Origin: Candidatus Marinacidobacterales bacterium
GTDB taxonomy: Bacteria > Acidobacteriota > Vicinamibacteria > Marinacidobacterales > SMYC01
Assembly: GCA_965237955.1 (NCBI GenBank)
Contig: OZ250169.1
Coordinates: 128,001-192,000 of the forward strand
Direction of reading: 5' to 3'
DNA length: 64,000 bases
The translations under genes were made by a program, and so were the position numbers. Below the pieces are notes generated by a model. It had not been told where the DNA came from. It ran no database searches and saw only the letters and a list, made by a program, of their open reading frames with translations. Shown here in pieces: positions 1 through 64,000 of the stretch; the stretch's first letter is position 1; each line of letters starts with the position of its first letter.

Positions 1-903
1 AAAGGGGACGAGTTCTTCGAGGTGGTCTTCGATCGTCCCATTCGACCCGCATGTTGCCGAAGCGCGTCGTAGATCCCGAGGGCGACACGGACGCCACCCT
101 CGGCCTTCGGTTATAAGCAACTCTTGCACGAGCCGTTCATGGGCGGCGGGCTGTGGACCAGCGCCGTCATTCCGCTGGCGCTCGCCTACCAACCGGTGTG
201 GGTGCTCGGCATCAGCACCGGGGCAGTGGCCCTTTGGCTGCTGGTGTGGGCGCTGTTGTTTCGCGGTCGGCTCGGCCTTGGGTGAATAGGCCGTGATCCG
301 CAAAAGATGATCGGCTAGAGGCAGCGGACCATAGCAGGTCTAAAACGCGCAATCAACGCTAGATAGAATTCTTGCGGAGCACACCGAGCATCATGCGGCT
401 TTGGCTGGAAAAGGCCGGCATCCTTTCGAGCTGGCGTGTCGACGAGGAACGATTCCCTAAGATCTTGGGCGTACCGACGGAAGGAGTGGAAGTGCCGGTA
501 CGGTTCGGGGCACGCGGATGAATAAATAGAAGGCACACCTCTATCCGAAGGGTGAGTCGACTAACCGTTGTCCGTCGGCACAAAAGACGCCTCGGGAAAC
601 GACGCAGTGCAGGTGTGGATTCCAAATCAAGTTGTCGGAGAATGTCTGGATGGAGGCGACCATGCCGACGCGAACGCTTTTGCAATCGACAGCAGCGACC
701 ATGAGCTAGTGGACACTTTCGTAGCCGGCGCGGGCGAGCTCGGTGAGGAGTTCGCGGCGGTAGTGAATCGAGACGAGGACCAGCCGACTTCAGTCGGCGA
801 CGCGAACCCAACGCCTTTAGGCAATGGAGCGCACCCGCTCAGTTAATTAACGTTTGCCGCACGGTGCTCGCAAATCCCGGCATCGCCTGTATGATCGGGC
901 ACG

Positions 904-2763
904 ATGGCGATGCGGCCGGTGCCCCTTCTCCGAACGCTCTCGTGGCTCGCCTTCATCGCCGTTGTCGGCTGCGGCTCGGAGCCCGTTTCCCTGCTGAGCG
1001 GCTTGGACGGGAAGCCACGCGACATGTCGTTCGAGGGTCGGAGCCTCCCGGCGCTGACGCCCAAGTTTCCCTCTGCGTTGGAGTTTTCCGTGCGTCTCCC
1101 GGCAGAGCCTTTTCTCGAGTTCTCCATCGCCGTGGAAGCTCCCGAGGATGTCGCGCGTGGGCGCGTACGGTTCAGGATCGACCTGAAGGATGGCGCGGAC
1201 GACTACACCGTCTTCGAGGACGTGGTCCGGGCGCGGCGCGGCAATCGCTGGCGGCATCGAAGCGTGAACCTCGCGGCCTGGCGGGGGCGTGAGGTCAGGC
1301 TCACCCTCGAAGCTCGACCGGACGCGCCCGGTGCTGTGGGTGCCTGGGCCGAGCGTATCCAGGTCGCCTGGGGAGATCCGGTGCTCGTTGACCGCGCGTT
1401 GGAGCTTGCCGAGCGGCCCTCGATTGTCTTCATCCTGGTCGACACGCTCCGGCGCGACCATCTGGGCGCCTACGGCTTCAGCGGAGACATTTCGCCGAAC
1501 CTCGATTGGCTGGCGAAGGAGTCCGTTTTGTTCGAGAACGCGCTCACGCAGGCGCCTTGGACCAAGCCATCGATTGCGACGCTTTTTACATCCCTGTACC
1601 CCGACGTCCACGGGCTGGACAATCACGGTGGCCTCTTCGGCGAACGCGAAAGCGATGCCCTCACGACCGGAATCCTGCGTCCCGAAGCCCTTACGATGGC
1701 CGAGCTCTTCGAGGACGCTGGCTATCGCACGGGCGCCTTCGTCGCCAACCCCTGGCTCGACCGGGCGTTTGGTTTCGAGCAAGGATTCGAGACCTACGAG
1801 ATTCGGACGGACGGGGACGAGCTCTTGGACGAGGCGCGCAGATGGCTCGAGTCGCGGGCGATCGGAGAGCCCTTTTTTCTGTACCTCCATCTCATGGATG
1901 TCCACGGCCCGTACGACGCGCCGGAGGACGACTTCGAGCGAATGCGCGCTCGCGTGAGTTTAGAAGGATCCGAGCCGCCTCCGGTCGAGAGGATGAGGCG
2001 GCTTCCGCCGTACCTCGAAGGAATCTCGTGGTTTTCTGTCGACGATCTGGCGCCGGCGGGGTGGGGAGCCGTCGTCGACTTTAGGCTCGGGCGGAGCCGC
2101 ACGCTGCGAGCCCGATACGCCGCCAACGTGCGGGATTTCGACCGGCGGATCGGGCCGTTTCTCCAGATGCTCAGAACCTCGCATTGGAACGAAGAAGCCT
2201 ACGTCGTGCTCGGCTCGGACCACGGCGAGGAGCTTCTCGAGCACGGCGGATGGGACCACGGGTTCAGCCTCTACGACGATCAGATCCGCATCCCACTTCT
2301 CATCCGGGTGCCCGGGGCGTCGGGAGCGGGACGTCGTGTCGACCAGGCCGTGAATCTCATCGACCTCATGCCGACACTCGCGACACTCGCGGGGATCGAG
2401 CCGCCCGGTGGGCTCCAAGGCCGCGACCAGTCAACTCTGATCGACGGCGGTGGCTCTTGGAATCTTCCGAGCTTCTCGACGGCCACCAAGCATCGGCGCG
2501 GCGTCTATTCCATCCGCGACGCACGCTACAAACTGATTTACGACGCGACGTCGAGATCGTCGTCGCTGTTCGACCTCGAATCGGACCCCGGTGAGTACCG
2601 CGACCTCGCCGACGATGAGCCCGAAAAAACGGAAGAGCTCCTACGTCACCTGGCCGCATATTTCGAGGACAACACCCGGCAAGATGCATCCGCACCGGAG
2701 CTCACGCCGGTCCCAGGGGAGCTGCGGAAAGCGCTCGAAGCGCTCGGTTACGTGTCCCCATGA
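904..2763 (+). CDS. Sulfatase-family protein, probably a lipoprotein
   Basis: Signal/lipobox-like N-terminus (AFIAVVGC); sulfatase motifs FILVDTLRRDHL, PWTKPSIATLFTS, YLHLMDVHGPY, SDHGEE, LFDLESDPGE; C-terminal LEALGYV. Confidence 0.9.
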   Translation: MAMRPVPLLRTLSWLAFIAVVGCGSEPVSLLSGLDGKPRDMSFEGRSLPALTPKFPSALEFSVRLPAEPFLEFSIAVEAPEDVARGRVRFRIDLKDGADDYTVFEDVVRARRGNRWRHRSVNLAAWRGREVRLTLEARPDAPGAVGAWAERIQVAWGDPVLVDRALELAERPSIVFILVDTLRRDHLGAYGFSGDISPNLDWLAKESVLFENALTQAPWTKPSIATLFTSLYPDVHGLDNHGGLFGERESDALTTGILRPEALTMAELFEDAGYRTGAFVANPWLDRAFGFEQGFETYEIRTDGDELLDEARRWLESRAIGEPFFLYLHLMDVHGPYDAPEDDFERMRARVSLEGSEPPPVERMRRLPPYLEGISWFSVDDLAPAGWGAVVDFRLGRSRTLRARYAANVRDFDRRIGPFLQMLRTSHWNEEAYVVLGSDHGEELLEHGGWDHGFSLYDDQIRIPLLIRVPGASGAGRRVDQAVNLIDLMPTLATLAGIEPPGGLQGRDQSTLIDGGGSWNLPSFSTATKHRRGVYSIRDARYKLIYDATSRSSSLFDLESDPGEYRDLADDEPEKTEELLRHLAAYFEDNTRQDASAPELTPVPGELRKALEALGYVSP

Positions 2764-3181
2764 GGATTTCATTCATTGTCTGGGAAGAGAGCTTGCCCCC
2801 CGAGCGCGACCGCCTCGTGGGACCCACTATCCGAATTCTTCAGATTCCCTCCGACCTATCGAGATACGATCGACGCGAACGCCCTGCGAGGCACGCTCGC
2901 CGGCGCGGGACCAGACCGGCGTGTCGAGACGAATCGCGATCGCTACGCCGGCCATGCTCGAAGCGCTCGAGAAAGTCTATTCCGCTACGTCGCTCCTCGA
3001 GAAGATCGCGTTGGTGAGATAGCTCGTGCAAAGGTTGCGACGAATCCTGTGGGTCTTCGGCGCCCTTGCGACCGTGCTGTTTTTGCCGGGTTGTGAAGCG
3101 CGCCGACACTTGCTCGTTGATCACGTCGACGAGAGCGAGGGACGCTAACAGGACGGCCGCTATGCGTCGTTTGTCGGCGAG

Positions 3182-3230
3182 TGAACCGCCCCGGGTTTTC
3201 CGGAGACTCCAACTCTTGAGAGGATGGAGT
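3182..3230 (+). mobile_element. Isolated IS3-family left-end remnant
   Basis: TGAACCGCCCCGGGTTTTCCGGAGACTCC...GGATGGAGTC, near-identical to the IS3 ends at 7062 and 16521; no transposase follows. Confidence 0.8.
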
Positions 3231-3554
3231 CGGTCGGCCGCAGTAGGGTCGGCGAGGTGCACGGGGCATTACTCGCAGGTTCCGTTGCTGTGGCGGAGGT
3301 CGGCACCGAGATACTGGTTGCGGAATGTTGTGTACATCTCCGCAACCCGCCCGATTCCCTCCGCCGAGTTGTGGAGGCATTCCGCAACCGGATTTCACCG
3401 CAATTCAGGCCGCTTCTGTCCACCTCTGCCGATCTCCGCCCTTGCGCTCCTGATTCCAGCACCCCCTCATGCGTCCTTACCGCGTCGCCGATACGGCCAA
3501 TCGCCTACGGTATCGGCGAAGAATGCTTCTTGCCATCCCGGCCTCCAACCTCTC

Positions 3555-4052
3555 CTATTGTTCGAGTGCATCCCGGTGCAGCTTTCGCAAGGTCGAGGCT
3601 ATCTCCGCGATTTCCCCCGTCGTCAGGTGCACCTCAACGAAGATGCTCTCCCTTCTGGGTTTCTGCTGCACCATCTCCCACGCTTCCCATCGGCCTCCAT
3701 TTGTTAGCACTGCGTAACGGGCGCCGATTTCCGTTGCGTATCCAGACGCCTGCCTCCGATCAGTTTCCTTCTGCCCCGAATCCGCAGGCTTGGCCTCCAC
3801 AACGGCAAGGAATGCACCTGCCGACGACACGAGAACGTAGTCTACCTTGTTCCCGTGGGAACGATGCTCCAGACGGACCCGGGCCGGGTCTTTGATGTCC
3901 CAGCCCAATGCGGTCAACACGCCGTCGATGACCAGCGCCCTCGTCGCCGTCTCATTCCCGCGGAGGTACTCGTCATGCTCGGTCAGAACCCTCCGAGCTT
4001 CCTTGATCCTCTCCTCAAGCAGGGCTCCCGTTCCATCCTCCATCTCAACCAA
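3555..4052 (-). CDS. Stand-alone type I restriction HsdR N-terminal-like PD-(D/E)xK nuclease
   Basis: NETATRALVIDGVLTALGWD...VDYVL...VVEAK...QASGYA...AVLTNG..W pattern. Confidence 0.8.
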   Translation of the reverse strand: MVEMEDGTGALLEERIKEARRVLTEHDEYLRGNETATRALVIDGVLTALGWDIKDPARVRLEHRSHGNKVDYVLVSSAGAFLAVVEAKPADSGQKETDRRQASGYATEIGARYAVLTNGGRWEAWEMVQQKPRRESIFVEVHLTTGEIAEIASTLRKLHRDALEQ

Positions 4053-4105
4053 CGCTCACTCCCTAACCCTTCATTCGCACGCGCGTCCCGTAGTTCTCCG
4101 ACGGT

Positions 4106-4543
4106 CTACTCCCCGCTACGTTTCCATGCCCGGCCCAGGGCCCGAATTTTCTCCCAGATGGATCTCCATGAGCCAAGCTGGGCGTCTCTCCCGGGCACTT
4201 CGGCTCCTTCCGTCTGGTAGTAGCTGTTGCGTCTGGTCCAGGCCTTTTGCCGCACCAGCGCGACCTCGGCTTCCGAAAAGCCGCGCGCCCACCGGACGAT
4301 TCCTTCATCGATCCAGTAGTGTGACCTGCACGGAAAACTCCAGTTCCCGATGGACGGCTCCAGCGAGACCGTTCTCCCGTCGTAGGTGAGCCTCCACTCG
4401 ACGGGGCCAAGAGGGGTCACCACCTCTTCCCCGCACCCGCACGCACACCGGTGGACCACCGTGCCGAAACGCATCGACACATACAGAACACCGTCATCCA
4501 GCTGTTCCGGTATGTGATCCACGAATTCGTTGCGCAATCTCAT
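4106..4543 (-). CDS. DUF6527-like protein of a bacterial ubiquitin-like operon
   Basis: HRCACGCGEEVVTPL...SLEPSIGNWSFPCRSHYWI; 4-bp overlap with the ThiF gene. Confidence 0.8.
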   Translation of the reverse strand: MRLRNEFVDHIPEQLDDGVLYVSMRFGTVVHRCACGCGEEVVTPLGPVEWRLTYDGRTVSLEPSIGNWSFPCRSHYWIDEGIVRWARGFSEAEVALVRQKAWTRRNSYYQTEGAEVPGRDAQLGSWRSIWEKIRALGRAWKRSGE

Positions 4544-5730
4544 TGGCTATCGTCCACCTGCCCTAGCATCCTGTTGCTCATGTGATTTCCGTCGATCGTG
4601 TAAGTGCTCCTGTCCTCTTTGCCAAGGTCCATGTAGAACCCCCGGTGCTTCTTCCACCGGATTACCGCGAGGGCCGCGTTCAGCGCGTTCAGTTCCACGA
4701 TCTGCACGTTCCTGTCGTACTCACCGACGTCCCGCAATCCGCCTTCACCGCGTCGAACCGCCGAGCTCTTCGGCGTCTCACAGAAGCTGGTTCTCACGAC
4801 CCCTAGCAGCTTGTCGTCCGTCTTCTCGATCCCCATTCCCACGTCGACGAACGGCACTCCCATCCCGTCCAGTGTCGGCAGCAGCCACCGCCTGGTTTCG
4901 TTGTCGTCAACGGCGACGAACACGAAATCGAGGTCGCCAAGCACATTGACGTTATCGGCCTCCACATCGAATTCGTGCGCGACGATGCCGCTCCTCATCT
5001 TCGCGTACCGTTCGCGGTACAGTTGAGCCTTGGTCGGTCTCTTCTCGAGCTCCTCGGTTGTCGTCGGACCGGGCGCGCGGAACGCGTTGTGCTGCTCGAA
5101 CCGGTCGCCGTCGAACAGATGAATCTCCGCGACGCGTGTTTTGCTGACGTAATCCAGAATGTACGACCCCGTGCCTCCGAGCCCGATTATGCCGATCCTG
5201 TCTCCGGACAGTCTCTCGTTCAGCCGGGTTATCCCAGCGCGGCTCGACGCAGTTTCCATGAACACAAAAGGGTCGTTTGGGTCTGCCGACAGCACCAGTT
5301 TCCCCGCGCGGGCCATCGCTCCGGGGTCTATTCGTTTTGCACATCGTCCAATCACCTGCGCGTAGTGCGTCATCTTGTGATGGTAATCCTTGTACTTCCC
5401 CGCCACCGGCCTTGCCGAGAAGTAGTGGTCGACCCATAGACCTTCAGCGAGCTCTTGGCGTTGGCTGCTGTTCCGCAGAGCCTCGATCGGTGCACCGCGG
5501 TCGTCGCAGGGGTACTCGCCCGCAAAGTACATCGTGTGATCTGGCGGCGGCCCCGTTTCCGATCCGTCGACATTTAGGGGACAGACGAGCTGACCGTACC
5601 TCACGGTTCGCTCGCTTGTAACGTACGGGACGCGATGCAGGACCAAATGCCCGGAGCGAACCTCTATCTCGTAGCCTTCCTCGACGAGTCGCTTAAGGTC
5701 CTCCCTACGACTGATCAGTTCGTGTGACAT
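4540..5730 (-). CDS. ThiF/E1-like adenylyltransferase with N-terminal E2-like (DUF6791-like) domain
   Basis: IGIIGLGGTGS nucleotide-binding loop, FDGD..EQHNAFR, FVFVAVD, DVGMG; about 160-aa N-terminal extension. Confidence 0.85.
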   Translation of the reverse strand: MSHELISRREDLKRLVEEGYEIEVRSGHLVLHRVPYVTSERTVRYGQLVCPLNVDGSETGPPPDHTMYFAGEYPCDDRGAPIEALRNSSQRQELAEGLWVDHYFSARPVAGKYKDYHHKMTHYAQVIGRCAKRIDPGAMARAGKLVLSADPNDPFVFMETASSRAGITRLNERLSGDRIGIIGLGGTGSYILDYVSKTRVAEIHLFDGDRFEQHNAFRAPGPTTTEELEKRPTKAQLYRERYAKMRSGIVAHEFDVEADNVNVLGDLDFVFVAVDDNETRRWLLPTLDGMGVPFVDVGMGIEKTDDKLLGVVRTSFCETPKSSAVRRGEGGLRDVGEYDRNVQIVELNALNAALAVIRWKKHRGFYMDLGKEDRSTYTIDGNHMSNRMLGQVDDSQ

Positions 5731-5977
5731 TGATAATCGTTCCGTCCCGCACTTTCAGCCTTTGCCCTTCGTCTAGCTCTCCTTCAGGTATTCGGCCGCC
5801 GGCCTCCCGGAAGGTGATCGTGAACACGATCTGCGGGCCCCTGGCCGGATCGTCGAAAGCGAGGTCCACTAGCTCGTCGAACGACAGTTCATCACGCTCG
5901 ACCTGCTTTTGCCGCCCATTGACCGTTATCAAGAACGTCTTGTCGTCCGGCTGGTCTAGTTGATTGTCCTTACTCAC
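5705..5977 (-). CDS. Multiubiquitin-family ubiquitin-like protein (single beta-grasp domain)
   Basis: ITVNGRQK...LSFDELVDLAF...VRDGTIINVTRTDQS; overlaps the E1 gene start; GAGGAG RBS upstream. Confidence 0.85.
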   Translation of the reverse strand: MSKDNQLDQPDDKTFLITVNGRQKQVERDELSFDELVDLAFDDPARGPQIVFTITFREAGGRIPEGELDEGQRLKVRDGTIINVTRTDQS

Positions 5978-6212
5978 TAGATTCTCCTCCTATCCTGTTC
6001 AACGGCGTTGCTGCTCCTTCACAATTAGTCATCCTGCCACCCCTGTCGCGGCATCACAGTGCTTTCCTGCTAGAGCATCGCCCGGTTCCGGCGGGGTGCA
6101 CGTCCGGAACCATGCAACATCGCGCCTTGCGCGCACTCTGGCCGTGCCTACATTGCGGCGCTCGCAACGTTTGCGTGGTACATGCACATTTTATCATCCG
6201 CGCATCCACGAC

Positions 6213-7019
6213 GGTATTGTCAAAGTTGACGTTGAGCGAGCGAACCTATCGCGTCGAGCTGACTTCCTTTGCTCTCGTCATGCGGCACACGTTACCTCGT
6301 GCCAGACGATGAAAGCGCGGTCTCGTAGCTCCCGATGATGACGCGCTTGCAACAAATGCCGTCCGACGCGAAAGAGATTTTGCACGAGTCCATGCACGGT
6401 CAAGAATCGTTGCGCCTGCCCAGGAGCTTTAAACTTCCGCATCTGTCGTTCCCGTTGTCGCGTCGGTTCGTGCGAGACTTCGGCTAGGTTGTTTCTGTAC
6501 TGGTCAGTGTCGTGGACGACGGACGGCATGACCTCGCGGTGAGCGGCGCTGTAGCTTCTCAGTTTGTCGGTGACCAGCTGCCAGGGCGGACGGCCTTGCC
6601 CCTTCAACAGCTTGCGGAAGAATCGTTTGGCGGCTTTCTGATCACGGCGAGGCTGGACGAGGATATCGATTACATCACCATCTTGGTCTACCGCGCGCCA
6701 GAGGTGTTGGCGTTCACCTTGTATCTTTATGAAGACCTCGTCCAGGTGCCATGTGTCACCGAGACGACCCTGCCGACGCTTCAGTCGCCGAGCGTATTCC
6801 GGCCCGAACTTAATGCACCACAGTCGGACCGCTTCGTAAGAAACCGTGATGCCTCGCTGAGCGAGCAACTCTTCGACGTTTCGAAAGCTCACGCAGAATC
6901 GGTGGTAGAGCCAGACGGCGTGGCTGATGATTTCCGGTGGAAATCGATAGCCGTGGTAGCTTGGCGCATCGGTCTTCATTGGACCATTCTGTCAGTCACC
7001 AGCTCAATTTGACAATACC
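6213..7019 (-). mobile_element. IS6-family element (transposase 6278..6979)
   Basis: IRs GGTATTGTCAAA / TTTGACAATACC; WHLDEVF, WRAVDQDG, VTDKL, NNLAEVSH motifs. Confidence 0.95.
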
Positions 7020-7061
7020 TAAAACCCCGTCCTGTGCCAAAACTCGGCCCTTTTGAAATAG

Positions 7062-7535
<474 letters not shown>

Positions 7536-8620
7536 GGCGTTGTTGCACGGCCCGGAGCAAATCGCTGACCTCCCTGTGCCGGTCGTAGAGTCACCCGGCG
7601 CAGTACGTATCGGGCATCCCGAGCGCGGTCATCTTGTTGAGTATCTCGCACCCAATTCGGTGTTCAACTCGTTGCCTCGCCAACGTTCGTGTCCGCATCT
7701 CGGGCCCGATGATCGCTTTGTAACGATAGACCGCATTCTCCACCATGCTTCGCTTGGTGCAGCCTGAGAGCTTGTACCATTCACGTCGGCCGTGTCTTTC
7801 GATGGCACGAATATGGCGATCGCGCTCCTGCATGGCGGTGTTCGAATTCTGACTGAGCGTCGCGTTTCGTTGCGGCGGAATCACCACGCGCGTCCTTCGT
7901 CCAGGGCTGTGCGCTTCGATCGCTTCGTAGACCGCTTCCTTGTCGTATGCACTGTCCGCCGCCACGGACGCTAGAGGTGCTTGAATCTGTGTTAGCAAAG
8001 CGGGGACTCGGGTTGCGTCGCGAGCACGTGACGCCGTCAGTTCGGACGCAACAATGTTGCCGGTCTCGCGATCAACGGCGATGTGCAACTTGCGCCATGC
8101 GCGCTGCTTTGGCGGTTTGCGGGCGGTTCCAACATGAATCCTCAAGCCCGTGCTATCGATCATCAGGTGGATTGGTTGATTGCTTGCGGCTTTCGGAATC
8201 CGCAGCTTCTTGCGGAGCAGCCTCGACCGCCGAGACAACGTCGAGTAGTCCGGGATCTCGATACCGAGCCCGAGCAGCGAGGCGATCGAGTGCAAGAAGC
8301 CTTCGGTTTGTCGGTAGGCGAGCTTGTACACCATCCGGACAACCAGGCCCGTTTCAATAGCCATGTCTGAATAGACCCGTTGACCGCCAGGCTTACCGGT
8401 CTTGTCGGCCATCCAGTTCGCGATTGCCTCCTCGTCAAACCAGACCGTCAAATCGCCTCGGCGGCGCAGCCCTTCGTTGTATTCCGCCCAGTTGCGAACG
8501 TGGTACTTCTTCTGCTTCGCGTGCTTGTACTGGCTGCGCTTGGGATACTTCATGGTCGAACATACCTCGGCCACCACAAGAGGCGCATTTTGCTCTCAGC
8601 CAGAGCGGTGCAACAACGCC
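7536..8620 (-). mobile_element. IS5-family element type A, copy 1 (transposase 7591..8553)
   Basis: IRs GGCGTTGTTGCAC / GTGCAACAACGCC; NWAEYNEGLRRRG, IDSTG, WRKLH, ADSAYD, RSMVEN motifs. Confidence 0.95.
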
Positions 8621-8726
8621 CCTTGAAAGCGGGAAGCTCACAGACCTCAGGGTTCTTCTCGCTGGCTGAGACGGGTCATCCGCACCAGGTGAAGTTGGCC
8701 AGTTTGAAACTGGTCGGTTGGCTCAT

Positions 8727-8940
8727 TCATTCATCTTCTCGAACCGTGTTTTGGCTATTTCGCTTTCCTCTGGCAGTCTGAGCAGTCGTGCCCTGCCCCG
8801 TTTGGTCTATACGCCCATTGTCGGGCGGTGTGAATATAATAGTAGCGAAGCGTTTCTCAGGAGCTTCCCCTCCCGCTTGTCGCCCCCGCCTCTGCGGGAA
8901 CCGTCGCTCAAGCAGCCACATAGCACTCTTTATCGAAGGC
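8727..8940 (-). pseudogene. Phage terminase small-subunit-like fragment
   Basis: MWLLERRFP and IIFTPPDNGR resemble motifs of phage packaging small subunits; upstream part is degenerate. Confidence 0.35.
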
Positions 8941-9488
8941 GGGCGAGTCTCTGTTGCTATCGTAGCGGACGTGAATTTTCCATCCCCCAGCTTCCCATTC
9001 ACCACTTGCCCGCCCTTGTATCTGATGGTTTGGCGAACGATCCTCGTCTCCTCGGTCGCGCTCCTGTATCAGTGCCGTGTTCGATCCTGGACCCGCGCTG
9101 CTTCTCTTCGGTCATCGCTTTCCTCCCTTTGGTTAAGCGCACGGCCGCATTCGTGAAACCCAGCACGAGCTAGCCCACCCTAGGAACCTTTCCGGCGGTT
9201 CCATCCTGTTAGGTCGTTTCATTTTCAAAGGACTTGGGAGATTTCTCCCGCTCGGCCATCATTGGCATCGGTCCGTTAGGTAGGCCATCTGCGCCAACCT
9301 GGTCACTGGATCGTCGAATCTGCGTACCAACGCGATTGGAGCTTGGCCCGCGAACCAGTCACGGACGGTCATCCCCGGTAACATCCTCGAATCACTGATG
9401 GTCTTCGCCACTCTCAGCTTTCCAGGCGTCAAACTGCCCCGTATCTCGCTCTCTTGTCCGCCTCTCGTATCGCTCGGTCGTGGTGACC

Positions 9489-9969
9489 CCGTCCTGTGCC
9501 AATACTCGGCCCTTGGCCCGGTCGCAAACACAGACACTAAGTTGCTGATTTATGGCCTATTTCAAAGGGACTTATACCTATGGCTTGACACGCGCCCGCC
9601 GCTTCCGGTGGGCGGCGAGGCTGGATTTGGCATGGCGCTTGCGCTTGCGCTTCCGCTCGTCGTCACCGTCCTGCGGCTTAGGTTTGATTTTTTTGGTGCG
9701 TGGTAGCGGGCGTTTTCTCCACAAGCCATTTATTTACAACGGCTTAGGTCCGCGGTGTGGATCGTAATAAGTCATCGTGTCTCCCGTTGGGAGACAGCCG
9801 GACGAGCCCGGCCTCGGTGAGTTCGGGCGCTGTGGGCTGCGCCAGCAGCCCAGCCATGTAGCGGCGGCGGATTTCCCTGTTTCCTAGCGGCTTCCGTGTT
9901 CACTATCGCCCTTATTGGGGTTGTCAAGCTAGTCCCATTTCAAAAGGGCCGAGTTTTGGCACAGGACGG
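9489..9969. mobile_element. Non-autonomous derivative bounded by rve-IS terminal repeats
   Basis: CCGTCCTGTGCCAATACTCGGCCC at 9489 and its reverse complement ending 9969; no transposase between. Confidence 0.7.
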
Positions 9970-9970
9970 G

Positions 9971-10104
9971 GGGCATGACCCCAAAAAGTGGGGTCATGTT
10001 TCTGAAAAACTCACCCCTTTGCCGGGGTCATGCCTCTGAAAATGGGGTGGGGAATGTCTCTGGAAAACCCCCCCTCAAGCGGGGTCATGATCCTGAAAAA
10101 TCAC
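9971..10104 (+). repeat. Reiterated GGGGTCATGnnnCTGAAAA motifs, probable IS21-family end remnant
   Basis: Four imperfect direct copies plus one inverted half-copy, ending ...GAAAAATCACA; multiple subterminal repeats and a terminal CA are IS21 traits. Confidence 0.55.
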
Positions 10105-10135
10105 AATAGACTTCCAACCCGTGTGCTCGACTAAT

Positions 10136-10576
10136 TTACTCCCACTGCGGCGGATCGTCTTTAAAATCGCTTTGTGCTAATCGCTTCAATTCCCCAAAAC
10201 TCTTCGGCGAATCAGCCTGGACTTTTTCCCAAGCCAGACGGAAGGCTGGTAATGATAGATTCGACCTAATTCCTTCCCTCCAGAACGTCCACGTGACCTT
10301 GCTGACCCGTCCGACTTGCCGCTGGAACGTCTGTTCGTTAGAGAGATCGATATAGTGATAGAGGTAGGGTAACGCCTTCTCTTGTTCTTCTTCCGTCAAT
10401 TCTCGACCGAGTAGCGCTCCTGTCGGAATATGCCGTGCCAACTCACGGTATTCCCTGGCCAGCGCGTCCTCGAAGTCGGTCTGTGCCTGGCGGGCACCGC
10501 GTCGGATCTGCCACCACGCCAGAAAGACGCCGACGGCCGTAGCGATTCCCGCGATGACGGTGATAGTCTCGCTCAC
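10136..10576 (-). CDS. Hypothetical protein with N-terminal transmembrane helix (DUF4760-like)
   Basis: ITVIAGIATAVGVFLAWWQI hydrophobic helix; GTGA overlap with the upstream PLD stop. Confidence 0.65.
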   Translation of the reverse strand: MSETITVIAGIATAVGVFLAWWQIRRGARQAQTDFEDALAREYRELARHIPTGALLGRELTEEEQEKALPYLYHYIDLSNEQTFQRQVGRVSKVTWTFWREGIRSNLSLPAFRLAWEKVQADSPKSFGELKRLAQSDFKDDPPQWE

Positions 10577-10945
10577 GTTTCAAACACCGTACGCAGAAGG
10601 CCGGCCGCCAGCATTTCGTCGAAGAAGCGCGCAAGCTGGGTTCCCAGAGAGTGTGTTTGGAGCCGGAGCCCCACCTCGACGTTTCGCTGCTGAGCGGCTT
10701 CCGTGAAGTTGGCCGAGCTGACGAACACATGCTCCACGTCCACCACAATGCACTTCGCGTGCAGGGCGGCCCTCGCGTCCGCGCTCTCCACCAGTGACGA
10801 CGGAAAGTAAGAACAATTCAGGCAAGGGCCGAGCCCGTGGCCAATCGCGTTCGCGGAAACTGTGTCCAAATCGACGGACAACCTCGCTCGAAGCCAATGT
10901 GTCGCCAGCCTGACGGCGAACATCCAGAAACATGCGCACGGACAG
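10573..10945 (-). pseudogene. drmC: 5'-truncated, frameshifted DISARM DrmC-like phospholipase D nuclease
   Basis: LHAKCIVVD...VSSANFTEAAQQRNVEVG HKD motif; upstream MFLDVRR..VRRF...DWP lies in another frame (1-nt shift near 10810). Confidence 0.7.
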
Positions 10946-11108
10946 ACCGCTCCTTTCCTAGGCGACGACCCTAAAGTGCTTCTATCTCAAGCCGGATAAC
11001 GCGCAGCGATCGGCGTGAAGCCTGGTCGGTCAAAAAGAACCACCAGCCATTGGTGCGCTTGCCCGTGATGGCTGCGGCTGCTTCAGACAGCCTAGCATAG
11101 GGTACGCC

Positions 11109-11914
11109 GGTACTGTCAAATTGAGCTGGTGACTGACAGAATGGTCCAATGAAGACCGATGCGCCAAGCTACCACGGCTATCGATTTCCACCGGAAATCA
11201 TCAGCCACGCCGTCTGGCTCTACCACCGATTCTGCGTGAGCTTTCGAAACGTCGAAGAGCTGCTTGCTCAGCGAGGCATCACGGTTTCTTACGAAGCGGT
11301 CCGACTTTGGTGCATCAAGTTCGGGCCGGAATACGCTCGGCGACTGAAGCGTCGGCAAGGTCGTCTCGGTGACACGTGGCACCTAGACGAGGTCTTCATA
11401 AAGATACAAGGTGAACGCCAATACCTCTGGCGGGCGGTAGACCAAGATGGTGATGTGATTGATATCCTCGTCCAGCCTCGCCGTGATCGGAAAGCCGCCA
11501 AACGATTCTTCCGCAAGCTGTTGAAGGGGCAAGGCCGCCCGCCCTGGCAGCTGGTCACCGACAAGCTGAGAAGCTACAGCGTCGCTCACCGCGAGGTCAT
11601 GCCGTCCGTCGTCCACGACACCGACCAGTACAGAAACAACCTAGCCGAAGTCTCGCACGAACCGACGCGACAACGGGAACGACAGATGCGGAAGTTTAAA
11701 TCTCCAGGACAGGCGCAACGATTCTTGACCGTGCATGGACTCGTGCAAAACCTCTTTCGCGTCGGACGGCATTTGTTGCAAGCGCATCATCATCGGGAGC
11801 TACGAGACCGCGCTTTCATCGTCTGGCACGAGGTAACCTGTGCCGTCCGATGAGAGCAAAGGAAGTCAGCTCGACGCGATAGGTTCGCTCGCTCAACGTC
11901 AACTTGACAATACC
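11109..11914 (+). mobile_element. IS6-family element, copy 2 (transposase 11149..11853)
   Basis: Near-identical protein to 6278..6979, inverted orientation; IRs GGTACTGTCAAA / TTGACAATACC. Confidence 0.95.
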
Positions 11915-11936
11915 CTCAGCGATGTTGGCACAGAGG

Positions 11937-12743
11937 GATTGCGCTGTCGGCTGCCCGCCGGCCCCGATGCGAGCAGGGCGCCCTTGCGCGGCGGTATCAG
12001 CACCCTCGGCGAGCGATGAGCGCTGTGATTCTCGATCGCCTCATAGACGCCGCCGGCGTCGTATGCGGTGTCAGCTCTGGCCGATGAAATGGGACTGTCG
12101 ATCTGTCCGACAAGCGATGCAACCCGCGATGAATCGCGGGCTCTTTTGCTCGTCAGCTCGCCGGCGACGACTTCGCCACTCTGCTCGTCGACACACAGAT
12201 GGAGCTTGCGATAGTCCCTGCTCTTTGGTGCTCTGCGCAGCTGGCCGGCGTGGACAGCGAGACCGCTGCTGTCGATCAAGATGTGCAACGGCGTCTTCTG
12301 CTTGTCTTGGTAGAAGGGGACCTTACCCAGCTTCGCCTTGCGCCTCGAGATCGTGGTGTGATCGGGCACATCATTGTCTAGCTTCATCAGAGCGAACAAC
12401 GATCGTAGCAATCCCTCGCTCTGCCTAGATGACAGATGAAACACCATGCCCAAGGTGACAGCCGTCTCGATGGCGTGGTTCGAGTACTTGCGTTGACGGC
12501 CCGGTTTCCTCCTCCTCGGCCGGGGCGCGTCCCAGTTCACAAGCTTGCCGGCGGTGAGCGAGACCCAGACGGTCAGGCTCCCGCGGTTGCGTAGACCCGC
12601 CTCATATTCACGCCAATTCCTCACGCGATAGGCCTTCTTCACATACTTCCGCTGAGTGCGTTTGAAAATGCTCATGGGGAACCTCGAATCCGCGAGTACA
12701 GGACAATTGTGGACCGAGATCGCGAGTTGTGCACCAAGGCACC
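11937..12743 (-). mobile_element. IS5-family type B, left end plus N-terminal part of the transposase (start 12675)
   Basis: IR GGTGCCTTGGTGCACAACTC; YRVRNWREYEAGLRNRG, IDSSG, YRKLH, ADTAYD; truncated at ...SRQRN. Confidence 0.9.
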
Positions 12744-12886
12744 GACGGGGCACTGGCTCTGCGATAGGCGCTCCCGAGCAGACCTCTCATTCTAGCTCCC
12801 GTTGCCAACCAAGCCTAGACACCTCTCATCCGAAACGCCCCGGTGCGCCGGTCTTGAGTTCGTTTGTATTTTTGGACACGACGGGC

Positions 12887-14968
12887 TCACGAATGAACTC
12901 CACGTAGAGCGTTGACAAGTAGCTCCCACGCAGCAGGGGCCTTTTCGCCATTTAGCACCATGTTGTTTGGTGTGAGAACAACGTTCCGTCGGGAAGAGAG
13001 CGTCAGTTTTCGAGGGTAATTTTGAAGCGCCGGTACTGACCTTTCCCACAAGGCAACGCTTCGCGCAATCACGACAAGAGCTCCACGCTCCATCGCGGAT
13101 GCGACTAGAGAGAATCCGTAGACCTGACTTAGAACCCTGCAAGAGCCGCTCTTGTGCTGAGTGCTCTTGTATGGAAACCATTCGACAACCGCGAGTCGTT
13201 GCGCAAGGGTCGAAAGAGGGATGACTTCGGCGAGCATACTCGTCTTTTCGATCCACCAGCGACCGCCTGGGTGAGCATCCCGGAATCGCGGGTCAAAGAA
13301 GTAGAACGGCCATTTCGACGGTACGTGACGCAGGTTCGAAATCAAGGCGGTACGAAACTCTGGATCTGCATGCGACGTGGCGTCCTTAGGACCGAAACCA
13401 GGGTTGAGCTGGAGAACGACCACCGGAGCAGTCTTGACCGCACCGACGAAAGGCTCTGGGATCACAGCCTCAATCTCGATTCGGCAACGGCTATCAGACG
13501 GAAGTTTCGCGTTGAACGCTTCGACACATGTTCGATCATCTGGCAGGACGTATGGGGGGCTCGATGGAAGTGCTAGCCAGGGATTAATCATGTTGTTGCG
13601 AGAGCGGGAGTCAGCATCAAAGGGTGCATCTTCCTCGTCGTCGGCCGCGCTTTGCTTCCAACCATCGACTATCGCTGAAAGCAGCTGCCCGAGAGGCTTC
13701 GAAATCGTTGGCCATTCGTCTCTGGACATACCGACAACTATGGCGCTGTAGCTTTTCTGACTTTTCTGGTTCCTGAAAGCCACTGGCACATCCGTACAGA
13801 ACTCGTTTACGGCATCATCGCATGCAACTTCTACTGCCCTCGGCGTCAGTGTGAGGAGCAGAGAGCCGGGCTGTTTTGAGTCGAGGTGGAGGGTTGCGTA
13901 ACGTCGTCGCGCAGTGGGCTTTCCCTCACTCCGCTCGTGCAGGGTGAAGGAGTAGTAGCCAGTCTCATGGGGCCATCGGTAGCTGGGCATTCGAGCCTCT
14001 ATGAAGCTTGCCACCTTTTCAAGGAATTCTTTAACCCCGAGACGCTCGGCCGCTTCGTGTAAGACCGCTTGATTGCTCTCTTTCGTGTTTTTAGTGGGAG
14101 TGGCCCCGCCTGCTCGCCTCATGCTCGCGGTGCCATCGATAACACCACCGTGGTCCCTACCGTCAACATAGTCGCCATGCGGCGGTTCCAGGATATCTCT
14201 AGCTCTAGCTGCAATTTCTCTTGCTTTTCTATTTTTTTCAGCTGGAGGAGGTTGAGTATTCACATCACCTACTTGTTCTGGAGTAAGAATAAATCGTTCA
14301 TATCGTTTAGCATTCTCTCCGGCCCCGATAAAAGTCGTGCAGGCGATCTTTCCGATGACGTAGGTGCTGGAAGCGTCGAAGGTTCCACCTACGACACCTC
14401 CAGCGATCGGGATCATCTTGCCGAAGTTGATGGTGCCTTTCGACCCAAACTTGGTAAGGAGACGAAAGCCCACCTCTTTGTTGATTTTCTTGAGCACCTT
14501 GCCGGGGACTTTCTTGATGGCCTGCTCGATGAGTTTGGCGCCGAGCTTGATGCCGGCGTCTTTGACGACATCCCCCGCCGCCTTTCCACACATGCAGGCG
14601 TAGCACAGAGTCCGAACTTGGTCATTCCGAATATCGTGCCCCGATAGATGTGCGACCGCCGCGATCATGCGAATTTGGACGTACATGACACTCGCAATGT
14701 TGGCCGGCATCGCAACCGGCATCGCGATCACGCCCCCGAGTCCCGATAAGAATCCAGACGTGCCAGCCTTCATGACCTGCCACCGAATCAATCGACGGGC
14801 GCGCTCTTCCAGGGAGCCCGTGCTCGCTGCGTAGTGGTTCCCGATATCCTGTGCCGACTCTAGGATGGGACTGTCCTCCACCACGAGATCGTAGAGCCGG
14901 TCGAGCCACTTCATGATGTGGTCTGAGCCGAGCTTCATGATCTCTGCATCGATCTTCTTCCTTGCCAC
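12887..14968 (-). CDS. Multidomain protein: EcsC-like N-terminus, unknown middle domain, C-terminal UDG-superfamily domain
   Basis: KAGTSGFLSGLGG..AMPANIASVMYVQIRM...GKMIPIAGGVVGG (EcsC-like); PEPFVG..APVVVLQLNPG and VEWFPYKS (UDG-like). Confidence 0.7.
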   Translation of the reverse strand: MARKKIDAEIMKLGSDHIMKWLDRLYDLVVEDSPILESAQDIGNHYAASTGSLEERARRLIRWQVMKAGTSGFLSGLGGVIAMPVAMPANIASVMYVQIRMIAAVAHLSGHDIRNDQVRTLCYACMCGKAAGDVVKDAGIKLGAKLIEQAIKKVPGKVLKKINKEVGFRLLTKFGSKGTINFGKMIPIAGGVVGGTFDASSTYVIGKIACTTFIGAGENAKRYERFILTPEQVGDVNTQPPPAEKNRKAREIAARARDILEPPHGDYVDGRDHGGVIDGTASMRRAGGATPTKNTKESNQAVLHEAAERLGVKEFLEKVASFIEARMPSYRWPHETGYYSFTLHERSEGKPTARRRYATLHLDSKQPGSLLLTLTPRAVEVACDDAVNEFCTDVPVAFRNQKSQKSYSAIVVGMSRDEWPTISKPLGQLLSAIVDGWKQSAADDEEDAPFDADSRSRNNMINPWLALPSSPPYVLPDDRTCVEAFNAKLPSDSRCRIEIEAVIPEPFVGAVKTAPVVVLQLNPGFGPKDATSHADPEFRTALISNLRHVPSKWPFYFFDPRFRDAHPGGRWWIEKTSMLAEVIPLSTLAQRLAVVEWFPYKSTQHKSGSCRVLSQVYGFSLVASAMERGALVVIARSVALWERSVPALQNYPRKLTLSSRRNVVLTPNNMVLNGEKAPAAWELLVNALRGVHS

Positions 14969-15088
14969 CAGGTGGGACCTTCCTTGGCTTCAGACTCTCA
15001 GGGGGAGCTCTGTAAGGCTACGCCGACCAAATAAGGAGTATGGACCAAGTGGTGCTTGTGCTGTTTGCTGTTGGTAATGTGTACGTAC

Positions 15089-15207
15089 CCGTCCTGTGCC
15101 AAAACTCGGCCCTCTTGAAATAGCCGATAAATCAGCAGCTTAGCGTCTGTGTTTTGCGACCGGGCCAAGGGCCGTGGGCTCTACAATCGTCTGGCCCGAG
15201 GGTGTTA
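15089..15207 (+). mobile_element. rve-IS left end interrupted by IS3
   Basis: Matches the reverse complement of 41985..42101. Confidence 0.85.
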
Positions 15208-16521
<1,314 letters not shown>

Positions 16522-17183
16522 CTCGCCGGCTGCGACGTGCATCTGTGCAATCCGACATCGGAGTTCCTTTAAATCAACACCGGCAACGGCTTGCTCCATA
16601 CGACTTAGCGCACGGCCCCTACGGATGAGGGACAGCCAGCGCCGTTTGATTACCTCCCAATCGAGGTCGTCTCCGCGTGATGTGTACGCGAACCCCTCCT
16701 TGATCTCCTTGGCGAGATGCTCGTTGCCGCCTGTCTGCCAAAGCCATGGCAAGCGAGCGACGCCGAGGGCTGAGGCCAGATAAAAACGGGCATGCTCTGG
16801 GCTGCTCGCTTTCGCTGGCGTCGATAACGCCCAGCATCCAAGGGCGGCAGCAAGCTCAACGGATCGGATAGCCCCAGCGAACTCCTGCTGCTTCGGTGCC
16901 GTCTGATACCGCTGCTCCAACCAGCCAGTACTTTCCTTGCCCGCAGCGTTGAAGAACAGAGGCAGCCAAATCGCCAACGTGGCGTCGAAGAATTCCTGCT
17001 CAGAAACCCAGGCTTCGGCCAGCCCTGCCCTGAAAAGGATGGCGGCCACCTTCAAATCGGCTGCGAGCAGCTCGGGCCGCCGTTCGCTTAAGAACTCCGC
17101 GTCGGCCAGGCGTTTGGCAACCTGTTTGATGATCTTCAGACCCCGCTTCCGTTCCTTCTCCGACGCGGGTAGTAACGTTGGCC
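16522..17183 (-). pseudogene. Internal fragment of an unidentified protein gene, cut by IS at both ends
   Basis: About 220 protein-like open codons bounded directly by the IS5 and IS3 IRs. Confidence 0.55.
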
Positions 17184-17478
17184 TGCCTTGGTGCACAACT
17201 CCGATAGAGGCCGAGAGCTCGCTTGGCCCCGACTCCCATCATCCGATCATCTCGCTATCAGGCATCCCGAGCGCCGTCATGGTGTTGAGAATCTTGCACC
17301 CGATCCTTGCCTCGACTCTCTGTGCCGCCAACCCTCTCGCTCGCATCGCTGAGCCCACGATAGCCTTGTAGCGATGGAACGTTGTCTCGACTTTGCTCCG
17401 TTTGCTGTAGCCCGATTCTGTGTGCCACTTTCGTTTGCCGAGCCGAGCTTGTGCTGCAATGTTGCGATTACGCTGTCG
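17184..17478 (-). mobile_element. IS5-family type B, C-terminal transposase fragment plus right end
   Basis: RNRNIAA..GY SKRSKVET..RYK...LNTMTALGMP; IR TGCCTTGGTGCACAACTC at 17184. Confidence 0.85.
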
Positions 17479-17689
17479 ACGGTGTCTACGTCTTGCCGAG
17501 CGTCCCGGAAAACGAGCCGCGAGCCCGCCGCACGAGTCGTTCTTCGCAAGGCCCATTACTACACTCTTGGTTCACTCACCCAACGTGCCCCTAAGTCGTT
17601 GGATCACGACGAAGGGACTTCAGATCACTTCTGTCGGTTGCCGAGCCTCTGCACTTCAACTAGCATTCTTATTTTCATCCTGGTTTTGC

Positions 17690-18671
17690 ATGCCCAGAAA
17701 CGCGCAGGTTGTTCGACAGTGGCTCTTACTGGAGAGACTCGAACGCTCGAAGGGAGCGACCCTGGACGAGCTCGTGGACAGCTTACCGTCCGACCATCCG
17801 TGCCACGCGCGCACGGTTCGGCGCGATCTCGAGGCGCTCGAAGCCCGGTTTCCGCTCATCACAGAACGAAGACGGGGCAAGACCATATGGCGCCTCATGG
17901 ACGGCTTCGACCGAACAATCCGCCTCGCGTTCTCCCAGACAGAACTTATGGCGCTTGTATTCTCGAAGGATCTTCTAAGGCCGCTCGACGGTACCGAGCT
18001 CAAATCCTCGCTGGATTCGGCATTCAACAAGATGGTTGCCGTGTTGCCTTCTGATGGAACCGGTTTCATCGCTCACCTCAGAGATTTCTTCTCCGTGGGG
18101 CTTGGGCCACACAAAAAATACAAAGAACATCGCAACACGATTGAATGTCTCACGCGTGCAATCTCCCAGTCGCGGAGCGTTCAGATCCGGTACTTTGCCG
18201 CATCGCGGAACGTGACGACTCGGCGAAGCGTCGATCCGTACCGCCTTTGGTACGCGCAGGGTGCCCTCTACCTGATTGGGTTTTGCCATCTACGCCGAGA
18301 CGTTCGAATGTTCGCCGTCGACCGTATTCGGTCGATAACAACGACGAACAAGCCGTGCCAAATGCCCCTGGGCTTCGATGTCCAAGAATACGTGGCGGAC
18401 GCCTTGCTCATCATGAGAGGAGCCCCGATCGACGTGCAGCTGAGTTTCCATCGGACTGTTGCACCTTGGGTGTGTGACCGAAACTGGCACTCGAGTCAGA
18501 AAGTCAAAAGCGTCAAAGGAGGGGCGGTTATGTATGACGCTGCGAGTCGCCGAGACTGCAGAGCTGGTCGGATGGATTCTGAGCTTCGGAAGCAATGTCC
18601 GAGTCCTCTCCCCGCGTTCACTACGAGATCGTGTCCATGAAGAAGCGCGAAAAATTCTCCGCGAAGCGTGA
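17690..18671 (+). CDS. HTH-WYL-WCX transcriptional regulator (apparent +1 frameshift near 18522)
   Basis: RTVRRDLEAL HTH; RSVDPYRL..LYLIGFCHLRRDVRMFAVDRI WYL domain; ELVGWILSFGSNVRVLSP continues in another frame after a G-run. Confidence 0.9.
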
Positions 18672-18700
18672 CCCCGGATGTCACGCTCCTACGCTATTAT
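18665..18700 (+). promoter_or_regulatory. Palindromic operator and putative -10 box upstream of cas3
   Basis: AGCGTGAC-N7-GTCACGCT perfect inverted repeat (18665..18687) followed by TATTAT (18695..18700). Confidence 0.55.
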
Positions 18701-18736
18701 CGTTATTGACCGCTCGGAGATGAAACTGGAGGATCG

Positions 18737-21454
18737 GTGACACGCGAATACTCGTCTTGGTTCAGCAGAGCGACCGAACACGCGGAGCCGCGGCTCTGGC
18801 AGCAGACTCTCGCCGAATCTAGAACGTGCACGGATCGATTGATCCGCATCCCCACAGGGTTGGGCAAAACGGAGGCGGTTCTCGGTGCATGGGCCTGGAA
18901 CCGGCTGATTCGGCGTGACTCGACTTGGCCTCGACGCCTCGTCTGGTGCCTTCCGATGCGTGTGCTCGTACAACAGAGTCTGGCTGTCGCACAGAAGTTC
19001 CTCGAATCCATGCCCGTACGCAACACGGGGCCAGAGAAAGTCCAAGTATGCCCGTTAATGGGGGGCGCCGATGTCGAAGACTGGCATCTTCACCCCGAGC
19101 AACCGGCGGTTCTGATCGGCACGCAAGATATGCTCCTGTCGCGCGCGCTGAACCGTGGCTACGCCACCGGACGCGCACGATGGCCGATGGAATACGGCCT
19201 TCTCAACCACGATTGCCTTTGGATCATGGATGAGATCCAGCTCATGGACGTCGGGTTGACCACGAGCGTACAGCTTCAGGCGTTTCGTCGCGGGGATGCT
19301 GCCAAGTCGCTGCGGCCTTGCCGCACGTGGTGGATGAGCGCAACTCTTCAGCCCGACTGGTTCGAGACGTTGGACTCGCGACCGTGGCTACCGGAACTTC
19401 GCGAACGTATGGTCCAGGTAGGAGCGGAGGAGCGACATGGAGATCTGTGGCAGGCGCCAAAGCCCTTGACCGTGCACAGAATTCCGGCGGAGGAGGACAA
19501 GCACGCGGAGCGGTTGGCCGAAGTCGTGTGGGAAGCTCATTGGAAGGCCGAGCCGGCCGGTTCGGGTCGATTCACTCTAGCTATCGTCAACAGGGTGGAA
19601 ACGGCGACTCGGCTCTACGGAACACTCAAGAAGCTGTTGGGGGCCGAGCCGGTGCAGCCCGATCTCCGTCTGATTCACAGTCGATTTCGAGGAATAGAGC
19701 GGTCCCATTGGCCGGAGGAATTTCTGTCCAGACGTCATTCCACCGATGCCGCCACGGACCGGATCATCGTCTCGACTCAAGTGGTCGAGGCCGGTGTGGA
19801 TGTGTCGGCCACGGCTCTCGTAACAGAGCTCGCGCCCTGGCCGAGTCTGGTGCAGCGATTCGGACGCGCCGCACGATACGGCGGCGAGGCTACAGTGCAC
19901 GTGATCGAGCGTGACCTGAAAGGCAAGGACTGCCTGCCGTACGACGAGACCGAATTGGTGGCTGCGAGTAGTGCCCTCTCGCGGCTTGCTGACGTCGGTC
20001 TCGCGACTCTGGAGAATCTCGAATACGCGTTGCGAGATGAGGATCCTGATTCTTTGAAGCGTTTATACCCGTACGCTCCGCTGCATGTTCTCACGCGACG
20101 CGAATGTGACGAGCTGTTCGACACGAGCGCGGATTTGAGCGGTGCTGATCTGGATGTCAGCCGCTTCATCCGTAGCGGGGATGACCGGGATCTGTTCGTC
20201 TCCTGGTTGAACGTAGATGGGGACGCAAATCATCCTGCCGTCGAGTTTCAACCTCGCCGCGAGGGATTGTGTCCGGTCCCGGTGCCTACAGCGCGCAAGT
20301 GGTTGTTCAAGAGCAGACAACTCAAGGAGGGTTGCCGAGCGTGGATCTGGGACTATGTGGACGGCCGGTGGCGGCGGTTGAGGGCGGATGACTGCTACCC
20401 CGGTCAGACGATAATTGTCGACGCGACCTGGGGTGGTTATGACACGAAGACCGGCTTCACGGGTGCAGCTCGAGGGAAACAAGAGAACCCCGTACCTACC
20501 GAGGGTACGCTCGCGATTTCAGCGCAAGACGCCGTTGCGGATCGCGCTCAAGCACGGGATGACCTCAGCGAGCAGGCTAGTTGGAAGACGATCGCGACCC
20601 ATGGCGACGAAGTGGCTCAAAAAGCGCGCGAGCTGGCCGAGGTACTCGACATCCGCGCCGAACTGGTTCCGCTGCTCGATCTAGCCGGCCGACTCCACGA
20701 CTGGGGGAAAGCCCATCCTGCGTTTCAGTCCTCCATCATCGAGTCCGGGACCGAGGCGCGCCCCGAGCGGCGGGACCTTGCAAAGGCGCCGCGCGAGGCG
20801 TGGGTCCCGCTGAAGGAACTCTACAGCAAGGATGCAACAATCGGCAGACGCCGTGGATTCCGCCACGAGCTCGCCAGTACGCTGGCGCTTTTCGAGTTGT
20901 TGCGGCGGATCGATCCCCACCACCAAGCCCTGCTTGGAGAGCAGCGGGAGCTCATCGAGGCCGGTGTGCTGAAGCCGGAGCTCGACGAGCCACGTTCAGC
21001 CGATGGACCGCTCGCCACGCTGCTTTTGGCGCTCGACGCCGGTGCCTTCAACTTGCTCGCCTATCTTGTGTGCTGCCATCACGGGAAAGTGCGCGGCACG
21101 TGGCAGAGCACCTCCCGGGACCAGGAGTTTCCGAGCCTCGACTCCAAATACGCCGGCCGAGGTCAGCCCCTGCACGGTGTGCGACACGGCGATGTCGTGC
21201 CGGCAACACTCATGATCGCGCCCAACGGGAACGTTGTAGAATTGCCAGCTCTCACTCTTCACCTCGATCCCGCAACCTTGGGTTTGTCCGGGCGTTACGG
21301 GTCCAGTTGGACCGAGCGTGTCCAGCAGCTCTTTGCGTCGCATGGTCCATTCACCCTGGCTTATCTCGAAGCCATACTGCGTGTGGCCGACGTTCGGGCT
21401 TCGCGACTCGACACTGGCGATCCTCTACTGATGACGGAGGGTGTGTCGGTATGA
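18737..21454 (+). CDS. cas3: Type I-G Cas3 helicase with C-terminal HD nuclease
   Basis: PTGLGKT, DEIQ, MSAT, HSRFR, TQVVEAGVD, QRFGRAAR; C-terminal H...LHDWGK...HE...HHG. Confidence 0.95.
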   Translation: MTREYSSWFSRATEHAEPRLWQQTLAESRTCTDRLIRIPTGLGKTEAVLGAWAWNRLIRRDSTWPRRLVWCLPMRVLVQQSLAVAQKFLESMPVRNTGPEKVQVCPLMGGADVEDWHLHPEQPAVLIGTQDMLLSRALNRGYATGRARWPMEYGLLNHDCLWIMDEIQLMDVGLTTSVQLQAFRRGDAAKSLRPCRTWWMSATLQPDWFETLDSRPWLPELRERMVQVGAEERHGDLWQAPKPLTVHRIPAEEDKHAERLAEVVWEAHWKAEPAGSGRFTLAIVNRVETATRLYGTLKKLLGAEPVQPDLRLIHSRFRGIERSHWPEEFLSRRHSTDAATDRIIVSTQVVEAGVDVSATALVTELAPWPSLVQRFGRAARYGGEATVHVIERDLKGKDCLPYDETELVAASSALSRLADVGLATLENLEYALRDEDPDSLKRLYPYAPLHVLTRRECDELFDTSADLSGADLDVSRFIRSGDDRDLFVSWLNVDGDANHPAVEFQPRREGLCPVPVPTARKWLFKSRQLKEGCRAWIWDYVDGRWRRLRADDCYPGQTIIVDATWGGYDTKTGFTGAARGKQENPVPTEGTLAISAQDAVADRAQARDDLSEQASWKTIATHGDEVAQKARELAEVLDIRAELVPLLDLAGRLHDWGKAHPAFQSSIIESGTEARPERRDLAKAPREAWVPLKELYSKDATIGRRRGFRHELASTLALFELLRRIDPHHQALLGEQRELIEAGVLKPELDEPRSADGPLATLLLALDAGAFNLLAYLVCCHHGKVRGTWQSTSRDQEFPSLDSKYAGRGQPLHGVRHGDVVPATLMIAPNGNVVELPALTLHLDPATLGLSGRYGSSWTERVQQLFASHGPFTLAYLEAILRVADVRASRLDTGDPLLMTEGVSV

Positions 21455-23670
21455 CGGTACACGTTCACCATCTCACCGGATGTAGCCCGACGCCTCTCGC
21501 GCACTATCTCAAGGCACTCGGCATCCTTCGCCTCGTCTCGAACCAGAAAGATTCCGCCGCTCGCGGCTGGTGGAAGGAAGAGTCATTCCATCTCGCGACG
21601 AGGCTTGATGGCAACGCTTTGCCGAAGTTTTTCCTCGAGGACTACGAACCCACGCCGCTGGTGGCGCCTTGGAATGGCGGAAGCGGCTTCTACCCGAACG
21701 ACAACAAGGACGGGATCGCGGCGATCACGAAGAATCGCTCAGACCGCTTCGCAGGCTATCGCAAGGCGATCGAAATGGGGCGATCCGCAACGAGCCTAAT
21801 AAAGGCCAGCCCCAAGAACGAGGCGAAGAGTGTTTTCCTGCGCGAATGTCGCCAACGGTGGTCAGGTCCGCTGTTGGAGTGGCTGGAGGCCGCCGTTGTG
21901 CTTGACGGTGATGGGGAGCCTGTTTATCCAGCGCTCCTGGGAACGGGTGGCAACGACGGCCGGCTCGACTTCACGAACAATTTCATGCAACGTCTGGCGG
22001 AGCTGGTCGAATGCGAGCACCCGCAAGCGCCCTCACAGCCCGCCTCCTTGCGATTGCTGGACGCGGCGCTGTTCCGGCATCCGGAGGCCGGTCTGCAGAG
22101 GAGCGCCGTGGGACAGTTCCACCCAGGCAGTGCAGGTGGCGCGAACAGCAGCACGGGCTTCGGCGGCGACAGTCTCGTCAACCCGTGGGATTTTGTCCTG
22201 ATGTTGGAAGGCACTCTTCTTTTCGTCGCTTCCGTGGCGCGGCGCACGATAGCCCACGCTTCACGGCAGGCAGCCGCGCCTTTCGCAGTCCGCTCGTCCG
22301 CTGCAGGTTTTGCAAGCGCCTCGGCGGCGGACAAGAATCGAGATGAACAATGGATGCCGCTATGGGAGCGGCCCGCTACTCTTGGTGAGCTCGCTTCCCT
22401 CATAGCGGAGGGCCGCAGCCAGATTGGGACGCGCCTCGCGGCTCGACCTATCGACTTCGGACGGGCCATCGCTCGCCTTGGCGTTACTCGTGGTATCGCC
22501 GCCTTCGAGCGGTATGGCTATATCGAGCGGAACGGCCAGGCGAACCTTGCAGTCCCGCTCGGCCGCTGGAGAGTCCAAGCACAGCCACATCAGGATCTGA
22601 TCGACGAAGTCGCAGGATGGGTGGAGGGGCTGCGTCGCGCTGGCTCGGATAACTACGCGCCGAACTCGATATCCCGTAGCGCGCGTGCGTGCGAGGAAGC
22701 TATTCTCGCCTGTTGTCGCGACGGACGTAACCCGTCACAGTGGCAGGCGCTGCTAATCGCGGTCGGTGCGGCTGAAGCACAGCTTCCTCGAAGCCCGCGC
22801 TTCGCGGGCTCCAAGGGCCTGCGACCCGTCCCCACGTTGAGTGTCGCTTGGCTCGACGCTGCCGATGACGGCAGCCCTGAGATGCGACTCGCTCTAGCCC
22901 TCGCTTCACAGCATGGCACCAGCGAGAAGCAGACGATCGACTGGCAAGATCCGATCCGTCGTCACTTTCTGCCACTCGAGCAGGGATCGCTCGCCCGAAA
23001 GGCGCGATTCCACGTCAGAAGCGAAGCACTTGCTCTTTCTCCTGAGGTTGTGTGCGTTGGGAACACCCTAGACGGCGTCGCAATCGCGTTAATGCGGCGC
23101 CGTATGGTCGAGGCCGCGCAGAGGGTATCGCCTCAGCTTCCGCTCGTGGCCGTGCGCGGCGCTGAGGCAGGGACGGATGACATTGCCAAGTTCCTCGCGG
23201 GCAGGCTGAACGAGACGGCGATCCTCGACCTAGCCCGACCACTGATGGCATTGAATTGGCATGAACTCCACACGCGGCATTCACAGCATACTACGACCGA
23301 TGCGCTCGGGTCGCTGAGTGTGTACGGTCTCATGCGAATCGCGTACTGGCCACGAGCACTGCAGCTTGCACCTGGAGCCGAGGCAGTGTTGGTCCGCCTG
23401 GATCCAGCTATTTTCTCGCGACTGGATGCTGGTGACCTGTCTGGCGCGGCAGCGTTGGCGATCCGAAGGCTCATCGCTTCCGGACTTCGCCCACGCGTAC
23501 GTCTGGCCGTCGGCAACCCGGAACAAGCGCGGCGCCTCGCCGTAGCGCTCTCGTTTCCGATCAGAGAAAAAGACGCGACCGCACTGGCCCGTCGGTTGAC
23601 GCGACCTGCTGACGCACTCAAGGAACACGACTCTAAATTGACGAACGAACGTAAGGAGACCGTTACGTGA
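21451..23670 (+). CDS. csx17: Type I-G large subunit Cas8g/Csx17
   Basis: PLAHYLKALG, PWNGGSGF, LGTGGNDGRLDF, NPWDFVLMLEG; ATGA overlap with cas3 gives the true start at 21451. Confidence 0.93.
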   Translation: MTVHVHHLTGCSPTPLAHYLKALGILRLVSNQKDSAARGWWKEESFHLATRLDGNALPKFFLEDYEPTPLVAPWNGGSGFYPNDNKDGIAAITKNRSDRFAGYRKAIEMGRSATSLIKASPKNEAKSVFLRECRQRWSGPLLEWLEAAVVLDGDGEPVYPALLGTGGNDGRLDFTNNFMQRLAELVECEHPQAPSQPASLRLLDAALFRHPEAGLQRSAVGQFHPGSAGGANSSTGFGGDSLVNPWDFVLMLEGTLLFVASVARRTIAHASRQAAAPFAVRSSAAGFASASAADKNRDEQWMPLWERPATLGELASLIAEGRSQIGTRLAARPIDFGRAIARLGVTRGIAAFERYGYIERNGQANLAVPLGRWRVQAQPHQDLIDEVAGWVEGLRRAGSDNYAPNSISRSARACEEAILACCRDGRNPSQWQALLIAVGAAEAQLPRSPRFAGSKGLRPVPTLSVAWLDAADDGSPEMRLALALASQHGTSEKQTIDWQDPIRRHFLPLEQGSLARKARFHVRSEALALSPEVVCVGNTLDGVAIALMRRRMVEAAQRVSPQLPLVAVRGAEAGTDDIAKFLAGRLNETAILDLARPLMALNWHELHTRHSQHTTTDALGSLSVYGLMRIAYWPRALQLAPGAEAVLVRLDPAIFSRLDAGDLSGAAALAIRRLIASGLRPRVRLAVGNPEQARRLAVALSFPIREKDATALARRLTRPADALKEHDSKLTNERKETVT

Positions 23671-24617
23671 TGAGTATCGAGCTGACCCCTTTCAACGACG
23701 CCCGTAAGCTTCTGATGAGCGTTGAGCTCAAACCCGTTCAGGGCACGCGCTTCCAGCCCACGGGATTTCCTGATCTCGGAGCCGCATCCTACCAGGCCGG
23801 TGACGCGCCGTGCCTGCTCGTAGAAAGCGCCCAATCGATGGCCAACCGCCTGGAAGCGGTGTGTTGGGACGAGACGACGCAGGACCTGCGAGAGCCGCTG
23901 ACAGGTCTAAGCTACATCCGTGTCGAACGGGATGGTACGTATCTGACGAGCTCGATTACCGAAGCCCACCGCATCAATAGCCCCTATATTCTCGAGAGCA
24001 AGGATCGGAGCTTTTTTGACCGGCTGAAGCATGCGGTGGCGCCGCTGAAGGAAGGGCCGATCGATCGCCACGTTCTTGCTGAGACACTTTTCGAGTTCGA
24101 CTGCAACAGTCTGCTTCATGGTGTATTCCTCGCGAAGAAGGAGCTGGCAGGTGGCCGTCTCCGCGTTGCCCGTTCGTTGTCAGCCTTCATCGAAGCTAGC
24201 GAGGCACAAGTCGCCGCGTCCGGCGGAGTCAAGAACGACACTGTCAATCCGAGCGGGGATACAGCCCGCGGCTTCGGCAATGTCCCTTTTCATCGCGAGG
24301 AATACACGGCTCAGACGATCACGGCCTACTTCAATCTTGACCTCGGTCAGATCCGTGGGTACGGACTTGGGTCGGAGTCGGAGCGGTTACTGATTCTGCT
24401 GGCTTTGTACAAAATCCGCGCTCTACTCGACGGTGACCTACGCTTGCGCACCGCCTGTGACTTCACGCTTGCAGACGGCGACGGCGCTATTGCCGCTGAC
24501 GCACCCGATGGGTTCGAGCTTCCACCTCTGGCCGAGTTGGAAACGTCTCTTCCGGCTGCGATCGCCGCGTGCAAGGACAAGATTGCCGGTGTCACGACTG
24601 TCCAGTTCAAGCAATAG
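23667..24617 (+). CDS. csb1: Type I-G Cas7/Csb1
   Basis: RFQPTGFPDLG, ESAQSMANRLE, EAHR, SGGVKND, GFGNVPF, LRLRTAC. Confidence 0.93.
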   Translation: MMSIELTPFNDARKLLMSVELKPVQGTRFQPTGFPDLGAASYQAGDAPCLLVESAQSMANRLEAVCWDETTQDLREPLTGLSYIRVERDGTYLTSSITEAHRINSPYILESKDRSFFDRLKHAVAPLKEGPIDRHVLAETLFEFDCNSLLHGVFLAKKELAGGRLRVARSLSAFIEASEAQVAASGGVKNDTVNPSGDTARGFGNVPFHREEYTAQTITAYFNLDLGQIRGYGLGSESERLLILLALYKIRALLDGDLRLRTACDFTLADGDGAIAADAPDGFELPPLAELETSLPAAIAACKDKIAGVTTVQFKQ

Positions 24618-24628
24618 GGTAACGTCAC

Positions 24629-26269
24629 ATGACGATGATCGCGCTACGATTTCCAGGAGGACGCTATCACGCGACCCCGTGGGGTCGGCATGTCAACGAA
24701 GGCGCCATCGAGTGGCCACCAAGCCCCTGGCGAGTGCTTCGCGCCCTGGTGGCGACGGGCTTCTCGAAGCTTGCTTGGCAAGCGGTGCCCGATGATGCGT
24801 GCTCCCTGATTACGCACCTCGCTACCGAGCCTCCGAGTTTTCGACTTCCTGCAGGCGAGGTCTCCCACACGCGCCATTACATGCCCGTGATCGAAGGACG
24901 GAAGCAGACCACGACCAAGGTCATCGATACCTTTGTGCGGTTAGACGCAGGTGAGGAGCTTCTCATCCATTTTCCTAGCGAGTTGCCGTCCGACGAGCTG
25001 GAACTTCTCGAGAGCCTAGTCTCAAGCCTCGGATACTTCGGCCGAGCCGAGAGCTGGGTTGAAGGACGCTTGGCTGACGACGTGATTCCCGATGCAACGT
25101 GGTGCGTCGCTCGCCAGAATGGCTCATCATCGTTGCCTGACCTAGGTGGCGGCGACGTAGCTCTCCTCGCTCCGGTTTCGGCATCGGAATATGACTCCTG
25201 GCGAAGCGCGGCGAGCGAACAAGCTAAGAGAGCGGCGTTCGCAAGCGTTCGGGCTGCCGCTGCGGCAAAGCACAAGCAGGCCACCAAGACGCAGCTTGCC
25301 CAGGCAGAAGCGAAAATCATGGCACTGTACCCAGACGACCTACTCGGCTGCCTGCTCCAGGAGACCGCCGACTTGCAGCAGCAAGGTTGGAGTCAGCCAC
25401 CCGGTTCTCAGCAGATCCTGTATCGCCGGCCGGCAGGAACACTCGAGCGCCGGCCGCGACATCAAGCCTTTCATCCACGCTCCAGGCCTTCCGTTCAGGC
25501 CGCGTTGCTGGCCCTCACTTCGGATACGAAACGCGGTGATGTCCTTCCATTGTTCACGCGCTGCCTGCCGCAGGCTGAGCTGCTTCACCAGTCGCTGGTC
25601 AGCCTGCTCGGCGACGAGGCCTCGATGTGCTCCGTCCTTTCCGGCCGAGATCCAACCGAGGGCGGCCGTCTAACTGGTCACCAACACGCTCACTATCTGC
25701 CTTTGGATCTGGACGAGGACGGTCGCCTCGACCACGTCATCGTTCACGCGCCCATGGGGCTTGACGAGCGTGCTCAAGCAGCGATCGGACGCTTGCGGCG
25801 AACCTGGACTAAGGGTGGCGACAAGGATATCTTCGTTGCATGCGTTGGAATGGCCGACCTGTCGCAAGTCGCCGCGCAGTTGCGCCGGCGTTCAGGCAGA
25901 TCCCTTTCGGAGTTGTCGACATCCCACCGCTGGAGCAGCATCACGCCCTTCGTTCCACCGCGACATCTCAAAAAGCGGAACCACAGTCTGGAAGATCAGA
26001 TTCGCGCAGAGCTCGAAAGCAGAAGTCTGCCACCGCCGCAGCTCATTGACACGTTCAGCAGGAAAGAGCTGATTGAGAAGAAGCTGTTGCGCTTTGTCCG
26101 TACGCGCCGCGGCGAGAAACCCCAGCCCCCCGCGCACCGAGCGTTCGGTATTCGGCTAGTCTTCGACGAATCCATTTCTGGGCCGATCACTCTCGGCTAC
26201 GCCAGCCACTACGGACTCGGCCTGTTCGCGGCCGAACACGGTGGCGCGGGTTCCAACCGCGTACGCTAA
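24629..26269 (+). CDS. csb2: Type I-G Cas5/Cas6 fusion Csb2
   Basis: GRYHATPWG...EWPPSPWR, YFGRAESW, HQHAHYLP, GPITLGYASHYGLGLF. Confidence 0.93.
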   Translation: MTMIALRFPGGRYHATPWGRHVNEGAIEWPPSPWRVLRALVATGFSKLAWQAVPDDACSLITHLATEPPSFRLPAGEVSHTRHYMPVIEGRKQTTTKVIDTFVRLDAGEELLIHFPSELPSDELELLESLVSSLGYFGRAESWVEGRLADDVIPDATWCVARQNGSSSLPDLGGGDVALLAPVSASEYDSWRSAASEQAKRAAFASVRAAAAAKHKQATKTQLAQAEAKIMALYPDDLLGCLLQETADLQQQGWSQPPGSQQILYRRPAGTLERRPRHQAFHPRSRPSVQAALLALTSDTKRGDVLPLFTRCLPQAELLHQSLVSLLGDEASMCSVLSGRDPTEGGRLTGHQHAHYLPLDLDEDGRLDHVIVHAPMGLDERAQAAIGRLRRTWTKGGDKDIFVACVGMADLSQVAAQLRRRSGRSLSELSTSHRWSSITPFVPPRHLKKRNHSLEDQIRAELESRSLPPPQLIDTFSRKELIEKKLLRFVRTRRGEKPQPPAHRAFGIRLVFDESISGPITLGYASHYGLGLFAAEHGGAGSNRVR

Positions 26270-26280
26270 ACGGGGCTATT

Positions 26281-28002
26281 GTGGATGACGGGTCACGCGC
26301 GGAAGATTTCCTCCCCGTGCGCATGCTCAACGAGTTCGCCTACTGTCCCCGGCTTTTTCACCTGATGCACGTGGAAGGCCGTTGGGCCGACAACGTCTAT
26401 ACCGTCGAGGGGAAACAAGCTCACCGGCGAGTGGACAAACTCGACCACGTCTTACCCGATCCAGAAGCCAGCCTCTCTAATCAGCCCGACGTTTCTTCTG
26501 TTACCGCTAGATTTGATGACGACGAACCACCCACCGTGACTCGTTCGGTACCGCTCTCCTCGGATCGTCTTCGTATCACAGCCAAGCTCGACTTGGTTTC
26601 CAGCGACGGGCGTGAGGCTGTGCCCGTCGAAACGAAGCGCGGGCGCGTGCCCAACAACGATCACCGTTCGTGGGAGCCGGAGCGCGTACAGCTGATGGCA
26701 CAGGGGCTGCTCTTGCGCGAACACGGCTACCAGTGCGACCACGGATTGCTCTATTTCTCAGGCTCCAGAACACGCGTCGACGTGCCGTTCACCACCGAGC
26801 TTGAAGCGCTGACGCTGTCGTTAATCGAGGAGGCGCGCCAGTCCGCATATCGAGAGAAACTGCCTCCCCCTCTCGAAGATAGTCCTAAGTGCATTGGATG
26901 TTCCCTCAATGGAATCTGCCTGCCGGATGAGACGCTCGCACTTCAGCAAGTCCCTGCGGATCCCATAGCACCGGCCGTACGCCGACTGTATCCGGCCCGC
27001 GATGACGCCGTTCCACTGTATGTACAGGAGCAGGGAGCGAAGGTCGGAAAAACCGCAGAGAACTTGATCATCCGCAAGGGCAAGGACAACCTGGCCTCCG
27101 CCCGCCTCAAAGACGTGAGCCAGCTCGTATTGTGCGGGAACGTAGGCGTCAGCGCCCAAACCATTCATCTTCTCTCTGAAGCGGGCGTTCCTATCGTTCA
27201 CCTATCTTCGGGGCACTGGTTCCATGCAATCACATATGGTATCGGGCTTCGCAATGCCTATGATCGCGCTGCGCAATTTGCGGCTGCGGCCCAACCGAAC
27301 AGGTGTCTGAGCTTCGCAAAAGCGGTCGTTGCCGCGAAAGGGTCGAATCAACGCACGATGCTGAGACGTAACGGAACCGTCACCGATCGTACGCTTCGTG
27401 AAATGCAGGAATTGATCAAGAGCACGGCTCGGGTTCAGAGTGTGGAACAATTGCTTGGTCTCGAAGGCAGCCTCGCAGCACACTATTTTCGGCACTTCGA
27501 TGGCATGCTCCGACCACGGGACTTCGATGCGGTGTGGGACTTCGCGAGCCGAAATCGGCGCCCGCCGAAGGACCCCGTCAATGCGCTGCTTTCCTTTGGC
27601 TACGCCCTACTGACCAAGGAGTGCACGGTGGCCCTCTTGGCTGAAGGTTTGGACCCGTGGTGGGGCTTCTATCACCGACCTCGACATGGACGCCCAGCCC
27701 TCGCATTGGATTTGATGGAGCCACTGCGCCCTTTGATCGCGGACTCCGCCGTCGTGAGTGCCGTGAACACCGGAATGTTAAAGGCCAAGGATTTCACGAC
27801 GAGCAGGGCCGGATGCATGCTCAATCCAATCGCGCGCAAGGCCATGATCCAAGCCTATGAATCCCGGCTCGACCAGGTGGTTACTCATCCGGTGTTCGGC
27901 TATCGCTGCTCGTGGCGGAGCATGATTCGAGTTCACGCCCGATTGCTGGCACGTTGGTTGCGGGGAGACGTGCCCAGCTATCAAAGCATCGTCACCCGCT
28001 GA
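26281..28002 (+). CDS. cas1: Cas4-Cas1 fusion
   Basis: YCPR, KLD..PVETKRG, C..CSL..IC Cas4 Fe-S motif; LGLEG, RRPPKDPVNALLS, LALDLME Cas1 motifs. Confidence 0.96.
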   Translation: MDDGSRAEDFLPVRMLNEFAYCPRLFHLMHVEGRWADNVYTVEGKQAHRRVDKLDHVLPDPEASLSNQPDVSSVTARFDDDEPPTVTRSVPLSSDRLRITAKLDLVSSDGREAVPVETKRGRVPNNDHRSWEPERVQLMAQGLLLREHGYQCDHGLLYFSGSRTRVDVPFTTELEALTLSLIEEARQSAYREKLPPPLEDSPKCIGCSLNGICLPDETLALQQVPADPIAPAVRRLYPARDDAVPLYVQEQGAKVGKTAENLIIRKGKDNLASARLKDVSQLVLCGNVGVSAQTIHLLSEAGVPIVHLSSGHWFHAITYGIGLRNAYDRAAQFAAAAQPNRCLSFAKAVVAAKGSNQRTMLRRNGTVTDRTLREMQELIKSTARVQSVEQLLGLEGSLAAHYFRHFDGMLRPRDFDAVWDFASRNRRPPKDPVNALLSFGYALLTKECTVALLAEGLDPWWGFYHRPRHGRPALALDLMEPLRPLIADSAVVSAVNTGMLKAKDFTTSRAGCMLNPIARKAMIQAYESRLDQVVTHPVFGYRCSWRSMIRVHARLLARWLRGDVPSYQSIVTR

Positions 28003-28295
28003 TGACGAGCCGAAAACGGTACTTGGTCGCTTACGACGTCGCAGATGATAAGCGGCGCAACCAGGTCTTCAGAACGTTGTCTGGCTATGGGGACCGCGCA
28101 CAATACAGCGTCTTTTTCTGCGAGGTGAATCCCCGCGAGCTGGCGGAGCTCCGCGGCAAGCTTCACCGGACCATCCATGATAGTGAGGATCAGGTCATGA
28201 TACTGAAGCTGGGTGCGGCCACACAACCGCTAGAAACAGATCTCCAATGTCTTGGAAAACCCTATCGACCGGCAACAACGGTATTCGTTGTATGA
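28002..28295 (+). CDS. cas2: Cas2
   Basis: YLVAYDVADDKR...YGDRAQYSVF; TGATG overlap with cas1. Confidence 0.95.
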   Translation: MTSRKRYLVAYDVADDKRRNQVFRTLSGYGDRAQYSVFFCEVNPRELAELRGKLHRTIHDSEDQVMILKLGAATQPLETDLQCLGKPYRPATTVFVV

Positions 28296-28465
28296 TTCGA
28301 GCGGCGGAGTGGTGCCCGAGTGCCCGCCGCCGCTCGTGCTCTTTGACAACTAGAGGTTTAAGCCATGACGACGCGGCCCACGAGCCAGTGCGAGCGCGTG
28401 CATACAACGACCTCTCGATAACAAGCGAAAAAGCCTTTATTTCGCAAAGAGTTGTCGAGCGGTCT
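28296..28465 (+). promoter_or_regulatory. CRISPR leader
   Basis: 170-bp non-coding interval between cas2 and the first repeat. Confidence 0.7.
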
Positions 28466-31400
28466 GTTTCCGCGTTCATGAGAACGCGGCCCCATTGAAG
28501 CGCTTCCCTCATCTCCAGTTCGAGGACCGCCTGCTGGGTTTCCGCGTTCATGAGAACGCGGCCCCATTGAAGCGATATCCAGGACAAGATCACGGCGAAG
28601 CTCGCCAAGGTTTCCGCGTTCATGAGAACGCGGCCCCATTGAAGCAGGCTCTCCCCAAGATCGCCGTCGGTGATAACGACAACAGGTTTCCGCGTTCATG
28701 AGAACGCGGCCCCATTGAAGCAACGCGCCGGCCTTGATGCGCGTTGGGATCCAGGTGTCGTTTCCGCGTTCATGAGAACGCGGCCCCATTGAAGCCAGAA
28801 GTAGTGCTCGCGCACCCAGCCATCAATCCCTGTTTCCGCGTTCATGAGAACGCGGCCCCATTGAAGCGCATGTGGCGGCGTATCCACACTCGGCGCACCA
28901 GTGTTTCCGCGTTCATGAGAACGCGGCCCCATTGAAGCTCGAGCCATTCTCCGGCGCTCCTCGAGAGGAGGTCAGTTTCCGCGTTCATGAGAACGCGGCC
29001 CCATTGAAGCATCGACGAAATCAGCACGGCGCCACCGGCAGTCCAGGCGTTTCCGCGTTCATGAGAACGCGGCCCCATTGAAGCTGGTCAAACCGGCCGG
29101 ATCTGATTCGGCAGCATATCGTTTCCGCGTTCATGAGAACGCGGCCCCATTGAAGCGCCGACGCCGACTACCTGGACGGGCGGCGGTGGTACGGTTTCCG
29201 CGTTCATGAGAACGCGGCCCCATTGAAGCTCGTCCGTCAAATGCCAAGCCTTGGCCTCTCCGTCGTTTCCGCGTTCATGAGAACGCGGCCCCATTGAAGC
29301 ACGGCACGTCCGTTGACATAGTTGACGGAGAGGATGGTTTCCGCGTTCATGAGAACGCGGCCCCATTGAAGCCAGTTCGCCGACATGCTGGTGCGCGAGG
29401 GCGCTGCGCCGTTTCCGCGTTCATGAGAACGCGGCCCCATTGAAGCATGTCCAGCGTGCCACGCAGAGTAAACGATGCTCCAGGTTTCCGCGTTCATGAG
29501 AACGCGGCCCCATTGAAGCAGTTCCCCTTCGAACTCGAGCAGGTCGTCGCTTGAGGTTTCCGCGTTCATGAGAACGCGGCCCCATTGAAGCCTCCTGGCC
29601 GACTGGAAAACGGGGTTCTGGCCCCCGGTTTCCGCGTTCATGAGAACGCGGCCCCATTGAAGCTTGTTATTTCCTTCCCTCGGCGAGTCGTGGCTCCCGT
29701 TTCCGCGTTCATGAGAACGCGGCCCCATTGAAGCCCAGTCATTCTGCGAATCGACGTGCCAGCAGAGTTGCGTTTCCGCGTTCATGAGAACGCGGCCCCA
29801 TTGAAGCCGAAACGTCATCGCTTGCCGGACATACCCAGCATCACGTTTCCGCGTTCATGAGAACGCGGCCCCATTGAAGCACGGTCGCGTCCCAATCGCG
29901 TAGGCGCTCTCGCTTTGTTTCCGCGTTCATGAGAACGCGGCCCCATTGAAGCCGCATGCCGTCGATCTCTGCCGACATCTGTTCCGTCGTTTCCGCGTTC
30001 ATGAGAACGCGGCCCCATTGAAGCAGGGCGAGCTAGTGCGCGTCACCCACGACTATATCTCGAGTTTCCGCGTTCATGAGAACGCGGCCCCATTGAAGCC
30101 GGACGAGGTGCTTCGCCCGGGCGTTGACAAGCGGGTTTCCGCGTTCATGAGAACGCGGCCCCATTGAAGCCCGGTGGCGTTCGCGCCCCGAAGGACGTTA
30201 ACCCCGTTTCCGCGTTCATGAGAACGCGGCCCCATTGAAGCAAGCGGCATCCCTTTTGGGACGTCTATGCCGATGTTTGGTTTCCGCGTTCATGAGAACG
30301 CGGCCCCATTGAAGCACCTTCATCTAGGTCGAGTTGCCGCCACTCGCAATAGCGTTTCCGCGTTCATGAGAACGCGGCCCCATTGAAGCGTTTCAGCAAA
30401 GCCGGTCGGCGTAGAATTAAAGAGTTTCCGCGTTCATGAGAACGCGGCCCCATTGAAGCCTTCTGCCCCCCGCGGAAGTCATCATGGACAAATTGGTTTC
30501 CGCGTTCATGAGAACGCGGCCCCATTGAAGCTCTCATGTCGGAGATGCGCTCGTGGACGATTGCCCCCGTTTCCGCGTTCATGAGAACGCGGCCCCATTG
30601 AAGCCCGTTTACCGCCATCCGCCGCATCTCCTTCTTGCTCAGTTTCCGCGTTCATGAGAACGCGGCCCCATTGAAGCGGCCCGAGCAATCTGTGCTGGGG
30701 TGAGCTAGGTGGGCGGGTTTCCGCGTTCATGAGAACGCGGCCCCATTGAAGCAGCCAGTATTCGGCCAAGGGCGTTCGGCAACTGCGCCGTTTCCGCGTT
30801 CATGAGAACGCGGCCCCATTGAAGCAATCCGAAGGATGAGCAAGCCAAACAGACGCGCGAAGATGTTTCCGCGTTCATGAGAACGCGGCCCCATTGAAGC
30901 TCGTCATCGGACAGCTCTCTGGTGTCCGGGGCCGCTAGTTTCCGCGTTCATGAGAACGCGGCCCCATTGAAGCGTGTCGCCAAACCACTCCTTCTGTAGC
31001 TCCAACGACAGGTTTCCGCGTTCATGAGAACGCGGCCCCATTGAAGCTTTCCCGCCCGGTCTCGTCGGGGCGGCCGCACCACCCACGTTTCCGCGTTCAT
31101 GAGAACGCGGCCCCATTGAAGCGAGCTGGGGGTCAATCAGCCGCGCAAGCGGCCCCGTGTCGGCCAGGTTTCCGCGTTCATGAGAACGCGGCCCCATTGA
31201 AGCGAGCGGAGGGAAGCTGGATACCATCCTCTACGACGCCGTTTCCGCGTTCATGAGAACGCGGCCCCATTGAAGCCCTTGCCCCCCGTTATACGCGGCA
31301 AGGGCCATTGCCCGTTTCCGCGTTCATGAGAACGCGGCCCCATTGAAGCATGAACGCGGCCACCTTCGCCCTCGCGATTGGGATTCGCGTTTCCGCGTTC

Positions 31401-33541
31401 ATGAGAACGCGGCCCCATTGAAGCGTGCTCGCGGCCGTCTTGGCAATCACGTCGGCGGCGTTTCCGCGTTCATGAGAACGCGGCCCCATTGAAGCGAGAA
31501 AATGGCCGGCCGCATCGTTTGAACGTTCGAGTTTCCGCGTTCATGAGAACGCGGCCCCATTGAAGCCTGACGGATGAGAGTGCCTTGGGTGACCCTCTCA
31601 AGTAGTTTCCGCGTTCATGAGAACGCGGCCCCATTGAAGCATATCGACACCGGACCGACCACGACCACCGAGGTTATGTTTCCGCGTTCATGAGAACGCG
31701 GCCCCATTGAAGCGGGAGCTGCGGGGGCTTCGGGTACTTCGGATTCCGGGTTTCCGCGTTCATGAGAACGCGGCCCCATTGAAGCGAGCACTTGGCCTGG
31801 TGTGAGTTCAATCTCGGCGGTCGTTTCCGCGTTCATGAGAACGCGGCCCCATTGAAGCTTTTCACCAACGTCGCCCTCTCTGAGCATCCTTCGGAGTTTC
31901 CGCGTTCATGAGAACGCGGCCCCATTGAAGCATTACGACGCCTCAAGCCCGATGCTCCGAGAGTTTCGTGTTTCCGCGTTCATGAGAACGCGGCCCCATT
32001 GAAGCGGTTTCACACGACACTCGCGCGCTTGGAGTCCGGTGAGTTTCCGCGTTCATGAGAACGCGGCCCCATTGAAGCCTTCCCTGTGACGCTATCCCAG
32101 GAGTCCGCCACAGAGGTTTCCGCGTTCATGAGAACGCGGCCCCATTGAAGCTAGTCCCACATCGCTGTACGCGGCCATCTGAGAGCCGTTTCCGCGTTCA
32201 TGAGAACGCGGCCCCATTGAAGCACGCCCGAGTGGGACGCCTGCGCGCCTACGGGAACGCCATGTTTCCGCGTTCATGAGAACGCGGCCCCATTGAAGCG
32301 TGCCGGCGCATTGCCATGTCGATCGCGTCGTTCACGTTTCCGCGTTCATGAGAACGCGGCCCCATTGAAGCGGGTTTGGAAGCAAACCTAGTCACCGAAC
32401 CCACTCAGTTTCCGCGTTCATGAGAACGCGGCCCCATTGAAGCACGCCCGCCTCTCGGAGGATCCGGCCGATGGCAGCCGTTTCCGCGTTCATGAGAACG
32501 CGGCCCCATTGAAGCGCCCTCCAATCGCCCCAGGTCGCGCGCCCGACTTCCGTTTCCGCGTTCATGAGAACGCGGCCCCATTGAAGCCGTGTCCGTCCAT
32601 GTCTCAACCACCTCGAAGAACTGTTTCCGCGTTCATGAGAACGCGGCCCCATTGAAGCCTGGTGTTCACCTTCACAGCCATGCCATGCTGATTTGTTTCC
32701 GCGTTCATGAGAACGCGGCCCCATTGAAGCACTTTTGCCTTAAGGCGTGGCGTCATCTGACTTCTCCGTTTCCGCGTTCATGAGAACGCGGCCCCATTGA
32801 AGCCCAGGCTGGCCTCGTTGGTCCCCGAAACCTGGATGCGTTTCCGCGTTCATGAGAACGCGGCCCCATTGAAGCAAGCTTTTTGAATTGCATCCTATCG
32901 GATTCGCAACTCGTTTCCGCGTTCATGAGAACGCGGCCCCATTGAAGCGACCCAGCTGCCAATGCAGCACACGACGCGCTGTCGGGTTTCCGCGTTCATG
33001 AGAACGCGGCCCCATTGAAGCAAGTCCCTCCTGGGAGCGCGCGGTTCCCAGTAGCTCAAGTTTCCGCGTTCATGAGAACGCGGCCCCATTGAAGCTAGAA
33101 CAGGTTCCCGCCCACCACGGCGCCGCCGAAAGTCACGTTTCCGCGTTCATGAGAACGCGGCCCCATTGAAGCTTGTCGCGCCACTCCCGGTACGTCTCGA
33201 CGTAGGCGAGTTTCCGCGTTCATGAGAACGCGGCCCCATTGAAGCTTGGGGTCCACCTTCCACTTGCCGCCGGGCGTCGGGGTGGTTTCCGCGTTCATGA
33301 GAACGCGGCCCCATTGAAGCGATCTCTTCCCTGCGCATCGATTCGAGATGGCTTCGGGTTTCCGCGTTCATGAGAACGCGGCCCCATTGAAGCTGGGTGT
33401 AGGCGAAACGCTCCTGGATACGGCAAAGTGGGTTTCCGCGTTCATGAGAACGCGGCCCCATTGAAGCAACGTCACGGCTGCGTTGTTGGCCCACGCGACC
33501 TTGGCGTTTCCGCGTTCATGAGAACGCGGCCCCATTGAAGC
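28466..33541 (+). CRISPR. CRISPR array: 70 copies of the 36-bp repeat GTTTCCGCGTTCATGAGAACGCGGCCCCATTGAAGC with 69 complete spacers (about 34-45 bp)
   Basis: Counted by eye; mean period about 73 bp; hairpin CCGCGTTC-ATGA-GAACGCGG; ATTGAAGC 3' handle typical of I-G. Confidence 0.98.
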
Positions 33542-33930
33542 AAGATATTATTAGCCAACACCGAACCCACTGACCCCGTCCTGTGCCAAAACTCGGCCCT
33601 CTTGAAATAGCCGATAAATCAACAGCTTAGCGTCTGTGTTTTGCGACTGGGCCAAGGGCTGGAGGCTCTACAATCGTCTGGACCGAGGGTGTTATCTTCA
33701 GATCCATGATGACGTACCACGTGCGATTCTTACTGCTCGTTCTGGCTGGCTGGGTCAACCGCCAGCAGCAGGATGTGATCGACTACCTGCGAGAGGAAAA
33801 CCGTGTGCTCCGTGCCGGGCTTCGGGGCAAGCGTCTCAGGCTCTCTGACGACAACCGACGCAGGCTCACCGTCAAGGCCCAGGCTTTGGGCCGGGAGGCG
33901 CTGGCCCAGATTGCGTCGGTTGCCACACCC

Positions 33931-34026
33931 TCCGATTCGGGCGGCGACCTGACGGACTGAATACTGCGTATTCTTCTCTCGTTTAGCCTCCCTCAGCTTT
34001 CGAACGTGAGTTCCGAAGTTGGTCAT
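33931..34026 (-). pseudogene. XRE-family HTH regulator N-terminal fragment
   Basis: MTNFGTHVRKLREAKREKNTQYSVRQVAARIG, then fused to IS sequence. Confidence 0.55.
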
Positions 34027-34031
34027 ACGTT

Positions 34032-34094
34032 GGTGCTTCCGCCATTAAGTGTTGGTGAGATGACGCTAAGATTTTACAGTGCATTAAATTACAG
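34032..34094 (+). repeat. Tn3-family-like terminal inverted repeat (other copies near 57576 and 63289)
   Basis: GGTGCTTCCGCCATTAAGTGTTGGTGAGATGACGCTAAG, about 39 bp ending ACGCTAAG like Tn21/Tn501 IRs. Confidence 0.6.
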
Positions 34095-34194
34095 CCAAAA
34101 TAGCGCTTACGACCTTCGCCGCACGCTAAATGGAGCGCAAGCGCCTCTTTTGCAACGGGATGCGTACATATTACCAACAGTAAACAGCGCAAGC

Positions 34195-34376
34195 ACCGCC
34201 GAATGCCCGCCATGGGTCCGGCACTGGCGTTCGTACGCAAGAACGCGGCGCATGAAAACGCGAGAGAGCGAGCGTGGGGGAGCAGCCCCGAAGGCCTGCT
34301 CCCAGACCCGCCGTAAGCTGGCGAAGTCCAAACCGTCCAAACCGACGTTCCGGCCAACCCCTGTATCCTGCGGCAT
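34195..34376 (-). pseudogene. DUF2924-like fragment
   Basis: LDFASLRRVWEQAFGAAPPRSLSRVFMRRVLAYERQ...GG; this family normally precedes large serine recombinases. Confidence 0.6.
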
Positions 34377-34698
34377 CACCGAACGTTCGCTCTTGTGCTC
34401 GATAAAGTCCAGTCTAATGAGGGACTTCCGGGTGCGAAGCTCACTGCCCGTAGCTCGCCCCACAGCCGATTTGAGCCAGCCGTACGCACCCCCGGTGGGC
34501 CTGTCGCTCGCCACCCGCAGCCCAGGGGTCGGAAGCCAGCCCTGCGGCGCGAAATACCCTCGATTCTGCACGGATTCCAAGGGCGTCTAAGCTGCTGATT
34601 TGTGGTCTATTTCAAAAGGGCCGAGTTTTGGCACAGGACGGGGTCAGGGTGAAGAGGTCACGGTGGCGCATCCCGACATGTTCAACAACGTGTACTCT

Positions 34699-35364
34699 CT
34701 ACCTTGTAAAGATCGTAAAAGCCGCCCAAGGTGGCGAAGCTTGGAAGTCGGCCTCTCGCACCGCGACAAAGAACTCCGGTAGCTCCGGGAACGACTGGAC
34801 ACCTATTCCCTTGTTCCTGATGGCTAGCTGCTCTGGAATCGGTGCAACGGAGCCTCGCAGTTCGAGGGCTACGACCGCTTCACCTGTAGCCGTGAATTGC
34901 TGTGCATCGATAAACAGAAGGCCAAAGTCCGTTTGCCCAACACGCTGAGTCTGCCCCGCGTATACCCTATTCGTAGACCAGAGTGAGGGAATTCGGGCGG
35001 GTTCCAGACACTCCGCCGCTGGTTTCCATCCGATGTTGCGTAGGTTGTTGTCAAAAAGATCAGCAGATGGTTGAGCAACTGAAGTAGTTGCTAGGCGAGT
35101 GTCTCCTCTGGAGACCACAATATCGAGGGAAATTGGTCCCGTTCTGTCAAACGCTAGTGCTCCAACCGGCGACACTGCAACCTGGATGTCTTCGCCGGAC
35201 CAAGCTTCAATAAGTTGGATAGTGCCGTAGATCCCTACCAAAAAGACAGCCATGATCGCCGCCACGAGCGCCACTCGTTGATGGATTTTACGAAAGATGA
35301 CCGCGATTAGCACCATCCCAACAAACCCAGACGGCAAACCAAGATCCGTAAGTTGTTCAATCAT
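34699..35364 (-). CDS. Hypothetical membrane protein
   Basis: 221 aa, two N-terminal hydrophobic helices followed by a beta-rich region. Confidence 0.6.
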   Translation of the reverse strand: MIEQLTDLGLPSGFVGMVLIAVIFRKIHQRVALVAAIMAVFLVGIYGTIQLIEAWSGEDIQVAVSPVGALAFDRTGPISLDIVVSRGDTRLATTSVAQPSADLFDNNLRNIGWKPAAECLEPARIPSLWSTNRVYAGQTQRVGQTDFGLLFIDAQQFTATGEAVVALELRGSVAPIPEQLAIRNKGIGVQSFPELPEFFVAVREADFQASPPWAAFTIFTR

Positions 35365-35661
35365 CGTTCGTTACTTTCCCGGTGATGTCCTATCGCCTGC
35401 TGACATTCCGGTGGCGACTCGGTTGACGATTAAGTGACGTTCACCGCGCACGATCCCAGGGAAGGCCACCCCCTGCTGTCCCATCTGGGCAAGCAAGCCG
35501 TCGACAGCTTTCGCAGTTTCGAAGAGGCACTCGTCACCGAAGACCAGGAGTACGACGTCATCGCGCTCCCCGAGCAGCGTCGTTGGCAACCGGTACCGCG
35601 AGACTAGCGAGTTCCAAGGACTCGCGCAGTCAGACTTGTCTCATCTCATCGCCGCCGCGTC

Positions 35662-35913
35662 TTATTGCTTCGCTGTCTTCTTCGCCTTCTCTGCCGCTTT
35701 GGCTTCTCGCACCTTTGCCTTCTCCGCCGCTTTGGCCTTGGCTTCCCGCACCTTTAGCCACGCACGGACCTCCCGCAGACGGAATTGAGACGCCACGCCG
35801 CGCCCTCTAGTGTGGACCGGCATCCCAGACCGCTCCCATTTTGTTACCATCTGTTTATCGACGCCCAAATGCTCGGCTAGCTCCGACCTCGTCAACACTC
35901 GCGCTTTGGCCAT
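35662..35913 (-). CDS. gpNu1/excisionase-like winged-HTH protein with Lys/Ala-rich tail
   Basis: LTRSELAEHLGVDKQMVTKWERSGMPV...FRLREVRAW resembles the lambda Nu1 N-terminus; GGAGGAGG RBS. Confidence 0.65.
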   Translation of the reverse strand: MAKARVLTRSELAEHLGVDKQMVTKWERSGMPVHTRGRGVASQFRLREVRAWLKVREAKAKAAEKAKVREAKAAEKAKKTAKQ

Positions 35914-36412
35914 AGTCCTCCTCCAAATGGCACTGCCCCCTTCTGCATTGAAAGACGCTCTTAGGGTACTACGGTTTCCCCTTGAACGAAGGATTCTAAT
36001 TCCTTTACTTCATTTCCACTCCTTTTGAGGGTAGCTCGTGTCCGTCAATTCATGACACTGATGGTCTATTTCAAAAGGGCCGAGTTTTGGCACAGGACGG
36101 GGTTGCTGGGGTATGGCCTGGCTCGAGAAGACGCTTCCTGAGGCATTCTCGCGCGTCGTTTTGGCGCCGCATCGTCTGGTACCCAGCTGCGGAAAGTGTG
36201 GACACCCTATTGAGTAGTCTGTCTTTCTGACTAGGCATCATAATGTCAATCGCGTCTTTCAGTGTCACCCTGAGGGCGCTTTGCTTACCGATGCCGCTCA
36301 TGTGGAAACTCCCACTTTTTCGGAGAGCCCTTTGAACGCGGCGAGTAGGCGGGAGTAGAATAGCTCCGCGATCGCTTCCTGCCGGGCTCCCTCGTGAAAG
36401 TGGCAGGACAGT

Positions 36413-36441
36413 CAAGCCGGGGTGCTAGCCCCGGCTTTTTC
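36413..36441 (+). terminator. Intrinsic terminator
   Basis: AAGCCGGGGT-GCTA-GCCCCGGCTT stem-loop followed by a T-run. Confidence 0.7.
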
Positions 36442-36635
36442 TGTATCTGGTGAAGGCGCAGCTCGGTCAGCGGTTACGCTTGAGCGACGAGCAGCGTCGA
36501 CGGCTCGCGGTCAAGGGGAACAACGCCGAGCATAGCGGCGAAGTTTCGCCGTCTTCGGCCAGGAATTCAAGCGGAGCGTAAGTCCTTGATTTCGTGGGCG
36601 GAGCAGTTTTGACGATGCACAGCTAGCAGAACTCT

Positions 36636-37256
36636 TCAAGCAGGGTTTGGCGACGGGAACAGTCCCTTGATCGTCTCTTCAAATCCTTGGCGACGCAACT
36701 CCCTGGCGATGAAGGGGAAGTGCGCCTGGAGGTAGTCGAACGTCGTGTGGCCCCAAGAGTAGCTCTGCACTACAGAGAAGCGCCACTCGACCAGAGAGTC
36801 ATCCTTGTTGAGGCGCAGTACCCGAATCGTGCGCTGCACGAGTTCCTGTTCGTTGTCACTGAGGCCATCTCCCGACACCACATAGAAGTTAGTGAAGTTG
36901 AGGGCGAACCAAGTATCCTCGATTGCGAAGGGGTCGACGATGTCATCCCGATCCCCCTTGTAGCTGTTGAGCTTCTCGAAGGCGAGGCGGTAGTTGCCCC
37001 ACTCGTAAGCGAGGGCGGGCATCACCGACTTCGGCCGAAAGTGATCAATTGAGCCATGGGCTGGTATCCAACAGGCACAGTACGCACAGAGATGACGATA
37101 GGCCGTGCGGGCCTGTGGCAGCATTCTCTTCCAGTAATCCTTACGCCTGAAGTCCTGACTGGTGGGAAACGCGCAACAACGTAGGAAGGCAGTACCGGGC
37201 TTTCGGACTTGGTGGTCGAAGTCAGGTGGCTCCGGAGCCACGCGCACACGAATCAT
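36636..37256 (-). CDS. HNH endonuclease (PtuB/retron-effector-like)
   Basis: CAYC...SIDHFRPKS..PALAYEWGNY......N..KG; ATGA overlap with the ATPase stop. Confidence 0.85.
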   Translation of the reverse strand: MIRVRVAPEPPDFDHQVRKPGTAFLRCCAFPTSQDFRRKDYWKRMLPQARTAYRHLCAYCACWIPAHGSIDHFRPKSVMPALAYEWGNYRLAFEKLNSYKGDRDDIVDPFAIEDTWFALNFTNFYVVSGDGLSDNEQELVQRTIRVLRLNKDDSLVEWRFSVVQSYSWGHTTFDYLQAHFPFIARELRRQGFEETIKGLFPSPNPA

Positions 37257-39130
37257 ACCTCGGCTCCGTGCTGTCTGGCGAAGAAGACCCACCGTTGCCA
37301 GAAAATGTCGTCCGCTGGGAGCGTGCCCCTCAGCTGCTCGGTGATGCTGTTAAGCTGTTCCCGGTTCGGACGAGGATCGTCCAGCACTCTCTTCGCCTCC
37401 TCTACGGTGCTTTCACCTTCTCGTGATCGGGCCTGCTTGAGTTCGAACACGTCCGATGTCAACCACTCGTCCACGCGGCCCAACCGCAGGAAGTCGACTG
37501 GGTTGAACGCGACCTCCCTGGAGTCAGAAAGCTGAAGGTGATACACCCGGTCGCTCTCGTCTGAGAACAGGGCCTCCAGAGAAAGCATGACAAGCGGGGA
37601 ATGCGTGGTGACCATGATTTGGGGCTCGATCTCCTTGCTCAGAATCGACGAGACATCCAGGATGGCAGGGAGAATGACCCGCTGCCACTGCGGGTGCAAG
37701 TGCGCCTCCATCTCGTCTATCAGCACCACGATGCGTTGCTCCGGCTGCTTCCGCGACAGATTCGCGGCAATCCGGTGCTCTGTCCACGCCCACACGAGCA
37801 GGTAGCCGAGGGTGGCTATCCGGCGCACGCCAGCCGACTCGTGGATGAAGGGGACATCGCCGTATGAGTGCTTGAGCACTGGGATCTCCCTGGCGTCACC
37901 GGGAACTCTTACTGGGTCGCCAGGCGTGAGATGCTCGGCTTCTGGGGGAGAGAGCCGTTCGAGTACCTTCGTGAAGAGCTCGAACTTGGCGTGGTCTGGG
38001 TGGTGCTGCCAGTTCACCCAGTCGCGCAACAGGCCCTCGATCTTGCCAGGAAGACCATCGAGCACATCGTCCCTCTGGAACACCAGAATCCGGGTATCCT
38101 CTCGTGCGTGCTTTGACTGGCGCATAGGGTCCCACACGGCAAACGACCCATCTACGCGGGCATAGACGATTAGCCCCGGAATCGTGGGCCGGCCTTTTGG
38201 AAATGGCCAGTCTTGGTTCTCCCAGTTGTAACGGATCGTCTTCTCCTCGGCCGTCCCGCCCGCCCGCACTATGTTGAACTTGATTGCGGGCTCCGACTTC
38301 GCTGCGTCAGGGCGTGGAGAGGCCACAGAACCTGACCAATGGCCGGTGAGGCTCCACCACGCGCAGTCCAGCAGGAAACTCTTGCCGAGTCCGTTGTCGC
38401 CGGTGATGATGCTGAGCCGCTCCCCAGGCTCATAGAGTAACCTGCGGACAGGCCCGATTCCGGCTATCTCGAGGAGCCGGAGGGTGCCACCGGTCTCAGG
38501 TGTCGCATCGGGCGGCGGCGGTGCACCCACAGCACGGAGCAGGTTCCTACCCTGGCACAGGTAGTGAGCACCAATTGCACGTGATGCTTCTGGTGGTAGG
38601 CCGGTGTCAAAGAGCTCCCGCTGCTCTTCATCTGATATGTGATAGTCGCGGAAGAAGGCCGAGAGGACGTCTGCAGCGGCCGTTTGTGGCGGCCAGTCTG
38701 TTTCCCGGTATAGCCACACCGCGAGCCAGAAAGCAGAGACCGAATAAGTCTGATCACGCGCGAGCTTCGCCTTAAGTGTGGGCACGTAGTCGGTCTTCCA
38801 TCCCCACTGATCGGTGTTTCGCTTATGCAGGAAAGCTTCGGCAAGTTGCCCTCGGGTTCGCGTGCTCTGCGAGCCTGACATGGGGTACTTTTGGGACAAC
38901 CATGACCGCCGAGAGGACGTCTTGAAGGGCTGGTAGTAGTAGGTGGATTGGGGATCCGGTTTGTAGTGGAGCTGAAGAAACTCCTTCTCATTGTGATTCA
39001 CGGGGAAGGAAACCATGTGACCGACAGGGAGTCTGCCCTGCTTACAAACCAGGTAGGTAATTCCGAAGAATGGATGGACGCGCCGCAGGCGGGTGGCTGC
39101 CTGCTGGATGGCTGCCTCCGTTAGGTACAT
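37253..39130 (-). CDS. ABC-type (AAA_21, PtuA-like) ATPase with extra ~210-aa N-terminal domain
   Basis: Walker A GDNGLGKS, signature ESAG, Walker B LIDEMEAHLHPQWQ, TTHSP. Confidence 0.9.
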   Translation of the reverse strand: MYLTEAAIQQAATRLRRVHPFFGITYLVCKQGRLPVGHMVSFPVNHNEKEFLQLHYKPDPQSTYYYQPFKTSSRRSWLSQKYPMSGSQSTRTRGQLAEAFLHKRNTDQWGWKTDYVPTLKAKLARDQTYSVSAFWLAVWLYRETDWPPQTAAADVLSAFFRDYHISDEEQRELFDTGLPPEASRAIGAHYLCQGRNLLRAVGAPPPPDATPETGGTLRLLEIAGIGPVRRLLYEPGERLSIITGDNGLGKSFLLDCAWWSLTGHWSGSVASPRPDAAKSEPAIKFNIVRAGGTAEEKTIRYNWENQDWPFPKGRPTIPGLIVYARVDGSFAVWDPMRQSKHAREDTRILVFQRDDVLDGLPGKIEGLLRDWVNWQHHPDHAKFELFTKVLERLSPPEAEHLTPGDPVRVPGDAREIPVLKHSYGDVPFIHESAGVRRIATLGYLLVWAWTEHRIAANLSRKQPEQRIVVLIDEMEAHLHPQWQRVILPAILDVSSILSKEIEPQIMVTTHSPLVMLSLEALFSDESDRVYHLQLSDSREVAFNPVDFLRLGRVDEWLTSDVFELKQARSREGESTVEEAKRVLDDPRPNREQLNSITEQLRGTLPADDIFWQRWVFFARQHGAEV

Positions 39131-40020
39131 ATCGAGAGCTTCGTCAGGTGCTCCACGATGTGGCGGCAGAAATTAGGTTGTAGGTCAATGCCGGTCACGT
39201 CGCAACCATGGGCCAGTGCGACTCGCAACGTAGTTCCAGCGCCCACGAATGGGTCGAGGACGGTGCCGCCTGATTCGCATCCCATCAAGAGGCACTTCTC
39301 GACGAGTTCATCGGGGTATGGAGCTGTATCCAAGCCGTTGGGCAGGGGTTTCGGGCGTGCCGGTATGGTCCACACGTCCTCTTCAATCACGATATCCTCC
39401 AACGCCTCACGGCTGAAGTGATAATACCTGTCCTTTGCGAACATGAAAACATACTCATAGCTCCGCCGCGGCCGATCCCTTACGGCTTCTGGCAATGTCT
39501 GGTGGCGGTGCCAGATAATCGTGCTCCTGAGAACCCACTGACGCGCCATCATTTCCATAGCCACGCGCCAGGGGACTCCGATGAGTGACTTGCGCAACAC
39601 ACCGATGCCCAATCCTCCGCTCTTATCAACGGGCCTAACGCCGAAGCGCCGCTTCCTGCTCTTCTTGTCCTGTCCGTGTGCTCGACCCTTGCCTGAGTAG
39701 TAGGTGTCCCCAAGGTTCAGAAAGAGCAGCCCATCTGATCGGAGAACCCGATGGACTTCGTCCATCACGGCCGCGAGACTTTGGACATATTCGCCCACGG
39801 AGTCCTCCAAACCCATTTGGCCTGCTACTCCGTAGTCTCGTAGACTGTAGTAGGGAGGCGAGGTCACTACGCAGTTGAACCTCTCTTCGGGAAGGCCAGC
39901 AAGCACACTCTGGGCGTCACCGCAGTGGACGTGCCAGCACCTACCCTCGATTGTGCTCCCCTCCCACGAATTGATTGGGGTTGACGGAGAGACAGCGGTG
40001 CTACCGGACCCGTCTGCCAA
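39121..40020 (-). CDS. Site-specific amino (N4-C/N6-A) DNA methyltransferase, beta class
   Basis: VTSPPY near the N-terminus, FLNLGD, VLDPFVGAGTT near the C-terminus; overlaps the ATPase start by 10 bp. Confidence 0.92.
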   Translation of the reverse strand: MADGSGSTAVSPSTPINSWEGSTIEGRCWHVHCGDAQSVLAGLPEERFNCVVTSPPYYSLRDYGVAGQMGLEDSVGEYVQSLAAVMDEVHRVLRSDGLLFLNLGDTYYSGKGRAHGQDKKSRKRRFGVRPVDKSGGLGIGVLRKSLIGVPWRVAMEMMARQWVLRSTIIWHRHQTLPEAVRDRPRRSYEYVFMFAKDRYYHFSREALEDIVIEEDVWTIPARPKPLPNGLDTAPYPDELVEKCLLMGCESGGTVLDPFVGAGTTLRVALAHGCDVTGIDLQPNFCRHIVEHLTKLSICT

Positions 40021-40083
40021 ACCTTATGCCTCCTCGCCCGTGGCCGGGCAGTGAATAGCGTGGACGGCAGGACACCGCCGCGG

Positions 40084-40599
40084 TCACCTGCTCCACTTTC
40101 GAGCCGGGGTCCTTCCCGTCCACAACCGTTGTGAATCCTCAGAGCGAGACGTTTCTTGAGCGGTTAACCTTCTTGACTTGCAGGCCTTATGAACTTCATC
40201 AGGCGTTTGGTAGTCCAACGATGAGTGAAGCCGGTCCCGGTCGTAGTAACGAACGTACGCATCAATGCAGACCTTCAGATAATCGTCGGTCGAGAATTCG
40301 AACTCCTTCTTGAGTTGGGCGACAGAGGTGCCCTCGAAAACGATCACGTCCCGAGTGCCCATCACTTCTTCATGGAAGACGCCAGCCTCGTCATCGAAAG
40401 TAACCGCTGCACGGTATCTTTTGAATTCTATCATCGTTTTCAGGGCGTCTTTGACAGAAAAGACCTTTCCCTCCACTGCACTACAATCCGGGCAGACCCT
40501 TTCATCTTGTACCGTTGAGACCATCACCCTCGCGATGCCCACTCGATCCATGCGCTTGAGAACAGCGCGGAGCCGTTTTCGGTCTGCGCGTTCAGCCAT
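40084..40599 (-). pseudogene. Mosaic ORF: Cys-motif fragment, HicB fragment and IS3 integrase tail
   Basis: DERVCPDC..EGKVF; YRAAVTFDDEAGVFH...DVIVFEGTSVAQLKKEF...DDYL (HicB); YY..DRLHSSLDYQTP (IS3). Confidence 0.6.
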
Positions 40600-40671
40600 C
40601 CGGATCTACACGGGAAAGAAGAATGGCTCAAGAATCAGCTGGCTAAACTGCCACGCGTGGATTTTTCGACC

Positions 40672-42101
40672 CCGTCCTGTGCCAAAACTCGGCCCTTTTG
40701 AAATAGACCATAAATCAGCAGCTTAGTGTCTGTGTTTGCGACCGGGCCAAGGGCCGTAGGCTTTACAATCTCTTGGGCGGGCGGGTCGTCATCATGCAGA
40801 TGACCACCTAGTCGAGAGCGAATATCGAAGCGTGTTCCTGAAGCTGTTTCCGCGCTACGTCGGTCGAGCCCACCGAGGGCCTACCGTCGCCAGCGACAAT
40901 CTACGCGGCACGGTAGTAGTAGTTGAGAATGCCCCCGAGTCGCTCTCGCGACACGATGGGGCCAGCGTCATTCGCGCTTGCCGGCAGAGGTGTGATGAGT
41001 TCGTTGCCGAGACCTTGGTGGTTCCGTTCTGTGTGATAGTGCACTACGTATTCGGTTACCGCTGTCCGCAGGTGTCGCTCACTGAGAGGCACGAAGCGGT
41101 CGAGACATTCTCGACGTATGGAGAGAACGAATCTTTCCGCATATGCGTTCAGATTCGGACTATTAGCGGGAAGGCGGAGGGGCTTCACGCCTGAATCTCT
41201 CAACAGCCCACGTACCGCCTCGGTGAATAGCGGGTCCCGGTCGTGGATGAGGTACCGCTTGCCAAGGAGGAAACCATCCCACATGTCCGTGAGGTTTCTT
41301 GCCACCTGCTTCATCCACTCCCCGTTTGGGTCCGAGCTTATCCCACCGATGCATACGCAGCGAGTGGCGATATCGATGACAAACAGGACATGGTAGCGGA
41401 CGAGCCCGAACGGGTTCACCACCTCGACGGTGAACAGGTCGGTCGCAGCGATAGCGCCCCAATGAGCCTTGATGAAGGTGCTCCACGACATGCTCTTGCC
41501 CCGCTCCGGGGCAGGAGCGATACCGTGCTCGGCGAGGACCCTCTTGATGGTGTTGCGTCCGAGTTCATGTCCGAGGTTCTTGAGTACGCCCCGCAGGCGC
41601 GTATATCCCCACGTCGGGTTCTCCCGCGCCATGCGTACAATGAGCTCACGGATGTCCTTCGCCGTGGGAGGTCGGCCTGGGCTCCGGTTCTTGCTGCCAT
41701 CGTACTTGGCTGCGATGAGGCAGCGGTACCAGCGTAGAAGCGTAGCGGGTGTGGCAACGGACGCAATCTGGGCCAGCGCCTCGCGGCCCAAGGCCTGGGC
41801 CTTGACGGCGAGCCTACGCCGGTCGTCGTCAGAGAGCCTGAGACGCTTGCCCCGAAGCCCGGCTCGGAGCACACGGTTTTCCTCTTGCAGGTAGTCGATC
41901 ACATCCTGCTGCTGGCGGTTGACCCAGCCAGCCAGAACGAGCAGTAGGAATTGCACGTGGTACGTCATGATGGAACTGAAGATAACACCCTCGGGCCAGA
42001 CGATTGTAGAGCCCACGGCCCTTGGCCCGGTCGCAAAACACAGACGCTAAGCTGCTGATTTATCGGCTATTTCAAGAGGGCCGAGTTTTGGCACAGGACG
42101 G
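40672..42101 (-). mobile_element. Complete rve/integrase-core IS (IS481/IS3-like; transposase 40901..41968) with long imperfect TIRs
   Basis: [39 protein letters not shown]; TIRs CCGTCCTGTGCCAAAACTCGGCCC... of about 90 bp. Confidence 0.9.
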
Positions 42102-42102
42102 G

Positions 42103-42545
42103 CTTGCCGATCCCAAAACGGATTACGGCTCTACTTGAGACGTGGAAGTGGCGTCATCTTGACCGCCATCCCACGCACTCGACCGCTCGATTGCCGAAAT
42201 ATGCTGCCAACGCTTCGAGGAGACCGAATGAGAGTTCGGCGGTCGTTTGCGTCGCAGTTCCCACAACCGGTCCGGCGAGATCGATGTCTCCAGGGGCACC
42301 GAGGGCCAAAAGCGGCGCGGGCATTGGCGCGGACCACTCGCCGGTCACCGCCGTGCCATTCTGGACCAGTTCCGCTTGCCCATCGCCGGAGAATAGAATT
42401 CCGTCGAACGTCCCGGACCACCTGCCGGTGAGTGTCACGTACTCGTGCACCTGGTTGTCGTCGGGCGCCGTCGGCGCCGTCGGTCCGTCGTCGCCGCACG
42501 AACCGGCCAGCAACGCAAGACAGACGATGACCGCTGAACGTGTCA
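42103..42545 (-). CDS. Putative lipoprotein, degenerate or truncated at the 3' end
   Basis: VIVCLALLAGSC lipobox then GDDGPTAPT; LTGRWSG; abuts an IS end. Confidence 0.5.
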
Positions 42546-44375
42546 CGGGCTTATGGCAACTCTGAATGTTTCCCAAGCCTGTATAAGCTGGGTGCCACCC
42601 AAGGTTAGCCCGCCGCCCCCGCCAAGTACTGCAAGAACGTAGTGGCCGCTATGGCTTTGGAAGGCAATCGCGTCGCCAGTCCGAATGTCCGACACGTTTT
42701 CCTCGTCAACGCGATGTATCCGGAACGATTCCCATGTCCCTGGAGCCGTTGCACCAGCGTCCAGAACATCGCCGCCGCCGGCCACGGCGCGGACATAGAA
42801 CGAGGCATCCGTACGAAGATGGACGACGTCGCCGGACATCACGCACCCGCCGTTCTGATCCTCAAGAGTGAACCGTTCCCACGGCCCGGCTGTGTTCCCG
42901 TCCGCTCGTAACTGCCCTCCCCCGCCACCCTCCGCGACCAGGTATTGCCCGTTGTGGGCCTGTAAAGTGACCTCTGCGGGGCCGTCGATGCCGAGACACG
43001 GCGTCCGCCGAAAATTCGCAATAGCGGAAGCATTTTCGTTATGGACACGGCGACCGTCTGCCGGTCCTTCGATATCATCAGACGGAGTTGCTCCTGACAC
43101 CCCCATCGGGTCACCGCGGTAGGACTGATCAGGGTTGGAAAAGCGAAACAGCTGTGGGCAAGGCGACCGGCCCTTTCCGTCCGGGTGGGGAATCGACTCG
43201 AAGCCCGCGTCCGCGCACTGCAACTCGTACGCCATGACAGTGTGCCAGCGTCTCGACTCCGTCGCCCCGGCCTCGAACGCCTTCTGGTTCACATAGCCAA
43301 ATGCATACGGAGGTTCCAGGCGCCTCAATATCTCTCCCTCTCTATCTTGAGCATAACGGTCGTGATACATTCCCATGTTGTGCCCAATTTCATGAGCAAT
43401 ATTTTCAGACCGACTGGGACAATTCGAATACATGGCGGTAGGCGTAGAAGACAAGGAGAAAGCGCCATAGAGGTCAGCTAGCCCACTACAACCAGCAGGC
43501 GTGCCGATGACCAAATGAACCAGGTCCGCGTAGTATTGATCGCGCCACGCGTGAACCTCGTCCATCTGTCCATCCGATGGATCTGTCAATGCTCTGAGAG
43601 CTGGCCTCATTGTCTCCAAAGAGTTGGTCATTGTGGGTTCTTCTATGTAAGTGACCTCTGCCGCGTGTGCCAAATGCAGCCGATGCTGGATGCCGCTCTC
43701 TGCATAGGACCGGTTGATTTCGGTGATGAAAAGATCTATCAGCGTTCTGATCCCAGCTGTCCCTCCCTCGGCATCCCGCGCAGCAGGAGTATAGACCACC
43801 ATGACATCAATGCGTGAAGGATCATCATCTGATTCCGATCGGAGAGGTTCGCCAGCGTCTGTCACTCCGAATGACTGCGGATGACGACTTCCGGTCTGGA
43901 AGCCTCCATCAAAGATGGGTGGTTCCCTGAAGATAGCATCAGCAGGGTCCACTTGTCGGATCCTGACGACACCGAGGTTAGTCGAACGGATGTCGTAGAT
44001 CTCTGTTGGAGTCCGTACCGTCCCTGCGACAGTATCTCCATTGACTACTAGTGTCAATGTGCCGAATGGCACGCCTACCAGGTCGCCGAACAGCGCATAG
44101 CCCGATGAGGTAGTCGCGGTTCGTGAAACAATTGCCTTGAACACGGTGTCGTTAAACAGGTTCAGTACCAGTACTGTTGATGCGACTCCCCCGCTTGCAT
44201 GAACAAACGCCCTCGACAACTGCTGATCGTCAACTCGGACTAGGCGCGTACGGTCTAGTCCCAGTCCCGTAGTCCGTACGGGCTCAATCTCGACGAACAG
44301 CCACTTCTCTTGAGCAACGGCGACAACACACCACAATGCGTTCATCATTGCCAGTCCAACGACGACCGTTCGCAT
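42543..44375 (-). CDS. Secreted reprolysin-like (M12) zinc metallopeptidase with C-terminal fascin-like repeats
   Basis: Signal peptide; IDVMVVYT; HEIGHNMGMYHD; Met-turn TVMAY; repeated LQAHNGQYLVAEGGGG...GPWERF. Confidence 0.88.
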   Translation of the reverse strand: MRTVVVGLAMMNALWCVVAVAQEKWLFVEIEPVRTTGLGLDRTRLVRVDDQQLSRAFVHASGGVASTVLVLNLFNDTVFKAIVSRTATTSSGYALFGDLVGVPFGTLTLVVNGDTVAGTVRTPTEIYDIRSTNLGVVRIRQVDPADAIFREPPIFDGGFQTGSRHPQSFGVTDAGEPLRSESDDDPSRIDVMVVYTPAARDAEGGTAGIRTLIDLFITEINRSYAESGIQHRLHLAHAAEVTYIEEPTMTNSLETMRPALRALTDPSDGQMDEVHAWRDQYYADLVHLVIGTPAGCSGLADLYGAFSLSSTPTAMYSNCPSRSENIAHEIGHNMGMYHDRYAQDREGEILRRLEPPYAFGYVNQKAFEAGATESRRWHTVMAYELQCADAGFESIPHPDGKGRSPCPQLFRFSNPDQSYRGDPMGVSGATPSDDIEGPADGRRVHNENASAIANFRRTPCLGIDGPAEVTLQAHNGQYLVAEGGGGGQLRADGNTAGPWERFTLEDQNGGCVMSGDVVHLRTDASFYVRAVAGGGDVLDAGATAPGTWESFRIHRVDEENVSDIRTGDAIAFQSHSGHYVLAVLGGGGGLTLGGTQLIQAWETFRVAISP

Positions 44376-44404
44376 ATAAGAACCTCCCCGAGCCCAGGAA
44401 CTAG

Positions 44405-47367
44405 CTAGTACCCGTCCTGAAGCCTGTAAGGGATTGAGAAAAAAGGAGAAATCGCAAATTTAGGGCTAGTCTTCTGAGGGGGTGTCGATTAAGGATCGTG
44501 TCGTTGAAAACATCTGATTCTAAATGACTTAACTCCAAAGGAGACCAGCCCTAAATGCGAAAAACGATCAACCCACAGCCAAATCTACGTGAGCCCTGGC
44601 TGGAGCTGGAGCACGCACGCGAACTCGAAACGATCTCGTCGCTGCTCGATGCCCATCCTAAACTCAATGAGCTGGTACTGCAAGACCTGAAGTCGGTCAC
44701 CCCATCGGCAGGGAGCGATGTTGGTCGTGGGGGAATGAGCGCGGAGCAGGTTCTCCGGGCGTTGTTGGTCAAGCAGCTGAATCAGTTCAGCTATCGGGAG
44801 CTGGCGTTTCACTTGGCAGACTCTCGAAGCTATCGGACGTTTTGCCAGCTCGGCATCATAGAGCCGACCCCGTCGAAGTCGACCCTAGCAGCAAACATCA
44901 AAGCCGTGAAGTTCGAAACGCTGGAGCAGATCAACCGAGAGCTGGTGAGCGTTGCCGAGGATGCTGGGATCGAAAAGGGAAGAAAAGTACGAGTGGACTG
45001 CACGGTAGTGGAATCAAACATTCATCCGCCTACAGACTCCGAGCTTCTTTATGACTGTGTTCGGGTTCTCACTCGCCTGATGTGCGGAGCTCGCGAACTG
45101 CTGGGTACAGTAGTGGTCTTCGGCAATCGAACGCGTCGAGCGAAGAGACGTCGACTGGGAGTTCTGAACGCGAAGGATAAGCAACAAAGGCGTCGCGTCT
45201 ATCGAGATCTACTGAAGGTGACGGAAGAAACCTATCGCTCCGCTCAACGCGTTGCAGAACAGTTAGAAGAGTCGGGCTTGACCGAGCCTGTGAAGCGAGC
45301 GAGTACGGAGAGGATCGCCGCGGATTTTGAGCACTTTCTCGTCCTCACCAAGAAAGTCATCAACCAAACCCAACGCCGAGTGATCGACGAAGAGCGTGTG
45401 CCTGCAGAGGAAAAGGTCGTTTCTGTCTTCGAAGAACACACCGACATTATTCGCAAAGACCGGCGCGAGACCCTCTACGGTCACAAGGTGTGTCTGACTG
45501 GTGGTTCGTCCTCGATGATTTTGGATTGCGTGATCTTGGATGGGAATCCGGCCGATTCAACTCTCGCGGAAACCATGATCGACCGTCTAGTCGAACTCTA
45601 CGAGCGGGCCCCGCGCCAGGTCGCCTACGATGGCGCGTTTTCTTCAAAGGCAAACTTGGAAGCCATCAAAGGCAAGGGAGTTGAAGATGTTGCCTTTACC
45701 AAGGCTCAAGGTTTCGCCGTGACCGATATGGTCAAGAGTTCCTGGGTCTATCAACGCCTGCGGCGATTTCGCTGCGGGATCGAAGGCATCATTTCGTTCT
45801 TGAAACGAGTCTTTGGTCTCGACCGATGCACATTGACCTTGCCCGGGAAAAGTGGACGGGTTGATTAGCTTGCATTGGCAGAGTTAAGAGCGTGAAGCCG
45901 TTCGAACTCCATTGGGCTGAGGTAATCGAGCGCTGAGTGGAGTCGGTACGGGTTGTAAAAGGCTTCAATGTAATCAGCGATTGCATTCTTGGCATGGCGC
46001 CGTGTTGGCCAGGGATGACGGTATACGAGTTCGGTCTTGAGCGTACCGAAAAAACTCTCGGTGACGGCGTTGTCCCAGCAGTCTCCGCGACGGCTCATAG
46101 AACAGATGATACCGTGGTCGTCGAGTACGTCCTGATAACTCTCGGCCGCGTACTGGACACCGCGATCAGAGTGATGAAGCAGACCAGCTCCGGGCACACG
46201 TCGTCCCAAAGCCATATAGAGCGCTTCGAGTGCGAGCTCAGTCCTGAGGTGCGACCGCATCCCCCAGCCGACGACGCGGCGCGAAAACAGGTCGAGAACT
46301 ACGGCTAGGTACAGCCACCCCTCCCAGGTCCGAATGTAGGTGATGTCCGTCGTCCAGAACTGGTTGGGCCGCTCGGCCTCGAAACGACGAGCCAACACGT
46401 TCGGTGCCACCGGCTTGTCGTGTTGGCTGTTGGTCGTCTTGCGGAAGCGCCTTTGCGGCACGCCCCGTAGGCCGATTTCGCGCATCAACCGAGCCACTCG
46501 ATGCTTGCCGACCTCGAGGCCTTGTTGGACCAGTTCCTTGACCACACGCAATCTGCCGTACGTGCCGCGGCTTTTCGTGTGGGCCGCTTGGATGTGAGGC
46601 TTTAACTTCGCGTCCTCACTGTGACGGTGACTCGGCGCCCGGTCGATGTGCGCGTAGTAGCCGCTCCGCGACACCTGCAACACTCGGCACATCACGCGCA
46701 CCGGATAGTTGGCCTTCTCCGCGTTGATGAACTCGAATCTCATTTGCTTTCCTTCGCGAAGAAGGCCGTCGCTTTTTTTAGGATTTCTCGCTCCTGCTCC
46801 AACGTCCGCACTCGACGACGCAGCGTACGCAGTTCCTCTTGTTCCGCTGTCGTTAACGCCCCACTCCGCCCCGCGCCGCGGTCAACATCGTATTGCTTTA
46901 CCCAGTTGCGAAGCGCCGATTCTGTCAGGTCCAATTCCTTCGCTACCTGACCGATGCGCCGGTCCCCCTGCTTGCACAGGCGGACCGCCTCCTTCTTGAA
47001 TTCCTTCGTGAACTTTCGTCTCTTCCGTTTTTCCATGGACGCCTCCCGGCGCATTGTCGCGCCTCTCGGTAGGTGTCCACAAAACCCGGGCAGGGCCACA
47101 TGGCGCTCATTGCCTTCTTTTAAATCGTACGTATGGGGTTCCATCATCACCTGCAATGTACTGGTGATGGCGAGACATCTATTAAGATAATAACTATTAC
47201 TCTTCCGCTCCCATAGCCTTGGATTCCTGACGATTCGCCTCTCGTTTCGTCCAAGATTTTCATTCGCTCTCAACCCTACGAAGTTCCCTACCGAAACCGT
47301 ATAATACCCACATCTTCGGTAGGCCTGTCGCACACCACAAGTTATGGTGTTTCTGGACAGGAACTAG
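44405..47367 (+). mobile_element. ISNCY/IS5-like element; transposase 44555..47190 split by an IS3 insertion
   Basis: RVDCTVVESNIHPPTD, YDGAF, RCGIEG; ...LDRCT resumes as WRSLPSFKSYVW after the IS3; imperfect IRs bounded by CTAG. Confidence 0.85.
45834..47098 (-). mobile_element. Intact IS3-family element (orfA 46740..47036, orfB 45865..46743) with 3-bp TSD CAT
   Basis: TG...CA IRs; WTTDITY, HHSDRG, WDNAVTES; CAT on both flanks. Confidence 0.95.
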
Positions 47368-47383
47368 CTAACTCCAATAGGTA

Positions 47384-47990
47384 AGCCACCGCCTATGGCG
47401 GTGCGACTCGAAAAGGCTCTGCCGTTCCAGCGTGTGGTAGACGATCTCCTTTCAATGAACCGGGAAGTTCAAAAGAAAGGAGATCGACATGCGAGAGTGG
47501 AAGAACCAATCGCACGTGAAATGGTACTGCAAATATCACATTGTGTTCAGCCCGAAATACCGAAAGAAGGCGATGTTCGGAAGTTTGAGGAAGGGGGTTG
47601 GGAGAATCCTCCGGGAACTCTGCAAGCAGGCGGGAGTCGAATTGGTGGAGGGACACGCGATGTCGGACCATGTGCACTTGTGTTTGAGTATTCCACCGAA
47701 GTACAGCGTGGCAAACACGGTAGGGTTTCTGAAGGGCAAGTCTGCGATACGAATCCATCGTGAATACTTGGGGAAACGGAGAAACTTCACGGGGTTCCAT
47801 TTCTGGGCACGCGGTTACTGTGTCAGCACGGTGGGTCTAGACGAGGCGGTCATTCGGGAGTACATCCGAAATCAGGAGGAAGAAGAAAAGCGTCAAGAAC
47901 AGCTGAACCTCAGGGGGCTTTAGCCCCCTTCCGCACGGTGGGGGCCCCTTCAAGGGGCCTTCATCAAACCACCCGCTATGCGGGTGGTAG
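47384..47990 (+). mobile_element. tnpA: IS200/IS605-family element, tnpA only (47489..47923)
   Basis: HUH motif DHVH, FWARGY, IREYI; subterminal hairpins CACCGC-CTATG-GCGGTG and ACCACCCGC-TAT-GCGGGTGGT. Confidence 0.93.
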
Positions 47991-48395
47991 TTGATTGTTC
48001 TCGGCTCACGTAGTCCACCATACGCTTGATCGGGGGCGGGATGTGTCCCGAGGTCCGTGGAAAAAGAACGGCGCCCTCCACTCCGTCATCAGAGTATCAC
48101 ATCAGGCGGCAAACTTGTTATCGACGTAATCGACGACCGAACCGGGATCGCCACAGCGCGCCCCAGTGTGGTGCAAATAGTACGTCGAGCTCGACATCGG
48201 CCTGTGGACGTAGCGGATACGACAAGCTTCTCAAAAACCGCCGAAACGCACTCAATTAGCGGCTCATCTTGCTGGAGAGATTCTGACGCGGAGTGGGGGT
48301 TAGACTGCGAGATAGGCATGTGACCTCCTTGGACCAGACAGGCCCTGGATCTACGGCACCATACAGGTGCCACTTGTTAATCCAACCGCCAGTTA

Positions 48396-48791
48396 GGTGC
48401 CTTGGTGCACAACTCGCGATCTCGGTCCACAATTGTCCTGTACTCGCGGATTCGAGGTTCCCCATGAGCATTTTCAAACGCACTCAGCGGAAGTATGTGA
48501 AGAAGGCCTATCGCGTGAGGAATTGGCGTGAATATGAGGCGGGTCTACGCAACCGTGGGAGCCTGACCGTCTGGATCTCGCTCACCGCCGGCAAGCTTGT
48601 GAACTGGGACGCGCCCCGGCCAAGGAGGAGGAAACCGGGCCGTCAACGCAAGTACTCGAACCACGCCATCGAGACGGCTGTCACCCTGGGCATGGTGTTT
48701 CATCTGTCGTCTAGGCAGAGCGAGGGATTGCTGCGATCGTTGTTCGCTCTGATGAAGCTAGACAATGATGTGCCCGATCACACCACGCTCT
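48396..48791 (+). mobile_element. IS5 type B left end plus N-terminal fragment
   Basis: Near-identical to the reverse complement of 12348..12743. Confidence 0.9.
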
Positions 48792-49078
48792 CGAATTCCC
48801 TCGTGCCATGTGGAAATCGATTCGAACGACCAATGCTCTGGAGAGTCTCAACCGCGAGTTTCGACGCCGGACGAAAACCCAAGCGTCGTTCTCCAGCGAG
48901 GAGTCCGCGGTCGCTTTGCTGTTTGGGCTTATCGCCTCTGGCCAGATTCAACTACGGCGCATCGACGGCTACCAAGGTCTGAGCGAGGTTCTCAAACACG
49001 CGGAGGTTGCCGCCTGATCTGATACCCTGATGACGGAGTGGAGGGCGCCGTTTTTTTTCCACGAACCTCGGGACACAT
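48792..49078 (+). mobile_element. IS256-family C-terminal fragment and right end (inverted second end at 48041..48112)
   Basis: IRTTNALESLNREFRRRTK motif; end ...TTCCACGAACCTCGGGACACAT. Confidence 0.8.
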
Positions 49079-49319
49079 CCGTAGAAACGGAGCAACCTGT
49101 AATCCGCAAAAAAGAAGATCGGCCAGAAGCAGCCGACCATGGCGGGTCTAAAACGCGCAATCGACGCTGGATCGACTTTTTGCGGAGCACAGGTGGCGTT
49201 GACGCGGGGTAACGTTGCGCTGAGCTGCGGACGCCGTAAGGAGCGTTGCAGATGGTGGCGTCCGTCAGCTGCATGCGATGCTATACCGCCCCGTAGGCGG
49301 TACACGCCTCTGGTTCAGA

Positions 49320-50375
49320 CTACCGCGGCGGAATCCGCTGCAGTTGCTTACGCAGGATGTCAGCCCAAATTTTATCCTTCGTAGTTTCCAGTAACCGTTG
49401 AAGGGCGCGACGGTGGGCGACCTGAAGCGCCTCAACTTCGGTTGTCTGGATATCCGGAATCACACCCACGCCTTCCCAGTTCCGACCTGTCACCGCCGCG
49501 CGAACTCGGCCGTTTGGGACGACAACCTCGAAGTAATCGTTTACGGGATACGCACGACCAGGATTTGCAGCTCCTGCAGTTACTTCCCCCACAACCTCCG
49601 CGCGGGCTAAGTCCTGGAGAATGAACGCAAGGCCCTCGCCGGCCGAAAAGGTCGTTGCTGCCGTGAGGACAAAGACCGGTCGGCGACCATCGCGATGCGA
49701 CTGGGGTACCGATTCAGTGTAGTAAGACTTGGTCTCTCCGTTGCGAGGCACGATCTGGAACAACAGTTGCCCAGGGCTCTCGAATAGGTAGCTCGCAAGG
49801 AGGGCGACTGTGCCTGGGTTGCCCCCGCTATTCGATCGCATATCTAGAATGAGTGCATCAGCGTATCGCAAAGACTCCATGGCGGCTTCGAGCGCCTCAC
49901 GCGCTTCCCCATGTCGGTAGAAGGCGGTGAAGTTGAGATAGCCGACGTTTCCTGGAAGGATCTGGATGTGCTCCGCGCCGTAGTTCTGTCGGCGAGCTCG
50001 CAACTCCCGTGACTGCTCTCTTGCTTCGCTCGACACCCTCGTCTCATCGTCGGGAGGAATGTAGTTGACTGAAAGATGCTTGTCCGTCGTCAAGGCATGC
50101 AGGTGCTCCGTCAGTAACACGGCGAGCTCCTGGGCCGACTCGATGGCGGTATAGTGGCCTAGCTGAAGTCGTTCTCGAAGATTCTCTTTGACCTGCGATG
50201 CGACCCCGCGATCGAAGTACTCCCGGTCCACGACTTCAGCGACGGTCTCCACGGTCTCCCGGACCATATTCTGATCGAGTTCGACTCGCGCTCTCTGGGC
50301 CTGTGTGACGCCATTCGCGTCGACTCCCGGTGTCGTGAAAGCGAGAGCGAAGCAGGCAACGCCTATTAGTTTCAC
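49320..50375 (-). CDS. S41-family peptidase
   Basis: DKHL, GNVGYL, LILDMRSNSGG, TFSAGE, VGEVTAG, NWEGVGVIPD; signal peptide from GTG 50375 with GAGGTG RBS. Confidence 0.88.
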   Translation of the reverse strand: MKLIGVACFALAFTTPGVDANGVTQAQRARVELDQNMVRETVETVAEVVDREYFDRGVASQVKENLRERLQLGHYTAIESAQELAVLLTEHLHALTTDKHLSVNYIPPDDETRVSSEAREQSRELRARRQNYGAEHIQILPGNVGYLNFTAFYRHGEAREALEAAMESLRYADALILDMRSNSGGNPGTVALLASYLFESPGQLLFQIVPRNGETKSYYTESVPQSHRDGRRPVFVLTAATTFSAGEGLAFILQDLARAEVVGEVTAGAANPGRAYPVNDYFEVVVPNGRVRAAVTGRNWEGVGVIPDIQTTEVEALQVAHRRALQRLLETTKDKIWADILRKQLQRIPPR

Positions 50376-50411
50376 CAGGTCACCTCGTTTCCACACCGGA
50401 CGACGAGCGCG

Positions 50412-50718
50412 CCTGGGCCTTGACGGCGAGCCTGCGCCGGTCGTCGTCAGAGAGCCTGAGACGCTTGCCCCGAAGCCCGGCTCGGAGCACACGGTTTTCC
50501 TCTCGCAGGTAGTCGATCACATCCTGCTGCTGGCGGTTGACCCAGCCAGCCAGAACGAGCAGTAGGAATTGCACGTGGTACGTCATCATGGAGCTGAAGA
50601 TAACACCCTCGGTCCAGACGATTGTAGAGCCTCCAGCCCTTGGCCCAGTCGCAAAACACAGACGCTAAGCTGTTGTTTTATGGTCTATTTCAAAAGGGCC
50701 GAGTTTTGGCACAGGACG
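50412..50718 (-). mobile_element. rve-IS end plus 5' transposase fragment
   Basis: Matches 41794..42100. Confidence 0.85.
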
Positions 50719-50898
50719 CCGTCACGGAAGGCCCGACGCCCCTCTTTGGGGGCCATGGCGTCGATATCGAGAAGCCTTCCCTTGGCAACCAGATCGTCCA
50801 CAAGAGCAATGAACCCGGCTTTAAGCTTGTCGCTTCTGGCGAATTGGCTGATGATTGCTCCGCAAACTAGATGGAGCCCGGCAATTTGCCCACTGAGG

Positions 50899-51985
50899 GG
50901 CGTTGTTGCACGGCCCGGCGCAAATCGCTGACCTCCCTGTGCCGGTCGGAGAGTCACCCGGCGCAGTAAGTATCGGGCATGCCGAGCGCGGTCATCTTGT
51001 TGAGTATCTCGCACCCAATTCGGTGTTCAACTCGTTGCCTCGCCAACGTTCGAGCCCGCATCTCGGGCCCCATGATCGCCTTGTAACGATAGACCGCGTT
51101 CTCCACCATGCTTCGCTCGGTGCAGCCTGAGAGCTTGTACCATTCACGTCGGCCGTGTCTTTCGATTGCACGAATATGGCGGTCGCGTTCCCGCATGGCG
51201 GTGTTCGAATTCTGACTGAGCGTGGCGTTTCGTTGCGGCGGAATCACCACGCGCGTCCTTCGTCCAGGGCTGTGCGCTTCGATGGCTTCGTAGACCGCTT
51301 CCTTGTCGTATGCACTGTCCGCCGCCACCGACGCTATAGGTGCTTGAATCTGTGTTAGCAAAGGGGGGACTCGCGTTGCGTCGCGAGCTCGTGACGCCGT
51401 CAGTTCGGACGCAACAATGTTGCCGGTCTTGCGATCAACGGCGATGTGCAACTTGCGCCAGGCGCGCTGCTTTGGCGGTTTGCGAGTGGTTCCAACATGA
51501 ATCCTCAAGCCCGTGCTATCGATCATCAGGTGGATTGGTTGATTGCTTGCGGCTTTCCCAATCCGCAGCTTCTTGCGGAGCAGCCTCGACCGCCGAGACA
51601 ACGTCGAGTAGTCCGGGATCTCGATACCGAGCCCGAGCAGCGAGGCGATCGAGTGCAAGAAGCCTTCGGTTTGTCGGTAGGCGAGCTTGTACACCATCCG
51701 GACAACCAGGCCCGTTTCAATAGCCATGTCTGAATAGACCCGTTGACCGCCAGGCTTACCGGTCTTGTCGGCCATCCAGTTCGCGATTGCCTCCTCGTCA
51801 AACCAGACCGTCAAATCGCCCCGGCGGCGCAGCCCTTCGTTGTATTCCGCCCAGTTGGAAACGTGGTACTTCTTCTGTTTCGCGTGTTTGTACTGGCTGC
51901 GCTTGGGATACTTCATGGTCAAACATTACCTCGGCCACCACCATAGGTAGATTTCGCGCTCAGCCAAGAGCGGTGCAACAACGCC
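50899..51985 (-). mobile_element. IS5 type A, copy 2 (transposase 50954..51916)
   Basis: Same IRs and near-identical protein as copy 1. Confidence 0.95.
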
Positions 51986-53400
51986 TCTACAAGGTCGACC
52001 GGCTGACCCGTTCCCTCTCCGACTTTGCAAAGCTCGTCGAACGGCTCGAGGCGGCCGGCGCGGTTTTCGTCTCGGTGACTCAGTCCTTCAACACCGCGAC
52101 CAGCATGGGACGACTGACGCTGCATATGCTGCTGTCCTTCGCACAATTCGAGCGCGAGGTCACGGCCGAGCGGATCCGCGATAAGGTCGCTGCCTCCAAG
52201 CGCAAGGGACTATGGATGGGCGGCCGCGTACCACTCGGCTATGAGAAGGACGGGCGCACGCTGCGCATCAACGAGGCTGAGGCCGAAACGGTCCGGACGA
52301 TCTATGCGCTGTACCGGAAGCACGGAACGCTCCGGCAGGTGAAGGCCGAGGCGGACCGTCTGGGACTGCGCACCAAGCGACGCTTCGCCGCGGATGGAAC
52401 CCGGACAGGCGGGCTGCCGTTCCGTCGCGGACACCTCCACTGCCTGCTGACCAATCCTCTCTACGCCGGCCGCATCCGGCACCAGAGGCGTGTCTACGAG
52501 GGCCAGCATCCATCGATCATTGCTCCGGAGCTCTGGGACGCGGTCCAGGCGCAGCTGCAGGCAGGGGCTGCCAAACCGAGGAAACGCACGACGAAGGGCC
52601 GTGCAGCCCGTTCCCCACTGGCAGGCAAGCTCTTCGACGAGACCGGGGACCGGCTGACGCCGAGCCACACCAAAAAGAAAAACGGGCAACGGCTCCGCTA
52701 CTACGTCTCCCGGCGCCTCATCCAGCACAGTGGCCAAAAGGACCTCTCCGGCTGGCGGCTACCCGCACCGATGCTGGAACAGACCGTCTTGCATCTCATC
52801 CGACAGCATGTGGATGCCACGACCTTCTCGGCCTCGCTGACCCATACTTCGACGATGCAAGAGCTCGCCTCGGTGCGTCGCTTTTTAGACGGGCTGTGTT
52901 CCGATACTAATGATGATAGTGCCTCGGCAGCCCCCCTGCTCCGTCTCATCCGGCGGGTCGATATCAGCCCCGGCTCTGTGTCCATTCTGCTCGACCGCAA
53001 TGCGTTCGCTGCTTGCCTCTCTATGGGGCCCGAACGCATTCGCGAGGATGCACTCCGCATCCTCGCACCGTTCCGCTTGCGTCGACGCGGCGTCGAGACC
53101 AAGCTCGTTCTGGGCAACCCCACGAAATCCGTCGACCGCACACTCCTGCGCAATATCGCCAACGCCCTCTCCTGGCTCGACCGCATCAAAGCAGGCAAAA
53201 CCTATGAGCAGATTGCCACCGAAAACGCCATCCCAACGGACCGCGTGCGCAAGGCAATCCGTTATGCCTTCCTGGCCCCCGACATCGTCCGCGCCATTGT
53301 CGAAGGCCGCCAGCCCGTTGGGCTGACCTCGAGCTACCTCTTGCATCATCCGCTCTCCGACGATTGGGAGAAACAGCGAGTGCTCGTCAAAACGCTGTGA
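51986..53400 (+). pseudogene. Large serine recombinase, N-terminus removed at the IS5 boundary
   Basis: YKVDRLTRS, LLSFAQFEREVTAERIRDK, GGRVPLGY, LTNPLYAG, RYYVS; catalytic N-terminal Ser region absent. Confidence 0.9.
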
Positions 53401-53477
53401 GCCTGCCAGCGCCCACTTTGTAAAGTGGGCTCGGTTAGCAGCAAGCTGCTCTCCGACACTGGCCTCCACCAATCAGC

Positions 53478-53760
53478 TGCCTTGGTGCACAACTCGCGAT
53501 CTCGGTCCACAATTGTCCTGTACTCACGGATTCGAGGTTCCCCATGTGCATTTTTCAAACGCACTCAGCGGAAGTATGTGAAGAAGGCCTATCGCGTGAG
53601 GAATTGGCGTGAATATGAGGCGGGTCTACGCAACCGTGGGAGCCTGACCGTCTGGATCTCGCTCACCGCCGGCAAGCTTGTGAACTGGGACGCGCCCCGG
53701 CCGAGGAGGAGGAAACCGGGCCGTCAACGCAAGTACTCGAACCACGCCATCGAGACGGCT
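53478..53760 (+). mobile_element. IS5 type B left-end fragment
   Basis: TGCCTTGGTGCACAACTC end; FKRTQRKYVKKAY...HAIETA, frameshifted near the start. Confidence 0.85.
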
Positions 53761-53830
53761 GGCTGGCAGACCCGAGCTTAATCAAGTTTGGTGCGCGCGG
53801 ATGAATAAATAGAAGGCACAACAGGCCGAG

Positions 53831-54232
53831 ATGGCACTACAAACTGAACTAGAGGACCTGATCGTAGAGAGCCTAGGCACGTTCGACGTGCAGGGCGTCG
53901 CCTGGACCACCGCGAACACGAGATCACCCCAGGGAGAGGATCAGGTACTCGTGTCCCTGGACCTGCTGAGGGCCGAGCAAGCCAACTTGGGAGACACCCT
54001 GGAGTACGAGGGCGAACTGAACTTCGAGGCCTGCGGCGAGAAGTCCCTACAGCCTCTCGACCACATACGCCAGTCCCTGCTGGTGGACAACATCGTGCTT
54101 GAACCTTCGCGGGGCACCACCGTGCTGGCCTGGACGTTGTGGAAGGTCGAGAGGGGCGTACCCGACGAGGACGGCCTGACGCTGGATACGGCGGTGCTTG
54201 AGGTCAACTACACGGCCGAGGCCGGGGCCTAG
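53831..54232 (+). CDS. Hypothetical acidic protein (possibly phage tail-completion-like)
   Basis: 133-aa ORF with coherent codon usage; the functional guess rests on size and secondary-structure pattern only. Confidence 0.5.
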   Translation: MALQTELEDLIVESLGTFDVQGVAWTTANTRSPQGEDQVLVSLDLLRAEQANLGDTLEYEGELNFEACGEKSLQPLDHIRQSLLVDNIVLEPSRGTTVLAWTLWKVERGVPDEDGLTLDTAVLEVNYTAEAGA

Positions 54233-54242
54233 GCCCCGACGC

Positions 54243-54644
54243 CTACCGAGTAGCTGTCTCCGTACAGGTGAAGTCCAGGTACCAGGCGGTCGGGTAACGC
54301 AGCATCGTATTGCCGATCTGTGTGGTCATCGTGTCAGCGACGCGATTGCCGTCGAGCCTGGGTACCCGGCCCTGCTCCGCGCACACCCTTCGTGCTTCCG
54401 GCACGGCGAGGTCGACCACGATTCGGGTCACCTGAGCACCGGTCATCTTGCTGGGGCCGGACCATACGACCGCCTCGTTTGGATCGACCCGCACGACTAC
54501 CACGTTCTCTTCCGTGTCCGTGTGTACCACCGTGTCCGTGTGTACCACGGAGACTTCGGGGGGCCAAGGCTGCAAAGATACCGACCAGCAGCCGGCCACC
54601 GCAAACAACAGCACGGCGGCAGCCACGCTCGCACTCTTCCTCAT
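54243..54644 (-). CDS. Hypothetical lipoprotein
   Basis: MRKSASVAAAVLLFAVAGC lipobox; GGAGGA RBS; 18-bp tandem duplication (VVHTDT x2). Confidence 0.55.
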   Translation of the reverse strand: MRKSASVAAAVLLFAVAGCWSVSLQPWPPEVSVVHTDTVVHTDTEENVVVVRVDPNEAVVWSGPSKMTGAQVTRIVVDLAVPEARRVCAEQGRVPRLDGNRVADTMTTQIGNTMLRYPTAWYLDFTCTETATR

Positions 54645-54687
54645 GACTCTTCCTCCTTCAAAGCGGGGAGGCCCGAACCCTAGCACA

Positions 54688-54906
54688 ATCGCCACCGCGT
54701 CCACAAGCATCTTCCCCAGTTGCGGCAGCACGTAGGCGTCCATCGTCGAGCGCCAGTCGCGCAGCGACTTCGACGCCGTGCCGCGCCGCCAGGTCTCCGC
54801 CTTCTCGGCCATCGCCCGCGGCTCCGCCTCCGCGAACGAGATCGTCCGCGCCCGGCGCGGATCGCCGCCGGTGCGCGCCACGGCGCGATTGTCCGCCGCG
54901 ATGCGC
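54688..54906 (-). pseudogene. P4-like tyrosine integrase internal fragment
   Basis: GGDPR...SFAEA...W....DWRSTMDAYVLPQLGKMLVDAV. Confidence 0.6.
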
Positions 54907-55993
54907 GGCGTTGTTGCACGGCCCGGAGCAAATCGCTGACCTCCCTGTGCCGGTCGGAGAGTCACCCGGCGCAGTAAGTATCGGGCATACCGAGCGCGGT
55001 CATCTTGTTGAGTATCTCGCACCCAATTCGGTGTTCAACTCGTTGCCTCGCCAACGTTCGAGCCCGCATCTCGGGCCCCATGATCGCCTTGTAACGATAG
55101 ACCGCGTTCTCCACCATGCTTCGCTCGGTGCAGCCTGAGAGCTTGTACCATTCACGTCGGCCGTGTCTTTCGATTGCACGAATATGGCGGTCGCGTTCCC
55201 GCATGGCGGTGTTCGAATTCTAACTGAGCGTGGCGTTTCGTTGCGGCGGAATCACCACGCGCGTCCTTCGTCCAGGGCTGTGCGCTTCGATGGCTTCGTA
55301 GACCGCTTCCTTGTCGTATGCACTGTCCGCCGCCACCGACGCTATAGGTGCTTGAATCTGTGTTAGCAAAGGGGGGACTCGCGTTGCGTCGCGAGCTCGT
55401 GACGCCGTCAGTTCGGACGCAACAATGTTGCCAGTCTTGCGATCAACGGCGATGTGCAACTTGCGCCAGGCGCGCTGCTTTGGCGGTTTGCGGGTGGTTC
55501 CAACATGAATCCTCAAGCCCGTGCTATCGATCATCAGGTGGATTGGTTGATTGCTTGCGGCTTTTCGAATCCGCAGCTTCTTGCGGAGCAGCCTCGACCG
55601 CCGACACAATGTCGAGTAGTCCGGGATCTCGATACACAGCCGGAGAAGCGAGGCGATCGAGTGCAAGAAGCCTTCGGTTTGGCGGTAGGCAAGCTTGTAC
55701 ACCATCCGGACAACCAGGCCCGTTTCAATCGCCATCTCTGAATAGACCCGTTGACCGCCAGGCTTACCGCTCTTGTCGGCCTTCCAGTTCGCGATTGCCT
55801 CCTCGTCAAACCAGACCGTCAAATCGCCCCGGCGGCGCAGCCCTTCGTTGTATTCCGCCCAGTTGGAAACGTGGTACTTCTTCTGTTTCGCGTGTTTGTA
55901 CTGGCTGCGCTTGGGATACTTCATGGTCGAACATTACCTCGGCCACCACCATAGGTAGATTTCGCGCTCAGCCAAGAGCGGTGCAACAACGCC
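54907..55993 (-). mobile_element. IS5 type A, copy 3, with nonsense mutation
   Basis: Both IRs present; CAG>TAG at 55220..55222 relative to copy 2. Confidence 0.93.
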
Positions 55994-56011
55994 CCTAGAG
56001 GCGGTGAAGGC

Positions 56012-56690
56012 CGTATGCGCTGTCCGCCGCCACCGACGCTATAGGTGCTTGAATCTGTGTTAGCAAAGGGGGGACTCGCGTTGCGTCGCGAGCTCGTGAC
56101 GCCGTCAGTTCGGACGCAACAATGTTGCCAGTCTTGCGATCAACGGCGATGTGCAACTTGCGCCAGGCGCGCTGCTTTGGCGGTTTGCGGGTGGTTCCAA
56201 CATGAATCCTCAAGCCCGTGCTATCGATCATCAGGTGGATTGGTTGATTGCTTGCGGCTTTCCCAATCCGCAGCTTCTTGCGGAGCAGCCTCGACCGCCG
56301 ACACAACGTCGAGTAGTCCGGGATCTCGATACACAGCCGGAGAAGCGAGGCGATCGAGTGCAAGAAGCCTTCGGTTTGGCGGTAGGCAAGCTTGTACACC
56401 ATCCGGACAACCAGGCCGGTTTCAATCGCCATCTCTGAATAGACCCGTTGACCGCCAGGCTTACCGCTCTTGTCGGCCTTCCAGTTCACGATTGCCTCCT
56501 CGTCAAACCAGACCGTCAAATCGCCCCGGCGGCGCAGCCCTTCGTTGTATTCCGCCCAGTTGGAAACGTGGTACTTCTTCTGCTTCGCGTGCTTGTACTG
56601 GCTGCGCTTGGGATACTTCATGGTCGAACATTACCTCGGCCACCACCATAGGTAGATTTCGCGCTCAGCCAAGAGCGGTGCAACAACGCC
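56012..56690 (-). mobile_element. IS5 type A, copy 4, 3'-truncated, in tandem with copy 3
   Basis: Left IR ends at 56690; protein stops matching after ADSAY. Confidence 0.9.
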
Positions 56691-56769
56691 CACAAAACGT
56701 ACGCTAACGTGACAAAACACCTCGACTCAGCGATCTTCGCCGACCAGCCCTGAGCGAGGAGTTGTAGGC

Positions 56770-57567
56770 ATGGGGAACGTACCGGTCCTTTCTGATGCCC
56801 AGCTGGAGCAGGTCTCGCGCCTGCTTGGGAATTTTGCGACCGGCTCCGAGATCACCCGTGTCTTAAACAGTCTGGGATTGGACGACCTCTCAGGTGAGAG
56901 CACGAAGTGGCGGCGGCTCTACGGTACGTTTTCCCGGTATCAACAGCAGGATCGCGCTGCTAGCAAGCTGATCGACTTTATACGCACACTGCTTGACCCA
57001 GCGGGCTTCGTAGAACGCCCCGAGGCGTTCGAGGCCGTTCGTCAGAAATTGAATGCCTGTCTTGCCTTCGCCGGTTTGCAATATGGCAACGATGGCCAGT
57101 TTCGGCGCTCGACGGCTGTGAAGACTATCGAAGAAGCCCATCAACGAGCGCAGACTCTCCAAGCTAAATTCAAAGGCCGTCGTATTCACTCTGAGGTTGT
57201 CAAATACTGTAGACCGGAATTGCTTCATGAGAATTACTTTCATGCTGTTTTTGAGGCTTCCAAAGGATTGGCGCAACGGATCAGGGAATTATCGGGTATC
57301 GATGGCGATGGTGCAGCCCTCGTTGATGAGGTCTTTTCGGTTGTTCACCCCATATTGGCAATCAATACGCTTCAAACCGAGACTGAACGATCGGAGCACA
57401 AAGGCTTTGCGTCTTTGCTCAAAGGCTGTTTCGCCGCTGTCCGAAACCCGTTAGCCCATAAGCCGAAGCTTCTATGGAAGGGCGAGGACGACGCGGCGGA
57501 TTATCTCTCCCTGATTTCTTTGTTGCACCGAAAGCTCGATGACTGCGCCAAGGTACCATCAAGTTGA
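56770..57567 (+). CDS. TIGR02391-family protein (defence-island associated)
   Basis: TGSEI...TKWRRL N-terminus; NYFHAVFEASK, DGAALVD, SEHKGF, RNPLAH (RxxxxH). Confidence 0.8.
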   Translation: MGNVPVLSDAQLEQVSRLLGNFATGSEITRVLNSLGLDDLSGESTKWRRLYGTFSRYQQQDRAASKLIDFIRTLLDPAGFVERPEAFEAVRQKLNACLAFAGLQYGNDGQFRRSTAVKTIEEAHQRAQTLQAKFKGRRIHSEVVKYCRPELLHENYFHAVFEASKGLAQRIRELSGIDGDGAALVDEVFSVVHPILAINTLQTETERSEHKGFASLLKGCFAAVRNPLAHKPKLLWKGEDDAADYLSLISLLHRKLDDCAKVPSS

Positions 57568-57708
57568 CGTTGCGAGGGTGCTTCCGCCATCAAGTGTTGG
57601 TGAGATGACGCTAAGACGTTACGGTGAGGAAACCCACCGAAAGGCGGGTGGGCGGGTGGAAAGATCCGTGTCCATGGTCACCGTCTCCTTAAACTCTGTG
57701 TGAGTCAA

Positions 57709-60700
57709 CTATCGCGGCTGCCTCCAATCAACGCTCAGCGGTTCCTTCGCCGGAAAGAGCTCCACGTTGAGCCCCGCCGCCACCCGCTCCCGGAACCGCG
57801 CCACCTCCTCCGCGAAGATGCGGTTGGTACGCTCAAGCGCTTGGCTCAGATCCTCTTCGGCCGCCTGCAGGTACAGCCGCTCGGCCTCGGTCGGTGCCTC
57901 GCGTGCGGTGCTGAGCGTGCCGTGGATGCCACCGATGAGGTAATCGAGCTGCGGCAGCACCTCACCCGGCCAACTCACCAGCCCCTGAACCCCGTGCGGT
58001 CCAGTGAACAGTTCCTCCGCGCTGGTGAGCGCCTTCTTGAGGTCGCTACCGGCCGATGCCAGCGCCTGGGCAGTGCTGTCGCTCGCCCCGCGGTTGGCTT
58101 CGACCTGCTCCACCACGCGGTCGACATCGCGCCTCGCGTCCCGGAGACGATCCACCGCCTCCGCGGCGACTTCCAAACGCTGTCCCACGGTCATGACGTA
58201 GTCCAGCCTCTCGCGCTGCACCGCCATCGGGACCTGAAAGCGCGGATCCTCCAGGACCTCGACCGCCGCGCTCGCTTCCTGCCCCTCGAACCTCACCCGA
58301 ACCGTGTAACGGCCGGGCAGCACCTGCGGCCCGGGTAGGTGCGCCGGGCGCAGCCCGATAATGCTACTGCTACGGGGCTTGCGGAACGTGTCGTGACGGA
58401 GGTCCCACGCGGTCCGGTTGACGCCCGGCATGGCCGGAGCCTCGAACGTGCGAATCGTGGCACCCGCCTCGTCCAGGACTTCGATAGTCACCTTGGCGGT
58501 GTCTCTCACCGCGGACTCGGCGGGAATGGAGTAGGTCACGAGCGCCCCGTAGGGCCGATTCTCCCCAATGAACATCCCGTTCCCCGTGGCCTGCATCCCA
58601 TCCGGCTGCGCCACCTGATAGCGAATGGCTACCGGAACCTCGAACAAGTGCAGCGATCTGGTTGCGAGCGCGGGGCCGCGCGCCAGCGCGCGCAGGGGCC
58701 TTACGTCGTCCAGGATGTACACCGAGCGGCCGTGGGTCGCGATCACCAGGTCGTGATCTCTCGGATGCACGACGAGGGCCCGCGTGGGAGCACGCGGGAG
58801 TCCGTGACGCCACAGATGCCACTTCTTGCCTCCGTTCAGCGAGACGTACATTCCATACTCGGTGCCCAGGAACAGCAGATTCGCCTCGACGGGATCCTGC
58901 TCGATCACGTGGACGAAGTTGAATGGCTCGATGTCCGCGGTGACCAGGCTCGTCCACGTGTTGCCGTAATCCATGGTTTTGAAGACGTAGGGCGTGTTGT
59001 CGCCCCGACGGTGATCGTCGAAGGTCACGAAGGCCGTGCCACCCTCGAACTTGGAGGCCTCGATGTGCGGCACCCAGCTGTTCGGCCGCAGGCCGCGAAT
59101 CCGCTCCACCACGTTGGTCCACGTGCCGCCGCCGTCACGCGTCAGCTGCACGTTGCCGTCGTCGGTGCCGACCCAGAGCACCCCGCGCTCGACCGGCGAC
59201 GGCGCGATGGTGAGGATGGTGGTGTGATTCTCCGCCTCGCTGTCGTCGATCGTGAGCCCGCCGGATTGGTCCGCCATCTGCTTCTCGGGGTCGTTGGTGG
59301 TGAGGTCTGGGCTGATGAGGGTCCAGGTCCTCCCCATGTCCGTGCTGCGATGGACGAACTGGCTCCCGATGTAGAGCGCCCCGTCGTGGGGGTCGATCGC
59401 CATCCCGGCGTTCCAGTTGAACCGGAGCTCGATCGCCTCAGGATGGGCCGGCCGGATGGGCTGGAGCTCGCCGGTTTGAAGATCGGACCGGATGATACGG
59501 CCGCCTTCTCTCGCCGTGTAGACGTAGCGCGAGTTGTTGGGCGCGGCTAGCGCGGCAAAGCCATCACCGGATCCGATGTTCTTCCAGTCGTAGAAGCGGA
59601 TGCCGCCGTTGTGCCACACGGAGCTCGGTCCGTGCCACATGTTGTTGTCCTGGAGCCCGCCCATGACGTTGAACGGCGTCGCCAGGTCCACGTTGACGTG
59701 GTAGAACTGGCCGAGCGGCAGGTTCTCGATGAAGCGCCAGGAGTCGCCGCGATCCCGCGAGAGGTAGACCCCTGCGTCGTTACCATCGATCAGGATCTTG
59801 CCGTTGGGACTCACCCAGAGCGCGTGGTGATCCCCGTGCATCCACTCCGAGCCGACGATTGGGCGAAAGACCCTGCCGCCGTCTTCCGACCGATCAATCG
59901 TCCCGTGCAAGTTGTACAGGCGGTCCTCGTTGGTGGGGTCCACCCGCACCTGCGCGTAGTAGAACGGCCGCCCGGCGATCCTTTCAGCGACACCGCTTCC
60001 ACGTGTCGCCGCGGTCGTCGGAGCGCAGCATCACGCTGCGTTTCGCCTCGACCACGGCATAAACCACCTTGGGGTTTCCCCGCGCGAAGTCGAGCCCCAT
60101 GCGGCCGAGTTCGCCCTCGGGGAGGCCTTCCTTGGCACTCAGCTGCTTCCAGCTCTCTCCCCCGTCGTACGTGACGTGGAGCCCGCTCCCAGGTCCACCC
60201 GAGCGGAAAAACCACGGCCACCGCCGGTGATCCCACATGGCCGCAATCAGGTGATTCGGGCTCGCCGGATCCATGGCCAGGTCCCCCGCACCCGTGGTCT
60301 CGTTCACGTAGAGCACCTGCTCCCAGCTCTTGCCTCCGTCGGTCGTCTTGTACACGCCCCGATCCGGGCTCTCCTTCCAGGTATTGCCGAGTGCGCCCAC
60401 GTAGGCGAGCTCAGGATTGCTCGGGTGCAACACGATCGCGTCGATCGCCCCGCTCGACTCGAGCCCCACGTGTTGCCAGCTCTTGCCGCCGTCCAACGAC
60501 TTGTACACCCCGGTGCCGACCCCCGCCGAGTTGCGGCGATTCCGTTCCCCAGTGCCGATCCAAACGAGCTCGGGCGCCGCCTGGTAGATGGCGACCGCCC
60601 CCACCGAGGATGCCGGCAGGCCGTCGGTCAGCGGCGTCCAAGTCACGCCCCCGGAGGTGGACTTCCATAGACCCCCGGTGGCCGCGCCCACGTAGATGAT

Positions 60701-60883
60701 GTTGGGGTCGGCGTTCACGGCATCAATCGCGCTGATGCGGCCGCTCATGCCGGAGGGGCCGATGCTCCGCGCTTTCAAACCGGCAAGCCCAGTGATATCC
60801 GTCTGGGACCGCGCGGTTGACGCCGCGGCAAGAAGGGTCATGAGGAAACCCGTCGAAAGGCGAGTGGAAAGACCGGTGTGCAT
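57709..60883 (-). CDS. Secreted VPS10/BNR-repeat beta-propeller (glycosyl-hydrolase-like) protein, frameshifted near 59990
   Basis: RSIGPSGMSGRI, many S.DGG.TW Asp-boxes, RPFYY, GGLQDN, RFNWN; the two ORFs join with a single frame correction. Confidence 0.88.
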
Positions 60884-60914
60884 GGCGTCTGTCTCCCTAG
60901 GACCGTGGCAGAAA

Positions 60915-62620
60915 TTATTTCCCATTCTTGGATGGACGCAACGTGTAGTTCCACTTCGGCAGGGAAGAGGATTTTTTGATGTTGAGTAGCGCCATCGCAG
61001 GGTCCGAGATTTTGATGCCCTTAGGATACTGCTTCTTGACGAGACGGGCGTTAACCTTGAGCCCAGTTTTGGTCTTGGTGGTCCGTATGAAGTTCAGGAT
61101 GGTTTCGTAGCTATCGAGCGGCCGGCCCGCCCAATTCTTGCTAATCTCGCTGAACAGGCGGTGCTCGATTGGGTTCCACTTGGACGCACCTGGTGGATAG
61201 TGTGCGACCGTGACGTCCAAACCGTGCTCGTTGCACAGCTTGTGCTGGATGCCGTGTTTCCATGCACGGCGGGTTGCGCCGTTGCTTCCGCCAGTGTCAG
61301 CTACGACAAGTAAATGTTTGCGGCCGGGAAAACGCTTCTGACCTTCAGAGCGCCACCACTTCTCGATGCATTCGACTGCGAATTGCGACGTGTCGTAAGA
61401 CGTTCCGACATACACGGTGCCTCGATTACTCTGGAGATCATAGATGCCGTATGGGATTGCGACCCCATCTGCCATGGAGCGAAAGTCGTGGTCGTTGACG
61501 GCATCGCTCTTTTGAGCCCAGACGCGTCCTGGGTTCTTGAAGCGTCCGACCAACTCTTTCTTCTTGGTGTCGACACTCAATATGGGGTTGCCACGTCGGC
61601 TAAAGCGCTCCCGTAGCTGTGTGATGTTGGCGAACTGGGCGTCGCGAGTTGGAGGAGAGCCATTCGAGATCTTCTTTTTGTTGGTCCGGAGTGAGAAGTT
61701 CATCTGTTTAAGCAGCTTCGCGACGGTTTTGCGACTGACGCGAATGCCCAAGGCCGAGAGTTCGGCAGCTATTTTTTTTCGTGGTCTTGCGAGTCCATCT
61801 CAGACCGCTGACGGGATCGCCAGCGACCTCGTACTTCATAAGTTCTTCGATCGCCGCGATGACTTCTGGCGTTTTTTTTCGACAGCTTTGCGGCCGGCAC
61901 CCGCTTTTCGGACCCGCTCCACATTCACATCATGCTCAAGTAGCTCGCGACGGCCCCGAGCCACAGTGCTAACGTCGAGCCCGAGGATCTCCGCCATCTG
62001 GCGGTCACCGCCATAACCTAACTTGAGAGATTCAAGCCCCGCATACACACGCCTTTCTCTCTCATCGAGCAGGCTAAAGAAAAGGATGATGGCTGCTTTG
62101 AGCTCATCGGGTAGGACGTCTTGAGCAGCAATACTCTTGGACACAGAGGGTTGCGCTTCCCAAACACGTCGGCTGGCTATTTGCTGTTCACGAATGCTCC
62201 TCTTCGGAGAGAAGTAGACATTGCGATTTCTAATCCGAGTGCGGCGAAGTCTTTTCTCCCAGGCCAATTTCGGCAGCACATCTTTGGTCCCAACCCTAAC
62301 AATGGCATCAAGCTCCTCCACCGCGTAGCCAGCCTCGGAGGCGTTCACCAGTCCTTCGGCCGTGGCGACGAGTGTCCCTCGACTTGAAAAGCCGACGGAC
62401 CGAATCCACCACAAGCCGTTCTCATCAAACTCCGCGAGCTCTCGGAGCGTGTAGAAACGTCCACGGTGCGAATAGCTGGTGCAGTAGTCGAGCTCTCTCA
62501 GTTTCCGGAACACCGTCAGGTCAGCGACAGTCCCCACTGTCTTCTTGAGCATGTCCATGGTGGCGATGAGACGTTTGGCAAACAACCCCCGCAGGCGGTC
62601 AATGTCAGAGTTACGAATCA
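60915..62620 (-). mobile_element. ISAzo13-family transposase region (two frame changes)
   Basis: LDERERRVYAGLES..LGYGG, GAGRK, A8 slippery site near 61872, SVDTKKKE, DHDF, DTGGSN, SKWNPIEHRLFS, WNY. Confidence 0.88.
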
Positions 62621-63073
62621 TAATTCGTAACCCTAACACACAATGACCTACGTCTCCATGGGCAAGCTCTCAAAGAGCTGCAAATAGCTCCATTTGACGC
62701 GGTCCCGCCAGGCGATCCGCTTCCCGCCGGCTCGGATCGTTATCCCTGCAGCAGATGAATTACGACAAAGACTTGGTAGTTATTCTTGCCCCGACCCTAA
62801 GTATTGGATTCCGGCAAAAATCTGTACGGCCCTGGGCGTTACCGCACGGAATTCTACACCTCACTATGAGGTCAAACCACCTGCTTGTGACGATCCCAGG
62901 AGTGTTGAAAATCCTTAAATCGCCTGTGCCTTCTATTTATTCATCCGCGCGCACCGAACTTGATTAGTCTCCGGTCTGCCGGCACCATGCCTACATGATC
63001 GACGTGTTCCGGTTCGACAGTGCCCGCCGATCCTGCCAGGCGCCACGCTCCCGGTCTTGCGATGGCGCGTCAC

Positions 63074-63391
63074 CCGTCCTGTGCCAAAACTCGGCCCTCT
63101 TGAAATAGCCGATAAATCAGCAGCTTAGCGTCTGTGTTTTGCGATGGTGCCAAGGGCCGTGGGCTTTACAATCGTCTGGCCCGAGGGTGTTATCTTCGGA
63201 TCCATCATGACGTACCATGTGCAATTCCTACTGTTGGTCAGGCAGCCGTTGTTCGATCGGGCAGCCCTGCCGCTCACACAGACCTCATGGGTGCTTCCGC
63301 CATTAAGTGTTGGTAAAATGACACTAAGACTTTACGGTGCATTAAATTACAGGCATGGTTTTTCAAAAGGGCCGAGTTTTGGCACAGGACG
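63074..63391. mobile_element. Short rve-IS derivative enclosing a Tn3-like IR
   Basis: Terminal repeats at both ends; [10 protein letters not shown] stub; Tn3-like IR at about 63289..63351. Confidence 0.75.
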
Positions 63392-64000
63392 CCGAGAGTT
63401 TTTTGGGGTATCGTTCCGAGTTGCGGTGAAGTATATAGACGCAGTGATCCAGAAAAGTGCACTTGAGATACGAACATTAGACGCCTTGGCTGCGCTGAGT
63501 TCCAAGAGCAGATGGCGGTTAAGTTTCGAACGCTGGGCGCGTGACATACAAATCAGAGTGAGGACGATAGAGGACGATAATTGTCAGGATCGAGAAGCGA
63601 GCTGCTCTTCTACGGCAAAAGCCTTAGCCATCTGATCAAGAGATACGAAGAAGCGGAGATCCCAGGAGAGGTCGAAGGCTGGGAACGAAGGATGACTTGC
63701 CAACGATCCGATTCTCCGAAAGACAGCGAAATATCTGTGGAGGAATGGTTGTGCTCCGCAAAAAGTCTATCCAGTGTTGATTGCGCGTTTTTGACCTGAC
63801 GGAGAATCATGCCCCACGGCGCTCCCCGGTGGGGTGAATCCGCGCGAGACAGTCGGTAATCCGCCCTGTTCGAGCGGGGCGGCGTTGAAGGAGGATACAA
63901 CGTGATGAATACGCCAATCTTTCGCCTAATGCGTTTCCCAAGGGCCTTGATCTTGTTGCTGGTCGTAATCGTCACGACGACATTGTTTGCTAGGCTGGAA

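Follow-up and report, generated by a model that had tools for sequence, protein, structure and literature searches.

A Septu PtuA-PtuB pair coupled to a beta-class DNA methylase: a candidate ATP-dependent restriction-modification system

The window, by which we mean the whole stretch of 64,000 nucleotides that was analysed, holds an operon of three genes for a DNA methylase, an ABC ATPase and an HNH nuclease, all on the minus strand and each free of internal stops. The methylase and ATPase genes overlap by 10 bp (39121-39130) and the ATPase and HNH genes by an ATGA (37253-37256), just as a sequence-only reading of this DNA had described for three intact genes. The features are listed below.

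40029..40035, minus strand: ribosome-binding site GAGGAGG, 8 nt 5' of the methylase TTG start; from sequence
39121..40020, minus strand: methylase gene, TTG start, 299 aa
37253..39130, minus strand: long-form PtuA gene, 625 aa (PADLOC, AF2, Foldseek)
38531..39130, minus strand: PtuA N-terminal domain, residues 1-200, predicted winged-helix-like (AF2, VIA rows)
38855..38887, minus strand: PtuA conserved helix motif, residues 82-92, Y-x3-G-x-Q-x-x-R-T, a putative recognition helix ahead of the wing hairpin
38378..38401, minus strand: PtuA Walker A GDNGLGKS, residues 244-251, a sequence motif
36636..37256, minus strand: PtuB HNH gene, ATG start, 206 aa (PADLOC PDLC00348)

For PtuB, the start given is the ATG supported by homologues; the GTG chosen by the ORF finder, at 37292, lies upstream of it. 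The source genome has one copy of the operon, which adjoins CRISPR-Cas and numerous IS elements. The earlier remark that no reverse transcriptase gene lies nearby stands, the closest of the 5 RVT_1 matches genome-wide being more than 200 kb off, and the same is true of its remark on HsdS and Res: a Pfam scan covering most window ORFs of at least 200 aa found no HsdS, HsdR or Res. A retron was rejected for want of a reverse transcriptase within 200 kb and of an Rfam RNA match in 26-48 kb (Rfam covers only part of the retron RNAs), and a type I or III restriction-modification (R-M) system because neither the operon nor its conserved neighbours hold an SF2 helicase-like motor (HsdR, Res, Z1).

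The first gene product matches Pfam PF01555 (N6_N4_Mtase, 1.8e-34), and its SPPY motif (residues 54-57) precedes motif I (DPFVGAGTT, residues 256-264), the beta order expected of the SPPY methyltransferase first proposed. These motifs make it a beta-class amino DNA methyltransferase, and by its family it likely acts on N4 of cytosine. The PADLOC MTase_II profile PDLC03387 fits it at 1.8e-74 and is the best-fitting PADLOC profile for an annotated Pac25I methylase too, to which it shows ~39% identity. Although the Pac25I/XcyI-family type II R-M systems, whose target is CCCGGG, have a methylase of the same broad family, an XcyI-type endonuclease is absent at this locus and the variable loop of the methylase differs, so that CCCGGG should not be assumed as the target here. 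In the alignment, a basic loop (GDTYYSGKG...KRRFG) is specific to the methylase subfamily. When 44 long and 27 short operons were put through synonymous-shuffle tests, palindromes proved to be avoided in general and no single target site stood out: CCCGGG occurred 11 times against 24.5 expected, with CTCGAG, GTGCAC, TACGTA and others equally low or lower. The source genome shows no avoidance of CCCGGG (ratio 0.95).

By their end-to-end PADLOC matches, the ATPase and the HNH protein are Septu PtuA and PtuB, a pair already known. The ATPase matches the PtuA1 profile PDLC00270 (3e-226) over residues 1-624, while the short-form profile PDLC00307 covers only residues 217-623; PtuB, encoded directly 3' of PtuA, matches the PtuB1 profile PDLC00348 (1e-62). 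The PADLOC check that had been proposed for this locus thus calls PtuA1/PtuB1 over their full length, and the idea of an undescribed system survives for the trio, of which our searches of the openly accessible literature found no description, but not for its ATPase-HNH pair. The 625-aa ABC ATPase is intact in Walker A (244-251), the ESAG signature (431-434), Walker B (D472/E473) and H510, motifs that are invariant or almost so across 64 homologues. The nuclease, correctly recognised as HNH, keeps H72/N88/N97, invariant in 26/26 aligned relatives; just one of the usual zinc cysteines is left in most relatives in the alignment. The AF2 model of PtuA (pLDDT 89) finds its best Foldseek matches in retron I-A and Septu PtuA structures, and the protein consists of a ~200-aa N-terminal domain and an SMC-like ABC ATPase (residues ~212-625).

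Septu type I is an anti-phage DNase, inhibited by ATP and assembled as a 6:2 complex. The operon shares with it the same PtuA and PtuB in the same order, with full-length profile matches and a fold matching PtuA structures (8EE4, 8EEA, 8SUX), but Septu type I has neither the ~200-aa N-terminal domain nor a fixed upstream methylase. Septu as so far described has two genes and responds to the ATP level (PMC12673091, 10.1101/2024.10.26.620412). Retron I-A, or Septu type II (Ec78/Eco7, Ec83), likewise places a PtuAB effector under a third, upstream gene, but here that gene encodes a DNA methylase, and no reverse transcriptase or Rfam RNA match turned up over the ranges given above. MADS (MAD2 methylase, MAD3 ATPase/MAD4) also has a PtuA-like ABC ATPase-nuclease module and tells self from non-self by methylation (PMC13662399), but it has eight genes, an m6A mark and a Toprim-like nuclease; the operon gives weak profile matches only, and MADS was rejected since there are three genes with an HNH nuclease instead of eight with a Toprim-like MAD4. 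The new part is the ~200-aa N-terminal domain of PtuA tied to one beta-class methylase.

The AF2 model of this domain (residues 1-200) has a pLDDT of 94. Winged-helix/HTH proteins make up most of the 50 VIA rows among the matches listed, the best at Z 4.1, and from this weak fold match we predict a winged-helix-like domain that may read a DNA site. The domain gave no Foldseek match at E<=0.001, none in NCBIfam, PDB sequences or the ESM Atlas, and none in plasmids (tblastn) or in 301 genomes from another phylum. Against 401 genomes of its own phylum, its profile returned 3 long ATPases, all previously found, and nothing else; a single ATPase query against genome contigs gave one irrelevant match.

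We examined 94 loci for methylase linkage, the loci being the best 80 among the 516 given by a scan of 19/64 parts and thus biased to close relatives; the methylase lies immediately 5' of PtuA in 50 of the 52 evaluable long loci and in 0 of 23 short ones. The figure is 43/45 for long loci in the strict set (at least 900 nt upstream), and after 70% clustering 35/37 long loci stand against 0/22 short. The neighbourhood check supports the methylase as a fixed partner of long PtuA, and the reservation that homologous pairs might usually lack it applies to pairs with short PtuA and fails for those with long PtuA; a chance neighbour was rejected on the same counts. The subfamily methylase (E ~1e-140; next best 1e-83) occurs in 2/401 own-phylum genomes, both times immediately 5' of a long PtuA. 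Gene order is conserved, with ends abutting or overlapping, in relatives down to ~40% ATPase identity, and the other flanking genes vary freely. The locus could be seen as ordinary Septu with an orphan methylase hitch-hiking in a defence island, as the adjoining CRISPR-Cas and IS elements and the commonness of solitary beta methylases would allow; the fixed order and junctions amid varying flanks, together with the methylase-free short forms, largely refute this, and we consider it very improbable.

Domain and methylase also appear to be lost together. Short PtuA is nested at ~7 positions within the long clade in a tree whose direction depends on the midpoint root and whose support is low at some nodes; 6 of these positions have evaluable upstream DNA, none with a methylase. 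Long PtuA lacks the methylase in L004, L006 and probably L033 and L039, which represent only 2 clades. The helix motif is present in 52/52 methylase-linked domains, a circular count as it was defined on them, and in 0/4 methylase-less long forms; in leave-one-out scoring, 4/4 of the latter fall below all 45 linked ones. Such long forms, and the many short PtuA genes with no methylase beside them, show that PtuAB can do without the module.

Taking these results together, the best-supported reading is that the methylase marks self and the ATPase-HNH pair acts on unmethylated sites; that is, the trio would be an ATP-dependent R-M system with PtuAB as motor and nuclease, to which we give a probability of roughly 0.62. 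The methylase would place N4-methylcytosine, the class judged from motifs and the base from the family, on a short host site. The PtuA N-terminal domain, judging by where it sits, by its predicted fold class and by its disappearance along with the methylase, would bind the same site if unmethylated. Once bound, it would allow the ABC ATPase to switch PtuB on or bring it into place, in an assembly modelled on Septu structures. PtuB would then cut unmarked invading DNA. Methylase and reader would form a swappable specificity module, substituting for ATP-level or retron control of PtuAB.

The reader domain diverges much faster than the methylase (median identity 35% vs 63%), which one fixed shared site would not obviously require. 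With the ATPase core controlled for, methylase distances remain correlated with domain distances (partial r 0.37), which shows co-inheritance only. The co-presence and co-loss of the two would suit a docking domain equally well, through which the methylase protein could hold PtuAB off until a phage methylase inhibitor frees the nuclease for abortive infection; in retron I-A, too, a partner (RT-msDNA) keeps PtuAB inactive (PMC12673091). Such a guard or antitoxin role is at odds with the joint loss of domain and methylase, which leaves seemingly intact short Septu pairs, with the occurrence of the same domain on McrB-like GTPases, proteins that read DNA with their N-termini (PMC7680126), and with a variant, described below, in which the same slot holds a DNA reader of known site specificity. 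We regard it as unlikely.

ABC ATPases of the PtuA type are not known to translocate DNA in R-M systems, which counts for methylation-gated abortive infection, where the domain would sense unmethylated sites and PtuB would then cut DNA or tRNA indiscriminately and the cell die. All the linkage evidence is compatible with it, and the characterised PtuAB nucleases attack dsDNA, ssDNA or tRNA with no described site (PMC12673091). The other carriers of the module, McrBC/LlaJI-like and CglI/NgoAVII-like, cut target DNA (PMC1459862, PMC4267654), and we hold this outcome to be somewhat less probable still than the guard role.

These carriers also bear on restriction by the trio. Next to related methylases, the N-terminal domain is fused to McrB-like GTPases as well, including those of the LlaJI family; one such GTPase has 54% identity to the LlaJI-system AAA subunit of pNP40. 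The N-terminus of pNP40 LlaJI itself does not resemble the domain. Each of the 4 closest plasmid methylases (47-49% identity) is followed by a McrB-like gene, the N-termini of which match the domain by hhalign at 95% (one) and 79% (a three-sequence alignment of the rest). LlaJI comprises cognate methylase(s), an NTPase with an N-terminal specificity domain and a separate nuclease, a layout that the trio would share if its PtuA domain reads a site; the AAA subunit of LlaJI alone sets specificity, and unmethylated DNA is restricted (PMC1459862). H. pylori LlaJI uses a B3 domain (PMC7680126). LlaJI differs in its AAA+ GTPase motor, PD-(D/E)XK nuclease and two C5 methylases, where the operon has an ABC ATPase, an HNH nuclease and one amino-methylase. 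CglI/NgoAVII also has methylase, ATPase and nuclease genes and requires ATP for site cutting (PMC4267654), but its motor is an SF2/Z1 helicase, and its nuclease, of the PLD type, is the subunit that bears the reader.

The variant with another reader comes from a Microcoleus lineage, in which the NgoFVII B3, a known restriction-enzyme site reader, is fused to the same PtuA clade (18 full-length clusters, Microcoleus wherever named). The only B3 locus with gene context, L084, has the order C5 methylase, B3-PtuA, PtuB. Its methylase shows 59-65% identity to methylases next to PLD-domain restriction enzymes and its B3 53% identity to the C-terminus of one such enzyme. The CglI/NgoAVII methylase type and reader appear to have been grafted onto the PtuA clade. 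As this parallel derives from a classical methylase-protected system, it speaks against a type IV-like scheme in which foreign DNA would be bound at a methylated base by the winged-helix domain, the role of the methylase being to shield host sites or mark incoming DNA. The winged-helix domains of DpnI and HhiV4I do sense 6mA (PMC11037411), the DpnI domain is among the weak fold matches (Z 2.9), and one McrB fusion has a PDC-S02-like middle domain; type IV winged-helix fusion endonucleases, however, come without a cognate methylase, whereas the link here is almost absolute, and we find the scheme improbable. The PDC-S02-like domain we take to be EVE-like.

Returning to the restriction reading, we tentatively propose, at somewhat short of even odds, that PtuAB is a general-purpose restriction engine that becomes site-specific once a methylase and its cognate reader join the PtuA N-terminus, with at least two independent origins (beta methylase with winged-helix-like domain; C5 methylase with B3), forming a two-by-two arrangement with McrB-type motors. 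If so, it would be an R-M class with a new motor family, against which phages would already carry the methylase as a counter-measure. We know of no type I-IV enzyme with an SMC-like ABC ATPase motor; the trio would bring one to the ATP-dependent restriction enzymes and give an unannotated ~200-aa domain a function. The means by which Septu distinguishes the DNA of a phage from that of its host has so far been explained in part, by an ATP drop or retron release; with a built-in methylase and reader, self/non-self discrimination by PtuAB becomes directly testable. The Septu profiles span two regulatory types, one with two genes and one coupled to a methylase, a third gene that lies outside the published definition. 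PMC11090510 announces a paper to come on McrBC systems with associated methylases, which may include the domain.

Viral and plasmid scans for domain-carrying loci akin to the close domain-McrB fusions P0185, P0203 and P0304 gave only domain-less GTPase relatives or nothing. The newer Pfam families PF28529 and PF28530 are listed for P0185 and not for the ABC forms sharing the domain, so that they probably cover the middle domain of P0185. Two phage contigs carry a solitary methylase with 50-52% identity to the operon methylase, as would be expected if phages escape by self-methylation. Controller genes precede the methylase in type II R-M systems, and Cro/C1-type HTH genes lie immediately 5' of the methylase in L060, L073 and L090.

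The three genes form a single operon:
36636-37256, minus strand, HNH nuclease (PtuB), intact
37253-39130, minus strand, ABC ATPase (PtuA), intact
39121-40020, minus strand, DNA methylase, intact, TTG start with a clear ribosome-binding site upstream

The sequence-only reading had described three intact genes overlapping by 10 bp and by ATGA, with no reverse transcriptase (RT) nearby; our check confirmed the coordinates and both overlaps, and found no RT within 200 kb of the operon. In the methylase, SPPY comes first and motif I after it, with the catalytic motifs intact; the ATPase retains Walker A, signature, Walker B and switch His, and the nuclease its catalytic residues H72/N88/N97. We propose, with a probability of roughly 60%, that the methylase would mark a host site, that the N-terminal domain of PtuA (residues 1-200) would bind this site when unmarked, and that the ATPase would license PtuB to cut. 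What we infer in this scheme is which base and site are targeted, that the domain binds DNA, the polarity of methyl-sensing and the coupling to cleavage.

The ATPase fits the PADLOC PtuA1 profile PDLC00270 end to end, and the nuclease fits PtuB1 (PDLC00348); a second PADLOC profile, PDLC00307, represents the short form lacking the N-terminal domain and covers ATPase residues 217-623 only. Because of these profiles, and because the top structural matches of the ATPase model are retron I-A and Septu PtuA, the likeness to Septu suggested earlier holds, and the pair itself is Septu. Long-form proteins make up a widespread family, the 120 best homologues listed all having about 610-670 aa and at least 50% identity. 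The methylase belongs to the family of an annotated Pac25I methylase, which adjoins an XcyI-family endonuclease, with about 39% identity and a variable loop of its own. The trio's proteins are thus Septu family members, yet the trio departs from the two-gene definition; it resembles NTP-dependent restriction-modification of the LlaJI or CglI type in its proposed working, yet is a member of neither. The PADLOC paper lists RT as the only third Septu gene (PMC8565338), and we found no description of a methylase-coupled Septu in the literature searched (REBASE, DefenseFinder, supplements and subscription journals lay outside its scope).

The 94 loci of the ATPase clade that we examined came from three sources. 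A metagenome scan covering 19 of 64 parts supplied 80, the best-ranking of 516; another 6 were taken from 45 viral loci, of which the others were distant; and genome searches supplied 8, the window among them. Setting aside 19 with a cut 5' end or <900 nt upstream left 75 for counting. The suggested neighbourhood-conservation check bore out the methylase as a near-constant partner of the long form: it lies directly upstream of PtuA in 50 of 52 long-form loci and 0 of 23 short-form loci, 7 of the 50 having <900 nt upstream and being counted since the methylase was seen. With at least 900 nt required, linkage was 43/45 for long loci, and after 70% clustering it was 35/37 for long versus 0/22 for short. 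Rechecking four of the set-aside long loci revealed a methylase tail in L014 and L045 and no methylase in about 200 nt upstream of L033 and L039. Pfam scans of at least one upstream ORF in each of the 23 short loci detected a DNA methylase in L084 only. Among 401 genomes of the same phylum, the subfamily methylase was found twice, each time before a long PtuA; in both genomes whose long form lacks the methylase, the only methylase matches were distant and on other contigs. That the methylase is a mere hitch-hiker is very improbable. Separately, the short PtuAB pairs of L079, L082 and L088 directly adjoin PglZ-domain genes, L082 also BrxL, and are within or beside BREX-like operons, another methylation-based context. 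At L135:101-7011, the methylase-less long PtuA is preceded upstream by five paralogous genes in tandem, whose cysteine-rich N-termini are nearly identical.

The ATPase-core tree (85 sequences, FastTree, midpoint root; some nodes weak) has one entirely short clade and one mostly long, in which short forms are nested at about seven places; the six evaluable upstream all lack the methylase. A helix motif (residues 82-92), defined on the linked set itself, is broken in 4/4 methylase-less long forms, which fall in two clades and keep the core residues; in 3/4 the break includes an alignment-dependent one-residue shift. In leave-one-out scoring, all 4 methylase-less domains fell below all 45 linked domains. 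Distances of the methylase in 31 complete operons correlate with those of the domain (0.69), core (0.75) and HNH (0.43), which shows co-inheritance and gives no indication of mechanism.

Alone, the N-terminal domain has a confident predicted fold (pLDDT 94). Sequence searches of NCBIfam, PDB and the Atlas gave no match for it, Pfam had no hit in this region of the protein, and Foldseek returned nothing significant. In a wide structural search, winged-helix/HTH proteins made up most of the 50 listed rows (SarX, forkhead, Rot, TubR, DpnI); the fold class is consistent, but the best Z, 4.1, is weak. The conserved helix is followed by a hairpin, and the two may correspond to a recognition helix and wing. 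A full-library search with the domain profile returned 386 proteins; the long ones among the 150 matches listed are mostly PtuA fusions, with several McrB-like GTPases, one of which has a GTPase 54% identical to the AAA subunit of the pNP40 LlaJI operon. Downstream of each of the four plasmid methylases closest to the window's come a McrB-like gene and a putative McrC-like gene, judged from sequence:
L152-L155, plasmids of Mycobacterium, Sphingobium, Mesorhizobium and Roseibium

Their McrB-like N-termini align to the PtuA domain with hhalign values of 95% (L152) and 79% (L153-155). By sequence, these loci appear to be a LlaJI-like system with a single amino-methylase, related and of beta class, its McrB-like N-terminus a probable remote homologue of the domain. 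This N-terminal position is the DNA reader in McrB-family proteins (PMC7680126), and the LlaJI NTPase subunit by itself determines specificity for unmethylated DNA (PMC1459862). Reading of modified rather than unmarked DNA is improbable for the trio.

As an independent parallel, a known type of reader occupies the same slot at one locus:
L084:3298-6811, in order a C5 methylase, PtuA carrying an RE_NgoFVII_C B3-like domain at its N-terminus, and PtuB (proteins P0362-P0379)

This PtuA belongs to the all-short clade. Its C5 methylase is 59-65% identical to methylases beside PLD-domain endonucleases (3/3 records opened, two of which also hold a Z1 gene), and its B3 domain has 53% identity to the C-terminus of one such endonuclease; that of R.NgoAVII is the site-binding part (PMC4267654). 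The fusion occurs in 18 full-length clusters (76-100% identity), the named ones Microcoleus, with gene context seen at L084. A known reader grafted with its methylase onto the same PtuA slot argues more strongly than anything else for DNA reading by that slot. L084 appears to be a second methylase-coupled Septu, separately testable, whose reader belongs to a known type.

The data directly support the integrity of the genes, their family, the linkage, the joint loss and the sharing of the module. Against restriction-modification count the persistence of short and methylase-less forms, the failure to infer a target site, and the behaviour of characterised Septu, which is inhibited by ATP and lacks site specificity (PMC12673091). 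A guard or antitoxin role is unlikely, and abortive infection gated by methylation slightly more so. Candidate anti-restriction genes, which may serve escape by self-methylation, are carried by 2 phage contigs among 80 listed:
L164:4273-5319, methylase, viral contig
L165:4225-5304, methylase, viral contig

Both are solitary amid phage genes, 50-52% identical to the window's methylase, with the loop type of L152 and L044.

The operon occurs once in the genome, at GC 0.57-0.60 against 0.60 for the genome, between copies of a multi-copy IS; a CRISPR array lies some 3 kb away. The flanking integrase-core IS (about 50-110 genome matches per bin) has inverted copies at 33575-33930, which is partial, and 40700-42100; a short remnant resembling it lies near 36460-36530, directly past the HNH stop. 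Phage- or mobile-element-like remnants (35662-35913, 34107-34580, 40084-40599) include a Nu1-like HTH, a DUF2924 fragment and a mosaic ORF weakly matching Mu F-like and integrase proteins, which presumably also holds a HicB-type piece. At 42543-44375, an M12-family metallopeptidase with a C-terminal repeat domain has IS elements on either side. The region 17420-33600 encodes a WYL gene, Cas3 with a C-terminal HD domain, GSU0053-family Cas7, a Cas4-Cas1 fusion and Cas2, and includes an array in which a 36-nt repeat occurs about 70 times; we take this to be a type I-G (I-U)-like CRISPR-Cas system. A DUF6791 + ThiF (E1-like) protein at 4540-5730 may belong to a ubiquitin-like defence locus broken up by transposases.
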